From NCBI RefSeq assembly GCF_022045235.1, contig NW_027266275.1, forward strand, positions 17,236,001 to 17,300,000: a stretch of DNA of 64,000 bases, written 5' to 3'. The notes below the pieces were generated by a model. That model was not told the origin of the DNA. It searched no databases and saw only the letters and a program-made list of their open reading frames with translations. Made by a program: the position numbers and the translations under genes. This stretch comes from Haliotis cracherodii. Its lineage: Eukaryota. Numbering within the stretch: the stretch's first letter is position 1; each line of letters starts with the position of its first letter. This document shows, piece after piece, positions 1 to 64,000 of the stretch.

Positions 1-13725: not shown

Positions 13726-13731
13726 TTTATT
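13726..13731 (-). promoter_or_regulatory. Polyadenylation signal AATAAA of the MACPF gene
   Basis: AATAAA on the minus strand about 55 nt downstream of the stop codon. Confidence 0.55.
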
Positions 13732-13786
13732 AATACGAGCGTGAAAAACAAACACGTTGTAATTTGAAGCCACTGGACTAGAGTCA

Positions 13787-14687
13787 TCATAGTTTGATGC
13801 CCCAGCTCATCCGACATCCCCCAGGCCGTCTATCAGTGTCGTCCCGGTAGTACGTCGTCCACTGGTTGGCCTTGGCGCAGAGATCTTGAGCCACCCCTCC
13901 ACCACACTGACCACCGTCACCGTCAGCATACCAACTGTAGCACAGCTTGGCATTCTTCAGCCACTTCGGGGATGTGCTGGCAACAGACAGCTTCCAGGAC
14001 ATTCGACATCCACCAGGTCGCCTGTCGGTGTCATCCCTGTATATTCTAGTATATGTTCCAAAGGATGCGCAGTAGGTGTCTCGTGAGTATCCACAACTGC
14101 CAGCATCTCCATCAGCATACCATCTGTAGCAGAGTTTTACTGAATGGAACCACAATGGCTGCGTCTTACTTTTCGGAATGAGTCCCCAACTCATTCTACA
14201 TCCTCCTGCCCTTCTGTCAGTGTCATCTCTGTAGACTTGAGTCATTCGTCCAGGTGGTGCACATAGAAGTCTACCAACCCCTCCACCACACTGGCCAGCA
14301 TCTCCATCTGCATACCACTTGAAGCATAACTGTAGGTCATCGGTAAACCACGAAGGGACTTGAAAATCCAGTGCAACTTCTTTGCCAAGCTGGTCCACAA
14401 TGCTCTGGGTTGGCTCAATCTTTTTCAGTTCTGCTCTTACTCGTGTGAGAAGTGATTGTACGCCACTGAATAATGCTGATGCAATCAAAAGTCGCTCGAT
14501 TTCCCGGAGGTTGGCCTTGTTGATATAGCTACTTACCGCACGCTCGAAAGACTTCTTTTTGGTCGCATCCTCAACAAAGTCACTGAGAGAAGCTATTTCC
14601 CCCGAAAAGAGCCATGGGTTTGTTATGACTGTAGGTTGCCAAGTGCTTAGACCTTTTGAAAGTAGATTGACATCACCACCGAAGTAC
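13787..14687 (-). CDS. MACPF protein (perivitellin-2 67-kDa subunit-like), exon 3: end of MACPF domain plus three Cys-rich C-terminal repeats
   Basis: Acceptor TTTTTAAG|G, phase 2. Reads (K)YFGGDVNLLSKGLSTWQPTVITNPWLFSG..., then 3x LC(F/Y)xWYADGDxGxC...YRDDTDRRxGGCRMSW, then stop. Confidence 0.9.
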
Positions 14688-15069
14688 CTTAAAAATGTAT
14701 TAGATATCGGATATAATTATTATCATATAGGCGAATGGGTAGACTTGTACACCGCTTGTTCAAGCCATATAGCTGCTGAGGATATTAGAACTGGGCTTCG
14801 AACATGTACCCACGTAAAGAATCGAACCAGGGTCAACTCTTCTACCATAGGGCTACCCCACCGATCTCATACTTATATGATGCATGACCTTTATCTGTAG
14901 TTTTTCAATTGTTACCCCATTTTATTCTGAGTTCTGTTTAAAACCTCCTGAAAATTTGTATGCCCCGTCACAATTTAATTTTTTACGCCCAATGGAATCT
15001 GATATCACGACTGGTTATTGTCCAGCGTTGGCGTTCTATATTTACTCAAACTGGTGAACCTTTTGCTGT

Positions 15070-15242
15070 GGGCGGACGGGTAGCCTAGTGGTTAAAACGT
15101 TCGCTCGTCGCGCCGGAAACCCGGGTTCGATTCCCAACATGGGTACAAGTTTTGCAGCCCATATCTGGTGTCCCCCGCCGTGATATTGCTGGAAAATTGC
15201 TGAAGGCGGCGTAAAACCATACTCACCCACTCACTCACTCAC
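15070..15242 (+). mobile_element. tRNA-derived SINE, family A (MACPF intron 2)
   Basis: A and B boxes, ACTC tail, TTTTGCTG flanking duplication. Confidence 0.88.
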
Positions 15243-15669
15243 TTTTTGCTGGAGGACCCCGAGTCCCCTAGTTTCATCCTACGCTCTGGAGCATTTATAA
15301 ATTATGCAGAGTCAACTACAAAAATATACAAAACGTCGGAGCACAACCAGTCTCTATGATATTGGCGAAAACAGATTCAATTGAGCGTAAAAGGCAAAAT
15401 AGTGCTGAAAATAAGTTCAAAATTAACATATCGTTTTCAGTTGCAACACAATTAGTAAACACGCTATCATGGCACTGGTTATTCTGGTCGGTTACAGGAT
15501 TGTCTGGTCAAGACTTGTTTATTTACAGGCTGTCGTCGTGTGGCAGGAGTACTGCTGTGCGGCGTTAGGCTACACCCAACACCTATTCGAATTGTGTGAA
15601 TGATGGGAAGAGCAGCATCCATTCCTATGGCGTCATCCATTCATATAATTTTCCACTATTTTGCCTTTA

Positions 15670-15932
15670 GGGGGCACGGGTATCCCAGTCGTCTAAGGTG
15701 CTGCGATTCGCTGTTCAGAGTTGCGTCAGAAACCTATGATTGTGGGTTCGAATCCCGGTTCGCCCCGATTATGTTTCAAGGTTTGTCAGCACCATACCCG
15801 TGCTCGTGGGTTTCACCGAAGTGGTAAACGTCTGAGACCTGCATCACTTCGGGCTTTCCTCCCACATTAAGCTGACACGCCGTGATATAAGTGTTAAAAG
15901 CGGCGTTAAACCCAACTCACTCACTCACTCAT
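15670..15932 (+). mobile_element. tRNA-derived SINE, family B
   Basis: B box GGTTCGAATCC, ACTC tail, 13-bp TSD TATTTTGCCTTTA. Confidence 0.88.
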
Positions 15933-16089
15933 TATTTTGCCTTTAACGCCCAATAGAATCTGTTTCGGTATGCGTTGTATGGACGTTTTTGTCTTACAGC
16001 ATGCTCGTTTTGGGGGTGGGCACATAATGGTGTGCGTAGTGTGAGAAAGGATTAGTTTAAAAATGTATAAAATTTCTAAACAAACCTAC

Positions 16090-16670
16090 TTAAGAGATTC
16101 AGTTGAAGATTTCTTGAAGTTTCTATCAATCCGGCTGCTAGAACTGGAACCGCTGCCTCTAATTTTCACCAGACTGAGAAATGATGCCTTGGCTTGAGCT
16201 TGTACATCTCTTGTAGTCTTCCCATCGTAGTAGCTTGATTTGGTTTCAATGTGCAGTTTTATGGCTCCACCGAAGTTACCGGACGTAAAATAATGAGTGC
16301 CAAAGTAACGAATAAATCTAAAATAAGATGACGGATTACTCGTAAAGCTTGTTGAAAGCCTGTCAATAAAGCGTTTAAAGTACCTACTGGTCTCCAAGTC
16401 AAATGCTGGTAGAAAGTCAATCTTCAAGGCCGCGTCGTAAGCTGATACTTCCTCAATATACTGGGATGTACGTGTAAGAGTGTGTTGCATCTTGGTGTAC
16501 GACCCACTGGCTGAAAACATGCCATACTTAAAACCCACGCTGATTCCAGCACTAGCTGCCATTGTCTTTTTCACTTCATTATAGTTCTTAAAGATCTTCT
16601 CGTTAGCATGTGACCAACCTCCCGGCACGCTGAGTATGTCCCATATTTGATCTGGGAGATCGTATGTGTT
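16090..16670 (-). CDS. MACPF protein, exon 2 (MACPF core)
   Basis: Acceptor TTTTCCAG|AAC, donor AA|GTAGGT. Contains the MACPF signature YFGTHYFTSGNFGG. Confidence 0.92.
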
Positions 16671-17410
16671 CTGGAAAATATAGAATTGTTTTGTATTTTT
16701 GTGGTTACATCGGAATTGGTTACTTCAAAAGTACAGGAAACGGCCCGATCGATGACAAAAGCTCAAGAAAAGAGTATTGTTTGTCTGAGATAGTAATTAA
16801 ATATGGAGTTTGATAAATACTATATGTCGTTTCGACAGGTGTTTAAACGTTCGAGTATTTTTATAATGGATTGGGATAGCTAGGCTGTTTGTAAACACAA
16901 TTTCCATTCATATAGATTTGAAACACACTTTTGCGTCATTCAATTAAATATGCATAAGTACTTATCTTATGAATCCCCATCCTTCTAAAAAACCAAACTC
17001 CAATTTAATCAATCAGAGTCAACAATCGTAAGATCATTTAGGATTGTATTTCAATGTATGCAAGAGAAATTATTTCTGTCTATGTCTTGGTCTCAATGCA
17101 TGTTCTTTTAAAAGAGGGTCGATGGGGAAGGTAGACTATTGTTTAAAGCGTTCGCTCATTTTGCAGAATGACCAGGTTCGATTCCCAACAAGGCCATTTA
17201 TGGAGCCCCTCGCCGTGATATTGCTGAAATACTTTTAAAAAACCATAATAATTTACTCACACACTCTCTTTGAAAGATGTTAGTTAATATTTAGCCTTTC
17301 GTAGACAACTTCACTGCCTACTTCGATCGTAAATGATGTACATTAGAAATTGTAAATCCATCACTTCAGTAAAATAATTCACTAATTATTAGCTTATCGC
17401 ATCGTTTTAC

Positions 17411-17641
17411 CTTTTTACGATCGGTCCAGGTAAGGTTCAGATTACAGGTGAAGTCAATAATCGGTCTCTTGAATCCATCAGGATTGCTAGTCGTCAGATC
17501 AAGCGGCAAAAGATCTAGGGTTGTTACATCCACCCCTCGTCTCATCTTGTTGATGCCCGGGGGTGGGGAGGGACATCTCCTCCCATCCGCAAGGGGAAGG
17601 GCGGAGAGAGCAAACACCAGAATAAGACACCCAAACACCAT
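17411..17641 (-). CDS. MACPF protein, exon 1 (signal peptide and N-terminus)
   Basis: Signal-like MVFGCLILVFALSALPLADG, then the GVDVTTLDLLP motif. Donor AAG|GTAAAA, phase 0. The three exons total 1713 nt (570 aa). Confidence 0.9.
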
Positions 17642-18036
17642 CGCTGTTTAGCTGGCTAATGACGCAGAATACAAAGTTGAGTCTGTATATAGTCAAACGC
17701 GTCATCTACTGCACGGTTCATGTAGCTTGGTACTGTTTCCCTATGAACCCTAGCTTATTGGATATGTGTGTTGTGTTGGTTTGTTGTGTACTTTTGCTTG
17801 GAGTAAACTATGACAGTGTTGTGTTGCTTGGAGTACATGATTAAAATGTGTGTTCTTTGTATTTCAATGTCATAGTGTTGTGTAAGGAAACAATGTGAAA
17901 AGTTTTGTGGTGACTTTAGAATTGCAGTGTTGTGCTTTGAGTACAGGGTGTTAATGTTTTGTTGAGTGAGTGAATGTGTGCAATATGACAGTGTTGTATT
18001 TTTAAACCAATGTGACAGTGTTATGTTTTGAAAATA

Positions 18037-18210
18037 CAGAAAACAAGGGTTATAACGAACACGCTTATAACGAACTAACGGATATAACGAACTAACATTT
18101 TAGTCCCGACTATTTGCTGTAGTTATACTGTATATATGCTTATAACAAATTAAGGTTATAACGAACTAAAATTAGTAGTCCCTTTTAGTTCGTTATAACC
18201 GTAGTTTACC
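18037..18210. mobile_element. Tigger/pogo-type MITE (degenerate copy)
   Basis: Inverted homolog of 30716-30890, with repeated TTATAACGAAC motifs. Confidence 0.65.
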
Positions 18211-18929
18211 TTAATGTGACAGTGTTGTGCTGACTGCATGGTAGTGTTTGGGTGTTTGGAGTAGTGTTGCATGTTGTTATGCGTGTTGTTATGTAATAAA
18301 TGTGCGCGGCGAATAATAAGGCAGTGCGATGATGTTCGACTTTTGTTAATACTTTATGGATGGTTTCGGATGTTGATGCATCTAGATTATAGACCACTTC
18401 TATAATGACTTGACGGAATATTGTCTTGACAAATGTTTGCAATCTCGCAGTGATTTTAGGCATCTTATGGATGTAGAGAAAGTGCCACACATTCTATCAT
18501 GTCCAGAATTGTATAAAACCTTCTGCCAAAACTTGCAAACTGAACTTAGGTAAATGATTCAACATAATGCATATTAGTTGATAATTTTATTTTATCTTTA
18601 CACTTTTTATTTAATTTTATGTAGAATGTACATATTATATATTTCTTTGTACAAGATTTTACATTTGTCCAATGAAAAAATCTCTCGTAGCTCCATTACG
18701 GAGGGGCTCAGTTGTGAAACATATTTTCCCGTTTTGTGTGTATTCTATTTAAGGTGAGACTTGAAAAACAATATGTCTGTCTAGAAATACAAAATACTAT
18801 ACATCTTCCTGTAGATTACAACTGCAATTATATTAACCTAAGTGACTTTGGGTTTGCAGTAAACCAGATCCGGGATACCTTGATTGAAATGACACACCTT
18901 GGTATACAGTCGTTACAAAGCTTTTAATA

Positions 18930-20400
18930 GTTTGTTTATTTCTGAACTGTAGGTCATAATACTTACATCACTTCAAGCCATGGGCTGAGAGACAAGCTTT
19001 CTCTTCACAATGCATGATTGATGAACAAAGCTAAGTTATGCAATAAATTATAGTTTCTTGTTGATGATAAAATGATGGGCATTTCGATGGGCATTCGGAA
19101 ACTGTTAACGCATCCGTAGTTCTTTGTTATACCGACAAATAAGCATGACATGATATTCTTCTTCAAGGTTTTTACTATGACAATATTTAGTTCATGTTCA
19201 GTTTTGTTACATTTACCTTAATAAAATGAAAGATCATAGTAGCGCAGCATCGAAACTGTGATAATGACGTTCCCTAATATCTACACATCGTAGGTATTTT
19301 TCTCATCTAAAATGATGTTTATAAATATATATAATTTACTATTCATAAAATTTTCACTCCAGTTTTGTTGGAAGCAATCTTTGCCCCTTAGGTGTACAAG
19401 AGATTAAAGCAAACCATCATTATTCCTAACCCTAACCATGCATTTCCAAGACTAATATGAAAAAGTATAGCTATAATTATCGAAGCCCAGTTCTTTTTAT
19501 TACGGGAATCACTTGCGGTTTGATCAATGGATAACGGTACGGACGCAAGGAGATTAGTTTAAGCCAAAATGAGACTTGACGTCTTAAGGTAAAAATACGA
19601 ACAGGATATCGTCCACATTCACCAGGTACAATATCAGTTTGTGCAGAGCTTAGAATACCAAGAAAACGCTTATATGCTTGTAAATGTACCTCTTCTAACA
19701 ATTGTACTTTCAAACACCCTCAAATCTCCGATCCAAACAAGAAAATAGGCAGGATTTTAGAGTCAAATAGATATCATTATGATACATTTTCAAATTTTAA
19801 ACCATATGTTTGTACAGTTTATGTACCGTGCCTCCTTTGCTTTTAAATCCGTATATTCTACGGATGATTGTCATGTAGATTTCTCGTAAATAACATACCT
19901 TACTCATTTTACGAAGAATAATACCTTGATCTAAGAACGTTTATATATTCATTTTTTTCTGTTTTTGAACGTTTCCCGCCATTTTTATAAAACAAGGTTT
20001 GTTTTATTTGAATTGAACTATAATGACCATGGATCACAATTATGGTCGAAAACGTCTATTTCCTTTGGGAGTCCAATGAAAGTATCTGAGAAAAGAACAA
20101 TATCATTTGCAAACAAATACGAACAAATTATTAACGAAACAGTCAAAATACCAGCCTGTTAGTTTAAAGTATTGGTGTAGAGTTTTTTAAACACTCAAAG
20201 AAGTGACATATCACGATATGGTTCTGAACTATTTGTATCTCCTTTCTTGGATGTTATAATGATGGCTTTTGACCAAGTTAGGGGATGGGATTGAATAAAA
20301 CTTCCGAAAATGGAATGAGAAATTGACTTGACGCTTAAAACATTTACTATATTTAATAATCTTCACCAGCAGCATTATTTACCTTTAATTTGTTATTGCT
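18930..20400 (-). mobile_element. Decayed non-LTR retrotransposon (LINE) ORF2 remnant
   Basis: Fragments on the minus strand: WSKAII (~20270), LFANDIVLFSD (decayed FADD, ~20100), LEEVHLQAYKRFLG...GECGRYP (19477-19713), EEEYHVMLIC (~19140). Confidence 0.7.
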
Positions 20401-22334
20401 AGTTTGTATTTGTTATCTACTATTTGACGCATTAAATGTATTATCTGTTGCTCAAATACATTTTTGAGTTTCTGTGGAACATCATGTTCTAATTCTCATT
20501 ACCCACAGCCACTATATTTCTTTATGAGAAACTCTTTTAAAGGCCTCATTCAAATCATTCAAATATGACCCCATTTAAATCAGATAATGACTTAAACTGA
20601 AAGTCACACTTGACAGCACTGCAGCACTGCAGCCTGATTTAAGTGCATTTCCAGATGTTATGTATGCAGAGAGAGACTTTCTGCGCTCGCTACCGGCTTA
20701 AAAATAACGTTGTTGTTATAGAGATTGACGAGTGTGATCAAACCAATCAGGTAAGCTGCAGCTGGATATACGCTTTATGCACGCAGCTGACCTTATCAAT
20801 GTATCCGTGAACATGTTAACAACTTGACTAACATCAAACAATAAAATAAACACGACATCCATGAACAATCAGTTGAACTGACAATAAAAATATATTCAAA
20901 ATCGCACTTCCAAGCATATTTCATTACATCTGATGGTTAGTAACATTGCCACCGCGTGTTTCATCAACTTTACATTTTTTATCGTCACAGGTAGATGATA
21001 CAGTACGTGAGTGAAGTTTAAAAGATATCTTACTAAACACAGGCCCTGATCCAATTGCACGATCCCTACATCCGTTTGGACTTTTGTATGTGAAATCTTC
21101 GATCCCTTTGTCTTCACCACACAAATCTGCACATCGAGATACCTCCAGCTGCATGGCTAGTACGGTCGTAGTGTCAACACCCCGTCCATGTATATATCAT
21201 TGTATCCTCTAGGACGAGGTCGTAGCCACGTTGTCCTCGTGCAACTGATATACCATACTGTAAGTAGACCCAGTGCATGTTTTAAAAAATAAGACGCATG
21301 CCACCAATAGAAGGTTTACCATTCTATAATTCAGATCTGGGATGTCATAAGGCCATGTCGTTCAAAGAATATTTATGTCTACTACTCCTTTAAGTAGAAT
21401 ATTTGTTATTTTAAGTTTTGTCTAAAATTGCATACAATCGCCAGCGGTTGTCTAAAAATGCATACAATCACCAGCGGCTGAAGGGATGGTGTATATCCTA
21501 CTGGGGAAGCGTGAAGGTAGCAGAAGTATCGTAAGTCACCACGGTTCCTAGCAAGGTTGCCTGCTGCTGGCGATCTATAGCCCGTTTTGATAATGTATTG
21601 TTATGTATCGTGATGTAATTTTATGGTTCCATGGTTGTTTTAAATTTCAATCTGTGTTAGACTTTTCTGGTTTAAATGTATTGATTATGTATACCCTTTG
21701 CAAGTCACGATATGGCTGAAATAATGCCGATGTTAAAATTTTATCTAACTCTCGTCTCCAGCCGCGATGTGTGACATGTCTTCAATGCGCTGTCTCCAAG
21801 TATCAATCATGACTATAACATTGAAGTGAGGGTGTAGTGAATAATTATATATAACGTTTAACTTATTTACCTCATGTGAGTTTTCCCTTCGTTATATACT
21901 CGTCAACTCACATGCAATGAATGTGCAAATAATTCATACATAACCTGTCGCCTATGCATTACCTTATAGTTGAACCTTCATGACGTGAATAGTTTGAGTA
22001 TACAATCATCTTCAATTTTGTAATTCATGTTTATAATTTTGCTATTTGGTTAAAGTATAATCACCCTTACCAAAAAGACACAAACTCCTTTGTGGATATA
22101 TTTGTCATAAGGGCCGCCTGATGGGGATGATAACAATGTGTGACTGGGTGACTGTGTGTCATAGTGACCCGACGGCGTAGGTCGTTACTCATGCTATCAA
22201 CCACTGGATTGCCAAGATCCATGCCGTGACAAAGCTGGAAGAATACTATTCGTCCTCTCATATTTCAAGCATTTCAAAGGATGAGTGTTCACCTGTGTAT
22301 TCACCTCATTAACGAATGTATCTTTTTTATTTTG

Positions 22335-22472
22335 ATAGAGCGTCCACCCGGAGAACGGAAGATCCGGGGTTCTATCCCCGACCGCATCATACCAAAATAC
22401 GTTAAAAGCTGGTACTTGTTGTTACTCTCTCTTGCGCTCGACATTAAGGGGCTAAAACAAGGACTGGTCGGT
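22335..22472 (+). mobile_element. tRNA-derived SINE, family D (truncated at the adjacent inverted-repeat element)
   Basis: Homologous to the fuller copy at 25400-25597. B-box-like motif followed by a CGCATCATACCAAA...TGGTAC body. Confidence 0.7.
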
Positions 22473-22476
22473 TAGA

Positions 22477-23463
22477 TGGCGCTGCACTGACCCAGACAAT
22501 GACTGCACAATGGCGGCCTCCATCAGAAAAACAAACATGGCGGACACGACATGTATTTACCATAGGAAAACGCTAGGACGGGTGGTTAAAAAAAATTCTT
22601 AGCATTTTCATAAATGCTCTTGCAATTTATACGTCACGAGAATAGCGTCCATTGTTACTTTTAGTGAAGGAAAACATTATTTAAGCTGTTTTGAGACTCG
22701 AAAGTGGTCGTCACATCAGTGAAATGTGAACAATGACACACACACCCGTTTCAGCTCACTGTACCAAATTAATTCAAAATTATCAACATATTCTTTATTA
22801 TTATGCCATTTAGCCCTGATATTTTTACAAGCACACACATAGTTCAGAACCACTAGATTGGAATTAATAAATTATTTTTCCAAAATTATTCCATCTATTT
22901 ATGATTAAATTCATTGTGTAATAAGAAGACAAATGTCAAATAAATGGCTTTTTATGTGAATAAAATCCAGAGGCCAAACATCGAAACCAGTGAGAGACCC
23001 TATCATTGAACACCATTATTACGGATCAAAAGTGTTTGTTTTTTCTAGTTATTATAATTCCGCTAAACCCACCATTTTACAATGGGAGAAAACGGAGCAT
23101 AATCGGCGACATTTGCGTCATAAAATTTGCTAAAATAAAGATGCTAACGGTATTTCATTAACGTGGTCGTTTAATTCCATGTATTATGTATACGATTTCG
23201 AAACAACAATGAGCTGACACGAAATTTTAACTCACATATCACTGTTAAAAACAGCTTAAATATTGTTTTCCTTCACTAAATGTAACAATTGACGTTATTC
23301 TCGTGACGTATACATTGCAAGAGCATTTATGAAAATGCTTAGAAAAAAATTTAACCACCCGTTCTAGCGTTTTTCTATAGTAAATACATGACGTGTCTGC
23401 CATGTTTGTTTGTCTAGTGGAGACCGCCATTGTGCAGTCATTGCCTGGGTCAGTGTAGCGCCA
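22477..23463. mobile_element. Non-autonomous DNA element with ~215-bp terminal inverted repeats
   Basis: 22477-22692 is the reverse complement of 23247-23463 (TGGCGCTGCACTGACCCAG... and ...CTGGGTCAGTGTAGCGCCA). Confidence 0.8.
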
Positions 23464-23554
23464 GCGCCGAGGCGAGCATCCATCTGTAAATGGATGCATC
23501 TATACATTTTATAGGGACAGCTCCCTCCATCTCTCGCTTCCGATGGATGTATCT

Positions 23555-23696
23555 GACCATTCAACGAAGGGGACATCTATTTCCGTCTCTAGTCTCAGTG
23601 AATGTATCAAACCATTCAACGAAGGGGACATCTATTAAGGTCTCTTGTTCCAGTGAATGTATCAAAGTATTCAACGAAGGGGACATCTATTTCCGT
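23555..23696. repeat. Short tandem repeat, 3 x ~55 bp (ATTCAACGAAGGGGACATCTATT core)
   Basis: Three direct copies visible in the sequence. Confidence 0.8.
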
Positions 23697-24207
23697 GTGG
23701 CCTGAAATACTAGTCCCATCATAATAGACTTGCTATAGTAAGTTTCATATTAATAACATCAATTATCCTTTATTCGTGCCCAAATACACTGTACGCTATA
23801 CAATAACAAAATGCAGTATATTCTTTATGCTTATAGGAGATTGACAAAGTACGTTTTTTCATTAACAAAATCAAGAATGAACATCGCACATAATGTCAAA
23901 TCAATGACCATTATTTGACAAAATCCTGATTCCTAGTCAGTTAAACACGATACGGTTATGGCCTATCCAACAAGCGTGTAGAGAGCATGCCACTTCCCCA
24001 GATTATCCTCTGACTATTAAACAGAATATCATAGTGGGACCTCTGCAGTGCGGACACCCATATTGTCCTCAATAAATACAACTGTGTCAGACTGCCAATA
24101 CGTTGTCATGACTGTGGTTCGGAAAGTGAGGTTTCCGGTTTTATGAGACTTGTGATTTGCAAGGTAGTTGAGGGACATCTGGCAGGACAACATACGATGT
24201 TCCTGTT

Positions 24208-24273
24208 TCACGACACGTGTTTTCCAGTCTTACACCCGTGTTGGTAGTCCATCCTTCCACAGTTGTAGCATGT
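24208..24273 (-). CDS. RING/TRAF-ZnF gene, terminal exon (TCYNCGRMDYQHGCKTGKHVS*)
   Basis: Acceptor TTGCAG|ACA, phase 0. Completes the Cys/His motif begun in exon 2. AATAAA at 23769-23774 on the minus strand. Confidence 0.8.
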   Translation of the reverse strand, partial: TCYNCGRMDYQHGCKTGKHVS

Positions 24274-24318
24274 CTGCAATGGCAATTCATGTGTGTGCAA
24301 TGCGTACGCTAAGACTTA

Positions 24319-24615
24319 TGGCACTGGTGGCCCAGCCGCCTAAGGCACCGCAATTCGCTATGCAGAGTTGCGTTCCTTCGGCACGCCAGGAATCTATGAT
24401 TGTAGGTTCGAATCCAAGTTCGCCTCGATAATGTTTCTATGTTTTTCAGCACCATACCCGTGATCTAGGTTTCACCAAAGTAGTAAACGTCTGAGACCTG
24501 CATCACTTCGGGTTTTCCTCTCACATCAAGCTGTCACGTCGTGATATAACTGGAATACAGTTTCAAGCGTTAAACCCAACTCACTCACTCACTCACTCAC
24601 TCACTCACTCACTCA
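24319..24615 (+). mobile_element. tRNA-derived SINE, family B
   Basis: Homologous to the 15670 copy, with a long (ACTC)n tail. Confidence 0.85.
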
Positions 24616-24746
24616 CAGTCCACTCACAGTCATGTAGATGCATCCAGAGTAAAGAACTATCCATACCACATAATTTTAATTCGCCAAAAGTTAAAGAATG
24701 AATCACAATACAAGTTAAGATTATGATAACAAAACATATTACTTAC

Positions 24747-24749
24747 CCC
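24747..24749 (-). CDS. RING gene microexon 6 (GGG, Gly)
   Basis: caaatag|GGG|gtaagt. Confidence 0.65.
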
Positions 24750-24981
24750 CTATTTGTCCGCAGGTGGTCGAGATCATGAAAATAAATGAAGACATGCCAT
24801 CATTCCTTTTGCCATTTGAAAACAATAAAGCTGTAAGTTCTGTATTATCTGTATCGATGAATGTCCGTTAATAGAAATGATACAAATATGGGAACTGTTA
24901 TCTTATCAAGGACTCGTAAAAAGCTATAAATGTACGTAATACAATTTACTTTTATTATTATAATAATCAATCCATACTTAC

Positions 24982-24984
24982 ACC
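24982..24984 (-). CDS. RING gene microexon 5 (GGT, Gly)
   Basis: ttcgacag|GGT|gtaagt. Confidence 0.7.
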
Positions 24985-25279
24985 CTGTCGAACACAGTTG
25001 TAGGTAGAGCATGAAATACAAACAAGTACCAATTATTATTTGCCATGAAACATGTCACGAAGTGAAGGAACCGACCATATTCCCCCAGAAATGAATAATA
25101 TGACCCAAAAATACAAATTAAACGTTTCACGAAAAACACACATTAATTGGACGCCTGAATGCAATAATGTTCGTTGGTTGAAAGAAATGGCGAAAATTAA
25201 ACTTTTCCTAAATAGAAATGTCCAAAAGTTACCTCAAGTTACACACACACCCACAAAGAAGAGAAGAAATTATACTTAC

Positions 25280-25285
25280 AAAAAG
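25280..25285 (-). CDS. RING gene microexon 4 (CTTTTT, Leu-Phe)
   Basis: cttgatag|CTTTTT|gtaagt. Confidence 0.7.
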
Positions 25286-25399
25286 CTATCAAGATCGATC
25301 AATATGAAAAAGAAACAAAAATACATCTTATTCTAATTTGATTAGGCTGATTAGGTGAGGTGGAATTGCACTCATATAGCGACGCGACGCGACTAATGC

Positions 25400-25597
25400 C
25401 GCAGTTTAACATAAATACCCTACTCAGTATGCTCCGAGCCGACCAGTCCTTGTTTTACCCTTTTAACGCTGAGCGCCAGGCAAGGTAACAACAAGTACCA
25501 TCTTTTAACGTCTACTGGTATGACGCGGTCGGGGATCAAAAACCCGATCTTCCGCTCTCCGGGCAGACGCTCTATCCACTAGACCAGGGAGTCGGTC
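25400..25597 (-). mobile_element. tRNA-derived SINE, family D
   Basis: Head CTAGTGGATAGAGCG...TTGATCCCCG. Body shared with the 22335 copy. Confidence 0.75.
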
Positions 25598-25816
25598 GAT
25601 TGGTGTGATAGTAGAGAAGTACATGAACGCGTCAACTATAATACAACCTCATGTGCATGTCAAAATTGTGCAAACTTTCAACCTTCATTGTACACAAGAT
25701 TAAGATCGTTAACAATGAGATCTCATTGTTATCTCTTATCAAGGTTTTATGCATGTTATAACTCTTGTAACTTTGTAGTTTACCATTTTATTAATTCCCG
25801 AAATGTATACACTTAC

Positions 25817-25822
25817 GTCGAT
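25817..25822 (-). CDS. RING gene microexon 3 (ATCGAC, Ile-Asp)
   Basis: CTAAC branch point and pyrimidine tract, then gggacag|ATCGAC|gtaagt. Confidence 0.72.
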
Positions 25823-27387
25823 CTGTCCCATCCATATGAAAAAAAGGAAGAAAAAATATTTGTTAGTCTCTCATATGATTCTATATGTTTAGGTACACAT
25901 ATTTATGTGGCGTAAATATACAGATTAAATATGATATAACATATACTCACTAAATATAAATATATTCTTATAAAGTTTACGTATTTAGTAAATAGTTGTG
26001 TGCACGTAACATGAAATAGTAATATGTGAAAAGAAAAGGAATGATCTGCGAAAAATATTTAATTGAATTATTTAAAGATGATTTCATGTGTTATTAAGCA
26101 CATTAACACTTGTTAATAATATCATGTTACCATTAATCATTTGTTTTTAACTGAAATGAAAATTGAAATGGTAGCTCTTTTCTTATAACACAGCATACCT
26201 TATAAATTACATACACGTGACATTCACCACTACAGAACGAAAGTGACATTCACCATTACAATTAACATGAAGTAACTCTCATCTGTGCAATAGTGTCTGT
26301 CATAGGGAAACGAGCACTTACACATGTGCAGTAGTGTTGTTTATAGACATAATCACCATGACAACGGCAACCATGATTGTGTACACTTCATGCTGTTAGG
26401 AAAGTACATCTCAACATCACCATGGAAACGAACAGGCATGTACATGTAGTTTCGATAAATGGAGTGACAGATTGAAATTTATCCATCTTTAAGAAATGTA
26501 ATTAATTGTTTAAGGTGAAATAGTCTATTGCATCTGTCTTTCCAAGTAGGTGGAAGAATATTATAAATATACACCATTCAACGATTTCCATCGTATATCT
26601 CGGAATGTAAGAAAACATTGATACCAATAGTTCACAATTAGTATTACCTTATGGGGTCGCATTTGATTGTGATACTAAATATATACAAAACATGAAAAAT
26701 AATGTTAAAATACGTGAGGTTTCAAAAGATTCTGTTGAGACATGATAAAACAGACATTGACCAAGAAAACCATAAGTGGCACTGCGAAAAATATATCACA
26801 GGTAACGCTATTTACATATTTACATGTACACTCGTACATATCTTTTTCAGCACAGTGGCATGGTTTGACTAAGGCATGTGTGACATTAATAATAATTTAC
26901 AAAATAACTGATTAGATTTTATGCAGCTTTAATGATTAGCTACACCCCGACGCGAAACAGGCGTGTTTTTGTACCCAAGTGGAGAATCGAACCTGGATGC
27001 TAGGAGTGACAAGCGAATGTTTTAACCACTAGGCTACCCCGAAGCACACACGGACATTAAATAAAATACATTCTCATATATATAGACGTCGACATTACCT
27101 ATATATTAAGATCCGTTTCATGCAAGCCAGATGCCATACATACATGTCAGTGGCTGTACAGTAGATGATATATGCAGCAGTGAGCATAACCGAGTGCGAA
27201 GGAAGCTGGTGTACGTGTTTCAAAGGAGGTGTTCGAGGACCACAGAGATAATATTTTCGTCATGTAATGTAATGTTTATGTCTCATACGAGACATATAAT
27301 AGGAGGAGCAAACTGTGTGAAATAAGTCCCTTTGGATCATAATTTGGGATATATTTGTGGTCGTATGGTGATTCTTGCTGTAAAACT

Positions 27388-27623
27388 TGAGTGAGTGAGT
27401 TGGGTTTAACGCCGATTTTAACAGTATTCCAGTTATATCACGGCGTGTCAGTTTAATGAGGGAGGAAGCCCGAAGTGATGCAGGTCTCAGATGAAATCCA
27501 CGAGCTAGGGTATGGTGCTGACCGGGATTCGAACCCACAATCATAGGTTTCTGGCGTGCCCAAGGGACGCAACTCTGCACAGCGAATCGCGGCGCCTCAG
27601 ACGACTGGACCACCCGTGTCCCT
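27388..27623 (-). mobile_element. tRNA-derived SINE, family B
   Basis: Homologous to the 15670 and 24319 copies. Confidence 0.85.
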
Positions 27624-27886
27624 GTAATACTTGAGGTAGGGATGGGGGGAGGAGTTTTTAATTCAGATCTACATCTACAACTCAACATATATATCCGTTT
27701 TTGAAATGCAATCGTAATAATCATTAGGCTAACCCACCACTCAGTTTACCACAATGAACACAGATATAACAGGTTATTCATGTAGCCAGTTCCATACGCT
27801 TAACAAAATGTATGTCTCCTCGAATATCTCCTTCCACATGGGCGCACATCGTATCACACAAGAAGCACACATACACATATACTTAC

Positions 27887-27889
27887 AAT
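27887..27889 (-). CDS. RING gene microexon 2 (ATT, Ile)
   Basis: CTAAC branch point and T tract, then atccgcag|ATT|gtaagt. Confidence 0.72.
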
Positions 27890-28121
27890 CTGCGGATCAA
27901 ATGAAAAAACAAAGGCTATTAGTTAGAAAAATAAGTTTTTTTATGAACATACAGAATAGAGACTGATGTGATCAAAATGTTAACCCCCAAGTCTTTTGGG
28001 GTAGAATTTGAAAAATGAATATTTTACGATTCTTCGGTGGAAAAGCAAATATTCTGTTTATTTCGTAGAGGTGTTATAAAGTCATGTTAAATATTAATGT
28101 AAGTAGAAAGAGTATACTTAC

Positions 28122-28124
28122 TGG
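28122..28124 (-). CDS. RING gene microexon 1 (CCA, Pro)
   Basis: T-rich tract, then gccaacag|CCA|gtaagt. Confidence 0.7.
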
Positions 28125-28962
28125 CTGTTGGCGTTACATGTAATAAAAATAAAGAGTTTAAAGCGATTACGTTTAACAACTGCACCAGGTTACAATAAAA
28201 ACGACAAAAACACTTTCCATTTTCATATGAAATATGCTAAAAGGAGAGTCCATTTTTCGATGTTTCCGACTACTAGCATGTCATAAAGCATGTGTTTATG
28301 AATCACTATCCGATAGTGATGATACTAGGTGGTCAGGAACAGTTTAGCGTATCCTGTCCCACTAGTGGCACCCGTCAGTTTGACAAACACATGCAAAGGC
28401 AAGTTAATGTTTCACCTAAAAAAAACATAGGAACTTAGGGTACGAGTCAAAACAAAAAATTGCATCGGACATCATTTTCGTCACTGATGCGTCAAATTTG
28501 GAAATGTCCTCCACGTGTCTACCATAAAACAACAAACGCTTTGGGAAAAAAATGGTAAGTAAAACCATTATATCTCCTGATAATTATTTTAAATATAGCT
28601 ATTGGTCTGGTAAATACACAATGTCAGTGACACTGCAGTGAATGGTTCAGAATCGTTAGGATAAAGACTTAAGTCGTTACACTTAAATCATAATATATAC
28701 CATTCTACAGAGATACTCAGTGACGGTGACTGTCACTTTTACTTATTTAATTGATGAACTAATTTGTACTCAATACTTTTGCAATCACACACTTTTATAA
28801 ATGCATTTATGACCTGGTCCACATCCAGATGATATGTATCTCATAGGACCAAACTAATATACTCATGCTCATAATTATAGTCACCCCTATGCCGACGCGC
28901 ATATATCTATCTACGTGATGACAATAATTATGGGCATGAGATATAAGTAGTTGTAAACTTAT

Positions 28963-29335
28963 ATTATCATCCAAAACTGGCTCCCACAGGAGATATCGCT
29001 TGGGGGAGATCAAGCGATATCTACATTGTAGATATCGCTGCAGTTAAATTGCATCACAATGCTTTGCAGGCTATCGTGACGTCATTGTTACATGACGTCA
29101 CAATCAAATGACATCACTAATGGCTCTGCTACTGAAGCTGTAAGCAGTACTTTTTACGCTTAAGACACTGCGTATTACTACCTACAAACTGAAAAGTTGG
29201 AAGAATGATGTTGGATGATAAATAAAATCTCACCCTCGTGTCTTTTGATATCAAACATATCAACACTCGTTGATAAAAGTGGAAAAACTTTTTTTGATAT
29301 ATACGATATCAAAAGACATGTGGTGATATTCTCTA
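28963..29335. repeat. Dispersed repeat, copy 1 (homolog of 33794-34200, palindromic part internally deleted)
   Basis: TTATCATCCAAAACTGGCTCCCACA... is shared with the 33794 copy. Confidence 0.8.
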
Positions 29336-29673
29336 TTTATTAATATAAAACACGAACAAATAAGTGACTTGAGTAAAGTCATATTTTCAAAGTATAGAAA
29401 TAGCAATCTTTCGTAAATTGAGTAAAACTTCGAAATACCAAGATCTAAGTTTACCAATAGGGATGAATCAATAAAATATTCACAAACATGACAAGTTATT
29501 ATTCCTATTACAGGACGTTTTTACTGGAACTGGTAAAGGCGTCATCAATAAATTTCATGTTGTGATATAATTAAACACAACTCACAACTGATATTATTTT
29601 TTTACACTCACAGTGCATAAGCGGTGAGAGGATTAAAAGAAATTGTGAAGGTAGGTTTAGTAAAGACTCTCAC

Positions 29674-30136
29674 CCCTGCGTGGTAGGTGCATGCCATGCT
29701 ATGGTTGCCCGCTTCTCTGAATGGTTTCTTGCAATTCTTACACGTGAAGACATCCTGCCCTGCGTGTGACGGCCTAGGAGATTTGCCAAGACTAAGAACT
29801 AGAGACTGGTTCTCTGCAACTGAATCCTTTGACTGTGGAGAGCTGTCGGAGAACATGTCATCGCTGGTGTCGTCATTGTGTTTAGAACGTACACTGTCCA
29901 AGTAGCTTTGCTGCTTTGATCTGAAATGGCTCATGACCGCTTGTCGTTGATGTCGTTCAAGTTGAAAATGTTGACGTAGAACGTAGTCTCGGTGACGCCG
30001 GACCTCCAGGTTGGTTGATTTCGCTGCCCGCGCAACCTGTTGCCTCAGCTTCTTCTCCAGGCATCGCGTCTTGCTTTGGTGGGTGAAGAGGTCACAGTAC
30101 TGAACTCGGAACCCACAAGCCTCGCAGTCCACAAAT
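29674..30136 (-). CDS. RING/TRAF-ZnF gene, exon 2 (end of TRAF-type ZnF, coiled coil, Ser-rich linker, start of CHORD-like motif)
   Basis: Acceptor CTTCCTGCAG|A (phase 2), donor GGG|GTGAGA (phase 0). Ends CKNCKKPFREAGNHSMACTYHAG. Confidence 0.85.
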
Positions 30137-30715
30137 CTGCAGGAAGGGTAACTGTGGTTGAGATTTGTTCACTGAACTGAACAATTTAATGTCACACATT
30201 GGTGTGTATGTTTCTTTAAACCCATGATAAATATGCAATGTGTTCGAAGTTTTCACCCGGTGGGAATGGGTGGGCGGTGGTTTAGTAGTAGGGTAAGTGA
30301 GCACTATGGCTTTACGCCGCTTTTAGCAATAACCCAGCATTATATCTTTGGGTTAAGCAGTTCGGGGAGAACTAGGAGGCATGATGTTTGGCCCAAGAAA
30401 GTTCCATATTTCGTTGTGCAGAGTTATGTCTCTTCCAAGGTTTCGCTTGAAAGTTGGGTCGTGTTCCCAGGTTCGCCCTGTTTATGACCCTTGATCACAC
30501 CCGTGGTTGATGGTTTCATCAAAATGGTGAACGTGTACATACTGAGCATCTTTGTTTATTCCTCCCACAAAAAGCTGACTTGCGGTATATTAGTTGAATT
30601 TCTAGTCAAAGCAGAGTTAAACCAATCTCACTCACTTACTAAAATGTATGTGCGTGATGTCCTAAAGAAAATTGTTACAACATTATAACAATATCATTTC
30701 GTTCAAATATATATA

Positions 30716-30890
30716 CAGTAAACTACGGTCAAAACGAACACAAAGGGACCACTTATTTTAGTTCGTAATAACCGTAGCTCGTTATAAACATATATACATC
30801 ATACATGCAACAAACGGCCGGGACTAAAAAATAAGTTCGTTATATCGTTCAGTTCGTTATAAGCGTGTTCGTTATAAACGTATTTTACTG
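30716..30890. mobile_element. Tigger/pogo-type MITE
   Basis: TA|CAGTAAAA...TTTTACTG|TA ends with a TA TSD. Confidence 0.8.
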
Positions 30891-30932
30891 TATTATCTGG
30901 ACATATTGAATGCAATGGGTTCAAACACGTAC

Positions 30933-31342
30933 CTGTGATAGCACTCCTCGGCATGAATACTCGCCTCGCACCTCTTCACAGTCTTACAACATCCAACGTT
31001 TTTGTAAGGACAAGAAACAGGAGCGTTAGGACACACATCAGCCACGTGGTCGGGAAGATCCGCTAGCTCGCAAACAATGCCACACCCATGGTTACACTTG
31101 ATTCTCAACCTCAACAGCTTCAGTTTTAGCTCCACCGATACCTCCGAGGACTCTGCGTTGAGCTTGGTTGAGCATTCCGGACAGTATCGAGACGTCCTGG
31201 TCTTGCTGCGCCTCCAGATGCACGACTGACAGAAGATGTGATGACAGGAGTTTGACACGGGGTTCACGAACACTTGGCTGCAGATGCTGCAGATGAGGTT
31301 CGGGTCTATTGTGCCAACAAATAAAGTCAGATCGAGACCCAT
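30933..31342 (-). CDS. RING finger (C3HC4) + TRAF-type zinc finger E3 ligase, RNF151/RNF41/PDZRN3-like, first coding exon
   Basis: MGLDLTLFVGTIDPNLICSIC...CHHIFCQSC...CPEC, followed by CNHGC...HVADVCPNAPVSCP...GC...HAEEC. Donor AG|GTACGT. The full model including microexons is 963 nt (320 aa). Confidence 0.9.
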
Positions 31343-31656
31343 AACGCCCTCAGACGCTCTGTTCAGGGTGTTTGTGTTATTGGAGTGTTAAATCTCAGTC
31401 CAAGAATTGGGTGTATTGTCAGATGCTACAAATACCACAAATGCCGATTTCGAACCTTTCTGTTTGTCTCGGTATATGTTCAGAAGCAACCGACGTACGT
31501 ACTTAATTTCAGTATCACTGCATTATATTACATTACGTATACGTACGGTTTGCTGATAGAACATTTCTGAAAATAAAATAATATGGATATGTCACAATTC
31601 TAAATTCAGTCAATTTATAAAATGACTCAGTAACAACGTAAATTACCCAAGAAAAC

Positions 31657-32945
31657 GGGTTGATATGGGAGTCTTGGGTTGATATGGTCTAGGGTTGATA
31701 TGACAGTCTCGGGTTGATATGGCAGTCTCGGGATCATGTGATAGTCTCGGGTTGATACGACAGTCTCGGGTTGATATGGGAGTTTAGGGTTGATATGGGA
31801 GTCTAGGGTTGATATGGGAGTCTTAGGTTGATATGGGAGTCTAGGGTTGATATGGGAGTCTTAGGTTGATATGGGAGTCTAGGGTTGATATGGGAGTCTA
31901 GGGTTGATATGGGAGTCTTAGGTTGATATGGGAGTCTAGGGTTGATATGGGAGTCTCAGGACAATGTGATAGTCTCGGGTTGATAGGGGAGTCTCGGGTT
32001 GATTTGACAGTCTCGGGTTGATATGGGAGTCTAGGGTTGATATAACAGTCTCAGGTTGATATGGGAGTCTAGGGTTGATATGGCAGTCTCGGGATCATGT
32101 GATAGTCTAGGGTTGATATGGGAGTCTCGGGTTGATATGACAGTGTCGGGTTGATATGGGAGTCTAGGGTTGATATGACAGTCTCAGGTTGATATGGGAG
32201 TCTAGGGTTGATATGGCAGTCTCGGGATCATGTGATAGTCTAGGGTTGATATGGGAGTCTCGGGTTGATATGGGAGTCTAGGGTTGATATAACAGTCTCA
32301 GGTTGATATGGGAGTCTCGGGTTGATATGGGAGTCTTGGGATCATGTGATAGTCTCGGGTTGATATGGGAGTCTCGGGTTGATATGGGAGTCTCGGGTCG
32401 ATATGGGAGTCGTGGGTTGATATGGGAGTCTCGGGTTGATATGGGAGTCTCGGGTTGATATGGGAGTCTAGGGTTGATATGGGAGTCTAGGGTTGATATG
32501 ACAGTCTCAGGTTGATATGGGAGTCTAGGGTTGATATGGCAGTCTCGGGATCATGTGATAGTCTAGGGTTGATTTGACAGTCTCGGGTTGATATGGGAGT
32601 CTAGGGTTGATATAACAGTCTCAGGTTGATATGGGAGTCTCGGGTTGATATGGGAGTCTCGGGTTGATATGGGAGTCTAGGGTTGATATGGGAGTCTCAG
32701 GACAATGTGATAGTCTAGGGTTGATATGGGAGTCTCGGGTTGATATGGGAGTCTCGGGTTGATATGGGAGTCTAGGGTTGATATGGGAGTCTCAGGACAA
32801 TGTGATAGTCTAGGGTTGATATGGGAGTCTCGGGTTGATATGGGAGTCTCGGGTTGATTTGACAGTCTCGGGTTGATATGGGAGTCTCGGGTTGATATGG
32901 GAGTCTCGGGTCGATATGGGAATCTCGGGTTGATATGGGAGTCTT
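31657..32945. repeat. Minisatellite, ~19-20-bp unit (GGGTTGATATGGGAGTCT[A/C])
   Basis: Direct tandem repeats visible in the sequence. Confidence 0.95.
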
Positions 32946-33793
32946 CAGTATGCTTTGGAGAGTGTCACACAGTTACCTTTAAATATAAGTACCTAGTTTG
33001 AGTTTAAAATGACCTAATCGTTGACTCGTTATTCACCAACCAAGGGAGAAAACCCTTTGTAGTGTAAACCCTGTTTTCAGGAAGGAGTGTACTACCGCTT
33101 CTTAAATCACGATTAGTTTGAATACGAAGCAAGATAAATAGCTTAGTTGCAATGTCAATGAAAGGGCTAGTATGTATTGCTGATACAGCGAACAGTGTGT
33201 GGGCTTTTGATGAAACACAGGCAGGTCACCATCAGATAACATGGGTCGTTGGATCATGCCAGTGACCTTGAACTGTACATAGATATTCGATTAGACTCCA
33301 ACTGGTGGCCAGTCGTTATTAATGTGATCGTATCGGGTCTGTTTCACAAGGACATCTGTTACCAACGGGCCTTGCACGATTTCACTTCTATGGCCATACA
33401 ACTGAAGCATATCTGTAGTAATTTCAAACACAATACAATCGCGAAACAAATATTGATTCATGAAATTGCACAAATGTAACATTTGTTGATGCTGTCCTCA
33501 TAGTTAAAATACATTCGTGTTTTACCATAATGTGTTTTTAATACAATGCATAGTAGCATCCTTTTGTAATTCATTATTAGTTAAAATACATTCGTACTGT
33601 GATATTATGCGTTTCCTTGATATAGTGCATAACAACATTTTTCAGTCATTCATAGTTAGAATACACTCGTATTTTACCACTATTTGGTCTCTTACAGTGC
33701 TATTCTGTCCTTTCCTGCTTTTAAATCCATTTATGTTTCAGGTTCAATATGCCTTAACTTCAGGCAAGGGTGTACAGTATATGTAAAAGTAGT

Positions 33794-34200
33794 TTATCAT
33801 CCAAAACTGGCTCCCACATGAGATATCGCTTCGGTGAGATCAAGCGATATCTACACTGTAGATATCGCTACAATGAAATTGCATCACAATGCTTTGCAGA
33901 CCATTGTGAAGTCATTGGTTACCATGACGTCACAATCAAATGACATCACTGATGGCTTTACTACTAAAGCTATTAGCAGTACTTTTTACACTTTAGACAC
34001 TGCTTATTACTGTCTACAAACTGAAAAAGAATGATGTTGGATGATAAATATAATCTCATCCTCGTGTCTATTGATATCAAATATATCAACACTCGTTGAT
34101 AAAAGTGAAAAAAATCCTCGGCAAGCCTCGGAGTTTTCCCACTTTTATCAACTCGTGTTGATATATTTGATATCAAAAGACACTCGGGTGAGATTCTCTA
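33794..34200. mobile_element. Dispersed repeat, copy 2, ending in a ~155-bp palindromic MITE-like hairpin (34050-34200)
   Basis: Arms AATCTCATCCTCGTGTC... and ...GACACTCGGGTGAGATT around the centre CCTCGGCAAGCCTCGG. Confidence 0.75.
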
Positions 34201-36376
34201 TATACATCTGGTGTTCTTACGTTTTAAATGATCCTTTTACCTACCTTGCGATCCGCCCTGTCCTCCCAACGTACAGTCTATACCTTACAGTTATGCAGAG
34301 AAATGCATTTCAAAGTGGTTCCCAATGATTTGTTCGTTCTACAAAACAATGTTCCTATCGCAGCGTGCAGTAATTTGTCAACCATAACAAACTTTGGAAC
34401 AGATCTATCTCACTAAATCCGACACCCGCATTGAATCCGTTGACCAGTTGACCTTCTGTGGGGTATTATCTGAGCATGCATTTAAAATCTCGCGTGTGTA
34501 TTTACTCGATACGGGGCAGAAAACAATACTCATGTCAACAGCTGGTGTATAAGAAAGAAATATATAATACCTACTGTCATAGCACTTGGTTCCGTTCCAC
34601 TAGACCCTTCATTTGATAGGCTATGCCTGTTCACTATCTATCCTACCATATATCATGTTGGACATTTCGTGCAGTGGGTAAACTACATGCGGTGAATTCC
34701 TTTGCCTGTAGGCGCAACGCAAGCGGAATACATCAGTGTGTATCTATTGTATGCTGAGGATAATGTCACAATGACGTGAGGGAAAATTTACCAATACATA
34801 TATTACTGAAGTAGAGTTTAATATGGTGTCGCATTTTTATTCAAAGTTGACATTGCAAGATAATATATTTTATATGTTTATTGCGTTGTGAAATGTATTC
34901 TCACTGGACTCGCCCGATGAAAATACTTACATGTGAAATTATTAATGCCATCTAATATTGTGGTAGGGTTGTGTCATTTTTATCATTATTAATTGATTTT
35001 TGACAAGTCAGATTGATTTATGCTAGTGTAACGTATGTTACATCCACTAACGCCAGTGGAACAAGACCTGATAATATTGTGCCGACTGCTATCAGTCTTA
35101 ACGTTACACCTCCCCACCGCCTATGTGTAACATTGAACGTGGTGTTCAACAAAACAGATTGAAGATCGCCTCATAGCGTTTTGTCAGTGTCATGGCAGGA
35201 AACAGTAACATAGTGTACTTGAATAGCACAATGTTGGTATGGACAGGACATGCTGACCCTTTTTGCGAACTCCCTTTTATGCCCAATGGAATCTGCTTCG
35301 TCGGATAATCGAGACTGGTTCTTCTCTGGTGTTGGCGTCTTATGGCTATCTGGATGACTATCCCCTTAAAATATTGTAAGGGAATACAGCATTGTCTATG
35401 GCAGTCACATTCACAGAGCTATTAGTTGTTGCAGAGACCGATTCTGTATCTTAAACCTGTTCATTTTATGCCTTTTTATTTTCAACTATTGTTTATCACA
35501 TTCCATTTACCTAAAACCGTTGTTTATCTCTCCAGGAGTTAAGTGAAAGCTATTCTTTATATTCAACCCGTTTATTTCAAACAATTACTTGTTAATTTCA
35601 CTTCAGTCCCAACACAACCCTTGTACTTTTATTCTGTTCTTTGAGTCACCTGGACCTTGAAATAATTTGTTTACTGTAGGTTGTGATATTGTGTATACCC
35701 GGTATATTGTTATACACCATTCTTGTTCTGTAAACGCCAGTTCTCTCACACACGGACTTCAAGTGTTGTGTAATACAGTTTACTGTGCTCATTCAGTACT
35801 TATCATAACTAAAGTTATCTTACAAAATGGAACCAAATGCTAGTGTAAAATTTCAAACCACAGGGTTTCGCCTTCAAGTCTAATTTAGAAGCTCTACATA
35901 GAGCAATAGCTGTCGAACAGCGTTGTCAAGTAATTAGTGCATTGATCCTCTGTTGGTGTATCGAAAATCTTTGTGAAACTCACTTCTTCGATCTGTCGAG
36001 CGATAAGCTAGGTTTACTTAAACAATCTAGAGACCTACGGTTGACTATTCTTTGGCGAGATAGCTACAGGTTTGCTTAGCACGTACACACGCGATCTGGT
36101 CCCTGAGTGAAATCGACGTATGTCTGCTTCTCAAGTTGCAGTTTTATGGGGCGATTGCTAAGACAAGGCTCATATCCTTATTCTTTACATTAAAAAACCT
36201 AACTAACAGAGCTTAACTCATTACAGAGAACACCTGTTTCTGATAATGTTGATTCTTTCAACAAGTTCTGATTATAATATTCAATCAGATATGAAAGGTC
36301 GCTGACAGTAATAAAGTAATAAAGATTGTCAAATCAGTTTGCGATTCCTTTTCCATATATCGTATTCTCACACGTT

Positions 36377-36379
<3 letters not shown>

Positions 36380-36440
<61 letters not shown>
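36380..36440. repeat. (GA)n microsatellite
   Basis: Pure GA run. Confidence 0.98.
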
Positions 36441-36442
<2 letters not shown>

Positions 36443-39010
36443 TCGCTCACCCTACAACAGTATTGTGTGTGGCAATTAAGTTATCTGTACCTAGCTTTTC
36501 ATACCATCATTGAATAACTCATGATTCCGGCTGTATACGTGTATTTGATGTCAGCACAGTTTCAAGAAACTAATAGCTCAATTTTGTGGATAATCTCTCG
36601 TTTGAACTGCTGTAGATTGAGGACATTTTGTGTCGAGCTGTAGGAGCTTTGTCTGTGGAATGTAATTGGTTGACACCTGAAGAAATGTATAGCTTGGACC
36701 ATGTACGGGTTCGGCAGACATATACACACATGCACACATAGACTCTCATGCACGGACACAGCCCTGTCTCCTACGTATTACTGCTGTCCCAAATATCCAT
36801 GTGTCACTGAAAATGTTGGGGGGGGGGGGGGGGGGGGGGGGGTAATTTCTCAAATGTGTAGATCATTCCGAGTAACAGGTAATAATTGCGCCTGGATGTC
36901 CACACAAACAGTGTTTGGATAAGCATATGGACATTACAATACTGAATCCCCTCGTATTTCATACCACCGACGGATTCACTTAGACATGTCTTCCCTGTCT
37001 GCAAGCTAAGCCCCCCTGAGTTCAATGTTGACTGACGTGTTTGGGTTTCCCGGGACTGGAGCATCATGAGGTTGGTTGTGTGGCTTTTTGGTTGGTTGCG
37101 TGCTCAGCCTGTCGCGTGAGTGGAGTGAGTGAGTGAGAGTTGTTGGTTGGTCGGATGAGTGCGAGTGTGTGTATGTGTGCGAAAGGGACATCATTGGGGT
37201 TTAGCTTCACCTCTATAACTGGTGTGGACGATGTTCCCTCTACGCAGGGTGAATGAGTGTGTAAGTAAGTAAGTTGAGAAATACCAACGAGGTGCGAGGA
37301 ATTAAGAGTTATCCGCCCTCGATATTTTTCGTATAATCGTGATGTCATCAATTTGTGAGGTCGTCAACAGCATTCAGATGCGCTAAATGCACATGCGCAA
37401 ATATCAGAAAGTTATTACACCAGACACCAAAACAGTAACCCCATACGTGTCTTGGAGGGCCCTCTACACAAAGTGAGTGAGTGACTACGGTTTTATACTG
37501 TGGTCCCAAATGGGGAGTATCTGTTCTGCCACGATGCATGTATGCTATAATAGGCATTCCTGTAAAGACAATCCTGTGGTCGATCGCGGGAGCAACGACA
37601 TACATGTACGTCTACGCGATATAAAGACACACGCCCAGCTGGAACACTGATATATATATGGTTTTCCTTAGTGGTCATCCATTGTTGGCAATTAACCACC
37701 AGTTACAAGAAATCGTCAACAACGGATTATCAAGAGAACGAAATGAAGTAAATAAGAACTTGTACAATAATTACCTTTATCACATGAGAGGCAGACAACG
37801 TATAACAAAATATATTTACGAGTATATGGAACACGAGCTGTTATATATGACATTTACGAGCAAATCCTTCTCTTTATCGGAGAGAGGTGATTATACTATT
37901 CAGTATTAAAAACAGTACTGTTCAAACATATGTCTTATCTAATCAACGTTTTCATTAACACATACATATACAATATTCACAAACATCACTATGAGATGTA
38001 CAACTATGTCAAAGCAAATCCTGAAATTGTTACAAAATACATTCATGCATACATAAAATCAAATGGTACACAGGAATGTATGTTTAAACAATTCATTTTG
38101 CAAGACCATACTCTTGCTGGAGAAACAGTTGTAAGGTAAAATGGGATATTAATACAGGATATGTTAACCACATTTAAAATATATTCCATTAGTTTAATCA
38201 TGGGGATTTCCTAATATACTGATATAAAATGCAAACACGAGAACATTTTATCCATTTACAATTCGTCTATACATACATGCAATGTATCAACTTACCCGCT
38301 TTACAAACGTCCCAACACGAAGCATGAATCCTAAAATGTCACCTTTTGCCTGACACTGACAACGATCCGCCCTTCACCGTCACCCATATTTATGTTCCTT
38401 GTGCGGGGAGCGTTAACACGACAATCAATCAAACCCTTATAATAACAGGGGGAAATCTGTGGGACACTCTCACCTAGCGACCCACCACGGCCCTATTGAA
38501 GCGTCCCTGGTTACCAACAGGGTGACAGTCAATAGTTTGGATAGTTTCTTTTCTTGTCTCCGTGACTTCTTACACACTTTGTTTATTGATTTAACGCCTC
38601 TTTTTAACGTCAGACATTCTCATTTTCCTATATCTTACAGATCATAGCTTGTTGTTGAAAGCTATAAACACAAAACGTACTCGTTTATGAGTATTCAGTA
38701 GCTTTAACTAAAGCTCACAATCACATTTTCACGACTGATCAACATTAAGTACGCGAACATATAGATATTTACAGATTTCACGCCAGATCTGTAAACTATA
38801 AATATCAACAGTAAATCCTATTTCTTAAGAATCGTGGTACGTATTTACATTTTGATTGATATTGTACTATCAGGGGACACTCAAACGATAAGGGATAGTC
38901 ATTGGACACGTCAGGAGACAAGCCAGAGGGCAAAGCAGATGACAAGGCACTGGGCATTTCAGATGCTACTTCAGAGGACAAGGCACAATGCACTTAGGAA
39001 TACAAGGTAG

Positions 39011-39551
39011 AGGACACCTCAAAAGACAGGGCAGGGACACCTCAAAAGACAAGGCAGAGATCACCTCAAAAGACAAGGTAGGAACACCTCAAAAGACAAG
39101 GCAGGGACACCTCATACGACAAGGCAGGGACACCTCAAAAGACAAGGCAGGGACACCTCAAACGACAAGGCAGGAACACCTCAAAAGACAAGGCAGAGAC
39201 ACCTCAAACGACAAGGCAGAGAACACCTCAAAAGACAAGGCAGAGGACACCTCAAAAGACAAGGCAGGGACACCTCATACGACAAGGCAGGGACACCTCA
39301 AAAGACAAGGCAGGGACACCTCAAACGACAAGGCAGAGACACCTCAAAAGACAAGGCAGAGGACACCTCAAAAGACAAGGCAGGGACACCTCATACGACA
39401 AGGCAGGGACACCTCAAAAGACAAGGCAGGGACATCTCATACGACAAGGCAGGAACACCTCAAAAGACAAGGCAGGGACACCTCATACGACAAGGCAGGG
39501 ACACCTCAAAAGACAAGGCAGAGGACACCTCAAACGACAAGGCAGGGACAC
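39011..39551. repeat. Minisatellite, ~23-bp unit (GACACCTCAAAAGACAAGGCAGG)
   Basis: Direct tandem repeats visible in the sequence. Confidence 0.93.
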
Positions 39552-39839
39552 TGTTAATGTTGCAAATGCCATCTTTGACATAAAGGTACACAATTCTGTT
39601 GTAAAGTCAAAGTCGGGACCGAGTCCATGGCGCTATGTATTTGTATCTCGAATTCGAGATAAGCGATCAAATCAATATGAAGTTATATAGTGAGGCGATC
39701 GGGACCGGAGACTAGGTTCGATTTATCGGTACATTCGAGATAACGGGGTCCGCCTTTACACTCAAATGACTTACACCAAATAATACGACATAAGTAGACG
39801 ATACCAATTCCTATTCAAAAGAAGCACTATAAATCAGCA

Positions 39840-40024
39840 NNNNNNNNNNNNNNNNNNNNNNNNNNNNNNNNNNNNNNNNNNNNNNNNNNNNNNNNNNNNN
39901 NNNNNNNNNNNNNNNNNNNNNNNNNNNNNNNNNNNNNNNNNNNNNNNNNNNNNNNNNNNNNNNNNNNNNNNNNNNNNNNNNNNNNNNNNNNNNNNNNNNN
40001 NNNNNNNNNNNNNNNNNNNNNNNN
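39840..40024. other. Assembly gap
   Basis: Run of N. Confidence 1.
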
Positions 40025-40166
40025 GCATTAATCTTGGACGCGACGTTAAACCACATTTCACATGACCTCACCTTACCTCACCTTACCTCACCTCTAAACT
40101 ATACAAACTAACTCTAATTAGTGGCGATACAAACATCTCAGTTCTCAGAGAATCTCCCCTCGTTAT

Positions 40167-41765
40167 TCACAACTGAGTAGTCATCGTTTGATCAGAAGAT
40201 TGACTGTTAGCAGTAGGTATGTATTTGTTCATTTTGCCTCTCCACAGTTGAAGAACCCTTTTGTTGGCAACATAGGAGATGAAGATGAAGATCCCTTGAC
40301 CGGCGTTCAGGACGATGGAGATGAAGATGAGGACTTGCTGCTGGAGAACGTCACCGAGGATTGCCAGGATCCAAAAGATCCCTGTCAGTGTGGATAATTT
40401 AATGTAGATGTGAACCTGACTCTTCTCAGCCCCAATACTTGCGCTCATTTTATTGATCTTGGCCATCGTCCACACACTGACGCTGAAGAAAATGATGTTC
40501 AAGAGGAGGACGACACCTAGTGGAGCCACGAAAGCAACACCGACAAGAAGTGACGTATTCAGGTAGCACGTGGTTACACCATAGCCGATATGGTTTCCTG
40601 AAGAAACGCCGAGATTTGAAAATATGGTAATGAGAACAATGATCAGAGACAATCCATTGGCATAGAGGGAGTATTTCAGAAGACGACTTTGGGTACCCAT
40701 CGGTTTTCCAGCATCGACTACGAAGACATGGAACATGTGATAGGAACAGACGTTCATCCACAATATAACTGTGAGCCACAAGTAATGTATGAGAACTCCA
40801 ATTATTTTGCAAGCAGTTTCATCTCGGATGGCAACATCCTTAAACAGAAGCAGCAACTGAGCCAAGAAGAGAAACCCCACCAGACACATCGTATTCTTCG
40901 TGGGCAGGGTGAGAAGGGAAGGGAATGTGCAGTAGGTGATGAAGGTCAAGGCCAAACAGATCATAGACAAAATGGAGAAGACTAGAGTTAAAATATGTTC
41001 AGCCAGTTTGACTGGATCTTGGTAGTTTGAATACAACTCTTTCATCGTGTCCACGCATATAATTATATTTTGTTCGTCCATTTTAATGAATTTGTCGAAC
41101 TGTATTGTTATACCCACATACTGAAGAGTGATAGACGCATCAGTGTTCCAGTTAAATTCATTCACGGAGAGGTACACATACGAACAAAGTGGCAAAACAG
41201 AAGGATAGTAAACATAATCTTCGGGCGTTTCAACATACTCCAACGGAAGGCTGTCAAACATCTCGGCTTTCTGTGGATTAGTGTAGGGAGGATGCATCTT
41301 GTATAACTGTCTCTTTGAATAAGTATAAAAATCATCCTTAGACGGCGTGAACTGAAACTCCGAACCATTATACTCCATCGACCAATTATCCTCCAATAAC
41401 GCCACTATAGTTTCTTCAAATGTATCCCGACAACAGGTTTTGTTTGTCCTGAACGTCAATGTCAGTCCAAAGGATGGCACATTGACAAATCTGGCACTAT
41501 TGGCAATGTCAGTGTGCACAGGCTTTTCAACAGAAAACATATAATAGGTCATATTGTACTCCTCTGCAACTGATGGTATGTTATGGACAACCAATGACTC
41601 TATGAAATTCCAGTCCTGCAGTCTGGTGTCATATGTGTTTTTTTCAGTTGGCCAAAAGTGGAGTGCCAACTGGTACTCAACTCTGGACAATCCGACAGCT
41701 GTTAATTGACATTTTTCACCCTTGAGATGGTACCCCGAGCGACAGTACATGGAACGGCACTCGTT
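40167..41765 (-). CDS. Secretin-class (Methuselah/adhesion-like) GPCR copy 1, last exon (distal ectodomain + 7TM)
   Basis: Acceptor TTTTTCAG|AAC GAG TGC. Seven hydrophobic segments with family-B-type motifs: SILSMICLALTFITY, ACKIIGVLIHYLWL..ILWM, GYGVTTCYL, LSTLTGIFW, NAGQGIFIF. Confidence 0.92.
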   Translation of the reverse strand, partial: NECRSMYCRSGYHLKGEKCQLTAVGLSRVEYQLALHFWPTEKNTYDTRLQDWNFIESLVVHNIPSVAEEYNMTYYMFSVEKPVHTDIANSARFVNVPSFGLTLTFRTNKTCCRDTFEETIVALLEDNWSMEYNGSEFQFTPSKDDFYTYSKRQLYKMHPPYTNPQKAEMFDSLPLEYVETPEDYVYYPSVLPLCSYVYLSVNEFNWNTDASITLQYVGITIQFDKFIKMDEQNIIICVDTMKELYSNYQDPVKLAEHILTLVFSILSMICLALTFITYCTFPSLLTLPTKNTMCLVGFLFLAQLLLLFKDVAIRDETACKIIGVLIHYLWLTVILWMNVCSYHMFHVFVVDAGKPMGTQSRLLKYSLYANGLSLIIVLITIFSNLGVSSGNHIGYGVTTCYLNTSLLVGVAFVAPLGVVLLLNIIFFSVSVWTMAKINKMSASIGAEKSQVHIYIKLSTLTGIFWILAILGDVLQQQVLIFISIVLNAGQGIFIFISYVANKRVLQLWRGKMNKYIPTANSQSSDQTMTTQL

Positions 41766-42859
41766 CTGAAAAAGTCAAGACAAAACACAATGTTTAGAAT
41801 ATTATCGATTTCTTCAACAGTTAATCCATAGGCTTCAAATATTAGACATAGGTTAGTGTGAAATACAAAAGCACTGTAAATTGCGTATGTGAAACACCAC
41901 CACATAATTTCAGTCCTTAAGGTGAATAATATAATATTATTCTAATTCCAACTTTGCCACTGACTATGATTGATAATCAGGAGTAAAATTACTAAAACGA
42001 ACTCGATTACAAAGAAATATCATTGTTTCCTACCTTCAGTGACTTCTGTAACATTATTCTGTAACTACCAGCTGAGGGTTATAACTCGCATATTTCAAAG
42101 AGTAATGCTTCTGTCCACACAAAGTCCTTTGAATAATTGGAATAATATCAATTCTATGGCCTCAACAAACCAGTAGCCTTTGGAGAGTTACATAGCAGAA
42201 TGTTAGCAGTGATGCATAATTTCAACAAAGAACCAACGATGATAGGAGCCCGTGTGGCTCACAGAATAAGAAAAGTTTATTAATGAGCGATATGTCGAAA
42301 CGAATGTGAAGTAGACTGCAACACTGGCATGTTCATCTGGCATGTTCACACTGTATGTATGTATACGTTAAGTTAAAATGTGTAAAAATTGCTGATGATT
42401 TGAGAGAACGTTTCAATGTGCAAATCTGTGACTCAAGCTAATTTTCATTGTAGATCAGTACAGTACAAACACATGTTAAAAAGTAGTCCTAGTGCACGGA
42501 CTTGTCCATAGGTAGATTAGGCATACTACGATCTCTTGAAAGTTTGAAACACTAGCCCTTTTCGCTCATATTGCTCGTACTTATGTTTTAGACCATGCAA
42601 GAAGTCCACAACTTGAAAGGATTGAAAGGATAAAGGGTAACCGTCCACCATTTTACTTTGAAATTTTGAAATTTCCACCTTTGCCCAGCCACCACAGCAC
42701 TCATCGTGATCTTATAACCACCATTATTGATACCATATACATAGCTGTAAGATATACAAGCTACTGCAAGGTCATACCAACTCCTGGATGTGGTCATACT
42801 ACCAATCGTAATCAAATCATACCAGCACCTAGATATGGCCACACTGCTCATCGAGACCC

Positions 42860-43783
42860 AGTCACAGCAGGGCCAAGATAATGTGATACCACTACCTTTG
42901 TTGTAAGTTGTATTACTCATCATGACCCAGTCATATCAGCACCTACACATGGTGATACCACTACCTTTGTTGTAAGTTGTATTATTCATCATGACCCAGT
43001 CATATCAGCACCTAGATATGGTGATACCACTACCTTTGTTGTAAGTTGTATTACTCATCGTGACCCAGTCATATCAGCACCTAGACATGGTGATACCACT
43101 ACCTTTGTTGTAAGTTGTATTACTCATCGTGACCCAGTCATATCAGCACCTAGATAATGTGATACCACTACCTTTGTTGTAAGTTGTATTACCCATCGTG
43201 ACCCAGTCATATCAGCACCTAGATAATGTGATACCACTACCTTCGTTGTAAGTTGTATTACTCATCGTGACCCAGTCATATCAGCACCTAGATATGGTGA
43301 TACCACTACCTTTGTTGTAAGTGGTATTACTCATCGTGACCCAGTCATATCAGCACCTAGACATGGTGATACCACTACCTTTGTTGTAAGTTGTATTACT
43401 CATCGTGACCCAGTCATATCAGCACCTAGATAATGTGATACCACTACCTTCGTTGTAAGTTGTATTACTCATCGTGACCCAGTCATATCAGCACCTAGAT
43501 ATGGTGATACCACTACCTTTGTTGTAAGTTGTATTACTCATCGTGACCCAGTCATATCAGCACCTAGACATGGTGATACCACTACCTTTGTTGTAAGTTG
43601 TATTACTCATCGTGACCCAGTCATATCAGCACCTAGATAATCTGATACCACTACCTTTGTTGTAAGTTGTATTACTCATCGTGACCCAGTCATATCAGCA
43701 CCTAGATATGGTGATACCACTACCTTTGTTGTAAGTTGTATTACTCATCGTGACCCAGTCATATCAGCACCTAGATAATGTCA
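42860..43783. repeat. Minisatellite, 69-bp unit, intronic in GPCR copy 1
   Basis: Units start at 43021 and 43090; about 13 copies. Confidence 0.95.
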
Positions 43784-43823
43784 TGCCTCTACATTGCTTG
43801 TATGTGATAATTATATATTTTAC

Positions 43824-44792
43824 CTTGACCCAGTCATGCCACTCTTTTGCCTTACACTTTCGCCGATCACAGTTTGTACAAACAAGTGTGCTTATAGAAA
43901 CAAAAGTTTCTAAGCTTCTGCAGCTTACAATATCTGGTGACAGTCCATTGCACATATAACAGAAGATATTCTTGAACAAGTACGTTCCCCCAGCAACTGG
44001 GTAATAGATTCCAACCCTACATTGTTCCTCGGTTATGTCAGAGAAAGAACCATCCCATGACCCGGTCTTGTTGCACGAGTCTATGTACTGTTGATCAGCG
44101 AAATCAGTGTCACACGGTCTTGGTAGTATATCAGATGGAGGATGAATAGAAGCTATGCAATCTGTTGAGCTGTCATTGCCGTTTGAATGAGATGAGTTTC
44201 TCTTCTTGTGACATACATTTTCCTTTACCCATCTGATGGTAATGTTATCGTCATGACATCTGGCGATTCCTTCATTCAAGTACGTGATATTTGTTGTAAT
44301 CGAAGTCACTGGAGTGAGGTCGTCTGCTGATATCTGAGAAGCAGACGGCATTTCGAGGTTGGACTCTTCCGGACATGTGGTTATTATGTAGTATCCAGTA
44401 TGGGGACCAGTGAAGACATATTTTTTATTTGTTCCACTGACACAAACATGCCTGTTTTCCCTTTCCATCGTCACATTCAACCTTTCGTCTGGACAACAGT
44501 CGCCATATTCATTACAGTCAGCATCACAACGACATGTTTTGCAGATTGGATTGGCTGACGGGCACCCACGGTCAATGACCTTTGTGACTGTTGTACCGTT
44601 GCAGAATACATTGCAGTGGAGAATGGACATGCCTGTAGTCGTATTAAGAACTCCGTTCAAGGACACATCTTTCACAGAGGTCAATAGGTCGTTGAGGTAG
44701 AACCCAAACACGTCGTCAGATGAGTCATTGCTTGTCATTTGGGTGTTTATGAAGACAAAATTACACAAGGCGATGTAGAAATGAAACTTCAT
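43824..44792 (-). CDS. GPCR copy 1, first coding exon (signal peptide, somatomedin-B-like and Cys-rich ectodomain)
   Basis: Start MKFHFYIALCNFVFI, then CRCDADCNEYGDCCPD and FKNIFCYMCN. Donor AAG|GTAAAA, phase 0. Joined protein is 855 aa. Confidence 0.88.
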
Positions 44793-46365
44793 CCTTGTTG
44801 TCTGGAATCTAAAAGAACAAACATCCAATTAAGCCAAGGAAAAGATCAAAAATAGCCATCATTTATGGATTCTTAATAACGGTGTGTGTTGCCAATCTGA
44901 ACGTCACACGTGACACTTTACATGTTTATCAATGTAGTATCTAAAAGACAACTAATTAAGACAAGGACAAGATCAAAATAGCCATCATTAATTAAATTTT
45001 ATAATTTCCTAATAACGATGTTTGGTACCAATCTGGATAGAAGACATGACGCCTGACACTTATCCAGCTGACCAAAATGTAATCAAACGAAACACTGTTT
45101 TATCAATGACCCGATGGCATATATTTGAGCTAAAGGATTTTCACTTTATATTTAACCTTAGAAAGGTCAGATTGTCATAAAAAAAGTCATAATGTAGAGA
45201 GTTTGATTTCTCCAAATACTTTTTGCAATTGCAAGTGGCAAAGTGTGTTCTGGTATTACAGAGCAGCGAATTTTAGAATACTATTTAGTTTACATTTCAT
45301 TATGCTTATGTTCGGGATCAAAGGCATGTCCTGTACGAAATGCACACATTCACTCCATTTACGGATATTGTCATTGCCATGCAGGGTTTCCAAAGAACAA
45401 GAGATTTATCAATTATTTAAGAAACGCAATGTGGTGAAGGTTGTGAACCATAACTGGAATCAGCCCCTTCTCAGTTTTACTTCATAATTAAATAAATTGA
45501 TTGTGGGACATGTTTAAAAATTGCCTTCCAACATGCACCTTTTCCACATAGTCATCAATATGTTACAACAGTTCAGCAAAACACGTATATATAATAGCCG
45601 AGTCACTCATCCTATTGGCAGTCATGTGATCATTTTTCAGTCTGATGCATTGAAAACATTGGCATAGTATACGTGTCCAGTGATGGTATGTTATAAACTG
45701 AATTACAGATGTTTACCTATATTACGATGATATTCAACAATAAATCATTAATCATAATTTCACTTTATGTTGTTATCATTAAATCCATGATTTTAAACCA
45801 TTCACTTAAAACAGTGCTGACATCGAAACACTATCGTTTTTTGTCTTTAAACCCCTACTTGAAAATATTGGAATGCTCTGTTTTAAGACTTTTATTATCC
45901 AGATGCTGATCCGCTGAAAATGCTTGACTATACACTTCTGATCGATCGACCAAACTTTTATCATTCTTAACTATATAATCGACCGATCGGAAAAACATAC
46001 ATGTGTTCAGTCGTCATTGCTCAACGCGTGTAGACGCCCAAAGCTAATCATTATAACATAAAATAAATGTCTTTGACAATGTTATACTCTATGAAAGTTA
46101 ATTCAAATGAACCAAAACTTCTTTACACAAAACTCTAAGCTTTCTTACCTTATTCTACTGCGCTCGTCGCCTCTGCCCGACTTGCAGCTTGCCAGTTCGA
46201 ATGTTAGGTAGTTGAATTATTCATATCTGAACTCATCACGCCAACAACGTATCAGCATTCAGTGATAATGTCAGTCGCACAATCATTTACATTACCACTT
46301 AGTACTTGAATGCTTAATATCTCTCTGTGATGTCCTTTCAATTTCCAAAAAGGTTAGGCAAATAT

Positions 46366-46633
46366 GAGTGAGTGAGTTGGGTTTAACGCCGCTTTTAACA
46401 GTATTCCAGTTATATCACTGCGAGTCAGCTTAATGTGGGAGGAAAGGCCGAAGTTATGCAGGTCTCAGACGTTTACCACTTCGTTGAAACCCACGAGCAC
46501 GGGTATGGTGCTGACAAACCTAGAAACATAATTTGGGCGAACCGGGATTCGAACCCACAATCATATGTTTCTGACGTGCCCAAATGACGCAACTCTGCAC
46601 AGCGAATCGCAGCGCCTTAGACCCGTGCCCCCT
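46366..46633 (-). mobile_element. tRNA-derived SINE, family B
   Basis: Homologous to the other family B copies. Absent from the paralogous position upstream of GPCR copy 2 (~53270). Confidence 0.85.
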
Positions 46634-46677
46634 AAGCAGCTATGAGGTTATAACACTAATGATACCAATTGTGGTAT

Positions 46678-46866
46678 AGTGAGTGAGTGAGTGAGTGAGT
46701 GAGTGAGTGAGTGAGTGAGTGAGTGAGTATGATTTCACGCCGCTTTTAGCAATATTACGGCGGGGGACACCAGAAATGGGCTTCACACATTGTACCCATG
46801 TGGGGAATCGAACCCAGGTCTTCGGCGTGACGAGCGAACGCTTTTATCACTTTTACCACCGCCCCC
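46678..46866 (-). mobile_element. tRNA-derived SINE, family A, with long (ACTC)n tail
   Basis: Homologous to the 5487 copy. Confidence 0.85.
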
Positions 46867-47852
46867 AAATATGGTATAGAACATCCATACATACATACAT
46901 ACAGATTGAAACAATCGTGTTGGGGTTTTTTTAATTGAAAAACTGTAACTGTTGTTTAGACAGTTAAAGTGTGATTTCACTGATATGCTATAAAGGCTCA
47001 TAACATACAGTCAAATATCATATAATCTGTATCTTAATTCTAGTATGTGTGTGTGATCTCGGGTGATGAAAGAAAGCTCCAATGTTGAATGTCACATATT
47101 TTATTGTCTGGAAAGGGACAAATTCAAACGTTAAGTGCGACTACCTCCTGATATATTTTACGAGGAGATATCATGTTAAAGCCATACCGTTTCATATTTT
47201 AGATGCGTAATAACAGTGGCTTCAACATGATTACTTGACCATTATCTTGGTAATGAAGTTTCTCTCATTCACAAGAACATCACAATCTGAAATGTTAATA
47301 TCTTAATATACAATGTATTATAGTAAAGTGATTCACAGAGATGCTCCCCTAGCCTATTAGCCTGGGCACATATTACACTAGCTAAGTCATAACATGTCGC
47401 AAATACACAGAGGTAAAGTCGCTTCCAAGCACAAGATCTTATCTTTCTGATAGCCTCTACATAATAAGGGAACGAGAACTAATATCAATCACAGCAAATA
47501 CACTAATATATTCGGTAACCATGTGTTATTCAATGATGATATGAATAGCTATGTACAGATAACCTAAACGTGACACACAATACTGTTGTTTAGTGAGTTT
47601 ATTTCTGGAAAATAAAACAAACCTCGGATATTATGAACTCAATTCTGAACCCCGTGCGATGGTTAAACAAGTTGTTGTTCATGTGAATAGCAAGTTTTGT
47701 ATTGTACCACCATGTTTCTTCGACACCTTATTTTAATCAGATATATCTCCAGGTTTCACTTTTTCCAGATATTTTGAAATACATGGCTCTGCGACCTAAT
47801 ATACACGTATACAATAACGTGTGTTGCAATAAAGGACTTTCCGCCTCGTTAT

Positions 47853-49457
47853 TCACAACTGAGTGTTCATCGTTTGATTAGGAGATTGACTGCTGGCAGT
47901 AGGTATGTATTTGTTCATTTTGCCTCTCCACAGTTGAAGAACCCTTTTGTTGGCAACATAGGAGATGAAGATGAAGATCCCTTGACTGGCGTTCAGGACG
48001 ATGGAGATGAAGATGAGGACTTGCTGCTGGAGAACATCACCGAGGATTGCCAGGATCCAAAAGATCCCTGTCAGTGTTGATAATTTAATGTAGATGTGAA
48101 CCTGACTCTTCTCAGCCCCAATACTTGCGCTCATTTTATTGATCTTGGCCATCGTCCACACACTGACGCTGAAGAAAATGATGTTCAAGAGGAGGACGAC
48201 ACCTAGTGGAGCCACGAAAGCAACACCGACAAGAAGTGACGTATTCAGGTAGCACGTGGTTACACCATAGCCGATATGGCTTCCTGAAGAAACGCCGAGA
48301 TTTGAAAATATGGTAATGAGAACAATGATCAGAGACAATCCATTGGCATAGAGGGAGTATTTCAGAAGACGACTTTGGGTACCCATCGGTTTTCCAGCAT
48401 CGACTACGAAGACATGGAACATGTGATAGGAACAGACGTTCATCCACAATATAACTGTGAGCCACAAGTAATGTATGAGAACTCCAATTATTTTGCAAGC
48501 AGTTTCATCTCGGATGGCAACATCTTTAAACAGAAGCAGCAACTGAGCCAAGAAGAGAAACCCCACCAGACACATCGTATTCTTCGTGGGCAGGGTGAGA
48601 AGGGAAGGGAATGTGCAGTAGGTGATGAAGGTCAAGGCCAAACAGATTAAGGACAGAATGGAGAAGACTAGTGTTAAAATATGTTCAGCCAGTTTGACTG
48701 GATCTTGGTAGTTTGAATACAACTCTTTCATCGTGTCCACGCATATTATTAAATTTTGTTCGTCTATTTCAATGAATTTATCAAACTGTATTGTAATATC
48801 CACATACTGAAGAGAAATAGATGCATCAGTGTTCCAACTAAATTCATTCACGGAGAGATAAACATATGAACATTTTGGCAAAACAGTAGGCAAATACACA
48901 TAATCTTCGGGCGTTTCAACATACTCCGACGGGAGGCTGTCATATGTCTCAATTTTCTGTGGATTGGTGTACGGGGGATGCATCTTGTATAACTGTCTCT
49001 TTGATACGCCATAAGTATAAAAATCATCCTCAGACAGTGTAAACTGAAACTTCGAACCTTTAAACCCCATCGACCAAATATCCCCCAACAAAGCCACCAT
49101 AGTTTCTTCAAATGTATCCCGACAACAGGTTTGGTTTGTTCGGAACATCAATGTTAATCCAAAAGATGGCTCATTGACAAGTCTGGAACTATTTGCAGTG
49201 CCAATGTACACAAGTTTATAAACAGAAAACATATAATAGGTCATATTGTACTCCTCTGCAACTAATGGTATGTTATGGACAACCAATTGTTCTATGAAAT
49301 TCCAGTCCTGAAGTCTGGGATCCGATGTGTTATTTTCAGTTGGCCTAAAGAGGACCGCAATCGTGTACTCAACTCTGGAGAGTCCGACAGCTGTTAATTG
49401 ACATGTTTCACCCTTCAGACGGTACCCCGAACGACAGTACATGGCACGGCACTCGTT
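47853..49457 (-). CDS. GPCR copy 2, last exon (distal ectodomain + 7TM)
   Basis: Paralog of 40167-41765 with the same acceptor. Confidence 0.92.
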   Translation of the reverse strand, partial: NECRAMYCRSGYRLKGETCQLTAVGLSRVEYTIAVLFRPTENNTSDPRLQDWNFIEQLVVHNIPLVAEEYNMTYYMFSVYKLVYIGTANSSRLVNEPSFGLTLMFRTNQTCCRDTFEETMVALLGDIWSMGFKGSKFQFTLSEDDFYTYGVSKRQLYKMHPPYTNPQKIETYDSLPSEYVETPEDYVYLPTVLPKCSYVYLSVNEFSWNTDASISLQYVDITIQFDKFIEIDEQNLIICVDTMKELYSNYQDPVKLAEHILTLVFSILSLICLALTFITYCTFPSLLTLPTKNTMCLVGFLFLAQLLLLFKDVAIRDETACKIIGVLIHYLWLTVILWMNVCSYHMFHVFVVDAGKPMGTQSRLLKYSLYANGLSLIIVLITIFSNLGVSSGSHIGYGVTTCYLNTSLLVGVAFVAPLGVVLLLNIIFFSVSVWTMAKINKMSASIGAEKSQVHIYIKLSTLTGIFWILAILGDVLQQQVLIFISIVLNASQGIFIFISYVANKRVLQLWRGKMNKYIPTASSQSPNQTMNTQL

Positions 49458-50799
49458 CTGAAAAAGTCAAGATAAAGCACAACGTCAAGAACTTTAGAGA
49501 AGAAGTGATTTCTTCATCATTTAATCTTTATCGACATAAGGTTGGAAAAGTCTGAAACATATTTGTAAATAGCGTATATTAACCTATACCACACAATTTC
49601 AGTCCCTAAAATGAATAATACCAATATTCTTATTCAAACTTAGCCGATGACTTCTAATCATGGATATAATTACTAACTCGAACCCGATTACAAATGAATT
49701 CAATTGTTGCCGATTATCAAAGGAATGGCTTCTGCAACATTTTCATTCTACCAGACAAATGCCATTACTCTCATATACTAGTGAGTAGGGTACATTCTAT
49801 AAAGAATTAATGCCGCTGTCAATACACATTACTTTGAGTAAATAGAACATTATCAATGCGATGGTCACGAGCACAAACAACTATGTTGAATAGTATTAAA
49901 CAGGTCGCCTTTGGAGAACCACATAGCAGAATGGTCGTGATGCATAATTTCAACAAAGAACCGAGGGTGATGGGTGCCCACAGAATCAGAAGGTTTATAA
50001 AATCGGAATGAATGAGCAGTAGACTTCAACATTTACATGTTTATCAACACTAAATGTATACGTTAAGTTAAAATGTATCAGAAATACTGATTTAATACTT
50101 TTTAATACTTGAACATGTGCAAGTCTTTGACTAAAGCTAATTTGCAAAGTCGAGAAGAACAGTACAAACACTTGTTAAAAATTGATCATGGTTCACGGAA
50201 TTGTCCAAAGCTTCATTAGGCATACCACTACCTTTTGATGTATGAAACAGAAGCGCTTTTCTCTCATATAACTTGTACTAATGTTGTAAATCATGCCAGA
50301 AGTCCACAACTAGCGTATGTTAGGAAGGGAAAAGGATCATCGTCAACCATTTTACTTACATTTTGAAATTATTTTCACAATTCATATGATTTAACTTAAA
50401 TTTAGCTGTAAATTTGTATGTGGAACTTTATCCCGACAAATAAGAAATTAATTGCTCATGATTATAAATAGATGCCCAGGAGAAGGCAGAATCAACATTA
50501 AAGGACCGACTATTTGATATTGGGTTGGGGGTGGGAATGGGGGTCCTGTGATTTTATGGGGGAAAAACAATTGACCCAGATAAATTAAATTCTTAAAGAT
50601 AAATATCATCTTCATCGATCAGGTGTATTCCTTGTCAAACAGAAAGGATATACGAACTCAGACATATATACATAACTGTAACTACCACTATGAAGTTCTA
50701 CCATGCCATGATGCTTCAGAGTAAACTGGACATCAACACACAGCTCACATAACAAACTCTGTTTAGTCCGTTAAAAACCTTTAAAGCTTTTGGCCTCTT

Positions 50800-50967
50800 N
50801 NNNNNNNNNNNNNNNNNNNNNNNNNNNNNNNNNNNNNNNNNNNNNNNNNNNNNNNNNNNNNNNNNNNNNNNNNNNNNNNNNNNNNNNNNNNNNNNNNNNN
50901 NNNNNNNNNNNNNNNNNNNNNNNNNNNNNNNNNNNNNNNNNNNNNNNNNNNNNNNNNNNNNNNNNNN
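50800..50967. other. Assembly gap
   Basis: Run of N. Confidence 1.
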
Positions 50968-50978
50968 AACCCACTTAC

Positions 50979-51962
50979 CTTGATCCGGTCATGCCACTCA
51001 TTTTCCTTACACTTTCGCCGATCACAGTTTGTACAAACAAGAGTGCTTATAGAATAGCCTGTACTTTGCACCCGCTGTACTGCTCTTAGGCACTTAAAAA
51101 CAGATGGTAACAGTCCATTGCACATGTAGCAGAAGATATTCTTGAACATGTACGTTCCCCCAACAACTGGGTAATAGATTCCAAGCCTACATTGTTCCTC
51201 GGTTATGTCGGAGAAAGAACCATCCCATAACCCTGTCTTGTTGCACGAGTCTACGTACTGTTGATCAGCGAAATCAGTGTCACACGGTCTTGGTAGTATA
51301 TTAGATGGAGGATGAATAAAAGCTATGCAATCTGTTGAGCTGTCATTCCTGTTTGAATGAGATGAGTTTCTCTTCCTGTGACATACATTTTCCTTTTCCC
51401 ATCTGATGATAATGTTATCGTCATGACATTCGGCGATTACTTCATTCAAGTACGTGATATTTGTTGTGATCGAAGTCACTGGAGTGAGGTCGTCTGCTGA
51501 TATCTGAGAAGCAGACGGCATTTCGAGATTGGACTCTTCCGGACATGTGGTTATTATGTAGTATCCAGTATGGGGACCAGTGAAGACATATTTTTTATTT
51601 GTTCCACTGACACAAACATGCCTGTTTTCCCTTTCCATCGTCACATTCAACCTTTCGTCTGGACAACAGTCGCCATATTCATTACAGTCAGCATCACAAC
51701 GACATGTTTTGCAGATTGGGTTGGCTGACGAGCACCCAAGGTCAACGACCTTTGTGACTGTTGTACCGTTGCAGAATACATTGCAGTGGAGAATGGACAT
51801 GCCTGTAGTCGTATTAAGAACTCCGTTCAATGACACATCTTTCACAGAGGTCAATAGGTCGTTGAGGTAGGAACCAAACACATCTACAGATGAGTCATTG
51901 CTTGTCATTTGGGTGTTTATAAAGACAAAATTACACAAGGTGATGTAGAAATGAAACTTCAT
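50979..51962 (-). CDS. GPCR copy 2, first coding exon (somatomedin-B-like ectodomain)
   Basis: Paralog of 43824-44792. Donor AAG|GTAAGT. Joined protein is 862 aa. Confidence 0.88.
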
Positions 51963-53962
51963 CCTTGTTGTCTGGAATCTAAAAGAACAAACATCCAATT
52001 AAGCCAAGGAAAAGATCAAAATAGCCATCATTTATGGATTCGTAATAACGGGGTGTGTTGCCAATCAGAACATGACACGTGATACTTTTCCTGTTCATCA
52101 GTGTATATTCGCACGAAAAACTGTATTATCAATGACTCGATGTCTTATATTTTAATTGAGGGAAATTAAGGTTTTACTACTATTCATTTGGAACTTTAAA
52201 AGATAAGATTTTCATAATATAGTCATAATATAGGTTCTTTCATACTTTCAGCAATTCCAACTGGCAAAGTGTGTTCTGTTATTACATTGTCGCGAATTTT
52301 ATCATTCTATTTGTTTCATATTTCAAATATGCTTATGTTAAGGATCAAACACATCTCCTGTTTGAAATACACACATTCACTCCATTTATGGATATTGTCA
52401 TTGCAATCCAGGGTTTCCAAAGAACAACAGCAGATATACGAATGGTTTAGCAAAAAGGAAAGTGGAGTAAGGTTGTGAACCATAACTGGAATCACCTCCT
52501 ACTCAGTTTTACTTCATAATTAAATAAATTTATTGTGGGACATGTTTAACGTTGCTTTCCAACATGCACCTTTTCCCCATAGCCATCAATATGTTACAAC
52601 AGTTTAGCAACACGTTTATATACAATAGCCGCGTGACTCATCCAATTGGAAGTCATGTGAGCATTTTTCATTCTGATGCCTTGAAAACATTGACATAGTA
52701 TAATTGAACATTCCAATGATGGTATGTTATAAACTGATATTTCCTCTTTCATAACCATCTTTAACAATAAATAACTGTTTTCCTAACCTATGACAGGCTG
52801 TAGGTATTACATATAGTATTACAAGCTGCTTATTTAGCAAATGTACATTTCTCTAACTGAAATTACTTGTACTAGTCCGAGCAAATAGAATATGGTTATA
52901 ACGTAGTTCGTTTCGCATGGGTGACTACGAGTTTCTGCTACACGTGTTGCCCAGCGTATATAGTTGACCTAGTTTAGGTGCCCTTATAACAAAATGAGAT
53001 GGATGTCTTTGACAATATTATACTCTATGAAAGTTCAAATGAACAAAAACACTCAACAAAACTGTAATCATTTTTACCTTATTCTGCTGCGCTTGTCGCC
53101 TCTGCCCGCCTGCGGCAGCCTGCCAGTTCGACCGTTACACAGTTGAATTATTCATATCTTGCCTCATCACGCCAACAACGCATCAACACTCAGTGATAAT
53201 GTCAGTCGAAAGGTCATTTACAATTGCCACTCAGTACTTAAATGATAAATATATCTCTTTTATGCCCCTTTTAGTTGGATAAGGAGGGCCGTGGCGTATC
53301 TAATAAAGCACTAATAGTATAAAACCATCCACGCATACATACAGATTAAAACGATGGTGCTGTTTTCAAAATCAAAGGCAGTAACGGTGGTTATGTCTGT
53401 TAAAATGAAAAATTCAGTAAGGGCTATAAAATACGGTCAAATATTTAAAACTCTTTATAACTTTTATTAACGTAAAATCAATTTGGAGTTGATTCTGACA
53501 TGAGCGTATGATCTTGGGTGACGAAAGACAGCTCTAGAGTCGAATTTTATATATTTTATTGTCTTAAAACACAGTGACAAATTCAAAAAGTTAAGATCAC
53601 TTTCCTCCTGGTATATACGAGAAGATATCATGATAAAGTCCAAACCTTCCATCTTTCTAGATACGTCATAACTGAGGATTCAAAATTATCTCTTGTCCTT
53701 GAGCCTGTTCGTGGTGATGAATTATCGCTTATTTACAAGAACATAATACAATTAAATGTTGATATCTTAATATGCAATGTATTATGGTCAGGAAATTCAC
53801 AATGAAGCTTTCCTGGCATTTTAGTCCAGGCGCATATTTCATTAGCCAAGTCATAACCTATCACAAATATACAGAGGTAAAGTCAATTCTAAGCACAAGA
53901 ATGTAAGTTACATCCTGTACAATAACAGATAATAAAGGTACGATAATAATTATCTAATTATA

Positions 53963-55451
53963 TACTCAATAACAAAAGTTCCCGTGACACCAATATTTAA
54001 GTGTATTTTTCAAACAAGTAAAGTTTGGTTTTCAATAGTGTTGTACATGTATGGAATCAAGTCACAAAAATGCAACTGCCACAGAAAAGCATGCATTCCA
54101 TGCAAAAGTTGACTTTTATGCAAGCCCCATGCATTTCACTACCAAAGAATGGGTATAAAAACATGTGCGTTAACGGGATTCCATATGCATTGTTTAGCAT
54201 CGTGCTGATAACAACCACTCAGAAAAACAACAAAATTACGCAATTATTCAACATTACGAAATGCCACGCCTGTCCGAAAATGGGAGTCTGCGAGCCATTG
54301 GTATGCTTGAAGCGGGCTCGAGTCACAGTGATGTTGCAAGACAGTTATACGTCCACAGAAACATCATTTGGTGTTTATTGCAACATTGGCAACAGACAAA
54401 TACAGTCAGAGACCATCCTCGGAGTGGCAGGTCACGCGTAACCAATAATCGACAAGACAACTGGATTCGAACGACACACCTACGAAATCGATTCCAACAG
54501 TGACTGCAAGAAGCATCCCTTGCCTTCGACGAATATCTTCACAAACCGTACGTCGTCGCCTCAGATGTGCAGGGATTGTCGCCAGTAGACCCTCTAGACG
54601 TGCCATTTTGACAGGAAACCACCGTCAAGCACGTTTACAGTGGTGCAGACAGCGTCTACGCTGGACGGCCATGCAGTGGGGACAAGTTCTATTCACTGAC
54701 GAGTCTCGTTTTTACCTCAGTCACAGCCACAGGATTCGAGTGTACCGATGTCGAGGTGAACGTTAAGTCAATCATTGTGTCATGGAAGAAGATCGGTTCG
54801 GGGGCGGCAGCGTTATGATATGGGGTGGGATTACAGCAAGACAGAGGACCCTTTTGATAGTGGTAGAGGGAAATCTCAATGGACAGCGCTACCGCCACGA
54901 GATCATTGGCCCTGTTGGTCTGCCGTTGTTGCGTCGTCAAGGCCCAGGTATTACCTTTCAACATGACAACGCGCGGTCTCCTATTGCTCGACTTGTTCAG
55001 GACTTTCTTCAACAAAACAACGTGAATGTCATCCCCTGGCCAGCTCGCTCCCCTGATCTCTCACCAATTGAGCACATGTGGGATGAGAGGGATCGGCGCC
55101 TTCGACGTCAACCAAGTGTTCCACAGACATTCAAGGAACTTCGAACCATGCTCCAGCAGATATGAACAGATATTCCACAGGACTTTGTGCGACGACTGGT
55201 CCATTCCATGAGACGAAGATGTGTTGCTTGCATCGCAACCACACACACGCTACTGATTTGTAACTTGACATTTTGGCATGTTCATGTGTTTTTTTTATGA
55301 AATCAGTATGAGTCAGTATGGCAAATTAAACCTTTTAAACACTTACAAGAGTCTTTTATCTGTTGAAAACCGAAATTGTTTCAGATTTGGTAAAAAACAT
55401 AACTTTGCATTAAATCTTATTCAATGTCACAAGCACTTTTGTTGTTCAGTA
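53963..55451 (+). mobile_element. Tc1-family DNA transposon (DD34E), transposase pseudogenised
   Basis: Imperfect TIRs TACTCAATAACAAAAGTTCCCGTGACA / TGTCACAAGCACTTTTGTTGTTCAGTA with TA flanks. Transposase fragments MPRLS..., FTDESRF, FQHDNARS, SPDLSPIEHMW, with 34 residues between D and E, broken by stops and frameshifts. Confidence 0.92.
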
Positions 55452-57039
55452 TATATTTAAGGATTGACTGTGGATTATTTTCGGTTCATTGAGGTATGAA
55501 TCGAAACACTGATGTGCAAACTGTATGAATCCGCATAGCGGATTCTTATGAAAGTTTGCATGATTATAATTCAATTCGACAACGAAGACATGTGTTATCT
55601 ACAATAGTTTAACCAAGAAAGTCAGTGGCCAATCAACGGAGAGTAGGATCAAAACAAAGTTCATAGGATCTGTAAATCAAGGCAAGAGGCGAGAAGAACT
55701 GCAACAGTCAGACAGTAACAAACCGGAAGAAATATGTCCGGGAGAAGGCGAATGTTTGAAATGACAAGGTTAGTCAACGCCAGATTCAAACATTAGTTCC
55801 CTGAGTACGGGAAGACACACTTCGAAAAATACGGGTTAGAAATGAAATCCGAAAGATATGTTAAACCCAGTCGAGTAGGAAACAAACAGGCGAGCGAGCC
55901 TGCACGGTTGCTGTAGTATTCCTTCTCGGCCTTCGGTCTCAAAGAGTAGTTTGGACAATGAATATGCACGAGTTTCGTTAAATGCCCTGTGCATGACGAT
56001 ACACGTTAGCAGAAAGGGAATTCCCTCGGCTGTAATATTGGGATTCCCAGACATTCCGTAGTGATAAACGTAGTCCGCTTCGGTGGGCGTGGCCTAATTC
56101 TTTACATTCATTGGGAAATGAAAACAGTAACACTTGACCAGTTCACCTAATTAGAATGCAGGAATTCCAATGAACACAACGAAAATTTAATTATTATACA
56201 CGTAATTGCATAACATAACCCATGAACCATGTTCAGCGCAAAATATTTAGACGTGAAACTAATACAGTAATAAAAATTGACGATTTTTCAACAATAAACA
56301 AATAGTATGATTTCTGTGAACATACTATAGTCGCATTTGAGCACAGGGAGGGTGAGTGTGTTGGGAGGGGGTGGGGGCAGCTTTATGTCTGTGATATGAA
56401 TGTGGCCAGGAGAGAATTCGAAGAATAGGCTCAACAGAATGCACAGTGCAGTCGTACCTAGTTTAAAGGATGACGAGAAAACGCCCTAATCACTGTGCTA
56501 CTCTTACATGGTCCGAGATAAACTTCTCTTTTGCGGTGAACCATTTACACTCCATGGACCATGAGCCAACAGCTGACACGTATTTGGTTTCTCCTTAGTT
56601 TCTACATAGTTCACACGACGACAAAAAAATTGTTTTATTACAAATATTTGAGCGAGTGAAATTTTTTCGAAATTAATTTTGAAATTTTAAAAAAAAAATC
56701 ATATGTGGTTGTCGGTGTATACAGTACCGTCACGTGTTTTCGGTCGACATATGTTTCCGCTCGGCCCTTTTGAATCAAGCTACAAAACGTAAGTTATTGA
56801 ACACAATTGAGAACTATATTGGTTTGAAACAGAGATCATTAACTCACCACTAAGAAAACCTGTATTAGAAAGGTTTTAATGCTGTCAAAGTTATAGATCT
56901 GATTGGTGCTGATATCGGCTATCAGGAAATCACATAACCATCACGTGATAAAATGTATGGAAAGGCAGTGGGACCATCTCTTATATCATGCGTACTTTCT
57001 GTGGATATATTCATGTTTTACGTTAATGTCATGATAGTT

Positions 57040-58750
57040 TTAGTTTTAGTTTTTAGGGCTCCATCAGATCAGGGAAGGGCAATTATCGGCAATATCCACC
57101 AGAACGTATGGACAAAGCTTATCAGGCCGTCAAGGGTAGGCGGGGAATGGCTCAAAAGTGCAGGAAGACAGTTTTCGATGCCCTATTCGTCTCTTCGCGA
57201 TCGACTTTGTGGAGCAGTGTCTGTTGAATGTGTGAGATCGGGACTCAATGCGTTATTATCCCAAGAGATGTAGAGATGATATCTGCTTTTGAGTATGGCT
57301 ACTCTGGCATAAGTTACAGCTTTAGCCACCGATCTTGCCGTCTGTTTAGGCAAGAAACCAAAAGATGACAACCCTCTTTCACTTCTGTGGTTTTACAGTT
57401 TTCCTAAGATATGGCCAGAACTTTGAGAGCAGAAGCCCCACTCTTTGGAGATCATGAGAGCAAAGGCCACATCGGAAAAGACTGTGAACGCCCATTTTGA
57501 CGAACTCGAGCAGCTCCTGGATAAGTACAACCTAAGAGGCAGACCTCAGTCGATTTATAACATTGAAAGGATAGTGCAGAGCCACACTACTCCCCGTGTA
57601 GTTTCCGACGCCATGGTTGCTGTCACAATGCCTAGGTCCAACACAACGACTGTATTAGGATTCGGAAGCGAACTTTGAATGACGGTACCCCCCCCCCCCC
57701 CCCTACTTCGTGTTTGAGGGGTGAACTTTTGACAGGATGTACTCCCGGTTCTTCAGGCACCGTCAGTGAAACAGGTTGGTCCTGAGAATCTCTTCAGCAA
57801 GTGCTGTGTTGAGGCTACAGCAGATAATCCATTCCTGGTTCTTTCTGATGGCCATAAATCACATGTAGCTGTCACTTATGGAGTGGGCATGGGAAAAGCA
57901 CATAATTCTCTTCATCTTGCCAGCGCATACACCTATGGACGTTGGATGCTTGGCCTTTGCAGAGAATTTACAACGGCCTCAGACACAAATTCATCAGGGA
58001 ACATGTAAGGTCTGGTATTGACAGATATTCAATATGCGAAGTTGCATGTAGTGCTTACTGTGCCGCCCTCTCACCAGTGAGTCTGCAGTCTGCGGGCATA
58101 TACCCGTTAAACAGGGATGTAGATAAACAGAGCACATTTCTTCCATCAACTGTAGAGTGTTGAGACGTCTACTATATGTACACCTTCCACAACGACTATT
58201 TCCTCAGGTGACAACGTCGACGTCAGTACCACCAGGTGTACCAGGTGTCTACAGAAACGCTGAACACGTTCTGACAACAGATCCTAAGCCCACAACAAAA
58301 AGGTCCTGAGTTCGGTTGTTGAAGGAAAAGCTATAACGGAGGACAATATCTTGGCCAAGATAGTGGCACATTGAGAGAAAGCCAAAATATTAAATCAACA
58401 CCAGTGACATGTACATATAAGTCCAGAAAGTTTACGACTTCTACTGTTCGAAGGAATATCCCGCCCACTTTACCGACTCCGGGAACTTCTGGTGTCATTA
58501 GCACGGCAGTCCTTGATGCAGACTTGATAGATACAGAAGAATCATATAATGATGTGAGTGCACTTTGATGCAACTGCAAAAAATGGCAACCAGAAGAGGT
58601 ACGACAATGTACATCGCTCATATTTTCTAAATGGGCACAATGCACCACCCCAATGTTCACATTGGACGCATCTGATCTATTGCACGACTGTCAGATGTGT
58701 GAGACGAAATGCATAGTTTTGGTGTCCCTGTCACGATGAGCCAGAGGAGT
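57040..58750 (+). mobile_element. Decayed pogo/Tigger-like transposase (HTH-psq, DDE_1, C-terminal PHD-like Cys motif)
   Basis: Fragments AGRQFSMPYSSLRDRL, FDELEQLLDKYNL..PQSIYN, LVLSDGHKSH, AGIYPLN, WAQC...HW.H. Many frameshifts; element ends not defined. Confidence 0.72.
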
Positions 58751-59386
58751 GATGTGCATTGTAATTGTGTAAATATTTTGTGTAATGATTCAATTATTTA
58801 AATGTGGACACTTTTTTCACCCGGAGTTAACTTGATTGATGTCGTTTTGTGATGGGGATTCCCTCACTGTGCATATGACAAGCTTGTGTGAGGCTCAGTG
58901 GACGTAAATAGCCAGCCAATGAGGCGAGCGAAAGCATATGACGTCATTCCAAAGTGTCATGTCCGCACTCGGAACTTCGGAAGCGATCGATACTTTCGCA
59001 TCATGTACTTTCTCATTAAACATTTGAATAAGAACATTGACCATATTAACAAGTACGTACCATATAATAACTGTTCTAATATGCGTTTGTACTTTATGAG
59101 CACGTGTGTCTTATCAGAGCGAAAACTGATGACGCAAGGATATGCACTACGAATGTCAATGTCACGATACGAGATCGGGTATAACGAACCACGTATTTTA
59201 TGAACTCAATTCCTATCTCCGTGTTTCAGAAGGTTTTGTTCATGTCATTAGCCAAGTTTGGATTGTAACACTATGTTTCAACATTTCCCTTTGAATTAAT
59301 TTAATCTCTTTTCGGATGCTTCTTCAGGTTTTCTTTCATTCCTTCATTCTCAATCAGTTGCAATAACGGGCATTTCGCCTTATTGT

Positions 59387-60997
59387 TCAAAAATGAGTAT
59401 TCCTCGTTTGATTAGGAGATTGACTGTCGGCAGTTGGGATGTATTTGTTAATTTTGTCTCTCCACAGTTGAAGAACCCTTTTATTTGCAACATAGGAGAT
59501 GAAGATGAAGGTCCCTTGACCGGCGTTCAGGACGATGGAGATGAAAATGAGGACTTGCTGCTGGAGAACGTCACCGAGGACTGCCAGGATCCAAAAGATC
59601 CCTGTCAGTGTGGATAATTTAATGTAGATGTGCACCTGACGCTTCTCAGCCCCAATACTTGCGCTCATTTTGTTGATCTTGGCCATCGTCCACACACTGA
59701 CGCTGAAGAAACTGATGTTCAAGATGAGTACGACACCTAGAGGAGCCACAAGAGCAACAGCTACAAGAAATGACGTATTCAGGTAGCACATGGTTACACC
59801 ATAGCCGATATGGCTTCCTGAAGAAACGCCGAGATTTGAAAATATGGTAATGAGAACAATGATCAGAGACAATCCATTGGCATAGAGGGAGTATTTCAGA
59901 AGACGACTACGATGACTTTGGGTACCGATCGGTTTTGCAGAATCGACTACGAAGACATGGAACATGTGATAGGAACAGACGTTCATCCAAAATATAACTG
60001 TGAGCCACAAGTAATGTATGAGAACTCCAATTATTTTGCAAGCAGTTTCATCTCGGATGGCAACATCTTTAAACAGAAGCAGCAACTGAGCCAAGAAGAG
60101 AAACCCCACCAGACACATCGTATTCTTCGTGGGCAGGGTGAGAAGGGAAGGGAATGTGCAGTAGGTGATGAAGGTCAAGGCCAAACAGATTAAGGACAGA
60201 ATGGAGAAGACTAGTGATAAAATATGTTCAGCCAGTTTGACTGGATCTTGGTAGTTTGAATACAACTCTTTCATCGTGTCCACGCATATAATTATTAAAT
60301 TTTGTTCGTCCATTTTAATGAATTTATCGAACTGTATTGTTATACCCACATACTGAAGAGTGATAGACGCATCAGTGTTCCAGTTAAATTCATTCACGGA
60401 GAGGTACACATACGAACAATGTGGCAAAACAGAAGGATAGTAAACATAATCTTCGGGCGTTTCCACATACTCCGACGGAAGGCTGTCCAACATCTCGGCT
60501 TTCTGTGGATTAGTGTAGGGAGGATGCATCTTGTATAACTGTCTCTTTGAATAAGTATAAAAATCATCCTTAGACGGCGTGAACTGAAACTCCGAACCAT
60601 TATACTCCATCGACCAATTATCCTCCAATAACGCAACTATAGTTTCTTCAAATGTATCCCGACAACAGGTTTGGTTTGTCCTGAACGTCAATGTCAGTCC
60701 AAAGGATGGCACATTGACAAATCTGGCACTATTGGCAATGTCAGTGTACACAGGCTTTTCAACAGAAAACATATAATAGGTCAGATTGTACTTCTCGGCA
60801 ACTAATGGTATGTTACGGAGAACCAATAGCTCTGTGAAATTCCAGTCCATCAGCCTTGGGTCGGATGTATTTTTTTCCGTTGGTCGAAAGAGGACCGCAA
60901 TCGTGTACTCAACTCTGGAGAGTCCGACAGCTGTTAATTGACATTTTTCACCCTTCAGACGGTACCCCGAGCGACAGTACATGGCACGGCACTCGTT
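59387..60997 (-). CDS. GPCR copy 3, last exon (upstream exon lies beyond the window)
   Basis: Paralog of copies 1 and 2. Acceptor TTTTTTTCAG|AAC. Confidence 0.9.
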   Translation of the reverse strand, partial: NECRAMYCRSGYRLKGEKCQLTAVGLSRVEYTIAVLFRPTEKNTSDPRLMDWNFTELLVLRNIPLVAEKYNLTYYMFSVEKPVYTDIANSARFVNVPSFGLTLTFRTNQTCCRDTFEETIVALLEDNWSMEYNGSEFQFTPSKDDFYTYSKRQLYKMHPPYTNPQKAEMLDSLPSEYVETPEDYVYYPSVLPHCSYVYLSVNEFNWNTDASITLQYVGITIQFDKFIKMDEQNLIIICVDTMKELYSNYQDPVKLAEHILSLVFSILSLICLALTFITYCTFPSLLTLPTKNTMCLVGFLFLAQLLLLFKDVAIRDETACKIIGVLIHYLWLTVIFWMNVCSYHMFHVFVVDSAKPIGTQSHRSRLLKYSLYANGLSLIIVLITIFSNLGVSSGSHIGYGVTMCYLNTSFLVAVALVAPLGVVLILNISFFSVSVWTMAKINKMSASIGAEKRQVHIYIKLSTLTGIFWILAVLGDVLQQQVLIFISIVLNAGQGTFIFISYVANKRVLQLWRDKINKYIPTADSQSPNQTRNTHF

Positions 60998-62266
60998 CTG
61001 AAAAAAATTATAAGATTTAATTTCAGGAGATAGATAGATGCTGTAAATTACGTTTATTGACGAAATTATTTTGTTCCTTCCAATCTTTGAAAAACCGTTT
61101 ATGAGAACAAAACATGCTAAAATAGATGTATAGTAAGTATTTGTTTAAGTGAAATGTATTGACTTCTTTTACAAATTTAGATTTATAACTGGTACCAACA
61201 GTTTACCCACTGATATTCATCAATGTGTAATTTGTGGTAAGTAGCTAATAACGGTGAGATCTTGTGCAGCTCGAAAGGGCCCTTTTCATGACACGCGTTC
61301 ATTATAATAAGGAAATGTTTCAATAATCAATTGCACCAAAACATACCTACAAGTGCCCATTTTCATATATCGTTCTTTAAAATTGTAGAATATTTGAAAT
61401 TTTAATAAAAACATATTTAAGGGAACCCAAATTTAAATGGCCGGTAAGGTTTTTTCAGACATCGTATTTTCATACACTGGCTACTGCAACTATTTCATTT
61501 GACCACCAGCCGAGAGTCATTACTTGCATTTACTAAAGTAAGACGAGTTCTATGGATGAACAACTTCTTTATTACAATTAGTGCGACGTTTCGGTGTAGA
61601 TCTCAACATCTTTATCAAGCAAGTGATGAATAGTGCGAAACAACATAGATATATATACTTATTAACATCACATTTTATACTGTAAATGATTGATGGACAC
61701 AGAGAGCTGATTCAGATAATTGGAAGCCAGTGGATGACTAATGAACACAGAGTCAACAAGCAGACTGAGATGATGGAAGCCAGTGGATTAATTGGATAAA
61801 CATTGGGATTTAGCAATTAGGTGATGGTAAGCAGGCGGGATGTTATAGCCTTGGTCTCATTGCTGGCTGGATCCTTTTGATGTAGATGGCTTCTAGGAGT
61901 TTCCTGATTTTGTAGTCTGATTGATTGTTGGCCAGCATTGATACAGTATTCCAGAGAGGCAGGACAATCTCCTCAGGCATCCTCAGGGTCAAAGGCAAGC
62001 CCCCTACATCAAAGAAAGAAGACCCTGCTGGTGCCGTATATCACATACAATGTGACTGTGGCGTCTCCTATGTAGGAGAAACCTCCAGGCCCCTACCCAT
62101 TAGAATAAAAGAACACAAGACCTCAGTACAAAAAAAATGACTCAAAATCAGCCATCTCCGACCACACCCAAACCCAACCCCACCACAACATCCAGTGGAA
62201 CAACATCAAGACCCTGGCCAACGATCAATCAGACTACAAAATCAGGAAACTCCTAGAAGCCATCTA

Positions 62267-63478
62267 AACTGACGTCTAAAAGAAACTTTACCAACCGAAA
62301 ATATAAATTTCAGACAAAGTATAATTCTTTTTCGATGAAGTCTATCTAAAACACATAACCTAAATACAACAATAGTGTATGCAAAAAATGTTAATCGTCT
62401 GTTACATGTTTGAGAGAAAACACGCGAAAAAGTGAAAAACACGTGCACCACGGACAACTGCAAATGCACGTGCAGGTAAGGGTATAAAACGATTGCAGCG
62501 GCAAGTCAGACATCCACAGTGATTAAAAAAAAAAAACACAAAAGAAATGCCACGACTCACAGTCGAACAACGTGAACGAGCCTTGTGTATGGTACAGATG
62601 GGAGCCACCCACGCCCATATTGCACGAACCTTCGGTTGTACCTGTGTTGCCGTTACCAACTTGATGCAACGTTACAGACAGACAGGGCGGACCGCTGACA
62701 GGCCAAGAACGGGCAGACCCAGGGTGACCACGCCCCATGGAGACCGGTACTTGCCCGGACTGTACAACGTTGGCAACGACGTGACTGGCAGAGGGTTGTC
62801 TTCACTGACGAAAGTCGATTCTGTATGTTTAGGGCTGATGGAAGACAACGTGTTTACCGCCGGTTGAACGAACGGCGGCTTGTTGCGTGCAGGAGGTCGT
62901 ACCATATGGTGGAGGGAGTGTCATGGTGTGGGGAGGGATCTGTGGACAGGAGGACACCGCTGGTCATCGTTGACGGAAACTTGACAGCTCAGCGTAACAT
63001 GGATAACATTCTTCGTCCAGTTGTCATACCATTTCTCCAACAGCAGCCACGTGGTGTCATTCATCAGCATGACAACGCTAGAGCCCATACAGCCAGAATT
63101 GTCACTAAGTTCCTCGCAGCCAACAACGTCAACGTCCTGCCGTGGCCTGCACGTTCCCCCATAGAACACCTCTGAGACTTGATGGATCGTCATGTTCGAC
63201 AACGACCACACTTTCCAGCCAACCGGCAAGAATTGATCTTGGCCCTCCAAGAATAATGGCGTCAAATACCACGTGACCTCATCAGACGACTGACTTTTTC
63301 TGTGCGTCGAAGAGTTTTTGCGTATATTGAGGCATTTGGTGGTATGATTGTCATTTTCAGTGTTGATTATGTTGATATATTGATCTCCTCGGTACACTTT
63401 ACATCATGGATGTATGTTGTGTTGTTTTTGAGCAAGAGTGATTTAAAACTCTGGTAAAGTTTCTTTTGGACGTCAGTT
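62267..63478 (+). mobile_element. Tc1-family DNA transposon (internally deleted pseudogene) nested in the Penelope-like element
   Basis: 27-bp TIRs AACTGACGTC(T/C)AAAAGAAACTTTACCA. Fragments MPRLTVEQRERA..., FTDESRF, HQHDNARAH, WPARSPIEHL. Confidence 0.9.
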
Positions 63479-63655
63479 AGCATCAAAAGGATCCAGCAAG
63501 CAATAAACAGAGACCAAGGCTATTACATCCCGCCTGCTTACCATCACCTAATTGCTAAATCCCTATGTCCATCCAATTAATCCACTGGCTTCCATCATCT
63601 CTATCATCTATGTTAATAAGTATATATATCTATGTTGTTTAGCACTATCCATCAC

Positions 63656-63697
63656 TTGCTTGATAAAGGTGTTGGGATCTACACCGAAACGTCGAAC
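63656..63697 (+). ncRNA. Minimal type I hammerhead-ribozyme-like motif (U3/A8 variant) in the Penelope terminus
   Basis: TTGATAA-A-GGTGT-loop-ACACC-GAAACGTC. A second copy lies on the minus strand at ~61582-61622. Confidence 0.5.
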
Positions 63698-64000
63698 TAA
63701 TTCTCGTCTTACTTCATCACGCCAACTTCTAAATGCCACTGAAAGAAGTTGGATTTACTAGTACTAGTAATCCATGAACAATTAACGTATCCTGCTATTC
63801 AATTGTCCATTAAGCAGTTGGCATTTTTGTGGACGCGAACGTACCTGTTGTATAATTCAAAACCGTTCGTTTATGAATATGCCATGTGATGAAACTTAAT
63901 GATGTCACAATATAAACTCACACGGAAAAGAAACGCAAGTCGAGTATGCAGAAAACATGTTATTTATTTTCAACAGTAAAGACAAGAAATACTAATAGGG

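Follow-up and report, generated by a model that had tools for sequence, protein, structure and literature searches.

Six codon-sized exons very probably encode the core of a conserved zinc module in an abalone RING/TRAF ligase gene

Six sites of 3, 3, 6, 6, 3 and 3 nt in an abalone gene (ME1 to ME6, Table 1) are very likely to be real coding microexons, together specifying eight residues, PIIDLFGG, of a conserved zinc module, and the data fit their constitutive inclusion. They were found in a 64,000-nucleotide stretch of Haliotis cracherodii DNA (hereafter the window), which contains the 3' half of a gene for an E3 ligase with a RING and TRAF-type zinc fingers on the minus strand. To our knowledge, a run of six microexons within eight codons, coding for invariant residues of a folded domain, is undescribed in the literature searched.

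Results

The gene and its exons are set out in Table 1. A RING finger followed by a TRAF-type zinc finger was taken as the criterion for this class of E3 ligase, and was met in the Pfam analysis of exon 1 by zf-RING_UBOX (PF13445; 2.7e-09, 37.3 bits, cut-off 25.2) and zf-TRAF (PF02176; 3.3e-08, 34.6 bits, cut-off 27); the top PDB profile matches were the RING-zinc-finger regions of TRAF5 and TRAF6. NCBI names for such ligases are RNF151-like, PDZRN3-like or TRAF5-like. Exon 2 codes for another TRAF-type finger, for a stretch resembling a coiled coil and for the first half of the zinc module at the C terminus, terminating in C-T-Y-H-A-G (sequence end CACGCAGGG/GTGAGA at 29674), with 100% identity over 154 aa to H. 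cracherodii XP_071107706.1. The terminal exon supplies the last four zinc ligands and aligns with x-C-x2-C-G-x-x-D-x3-G-C-x2-G-x-H of the homologues. Within 24 coding bases the two-zinc module is split by seven phase-0 introns, their lengths being 1549, 232, 2064, 531, 295, 232 and 473 nt in order, and the microexons account for 24 nt of the 963-nt coding sequence. Several SINE-like repeats of very high depth are also carried by the abalone introns.

Table 1. Exons, microexons and upstream elements of the abalone gene, with the microexons of the clam-like contig L003
Feature	Coordinates	Strand	Description
Exon 1	30933..31342	-	ATG at 31342; RING finger and TRAF-type zinc finger; donor AG/GTACGT; phase 2 end
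Exon 2	29674..30136	-	463 nt; donor GGG/GTGAGA
ME1	28122..28124	-	CCA, Pro, invariant P of motif; acceptor CAG, donor GTAAGTAT
ME2	27887..27889	-	ATT, Ile; acceptor CAG, donor GTAAGTAT
ME3	25817..25822	-	ATCGAC, Ile-Asp; acceptor CAG, donor GTAAGTGT
ME4	25280..25285	-	CTTTTT, Leu-Phe, invariant F; acceptor TAG, donor GTAAGTAT
ME5	24982..24984	-	GGT, Gly, invariant; acceptor CAG, donor GTAAGTAT
ME6	24747..24749	-	GGG, Gly, invariant; acceptor TAG, donor GTAAGTAA
Terminal exon, coding part	24208..24273	-	TCYNCGRMDYQHGCKTGKHVS, then stop; 3' UTR below 24208
TTACAT (one-mismatch TTTCAT variant)	28138..28143	-	19 nt upstream of ME1; U-rich tract before, AG-free spacer after
TTTCAT	27901..27906	-	17 nt upstream of ME2
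TTTCAT	25836..25841	-	19 nt upstream of ME3
TTTCAT	25304..25309	-	24 nt upstream of ME4
TTTCAT	25011..25016	-	32 nt upstream of ME5
TTTCAT	24776..24781	-	32 nt upstream of ME6
L003 microexon	3066-3068		CCG
L003 microexon	3451-3453		ATG
L003 microexon	3951-3962		ATACAAGTCTTT
L003 microexon	4457-4459		GGG
L003 microexon	5206-5208		GGT, then TCFACGRLDYQPGC

Between 29674 and 24273 on the minus strand, each of the six microexons has YAG directly before it and GTAAGT directly after it, and all meet the criterion of a very short exon with canonical AG/GT boundaries. The interval contains seven GTAAGT in all; for six of them the closest AG on the upstream side is exactly 3 or 6 nt away. An earlier note, made from sequence alone, had listed these six YAG-N3/N6-GTAAGT sites and given the same count of donors, and both claims held in full. 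Dinucleotide shuffles gave 1.0 (N3) and 1.2 (N6) matches per 64-kb window over both strands, which corresponds to an expectation of about 0.09 for this 5.4-kb single-strand interval. Genome-wide, the strict pattern TTTCAT-N6-30-YAG-NNN-GTAAGTA was matched 67 times in 1.18 Gb, and the reversed control 140 times. One 3.2-kb stretch of this locus accounts for three of the 67 matches and is the sole cluster in the 1.18 Gb. The microexon donors, mostly GTAAGTAT, have an intron side perfect for U1 pairing, which compensates for their unconstrained exon side.

Contigs from four public runs (X1, X2, X4 and X5) were aligned to the window. These runs are labelled only 'RNA?', with tissues given as codes, and it is their spliced joints that argue for their being RNA. 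The contigs break precisely at microexon edges. Direct joins were found from exon 2 to ME1 (29674/28124, X4 record 21) and from ME6 to the terminal exon (24747/24273, X5 record 24), while the remaining junctions are inferences from where the pieces end and how long their overhangs are. Pieces terminate exactly at 29674 in X1, X2 and X4, stop at 30139 at the other side of exon 2, as expected if exon 1 is spliced on, end at the ME2 edge 27889, and cover 24150-24273 of the terminal exon. Overhangs of 24-27 letters fit k=31 contigs crossing neighbouring microexons; the 27 unplaced letters of X2 record 12 past 27889, for example, equal CCA plus the 24 nt of exon 2 expected at this k. At ME3, X1 record 3 begins precisely at 25822 and X1 record 4 at 25817, the latter with 24 unplaced letters beyond. 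X2 record 9 is placed on 24747-25285 (ME4 to ME6) with unplaced letters at both ends, and shares its terminus at 24747 with X1 record 2.

No contig breaks were seen at the ME5 edges in the alignment rows shown, and within the window this microexon rests on sequence evidence only. Indirect support comes from the invariant F-G-G of homologues and from oyster proteins ending in VFG followed by VS. When RNA use of the edges is taken as a criterion, it was met by the microexons other than ME5, whose edges were not directly seen. No single abalone contig or database protein joins all six microexons in one molecule. Many part-spliced forms are present in the RNA, in no single order, and intron-bearing contigs reach about one-third to two-thirds of exon depth, so that splicing is incomplete in a large part of the transcripts.

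In full-length homologues from molluscs, a brachiopod, amphioxus and corals (among them Biomphalaria, Lingula, Branchiostoma and Montipora), exactly eight residues occupy this position, of the form P-[IVM]-x-x-[LV]-F-G-G with P, F, G and G invariant; PMVQVFGG, PIVPLFGG, PVVELFGG, PMLELFGG and PVVDVFGG are examples. PIIDLFGG fits this family motif, and the criterion that the exons preserve frame and code for residues present in the protein family was met. It occupies the centre of the conserved module, between C-x-[WY]-H-x-G and x-C-x2-C-G.

The two-zinc C-terminal module may possibly be CHORD-like, on weak evidence. The only module-spanning PDB matches were two CHORD structures, RAR1 CHORD-II (2xcm, E 0.023) and CHORDC1 (2yrt, E 0.068), obtained with a five-sequence profile; a single sequence matched 2yrt at E 0.18, and the Pfam scans gave no row for CHORD (PF04968) at E up to 10. 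The likeness lies in the arrangement C-x2-C...N-x4-C-x-[WY]-H-x-G-P...F...C...G-C-x2-G-x-H, whereas the middle of the abalone module is shorter and has C-x2-C where CHORD has a W-S-C-C stretch. An AF2 model of the zinc module had pLDDT of 40-60 and was unusable.

A homologous chain of 3, 3, 12, 3 and 3 nt was found in L003, a genomic contig closest to venerid clams, with intron sequence unrelated to that of abalone. Exon ends in other animals were read from predicted-protein tails that run into a phase-0 GTAAGT, translated as 'VS', and for oysters, the nemertean and urchins they rest on these tails rather than on genomic gene structures. Such a tail follows P in Solemya, Saccostrea, Ostrea, Mercenaria, Tubulanus and Lytechinus X4, and FG in Crassostrea; in S. 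purpuratus and Lytechinus X1 and X3 it follows LF, read likewise as a phase-0 GTAAGT-type donor. The gene structures of Lingula and amphioxus were not read from genomic sequence. In the coral genomic contigs L008 and L009 there is no chain, all eight codons lying inside a single terminal exon (...acag/CCG GTT GTG GAT GTG TTT GGG GGG ATG TGT). The criterion of conserved exon structure was met by the L003 chain and the read-through tails, the coral loci being without the chain. We infer that the chain is old, being common to abalone and bivalves, extending to a nemertean and sea urchins on exon-end evidence, and absent from corals. The run would then be apparently common to molluscs and echinoderms, the echinoderm side resting on predicted-protein tails.

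A TTTCAT element is located 14-43 nt upstream of 11 of the 12 acceptors of 3- or 6-nt microexons in abalone, L003 and a second bivalve-like contig, L005. The abalone acceptors have it in five of six cases, with one variant in the sixth, against 2.0% of random YAG, and the three-nt microexon acceptors of L003 and L005 in six of six, against a background of 3.0%; it was upstream of none of four ordinary acceptors. All abalone microexons share an unusual acceptor layout of a U-rich tract, TT[T/A]CAT, an AG-free spacer of 11-26 nt that is not pyrimidine-rich, and YAG. At some sites the distance from the exon to the A of TTTCAT would be only about 10-13 nt, a short one for a branch point.

Discussion

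The earlier note had read the six sites as phase-0 coding microexons, and this reading held, with support from the contig edges and the homologue motif. Of the checks it proposed, the protein search returned homologues with a matching eight-residue motif; conservation at orthologous loci was found in the clam-like contig and not in the coral contigs; and transcripts gave the first and last junctions, the full six-microexon join not being found. Its description of the segment as a spacer between zinc ligands is corrected here, the segment being the conserved core of a two-zinc module.

Of the rival explanations, independent cassette exons survive best, although they are unlikely. Combinatorial skipping would vary the linker from 0 to 8 residues in up to 64 isoforms, as the earlier note had suggested. 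In favour of this, each exon is a multiple of three and any subset stays in frame; the eight residues are missing in records from Sinanodonta (KAL3876433, P0002), Nucella (P0094) and Diadema (XP_072168459, P0099), and isoforms X1 and X3 of Lytechinus are without the P. However, the records from Sinanodonta and Nucella come from genome annotation, as hypothetical proteins, and are not sequenced transcripts (what the Diadema RefSeq model is based on was unexamined), whereas all complete proteins derived from transcripts (Logan or ENA) have exactly eight residues, with P, F, G and G invariant across phyla. The variants seen are intron retentions ending in stops, not in-frame skips. With no in-frame partial form seen and four residues invariant, the suggestion of 2^6 isoforms is unsupported.

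It is much less likely that the sites are recursive-splicing ratchet points, at which the bases between AG and GT are incidental and make no functional contribution to the protein. A strong acceptor beside a perfect GTAAGT donor does resemble Drosophila ratchet points (bioRxiv 10.1101/006163), and part-spliced intermediates are abundant. Against this, the entire interval is just 5.4 kb; the spacer is always 3 or 6 nt and never the zero nt that defines such points; the spacers spell a motif conserved in length and in four residues from corals to amphioxus, which contradicts this reading; and corals place the same residues inside an ordinary exon. Chance, or dispersed repeat copies of one AG...GTAAGT unit with no splicing role, is all but excluded: the introns do hold several high-depth SINE-like repeats, but six sites stand against about 0.09 expected, none of them falls in a high-depth repeat bin, contig breaks coincide with them, and the clam-like locus has a homologous chain with unrelated introns.

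The coding-microexon reading can be compared with several known systems. Single 3-nt microexons occur in cytohesin-1 (PMC6314551) and honeybee ELAVL2 (exon 4d; PMC8553928), and RPS24 has microexons of 3, 18 and 22 bp (PMC12207440). The abalone sites share with these the one-codon, AG/GT-flanked, frame-preserving form too small for exon definition. Those microexons, however, are isolated and mostly alternative, whereas the abalone gene has six consecutive exons of 3-6 nt that are apparently constitutive, specify invariant positions in a folded zinc module and are found again in other phyla. Plant microexons of <=15 nt have stayed conserved over hundreds of millions of years, and annotation has widely overlooked them; the 1-nt microexons of VPS55 are flanked by strong GTRAGT donors, and two adjacent microexons of 5 and 12 nt are documented (PMC8831610). 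In the text examined, that study describes no more than two microexons side by side, and a run of six as in abalone is not reported.

Long runs of symmetric microexons of 3-81 bp with long introns between them are known from the micro-exon genes (MEGs) of Schistosoma, which are made up of such short exons and encode secreted proteins (bioRxiv 10.1101/2023.06.21.545858). MEGs are lineage-specific, fast-evolving and varied by exon skipping. The abalone gene, by contrast, encodes an intracellular ligase with only 24 of 963 coding nt affected and deeply conserved residues; a coding sequence composed mostly of microexons with a secreted, lineage-specific product is not what was found, the homologues extending from corals to amphioxus.

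An acceptor followed almost immediately by a strong 5' splice site is shared with the zero-nucleotide recursive sites of Drosophila (bioRxiv 10.1101/006163) and with human cryptic microexons repressed by the EJC (PMC6224609). In all of these the 5' site is usable only after upstream splicing, and part-spliced intermediates are central. Drosophila ratchet points contribute nothing to the mRNA, whereas the abalone sites add coding residues. In human cells, 5' splice sites lying up to about 15 nt from a newly formed junction are subject to EJC repression (PMC6224609), yet the abalone gene must use such sites six times consecutively. Neural microexons dependent on SRRM3/4 have an extended region between branchpoint and 3' splice site (bioRxiv 10.64898/2026.01.16.699960), and the abalone 3' splice-site signals are likewise displaced upstream. 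These neural (eMIC) microexons are characterised by regulator-dependent inclusion specific to neural or endocrine tissue, and have a UGC-containing enhancer just upstream of the acceptor. The enhancer feature was not met in abalone, where TGC occurs in the spacers of only ME5 and ME6 (two of six sites); the shared element is TTTCAT instead, and a neural role for the abalone gene is not known.

A 3-nt exon would be too small to hold the 3'- and 5'-splice-site complexes simultaneously, and the flanking introns would therefore be removed sequentially by intron definition. Sequential splicing has been stated for the 3-nt exons of bee ELAV exon 4d (PMC8553928), and detained flanking introns have been reported for plant microexons (PMC8831610). 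The displaced U-tract/TTTCAT unit is a probable branch site or factor-binding site, inferred from sequence and with its role untested; it may keep U2 and U2AF off the microexon, with the next downstream AG being taken as acceptor.

A bolder joint reading is possible, though tentative. In its first part, the cluster of seven introns in 24 nt would predate the protostome-deuterostome split and would have been kept for the gating of full-length ligase post-transcriptionally, by the obligatory serial removal of slow, 'detained' introns; any retained intron would give a truncated protein without half of the zinc module. In its second part, the U-tract, UUUCAU, AG-free spacer and YAG would form a specialised and so far undescribed type of 3' splice site, through which the spliceosome can process codon-sized exons.

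The locus offers a natural and compact test bed for spliceosome recognition of exons too small for exon definition. It can also reveal the function of the TTTCAT element, and whether EJC repression spares splice sites that lie 3 nt from a new junction. The locus is, moreover, a case of extreme intron density: bilaterians have seven phase-0 introns in 24 nt where corals have one, a contrast relevant to models of how introns are gained and of their concerted loss.

The chain had been predicted to escape gene predictors, and this held: all Haliotis RefSeq models examined, including H. cracherodii XP_071107706.1, are truncated by read-through into an intron. Read-through at ME1 gives G-P and then intron in the RefSeq models of H. 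cracherodii, H. rufescens X1 and H. rubra X1, and read-through at ME2 gives G-P-I and then intron in H. rubra X2 and H. rufescens X2. Among the predicted proteins examined, which came from molluscs, nemerteans, sea urchins and corals, most have a truncated or mis-modelled 3' gene end, and the 'VS' read-through tail provides a simple diagnostic for further cases.

The microexon chain and its peptide

Six microexons of 3 or 6 nt (ME1-ME6) lie between exon 2 and the last coding exon of the RING/TRAF ligase gene. The earlier note had listed six such sites in this interval, and exactly those six are present; the nearest upstream AG is exactly 3 or 6 nt away for six of the seven minus-strand GTAAGT found there. 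The seven introns separating exon 2 from the terminal exon measure 1549, 232, 2064, 531, 295, 232 and 473 nt. The first coding exon matches Pfam zf-RING_UBOX (2.7e-09) and zf-TRAF (3.3e-08), and exon 2, used as a query against the abalone's own genome, matched its own locus only, revealing no paralogue.

Exons of the abalone gene (window positions) and of the bivalve-like genomic contig L003 (contig positions), with the RNA contigs that have an edge there
Feature	Position	Strand	Sequence or content	Flanks	Contig edges
First coding exon	31342-30933	minus	RING finger and TRAF-type zinc finger		
Exon 2	30136-29674	minus	3' end ...C-T-Y-H-A-G	donor GTGAGA	
ME1	28124-28122	minus	CCA	YAG before, GTAAGT after	
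ME2	27889-27887	minus	ATT	YAG before, GTAAGT after	27889: X1 record 5, X2 record 12
ME3	25822-25817	minus	ATCGAC	YAG before, GTAAGT after	25822: X1 record 3; 25817: X1 record 4
ME4	25285-25280	minus	CTTTTT	YAG before, GTAAGT after	25285: X2 record 9
ME5	24984-24982	minus	GGT	YAG before, GTAAGT after	
ME6	24749-24747	minus	GGG	YAG before, GTAAGT after	24747: X2 record 9, X1 record 2
Last coding exon	start 24273	minus	TCYNCGRMDYQHGCKTGKHVS, then stop	preceded by ...ccattgcag	
L003 microexon	3066-3068		CCG		
L003 microexon	3451-3453		ATG		
L003 microexon	3951-3962		ATACAAGTCTTT		
L003 microexon	4457-4459		GGG		
L003 microexon	5206-5208		GGT		
L003 terminal exon			TCFACGRLDYQPGCASGFHRV, then stop		

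Translated in order, the chain gives P, I, ID, LF, G and G, that is, PIIDLFGG. A search of exon 2 against 1.84 billion representative proteins recovered 37 homologues sharing a RING, TRAF finger and coiled-coil architecture with a C-terminal Cys/His module, and in every complete homologue exactly eight residues separate C-x-[WYF]-H-x-G from x-C-x2-C-G. These residues are PMVQVFGG (in the protein nearest to venerid-clam proteins) and PIVPLFGG in transcript-derived proteins (Logan), PIVKVFGG in oysters, PMLELFGG in Lingula, PIVNLFGG in Biomphalaria, PVVELFGG in three Branchiostoma species and PVVDVFGG in Montipora corals. An alignment of 11 sequences shows no variation at P, F, G and G, at N, D and G, or at the eight zinc ligands. 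The microexon peptide was compared with the homologues by inspection and regular expressions, the exons being searched separately. Since PIIDLFGG matches the invariant length and the P/F/G/G motif, the joined reading, also proposed in the earlier note, is exactly what the homologue family demands.

It was also observed that one coral transcript (P0074), compared with P0066 and P0033, reads ...VFGG-CQTCG without the Met after FGG; the codon missing where the second CxxC begins may come from use of a different acceptor or from variation between assemblies.

The C-terminal module might be CHORD-like. A small profile of the module matched both solved domains of this zinc-binding type in the PDB over its whole length (2xcm, E 0.023; 2yrt, E 0.068), and a single member had 2yrt as its sole, weak match (E 0.18). 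Because Pfam gives no CHORD match for the module and the AlphaFold2 model of the Biomphalaria homologue (13-row alignment) is too poor for use in this region (pLDDT 40-60), the likeness, with its weak E-values, is only a lead and not evidence of membership.

Evidence from RNA contigs

The RNA data comprised contigs from four public runs tagged 'RNA?' (X1, X2, X4 and X5; four coded organisms) that matched the window at 90% or more; given their spliced joins and their stops at exon edges, these contigs act like transcripts. Two direct joins were found, one contig (X4 record 21) joining exon 2 to ME1 (28124-29674) before continuing unspliced into the intron after ME1, and another (X5 record 24) joining ME6 to the terminal exon (24273-24747) and remaining unspliced upstream through ME5 and ME4. 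Exon-2 pieces end at 30139, as splicing to exon 1 would give, a position beyond exon 2 because exon 1 and the intron end in the same three bases.

Other contigs stop at microexon edges (see table), leaving 23-27 unplaced letters beyond them. These overhangs are best read as k=31 contigs that cross the adjacent microexons and reach the larger exon beyond: 27 letters correspond to CCA with 24 nt of exon 2, and 24 letters to 6+3+3 nt followed by 12 nt of the terminal exon. This reading rests on geometry only, as the overhang letters were not read, and all junctions beyond the two direct joins were inferred from piece-edge geometry and not from read sequence. No contig break at the ME5 edges appeared among the contig rows shown for the four runs, and the case for ME5 as an exon rests on conservation. 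Neither the contigs of the four runs nor the Haliotis database proteins included an abalone molecule with all six microexons joined.

Contigs containing introns reach about 1/3 to 2/3 of exon depth in X1 and X2, which means that a large share of the transcripts is only partly spliced. The part-spliced combinations match neither a single 5'-to-3' nor a single 3'-to-5' order.

Repeats within the introns (window 24350-24549, 25350-25600, 26950-27150 and 27350-27750) reach summed contig depths as high as 2-3 x 10^5 in each of the four runs, and 'opposite strands' joints connecting 24468 with 27521 suggest an inverted pair of one element family. By appearance they may be abundant SINE-like elements; ARAGORN found no tRNA-like genes in them.

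Occurrence in other animals

A comparable chain was found in L003, a contig from a metagenome scan whose exon translation is ~70% identical to venerid-clam proteins. Its upstream exon ends ...C-R-W-H-I-G with donor GTGAGT, and its chain translates as P, M, IQVF, G, G, the abalone chain with ME3 and ME4 fused. The single 12-nt exon (IQVF) set against the two 6-nt exons of abalone (window 25822-25280) implies one intron gain or loss within molluscs. The acceptor of this 12-nt exon lacks TTTCAT and is ordinary: TTAAC/TTGAC-like sites lie ~30 nt upstream, and a T-rich tract comes after them. The CCG and ATG microexons are also present in L005, a contig related to L003.

Across phyla, exon ends were read from the tails of predicted proteins and not from gene structures. 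As GTAAGT in phase 0 reads 'VS', a VS tail on a predicted protein running into an intron flags the exon end. Such tails follow H-x-G in many species; P in Solemya, Saccostrea, Ostrea, Mercenaria, the nemertean Tubulanus and Lytechinus variegatus isoform X4; P-I in Haliotis rubra X2 and H. rufescens X2; ...L-F in S. purpuratus and L. variegatus X1 and X3; and ...F-G in Crassostrea gigas. Exon ends common to molluscs, a nemertean and echinoderms allow the inference that the chain may predate the protostome-deuterostome split. In two coral-like genomic contigs (L008 and L009), ...acag is followed by CCG GTT GTG GAT GTG TTT GGG GGG ATG TGT in one terminal exon, and cnidarians share only the intron after H-x-G. 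Either six introns were gained in bilaterians or 3' introns were lost in one concerted event in corals; both are possible on these data.

Database annotation

Exon 2 is identical (154/154) to H. cracherodii XP_071107706.1, which runs on as G-P-VSILFLLTLIFNMTL, i.e. ME1 and then the translated intron of the window. The models of H. asinina and of isoforms X1 and X2 in both H. rufescens and H. rubra are likewise truncated. Intron-reading 'VS...' ends were noted in Haliotis RefSeq proteins (P0114, P0090, P0113, P0001, P0059 and P0058) and in further models (P0048, P0076, P0031, P0093, P0029, P0100-P0103 and P0024), the VS-ended RefSeq models spanning five Haliotis species, several bivalves, a nemertean and sea urchins. 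No Haliotis database protein with the true, fully spliced C-terminus was found. The eight residues are missing from models of Sinanodonta, Nucella and Diadema, and two further models read the terminal exon in a shifted frame (Potamilus, P0050; Montipora capricornis, P0062), the tails YMFQVWKTRLPARMHDG... (P0050) and ...KLVEDWITLKGV (P0062) being shifted readings of ...CFKCGKLDYQPGC... and ...QTCGRLDNLEGC..., respectively. VS directly after a conserved motif at a protein's tail is a cheap flag for missed microexons.

Splice signals and a proposed mechanism

All six microexon donors are GTAAGT, and four of the six read GTAAGTAT. The textbook U1 5' end gives such donors up to eight intron-side pairs. 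This strong intron-side pairing would compensate for exon-side bases fixed by coding.

Each microexon is preceded, in order, by a U-rich tract, TTTCAT, an AG-free spacer without pyrimidine bias, and YAG, with TTTCAT starting 17-32 nt before the microexon (TTACAT variant at ME1). Counted at -45..-5 relative to the acceptor, TTTCAT occurs at five of the six abalone microexon acceptors, plus the one variant, against 2.0% of random YAG in the window, and at 6/6 acceptors of 3-nt microexons in L003 and L005 against 3.0% of random YAG there; ordinary acceptors (exon 2, both terminal exons and the 12-nt exon) have it in 0/4 cases. TTTCAT may bind a factor or, given that UUCAU conforms to yUnAy, serve as the branch site; the latter assignment is uncertain because its A would be only 10-13 nt from the exon in some sites. 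With TTTCAT and the U-tract set upstream, the few bases around the microexon would be left to U1, and the AG selected would be the first downstream of the TTTCAT unit.

A 3-nt exon would be too small to hold the 3' and 5' splice-site complexes together, and its flanking introns would therefore be removed one after the other, as stated for a bee 3-nt exon (PMC8553928); the order is inferred. Plant microexons are reported to have detained introns around them (PMC8831610), and these, like the many part-spliced contigs, agree with successive removal. EJC repression in human cells covers 5' splice sites lying up to ~15 nt downstream of a new junction (PMC6224609), whereas the abalone chain must repeatedly use 5' splice sites that close to junctions; the prediction is that either each exon is spliced downstream first or EJC repression is weak.

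Alternative explanations and novelty

Combinatorial cassette use, giving up to 2^6 isoforms as the earlier note had suggested, failed for lack of support and is very improbable: every transcript-derived complete protein has the eight residues, four of them invariant, and the variants observed are intron retentions ending in stops. A Diadema RefSeq model without the eight residues speaks for it and is not discounted as were Sinanodonta and Nucella proteins lacking them, which were rejected as isoforms, having been deposited as hypothetical proteins from genome annotation. That the sites are pure recursive-splicing ratchet points, known with zero-nt exons (bioRxiv 10.1101/006163), is all but ruled out by the conserved coding of the microexons and by the equivalent codons within one coral exon. 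Chance or repeats as the origin of the sites can be virtually dismissed on the site statistics, the RNA contig breaks at the sites and the clam-like locus.

Regarding those statistics, dinucleotide-preserving shuffles of the window gave 1.0 (N3) and 1.2 (N6) pattern matches per 64 kb on both strands; six YAG-N3/N6-GTAAGT were observed in the 5.4-kb single-strand interval against ~0.09 expected. The strict pattern TTTCAT-N6-30-YAG-NNN-GTAAGTA showed no general enrichment across the 1.18-Gb assembly (67 matches, fewer than the 140 for the reversed control); three of the 67 fall inside the chain's 3.2-kb stretch, which makes the locus an exception within its genome and not a sign of a genome-wide habit.

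Lone 3-nt microexons have been described in cytohesin-1 (PMC6314551), RPS24 (PMC12207440) and bee ELAVL2 (PMC8553928), plants have microexons as short as 1 nt plus one adjacent pair (PMC8831610), and schistosome micro-exon genes contain runs of 3-81 bp exons (bioRxiv 10.1101/2023.06.21.545858). The literature searched held no report of a codon-sized constitutive exon run inside a conserved domain, nor of the gene structure of this ligase family. The components, splice sites and microexons, are ordinary, and what appears new is their density, conservation and dedicated acceptor layout.

Other features of the window

The sole other YAG-N6-GTAAGT in the window, CAG-AAAATG-GTAAGT at 5365-5379 (+), may be due to chance or may mark a short exon whose last codon is a start codon. 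Thirteen GTAAGT at 42903-43731 (+) are spaced exactly 69 nt apart with near-identical upstream sequence, and therefore represent a 69-nt tandem repeat array. At 38988-39557 (+) and about 39830-40060, a 189-aa ORF of repeated KDKAGTPQTTRQGHLKRQGRDTS-like units adjoins an N run, N totalling 353 in the window. Positions 6001-10000 have a strongly negative GC skew (-0.44 to -0.62) and raised GC (0.46-0.48), unlike the remainder of the window.

What the first reader, a model, noticed from the sequence alone, without database searches (positions are those of the whole stretch)
24750..28170. Shared non-canonical acceptor architecture upstream of every microexon: pyrimidine tract, TTTCAT, AG-free spacer, YAG
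Seen in sequence: on the minus strand each microexon's T tract ends in TTTCAT (+ strand ATGAAA at 27901, 25836, 25304, 25011, 24776), or TTACAT for microexon 1 (28138). An AG-free spacer follows, measuring 13, 11, 13, 18, 26 and 26 nt (microexons 1-6) up to and including the YAG. CTAAC branch points precede microexons 2 and 3. Inference: TTTCAT mimics a canonical TTTCAG acceptor but is uncleavable. It could hold U2AF far enough from the U1-bound donor to avoid steric clash while scanning reaches the next AG, which would amount to a dedicated splicing code for ultra-short exons. TCAT is also a YCAY site of the Nova/Pasilla type. Established: vertebrate microexons use a displaced pyrimidine tract with a UGC enhancer; UGC is not consistently present here.
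Basis: partly seen in the sequence, partly recalled or inferred. Interest (0 to 1): 0.8.

Follow-up and report, generated by a model that had tools for sequence, protein, structure and literature searches.

The report
Conserved TTTCAT pseudo-acceptor before abalone microexons
Six real 3-6-base coding exons in a black-abalone ubiquitin-ligase gene are each preceded by a T-run ending in TTTCAT and an AG-free spacer, and two distant bivalve relatives keep the same motif, so it looks like a selected splicing signal for ultra-short exons in this gene, although no genome-wide code was detected.

Summary
On the minus strand, TTTCAT (TTACAT for microexon 1) closes a T-run upstream of each of six 3-6 nt exons. 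AG-free spacers of 13, 11, 13, 18, 26 and 26 nt follow.

The exons are real. An RNA contig carries exactly 24 letters between the flanking exons. The predicted peptide PIIDLFGG matches the conserved P[IM][IV]x[VL]FGG linker in transcript-derived mollusc proteins. Public gene models break exactly here.

The motif is not chance. About 0.75% of random YAGs and 2 of 53 ordinary abalone acceptors show it.

New here: two bivalve orthologous loci from metagenomes carry TTTCAT before all six visible 3-nt exons. It is absent before their 12-nt exon and their ordinary exons.

TTTCAT is one letter from the commonest abalone acceptor, TTTCAG. The distance from motif to donor is never under 11 nt.

Best reading: an AG-less pseudo-acceptor inside the already known displaced-pyrimidine-tract microexon architecture. 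A branch-point role is not excluded.

Genome-wide pattern counts equal their controls, so a general code is unsupported.

The scan had also noted the microexon chain itself (s1-820414).

The parts
30933..31342 (-). Exon 1 of the PDZRN3-like RING/TRAF-zinc-finger E3 ligase gene (ATG at 31342-31340; donor AG|GTACGT)
   Evidence: Pfam RING and zf-TRAF hits; identical to the Haliotis cracherodii model P0005; coordinates checked
29674..30136 (-). Exon 2. It ends ...CTYHAG (start of a CHORD-like zinc module). It has an ordinary acceptor (ccttcctgcag) and donor GTGAGA
   Evidence: RNA contigs of four runs end exactly at 29674
28138..28143 (-). TTACAT at the end of the T-run upstream of microexon 1 (the only variant of the motif)
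28125..28137 (-). AG-free spacer of 13 nt ending in CAG (acceptor of ME1)
28122..28124 (-). Microexon 1, CCA (Pro), followed by donor GTAAGTAT (28114-28121)
   Evidence: NCBI Haliotis models carry this P and then read into the intron
27922..27926 (-). CTAAC branch-point consensus upstream of the T-run of ME2 (branch A 34 nt before the exon)
27901..27906 (-). TTTCAT at the end of the T-run upstream of ME2
27887..27900 (-). 11-nt AG-free spacer (27890-27900) plus microexon 2, ATT (Ile, 27887-27889); donor GTAAGTAT follows
   Evidence: the H. rufescens X2 and H. rubra X2 models carry 'PI' and then read into the intron
25862..25866 (-). CTAAC branch-point consensus upstream of the T-run of ME3
25836..25841 (-). 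TTTCAT upstream of ME3
25817..25835 (-). 13-nt AG-free spacer (25823-25835) plus microexon 3, ATCGAC (Ile-Asp, 25817-25822); donor GTAAGTGT
25304..25309 (-). TTTCAT upstream of ME4
25280..25303 (-). 18-nt AG-free spacer (25286-25303) plus microexon 4, CTTTTT (Leu-Phe, 25280-25285); donor GTAAGTAT
25011..25016 (-). TTTCAT upstream of ME5
24982..25010 (-). 26-nt AG-free spacer (24985-25010) plus microexon 5, GGT (Gly, 24982-24984); donor GTAAGTAT
24776..24781 (-). TTTCAT upstream of ME6 (a second TTCAT lies 6 nt further upstream)
   Evidence: A relative's contig is identical over 24754-24818 but differs at 6 sites plus a 23-nt deletion in the rest of that intron
24747..24775 (-). 26-nt AG-free spacer (24750-24775) plus microexon 6, GGG (Gly, 24747-24749); donor GTAAGTAA
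24208..24273 (-). Coding part of the last exon (TCYNCGRMDYQHGCKTGKHVS, stop). Ordinary acceptor gccattgcag with no TTTCAT
   Evidence: RNA contigs of four runs end at 24274/24273, and one contig bridges to 29674 with 24 letters between

Best explanation
The window is from black abalone (Haliotis cracherodii). On its minus strand lies a RING + TRAF-zinc-finger E3 ligase gene ('PDZRN3-like'). Eight residues (PIIDLFGG) of its C-terminal CHORD-like zinc module are encoded by six constitutive microexons of 3, 3, 6, 6, 3 and 3 nt.

Each microexon has a two-part acceptor.
1. An assembly site: a U-run ending in UUUCAU. This copies the commonest abalone acceptor UUUCAG with the cleavable G replaced. 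In several units a CUAAC/UUAAY-type branch sequence lies 18-27 nt upstream of it.
2. A 'naked' RYAG with no adjacent pyrimidines, 8-37 nt further on. It is the first AG in an AG-exclusion zone of 24 to >70 nt.

A donor fully complementary to U1 (GUAAGURU) follows 3 or 6 nt later.

Inferred mechanism: U2AF and U2 assemble on the branch site and the U-run/UUUCAU. That keeps them at least 11 nt from the U1-bound donor. UUUCAU cannot be ligated, so the second step uses the next AG downstream.

This is the known displaced-pyrimidine-tract microexon architecture with a newly seen, sequence-specific element. That element has been kept since before gastropods and bivalves split. As far as tested it is a property of this gene, not a genome-wide code.

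Shown: the microexons, the motif, its statistics, its conservation and the distance rule. Inferred: which factor binds UUUCAU and the order of events.
For: Real exons:
- RNA contigs from four related runs stop exactly at 29674 and 24274. One 1368-nt contig joins the two with 23+1 = 24 letters, which is 3+3+6+6+3+3.
- Predicted PIIDLFGG fits P[IM][IV]x[VL]FGG in eleven transcript-derived mollusc proteins.
- NCBI models carry P or PI/PM and then read into GTAAGT as 'VS'.

Motif statistics:
- TTTCAT is the top 6-mer (11 of 12 units) and TTTTCAT the top 7-mer (9 of 12).

Conservation:
- L042 (bivalve): P, M, G and G microexons have TTTCAT with spacers of 9, 10, 37 and 18 nt.
- L044 (second bivalve): P and M microexons have spacers of 10 and 8 nt.
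- Background in those contigs is 2 of 424 YAGs. Five of the 7 TTTCAT on the L042 + strand sit at these acceptors.
- The 12-nt exon IQVF and all ordinary exons of the three loci lack the motif and have pyrimidines abutting the CAG.

Pseudo-acceptor reading:
- TTTCAG is the commonest ordinary hexamer (10 of 37) and C at -3 occurs in 81%.
- C is invariant before the A in all 12 units, unlike the R of CURAY branch sites.
- The CAT-to-donor distance is 11-40 nt in all 12 units, and the 12-nt exon needs no displacement.
- The real acceptors have a purine at -4 in 12 of 12, against 27% of ordinary ones.
- YTRAY lies 18-27 nt upstream of CAT in 4 units.

The architecture is known from fly and mammal microexons: long AG-exclusion zone, displaced strong pyrimidine tract and branch site, strong 5' splice site. 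Five of six units fold less stably than shuffles, matching the accessibility reported in PMC12871342.
Against: - There is no biochemical or lariat evidence, so the branch point is unmapped.
- Four units (Hc ME1, ME5, ME6 and B1_M) have no YTRAY upstream. There the A of TTTCAT could itself be the branch.
- The two conserved letters after the motif (R in 11 of 12, T in 10 of 12) are not explained by the exon-start composition of ordinary abalone acceptors.
- Genome-wide counts of motif + 3- or 6-nt exon + GTAAGT are no higher than the controls. The element may be gene-specific, or the test may be too weak.
- The letters of the 24-nt insert were not shown by the reads tool.
- Only three species and one gene were examined. 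The ordinary-acceptor control was chosen with a pyrimidine-rich criterion and includes paralogues.
Confidence: 0.5

Rival explanations
1. UUUCAU is the branch-point sequence. Its A attacks the 5' splice site, the U-run lies upstream of the branch (as in fission-yeast and small fly introns), and the AG-free spacer is simply the branch-to-3'-splice-site interval.
For: - UUCAU fits the metazoan yUnAy consensus (own knowledge).
- The A lies 9-38 nt before the acceptor G in all 12 units, and the first AG downstream is always the one used.
- In L042 unit M the only adenines inside the 28-nt AG-exclusion zone are those of the two UCAU.
- Four units have no YTRAY elsewhere.
- Likely branch sites of ordinary abalone introns often lie only 8-25 nt from the AG.
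Against: - Perfect CTAAC or TTAAY motifs sit upstream of the U-run in canonical position in ME2, ME3, B1_G1 and B2_M.
- Complementarity to the U2 GUAGUA box is poor. There is a pyrimidine, not a purine, before the A, and it is invariant C in 12 of 12 (pairing worked out by hand).
- A generic branch site would be expected to drift among yUnAy variants over ~500 My, not stay TTTCAT.
- A branch 12-17 nt from a U1-bound donor would worsen crowding, not relieve it.
- There is no pyrimidine tract between the motif and the AG (spacer Y fraction 0.2-0.7).
Confidence: 0.25
2. UUUCAU(RU) is an intronic splicing enhancer bound by a sequence-specific protein, for example a KH-domain protein of the Nova/Pasilla type that reads YCAY. 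It would play the role that UGC-SRRM4 plays at vertebrate and fly neural microexons.
For: - It occupies the same position as the UGC enhancer, right after the pyrimidine tract and 8-37 nt before the AG.
- 11 of 12 units contain UCAU, and three or four units carry a second UCAU within about 12 nt.
- Conservation extends two letters beyond the hexamer, to RU.
Against: - Nova-type binding needs clusters of about three or more YCAY (own knowledge). Units here have one or two.
- Nova sites just upstream of an exon are usually repressive (own knowledge), yet these exons appear constitutive.
- A literature search for UUUCAU/UUUUCAU together with splicing found no such enhancer.
Confidence: 0.12
3. 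One reading: Yn-TTTCAT-spacer-YAG is a general, dedicated splicing code for ultra-short exons throughout this genome (or throughout molluscs).
For: It is conserved at all 3-6-nt exons of this gene in three species and absent at the 12-nt exon. Nothing in the motif looks gene-specific.
Against: - Genome-wide counts are 125 vs 174 control (3-nt exons), 121 vs 104 (6-nt exons) and 7 vs 7 (extended motif).
- Apart from tandem repeats, no second cluster of hits appears in the listed places.
- No other verified <=6-nt exon of this genome could be examined, so the power of the test is low.
Confidence: 0.12
4. The recurrence has no function. It would be a leftover of common descent of the units by ancient duplication, of T-rich composition, or of post-hoc pattern picking.
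For: The ME3 and ME4 acceptor tails resemble each other (z = 8.2). They correspond to one 12-nt exon in the bivalve, so at least one unit probably arose by duplication. After TTTT, CAT follows 3% of the time.
Against: - The other units show no alignable similarity.
- The hexamer was fixed before the bivalve loci were seen and then recurred 6 of 6 times (P < 1e-7), while the surrounding intron sequence and spacer lengths differ.
- Neutral intron sequence does not survive the gastropod-bivalve distance.
Confidence: 0.04

Closest known systems
Core architecture of SRRM3/4 (eMIC)-dependent neural microexons in mammals and Drosophila (PMC8797185; bioRxiv 10.1101/2024.09.17.613571; PMC12871342)
   Same: Long AG-exclusion zone. 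A strong pyrimidine tract and branch site pushed away from the AG, leaving a weak local 3' splice site. A very strong 5' splice site. An accessible, unstructured branch-to-AG region. The rationale of relieving crowding at a tiny exon.
   Different: UGC lies between tract and AG in only 4 of 12 units. Instead there is an invariant UUUCAU at the tract's 3' end. The exons are 3-6 nt, chained six in a row, and apparently constitutive rather than neural-specific. The donors are consensus-strong, unlike fly eMIC exons.
AG-exclusion-zone exons with distant branch points and AG selection by search from the branch (Gooding et al. 2006, PMC1431707; AG-scanning literature, own knowledge)
   Same: The first AG downstream of the branch and tract is used. 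AG dinucleotides are depleted over tens of nucleotides. The pyrimidine tract is not adjacent to the AG.
   Different: That class is defined by the distance of the branch point. No conserved AG-less acceptor look-alike has been described at the end of the tract.
Regulatory elements between the pyrimidine tract and the 3' AG (REPA: G-tracts, CA-rich CaRRE; PMC4320613)
   Same: A sequence element is inserted between the tract and the AG, separating them.
   Different: REPA elements are mostly silencers of alternative exons in vertebrates. Here the element accompanies constitutive inclusion and has a different sequence.
Decoy / pseudo 3' splice sites (e.g. the caspase-2 In100 decoy acceptor; own knowledge)
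   Same: A sequence that looks like an acceptor engages 3'-splice-site factors without being the site of ligation.
   Different: Known decoys keep an AG and act as repressors. Here the G is replaced and the element is proposed to promote use of the AG downstream.
Conserved, mis-annotated microexon clusters of plants (PMC8831610)
   Same: Ultra-short coding exons are conserved over hundreds of millions of years and missed by genome annotation. Flanking introns are removed one after the other, with signs of detained introns (unspliced contigs).
   Different: This is a plant, not an animal, system. At most two or three adjacent microexons are reported. [quoted passage not shown]

Membership tests
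Displaced-tract microexon acceptor (as described for eMIC/SRRM4 targets) | Long AG-exclusion zone upstream of the microexon | tested here: met
   24-170 nt in abalone; 28 to >78 nt in L042 and 41 and 66 nt in L044; ordinary acceptors have a median of 34
Displaced-tract microexon acceptor (as described for eMIC/SRRM4 targets) | Pyrimidine tract strong but displaced from the AG | tested here: met
   The best T-rich 8-mer ends 12-27 nt before the AG, against a median of 5 nt for 53 ordinary acceptors. The pyrimidine fraction at -3..-14 is 0.33-0.67 against a median of 0.75
Displaced-tract microexon acceptor (as described for eMIC/SRRM4 targets) | UGC enhancer between tract and AG | tested here: not met
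   UGC occurs in 2 of 6 abalone spacers (ME5, ME6) and in 2 of 6 bivalve spacers, where it is part of TGCAG
Displaced-tract microexon acceptor (as described for eMIC/SRRM4 targets) | Neural or endocrine-specific, SRRM3/4-dependent inclusion | not testable with these tools
   Only contigs were available. All transcript-derived orthologues include the 8 residues, which suggests constitutive use
Branch-point sequence | Match to yUnAy with an A 10-40 nt from the 3' splice site, and the first downstream AG used | tested here: met
   UUCAU is present. The A lies 9-38 nt from the acceptor G, and all spacers are AG-free
Branch-point sequence | Good pairing with the U2 GUAGUA box / invertebrate CURAY consensus | tested here: not met
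   There is a pyrimidine C before the A in 12 of 12 units. Hand pairing gives 2 Watson-Crick pairs plus wobbles. Better CTAAC/TTAAY motifs lie upstream in 4 units
Branch-point sequence | Lariat formed at that A | not testable with these tools
   No raw reads were available; the single read-laying run returned contigs only
Nova/Pasilla YCAY cluster | Three or more YCAY within about 45 nt | tested here: not met
   One UCAU per unit, two in about four units; ME1 has ACAU
Recursive splice site (ratchet point) | AG directly abutting GTAAGT, with nothing retained in the mRNA | tested here: not met
   3 or 6 nt lie between AG and GT, and 24 nt are retained in the RNA contig
U12-type intron | RTATCCTT 5' splice site and a TCCTTAAC branch site close to the 3' end | tested here: not met
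   Donors are GTAAGT / GTGAGA and no TCCTTAAC is present
Schistosome-type micro-exon genes (MEGs) | A secreted protein whose coding sequence is mostly built from symmetric 6-36-nt exons | tested here: not met
   Only 24 of ~960 coding nt are in microexons. The product is an intracellular-type RING/TRAF protein without a signal peptide
CHORD zinc-binding domain (for the protein module that the microexons encode) | Significant match to Pfam PF04968 or to solved CHORD structures | tested here: inconclusive
   Pfam CHORD E = 0.0065-0.023, below the curated cut-off; RAR1 CHORD-II 2xcm E = 0.011; CHORDC1 2yrt E = 0.037

The most novel reading that the evidence does not exclude
UUUCAU(RU) is a dedicated, sequence-specific cis-element, either an AG-less pseudo-3'-splice-site or the docking site of a specific factor. 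It would license exons of 6 nt or less by keeping the acceptor-recognition machinery at least ~11 nt from the U1-bound donor. It has been maintained since before the gastropod-bivalve split and may serve other ultra-short exons of lophotrochozoans. The crude genome-wide pattern counts used here could not resolve such exons.
Probability: 0.35. Interest if true: 0.85.

Novelty: new variant of a known kind. Interest (0 to 1): 0.7.

Why it matters
How a spliceosome recognises an exon shorter than its own footprint is an old open question. Most data come from 9-27-nt neural microexons that depend on SRRM4.

This locus offers a natural series that bears on it directly:
- twelve 3-6-nt exons in three species, all with the same hexamer;
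- spacer lengths that vary freely, while the motif-to-donor distance never drops below 11 nt;
- a 12-nt exon in the same chain that does without the motif.

That gives a testable distance threshold and a defined element to mutate.

Practically, every public gene model of this mollusc gene family has a wrong C-terminus, because annotation pipelines cannot place these exons.

Tried and rejected
- The look-up of encoding contigs, for orthologous DNA of Haliotis rubra, H. rufescens and Dreissena. The metagenome scan replaced it.
- First protein word search with the bare exon 2. It was blank because of the length window. Repeating it with the longer open frame worked.
- Paralogues in the abalone genome. 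Exon 2 is single-copy, so there are no extra in-genome instances.
- Recent duplication as the source of the shared motif. Pairwise and multiple alignments show only ME3/ME4 tail similarity.
- Transposon origin. The acceptor regions have near-zero repeat depth, unlike the SINE-filled parts of the introns.
- RNA structure. No stable fold was found; five of six units are less stable than shuffles.
- TTTCAT| as the real splice site. Exons would then total 131 nt, but the RNA shows 24.
- The GT that often follows CAT as a regenerated donor, or the spacer as a tiny intron. This is inconsistent (GT in 6 of 12) and the spacers are too short.
- Extended pairing of the spacer's UUGAUC with U2 nt 26-31. 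It is out of register between units and was dropped.
- U12-type, recursive-site and MEG readings (see the membership tests).
- Literature search for UUUCAU in splicing. Nothing relevant: it is a CPEB non-consensus element, and YB-1 binds CAUC.
- Other first-stage microexon notes of this genome. They carry no coordinates and concern 12-21-nt candidates, so they were not usable.
- The spliced (joined) coding model was never submitted to any search. Exons were searched one by one and compared with natural transcript-derived proteins.


Full report
**What is at the coordinates**

Reading 24500-28500 on the minus strand and scanning for AG-N(0-12)-GTAAGT shows six units within 3.4 kb:
- cag|CCA|GTAAGT (exon 28122-28124)
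- cag|ATT|GTAAGT (27887-27889)
- cag|ATCGAC|GTAAGT (25817-25822)
- tag|CTTTTT|GTAAGT (25280-25285)
- cag|GGT|GTAAGT (24982-24984)
- tag|GGG|GTAAGT (24747-24749)

Every number in the finding checks. TTTCAT lies at + strand 27901, 25836, 25304, 25011 and 24776, and TTACAT at 28138. The spacers are 13, 11, 13, 18, 26 and 26 nt with no internal AG. CTAAC lies before ME2 and ME3 (27922-27926 and 25862-25866). The AG-free zone reaches well beyond the motif, 24-170 nt.

**The gene, and whether the microexons are real**

Upstream on the same strand lie two ordinary exons. Exon 1 (31342-30933) has RING and TRAF zinc-finger Pfam hits. Exon 2 (30136-29674) ends ...CKNCKKPFREAGNHSMACTYHAG. Downstream, an ordinary acceptor at 24274 opens TCYNCGRMDYQHGCKTGKHVS-stop.

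The window is Haliotis cracherodii. The NCBI model XP_071107706.1 (P0005) is identical, including its read-through tail.

Three lines of evidence show the six microexons are used.

1. Contigs of four RNA-type runs from four related organisms end exactly at 29674 and at 24274. One 1368-nt contig (X8 record 25) joins the two with 23 unplaced letters, plus one that fits either side. That is 24 letters, the sum 3+3+6+6+3+3. The tool did not print those letters.

2. The microexons translate to PIIDLFGG. Eleven transcript-derived (Logan) proteins from other molluscs carry C.WH.G-P[IM][IV]x[VL]FGG-TC..CG..DY..GC..G.H.

3. Genome-based public models break exactly here. Haliotis models add P (ME1) or PI (ME1+ME2) and then translate GTAAGT as 'VS'. 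The same happens in Mya (PM|VS), Mercenaria, Saccostrea and Solemya (P|V.). Ruditapes, Mactra, Pinctada, Mizuhopecten, Littorina and the nemertean Lineus read straight into the intron. The Nucella and Sinanodonta models skip the eight residues.

Exons were searched one at a time and compared with natural proteins.

The module is weakly CHORD-like and below curated thresholds: RAR1 CHORD-II E = 0.011, Pfam CHORD E = 0.02.

**Is the motif more than chance?**

TTTCAT occurs 42 times on the minus strand of the 64-kb window, and five of those sit at these acceptors. Three background rates were measured in 264 kb of abalone DNA with the locus masked:

| Set of YAGs | Share with TTTCAT + AG-free 8-30 nt spacer |
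|---|---|
| All YAGs | 0.75% |
| AG-exclusion zone >=26 nt | 2.5% |
| Plus a T-run | 6.1% |

These give P(>=5 of 6) of 1e-10, 6e-8 and 5e-6.

For ordinary acceptors I located myosin-head exons with PF00063 and fetched their DNA. The acceptor was placed between the upstream in-frame stop and the match. Two of 53 have the arrangement, and both are doubtful calls. Fisher P is 2e-5 for 5 of 6.

Ordinary acceptors keep their pyrimidines against the AG. The median pyrimidine fraction at -3..-14 is 0.75, and the best T-run ends 5 nt from the AG. The microexon values are 0.33-0.67 and 12-27 nt.

The units are not recent copies of each other. Only the ME3 and ME4 tails are alike (z = 8.2). The acceptor regions are unique sequence, whereas other parts of the introns are SINE-filled (depth table).

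**Conservation (new here)**

I therefore scanned JGI/ENA metagenome contigs with an alignment of the family. Two contigs hold DNA downstream of the C.WH.G exon.

L042 (6987 nt) is closest to heterodont bivalves, 64% identical to Ruditapes. Its chain is listed below.

| Element | Position | Upstream context | Spacer | Donor |
|---|---|---|---|---|
| CRWHIG exon end | 2392 | - | - | GTGAGT |
| P, CCG | 3066 | tttttaTTTCAT | 9 | GTAAGT |
| M, ATG | 3451 | cttcatTTTCAT | 10 | GTAAGC |
| IQVF, 12 nt | 3951 | no TTTCAT; tttatttctattacag abuts the exon | - | GTGAGT |
| G, GGG | 4457 | ctgtTTTCAT | 37 | GTAGGT |
| G, GGT | 5206 | ttttcattttctTTTCAT | 18 | GTAAGT |
| Last exon, TCFACGRLDYQPGCASGFHRV | 5409 | ordinary acceptor | - | - |

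L044 (2859 nt; 60% identical to Mya) shows P with TTTCAT + 10 nt and M with TTTCAT + 8 nt before the contig ends.

So a hexamer fixed in advance from abalone recurs at 6 of 6 bivalve 3-nt exons. The background in those contigs is 2 of 424 YAGs. It is absent at the 12-nt exon, the CHORD-exon acceptors (tttgtttcag, atgtttccag) and the last exons.

Over all 12 units, TTTCAT is the commonest 6-mer (11 of 12) and TTTTCAT the commonest 7-mer (9 of 12). The surrounding intron sequence and the spacer lengths are not conserved. This is what selection on the motif itself would produce.

**Further regularities across the 12 units**

- The two letters after CAT are R (11 of 12) and T (10 of 12).
- The real acceptors have a purine at -4 in 12 of 12, against 27% of ordinary ones. 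They are 'naked' AGs.
- Donors are GTAAGT in 9 of 12.
- TTTCAG is the commonest ordinary abalone acceptor hexamer (10 of 37 after collapsing paralogues; C at -3 in 81%). TTTCAT is that hexamer with the cleavable G replaced.
- The distance from the end of CAT to the donor is 16, 14, 19, 24, 29, 29 (abalone), 12, 13, 40, 21 (L042) and 13, 11 (L044). It is never below 11. The one exon that is itself 12 nt long uses an ordinary acceptor.

**Mechanism**

The general layout is already described for fly and mammalian microexons: a long AG-exclusion zone, a strong tract and branch site moved away from the AG, a strong donor and an accessible region. Five of the six abalone units indeed fold less stably than shuffles (z +1.1 to +1.8).

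What is new is the invariant hexamer at the 3' end of the tract. UUUCAU is an AG-less copy of the normal acceptor. It lets the 3'-splice-site recognition step take place at least 11 nt from the U1-bound donor, and the next AG is used for ligation.

The points in favour are the one-letter relation to TTTCAG, the invariant C before the A, the distance rule and the canonical CTAAC/TTAAY 18-27 nt upstream of CAT in four units.

The main rival is that the A of UUUCAU is the branch point. It fits yUnAy and lies 9-38 nt from the AG. In four units there is no better candidate. Against it:
- pairing to U2 is poor;
- better CTAAC motifs lie upstream in ME2 and ME3;
- a generic branch site should have drifted among yUnAy variants.

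A sequence-specific protein of the YCAY type is possible, but the cluster criterion fails. None of these readings can be settled without lariat or binding data.

**Generality**

Three genome-wide pattern counts in the 1.18-Gb assembly were compared with the reversed-pattern control.

| Pattern | Hits | Control |
|---|---|---|
| TTTCAT-N8-28-YAG-NNN-GTAAGTR | 125 | 174 |
| Same with a 6-nt exon | 121 | 104 |
| TTTTCATRT-N2-31-RYAG-NNN-GTAAGT | 7 | 7 |

Apart from tandem repeats, the only cluster of hits is this locus. Exon 2 is single-copy.

So there is no support for a genome-wide code. The test is weak, because real exons of 6 nt or less would be few among chance matches.

**Side observations on splicing**

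Unspliced contigs cover ME2, ME3, ME4 and the ME5-ME6 intron at depths of 3-10, beside 4-13 for the spliced contigs. This is reminiscent of the detained introns around plant microexons. Contig depth is a poor measure, though.

In one relative, the 65 nt upstream of ME6 (spacer, TTTCAT and T-run) are identical to the window. The remaining 158 nt of that intron carry 6 substitutions and a 23-nt deletion. This is only a weak sign of constraint (about P = 0.08).

**Limits**

- Only the one read-laying run returned contigs, not reads.
- The 24 inserted letters were not displayed.
- Only three species were examined.
- The ordinary-acceptor control is modest, partly paralogous and was chosen with a pyrimidine criterion.
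- The N runs (39840-40024, 50800-50967) were left untouched.

**Verdict**

The element is real, selected and ancient in this gene. Its mechanism is inferred, and its generality is unproven. It is a new variant of the known microexon acceptor architecture.

Noticed in passing
window 24208-31342 (-); proteins P0001-P0058: Every genome-based public model of this gene family has a wrong C-terminus. This covers four Haliotis species, Dreissena, Mya, Mercenaria, Ruditapes, Mactra, Saccostrea, Pinctada, Mizuhopecten, Solemya, Littorina, Nucella, Sinanodonta, Magallana and the nemertean Lineus. The models read into the intron after C.WH.G, after P, or after PI/PM, or they skip the eight residues. Only transcript-derived proteins carry P[IM][IV]x[VL]FGG-TC..CG..DY..GC..G.H.
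   Followed up: yes
window 25280-25841 (-) versus L042 3951-3962: Abalone encodes the middle four residues with two 6-nt exons (ID, LF). Bivalve L042 uses a single 12-nt exon (IQVF) with an ordinary acceptor. The abalone ME3 and ME4 acceptor tails resemble each other (z = 8.2). This suggests an intron gained by local duplication in the gastropod line, or lost in the bivalve line.
   Followed up: partly
window 24208-24273 and 29674-29770 (-): The C-terminal module C..C-x12-C.[YW]H.G-8 aa-C..C-x7-.GC..G.H resembles a shortened CHORD zinc-binding domain, but all matches are below curated thresholds (RAR1 2xcm E = 0.011; Pfam CHORD E ~ 0.02). Its fold was not predicted.
   Followed up: partly
window 24330-24620, 25380-25620, 27000-27650 (introns of the gene): tRNA-like SINE copies with (GTGA)n / ACTC microsatellite tails fill parts of the microexon introns. 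Contig depth there reaches 1e4-6e5, against roughly 0-10 over the acceptor regions of ME1-3, ME5 and ME6; the ME4 bin is raised by the adjoining SINE.
   Followed up: partly
window 24754-27940 (table 8): Unspliced contigs spanning ME2, ME3, ME4 and the ME5-ME6 intron occur in RNA-type runs of related abalones at depths not far below the spliced contigs. The flanking introns may be removed slowly (detained).
   Followed up: no
window 13790-17647 (-): The next gene downstream encodes a signal peptide plus a MACPF (perforin-like) domain (Pfam PF01823 E = 1.5e-12).
   Followed up: partly
window 40170-44828, 47856-51998, 59390-61144 (-): Three tandem paralogues of a two-exon gene. The large exon is a secretin-family 7TM receptor (PF00002, E = 2e-11). 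The upstream exon is cysteine-rich with no Pfam hit. A 69-nt tandem repeat (13.5 copies) lies at 42847-43777 in the intron of the first copy.
   Followed up: partly
window 54200-55162 (+) and 62523-63172 (+): Two Tc1/mariner-type transposase remnants (DDE_3, E = 1e-8 and 1e-6).
   Followed up: partly
window 1389-3155, 7092-9243, 9510-10163, 10609-11265, 31656-32944, 39002-39551: Large minisatellite arrays with periods of 19-46 nt and 15-94 copies. One array (31656-32944, 19 nt x 68) lies about 300 nt upstream of the E3 ligase start codon.
   Followed up: no
G000:C12:64.58-64.96 Mb: A tandem array of about 15 myosin-heavy-chain-like genes lies on the same chromosome-scale contig. It was used here only as a source of ordinary acceptors.
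   Followed up: no
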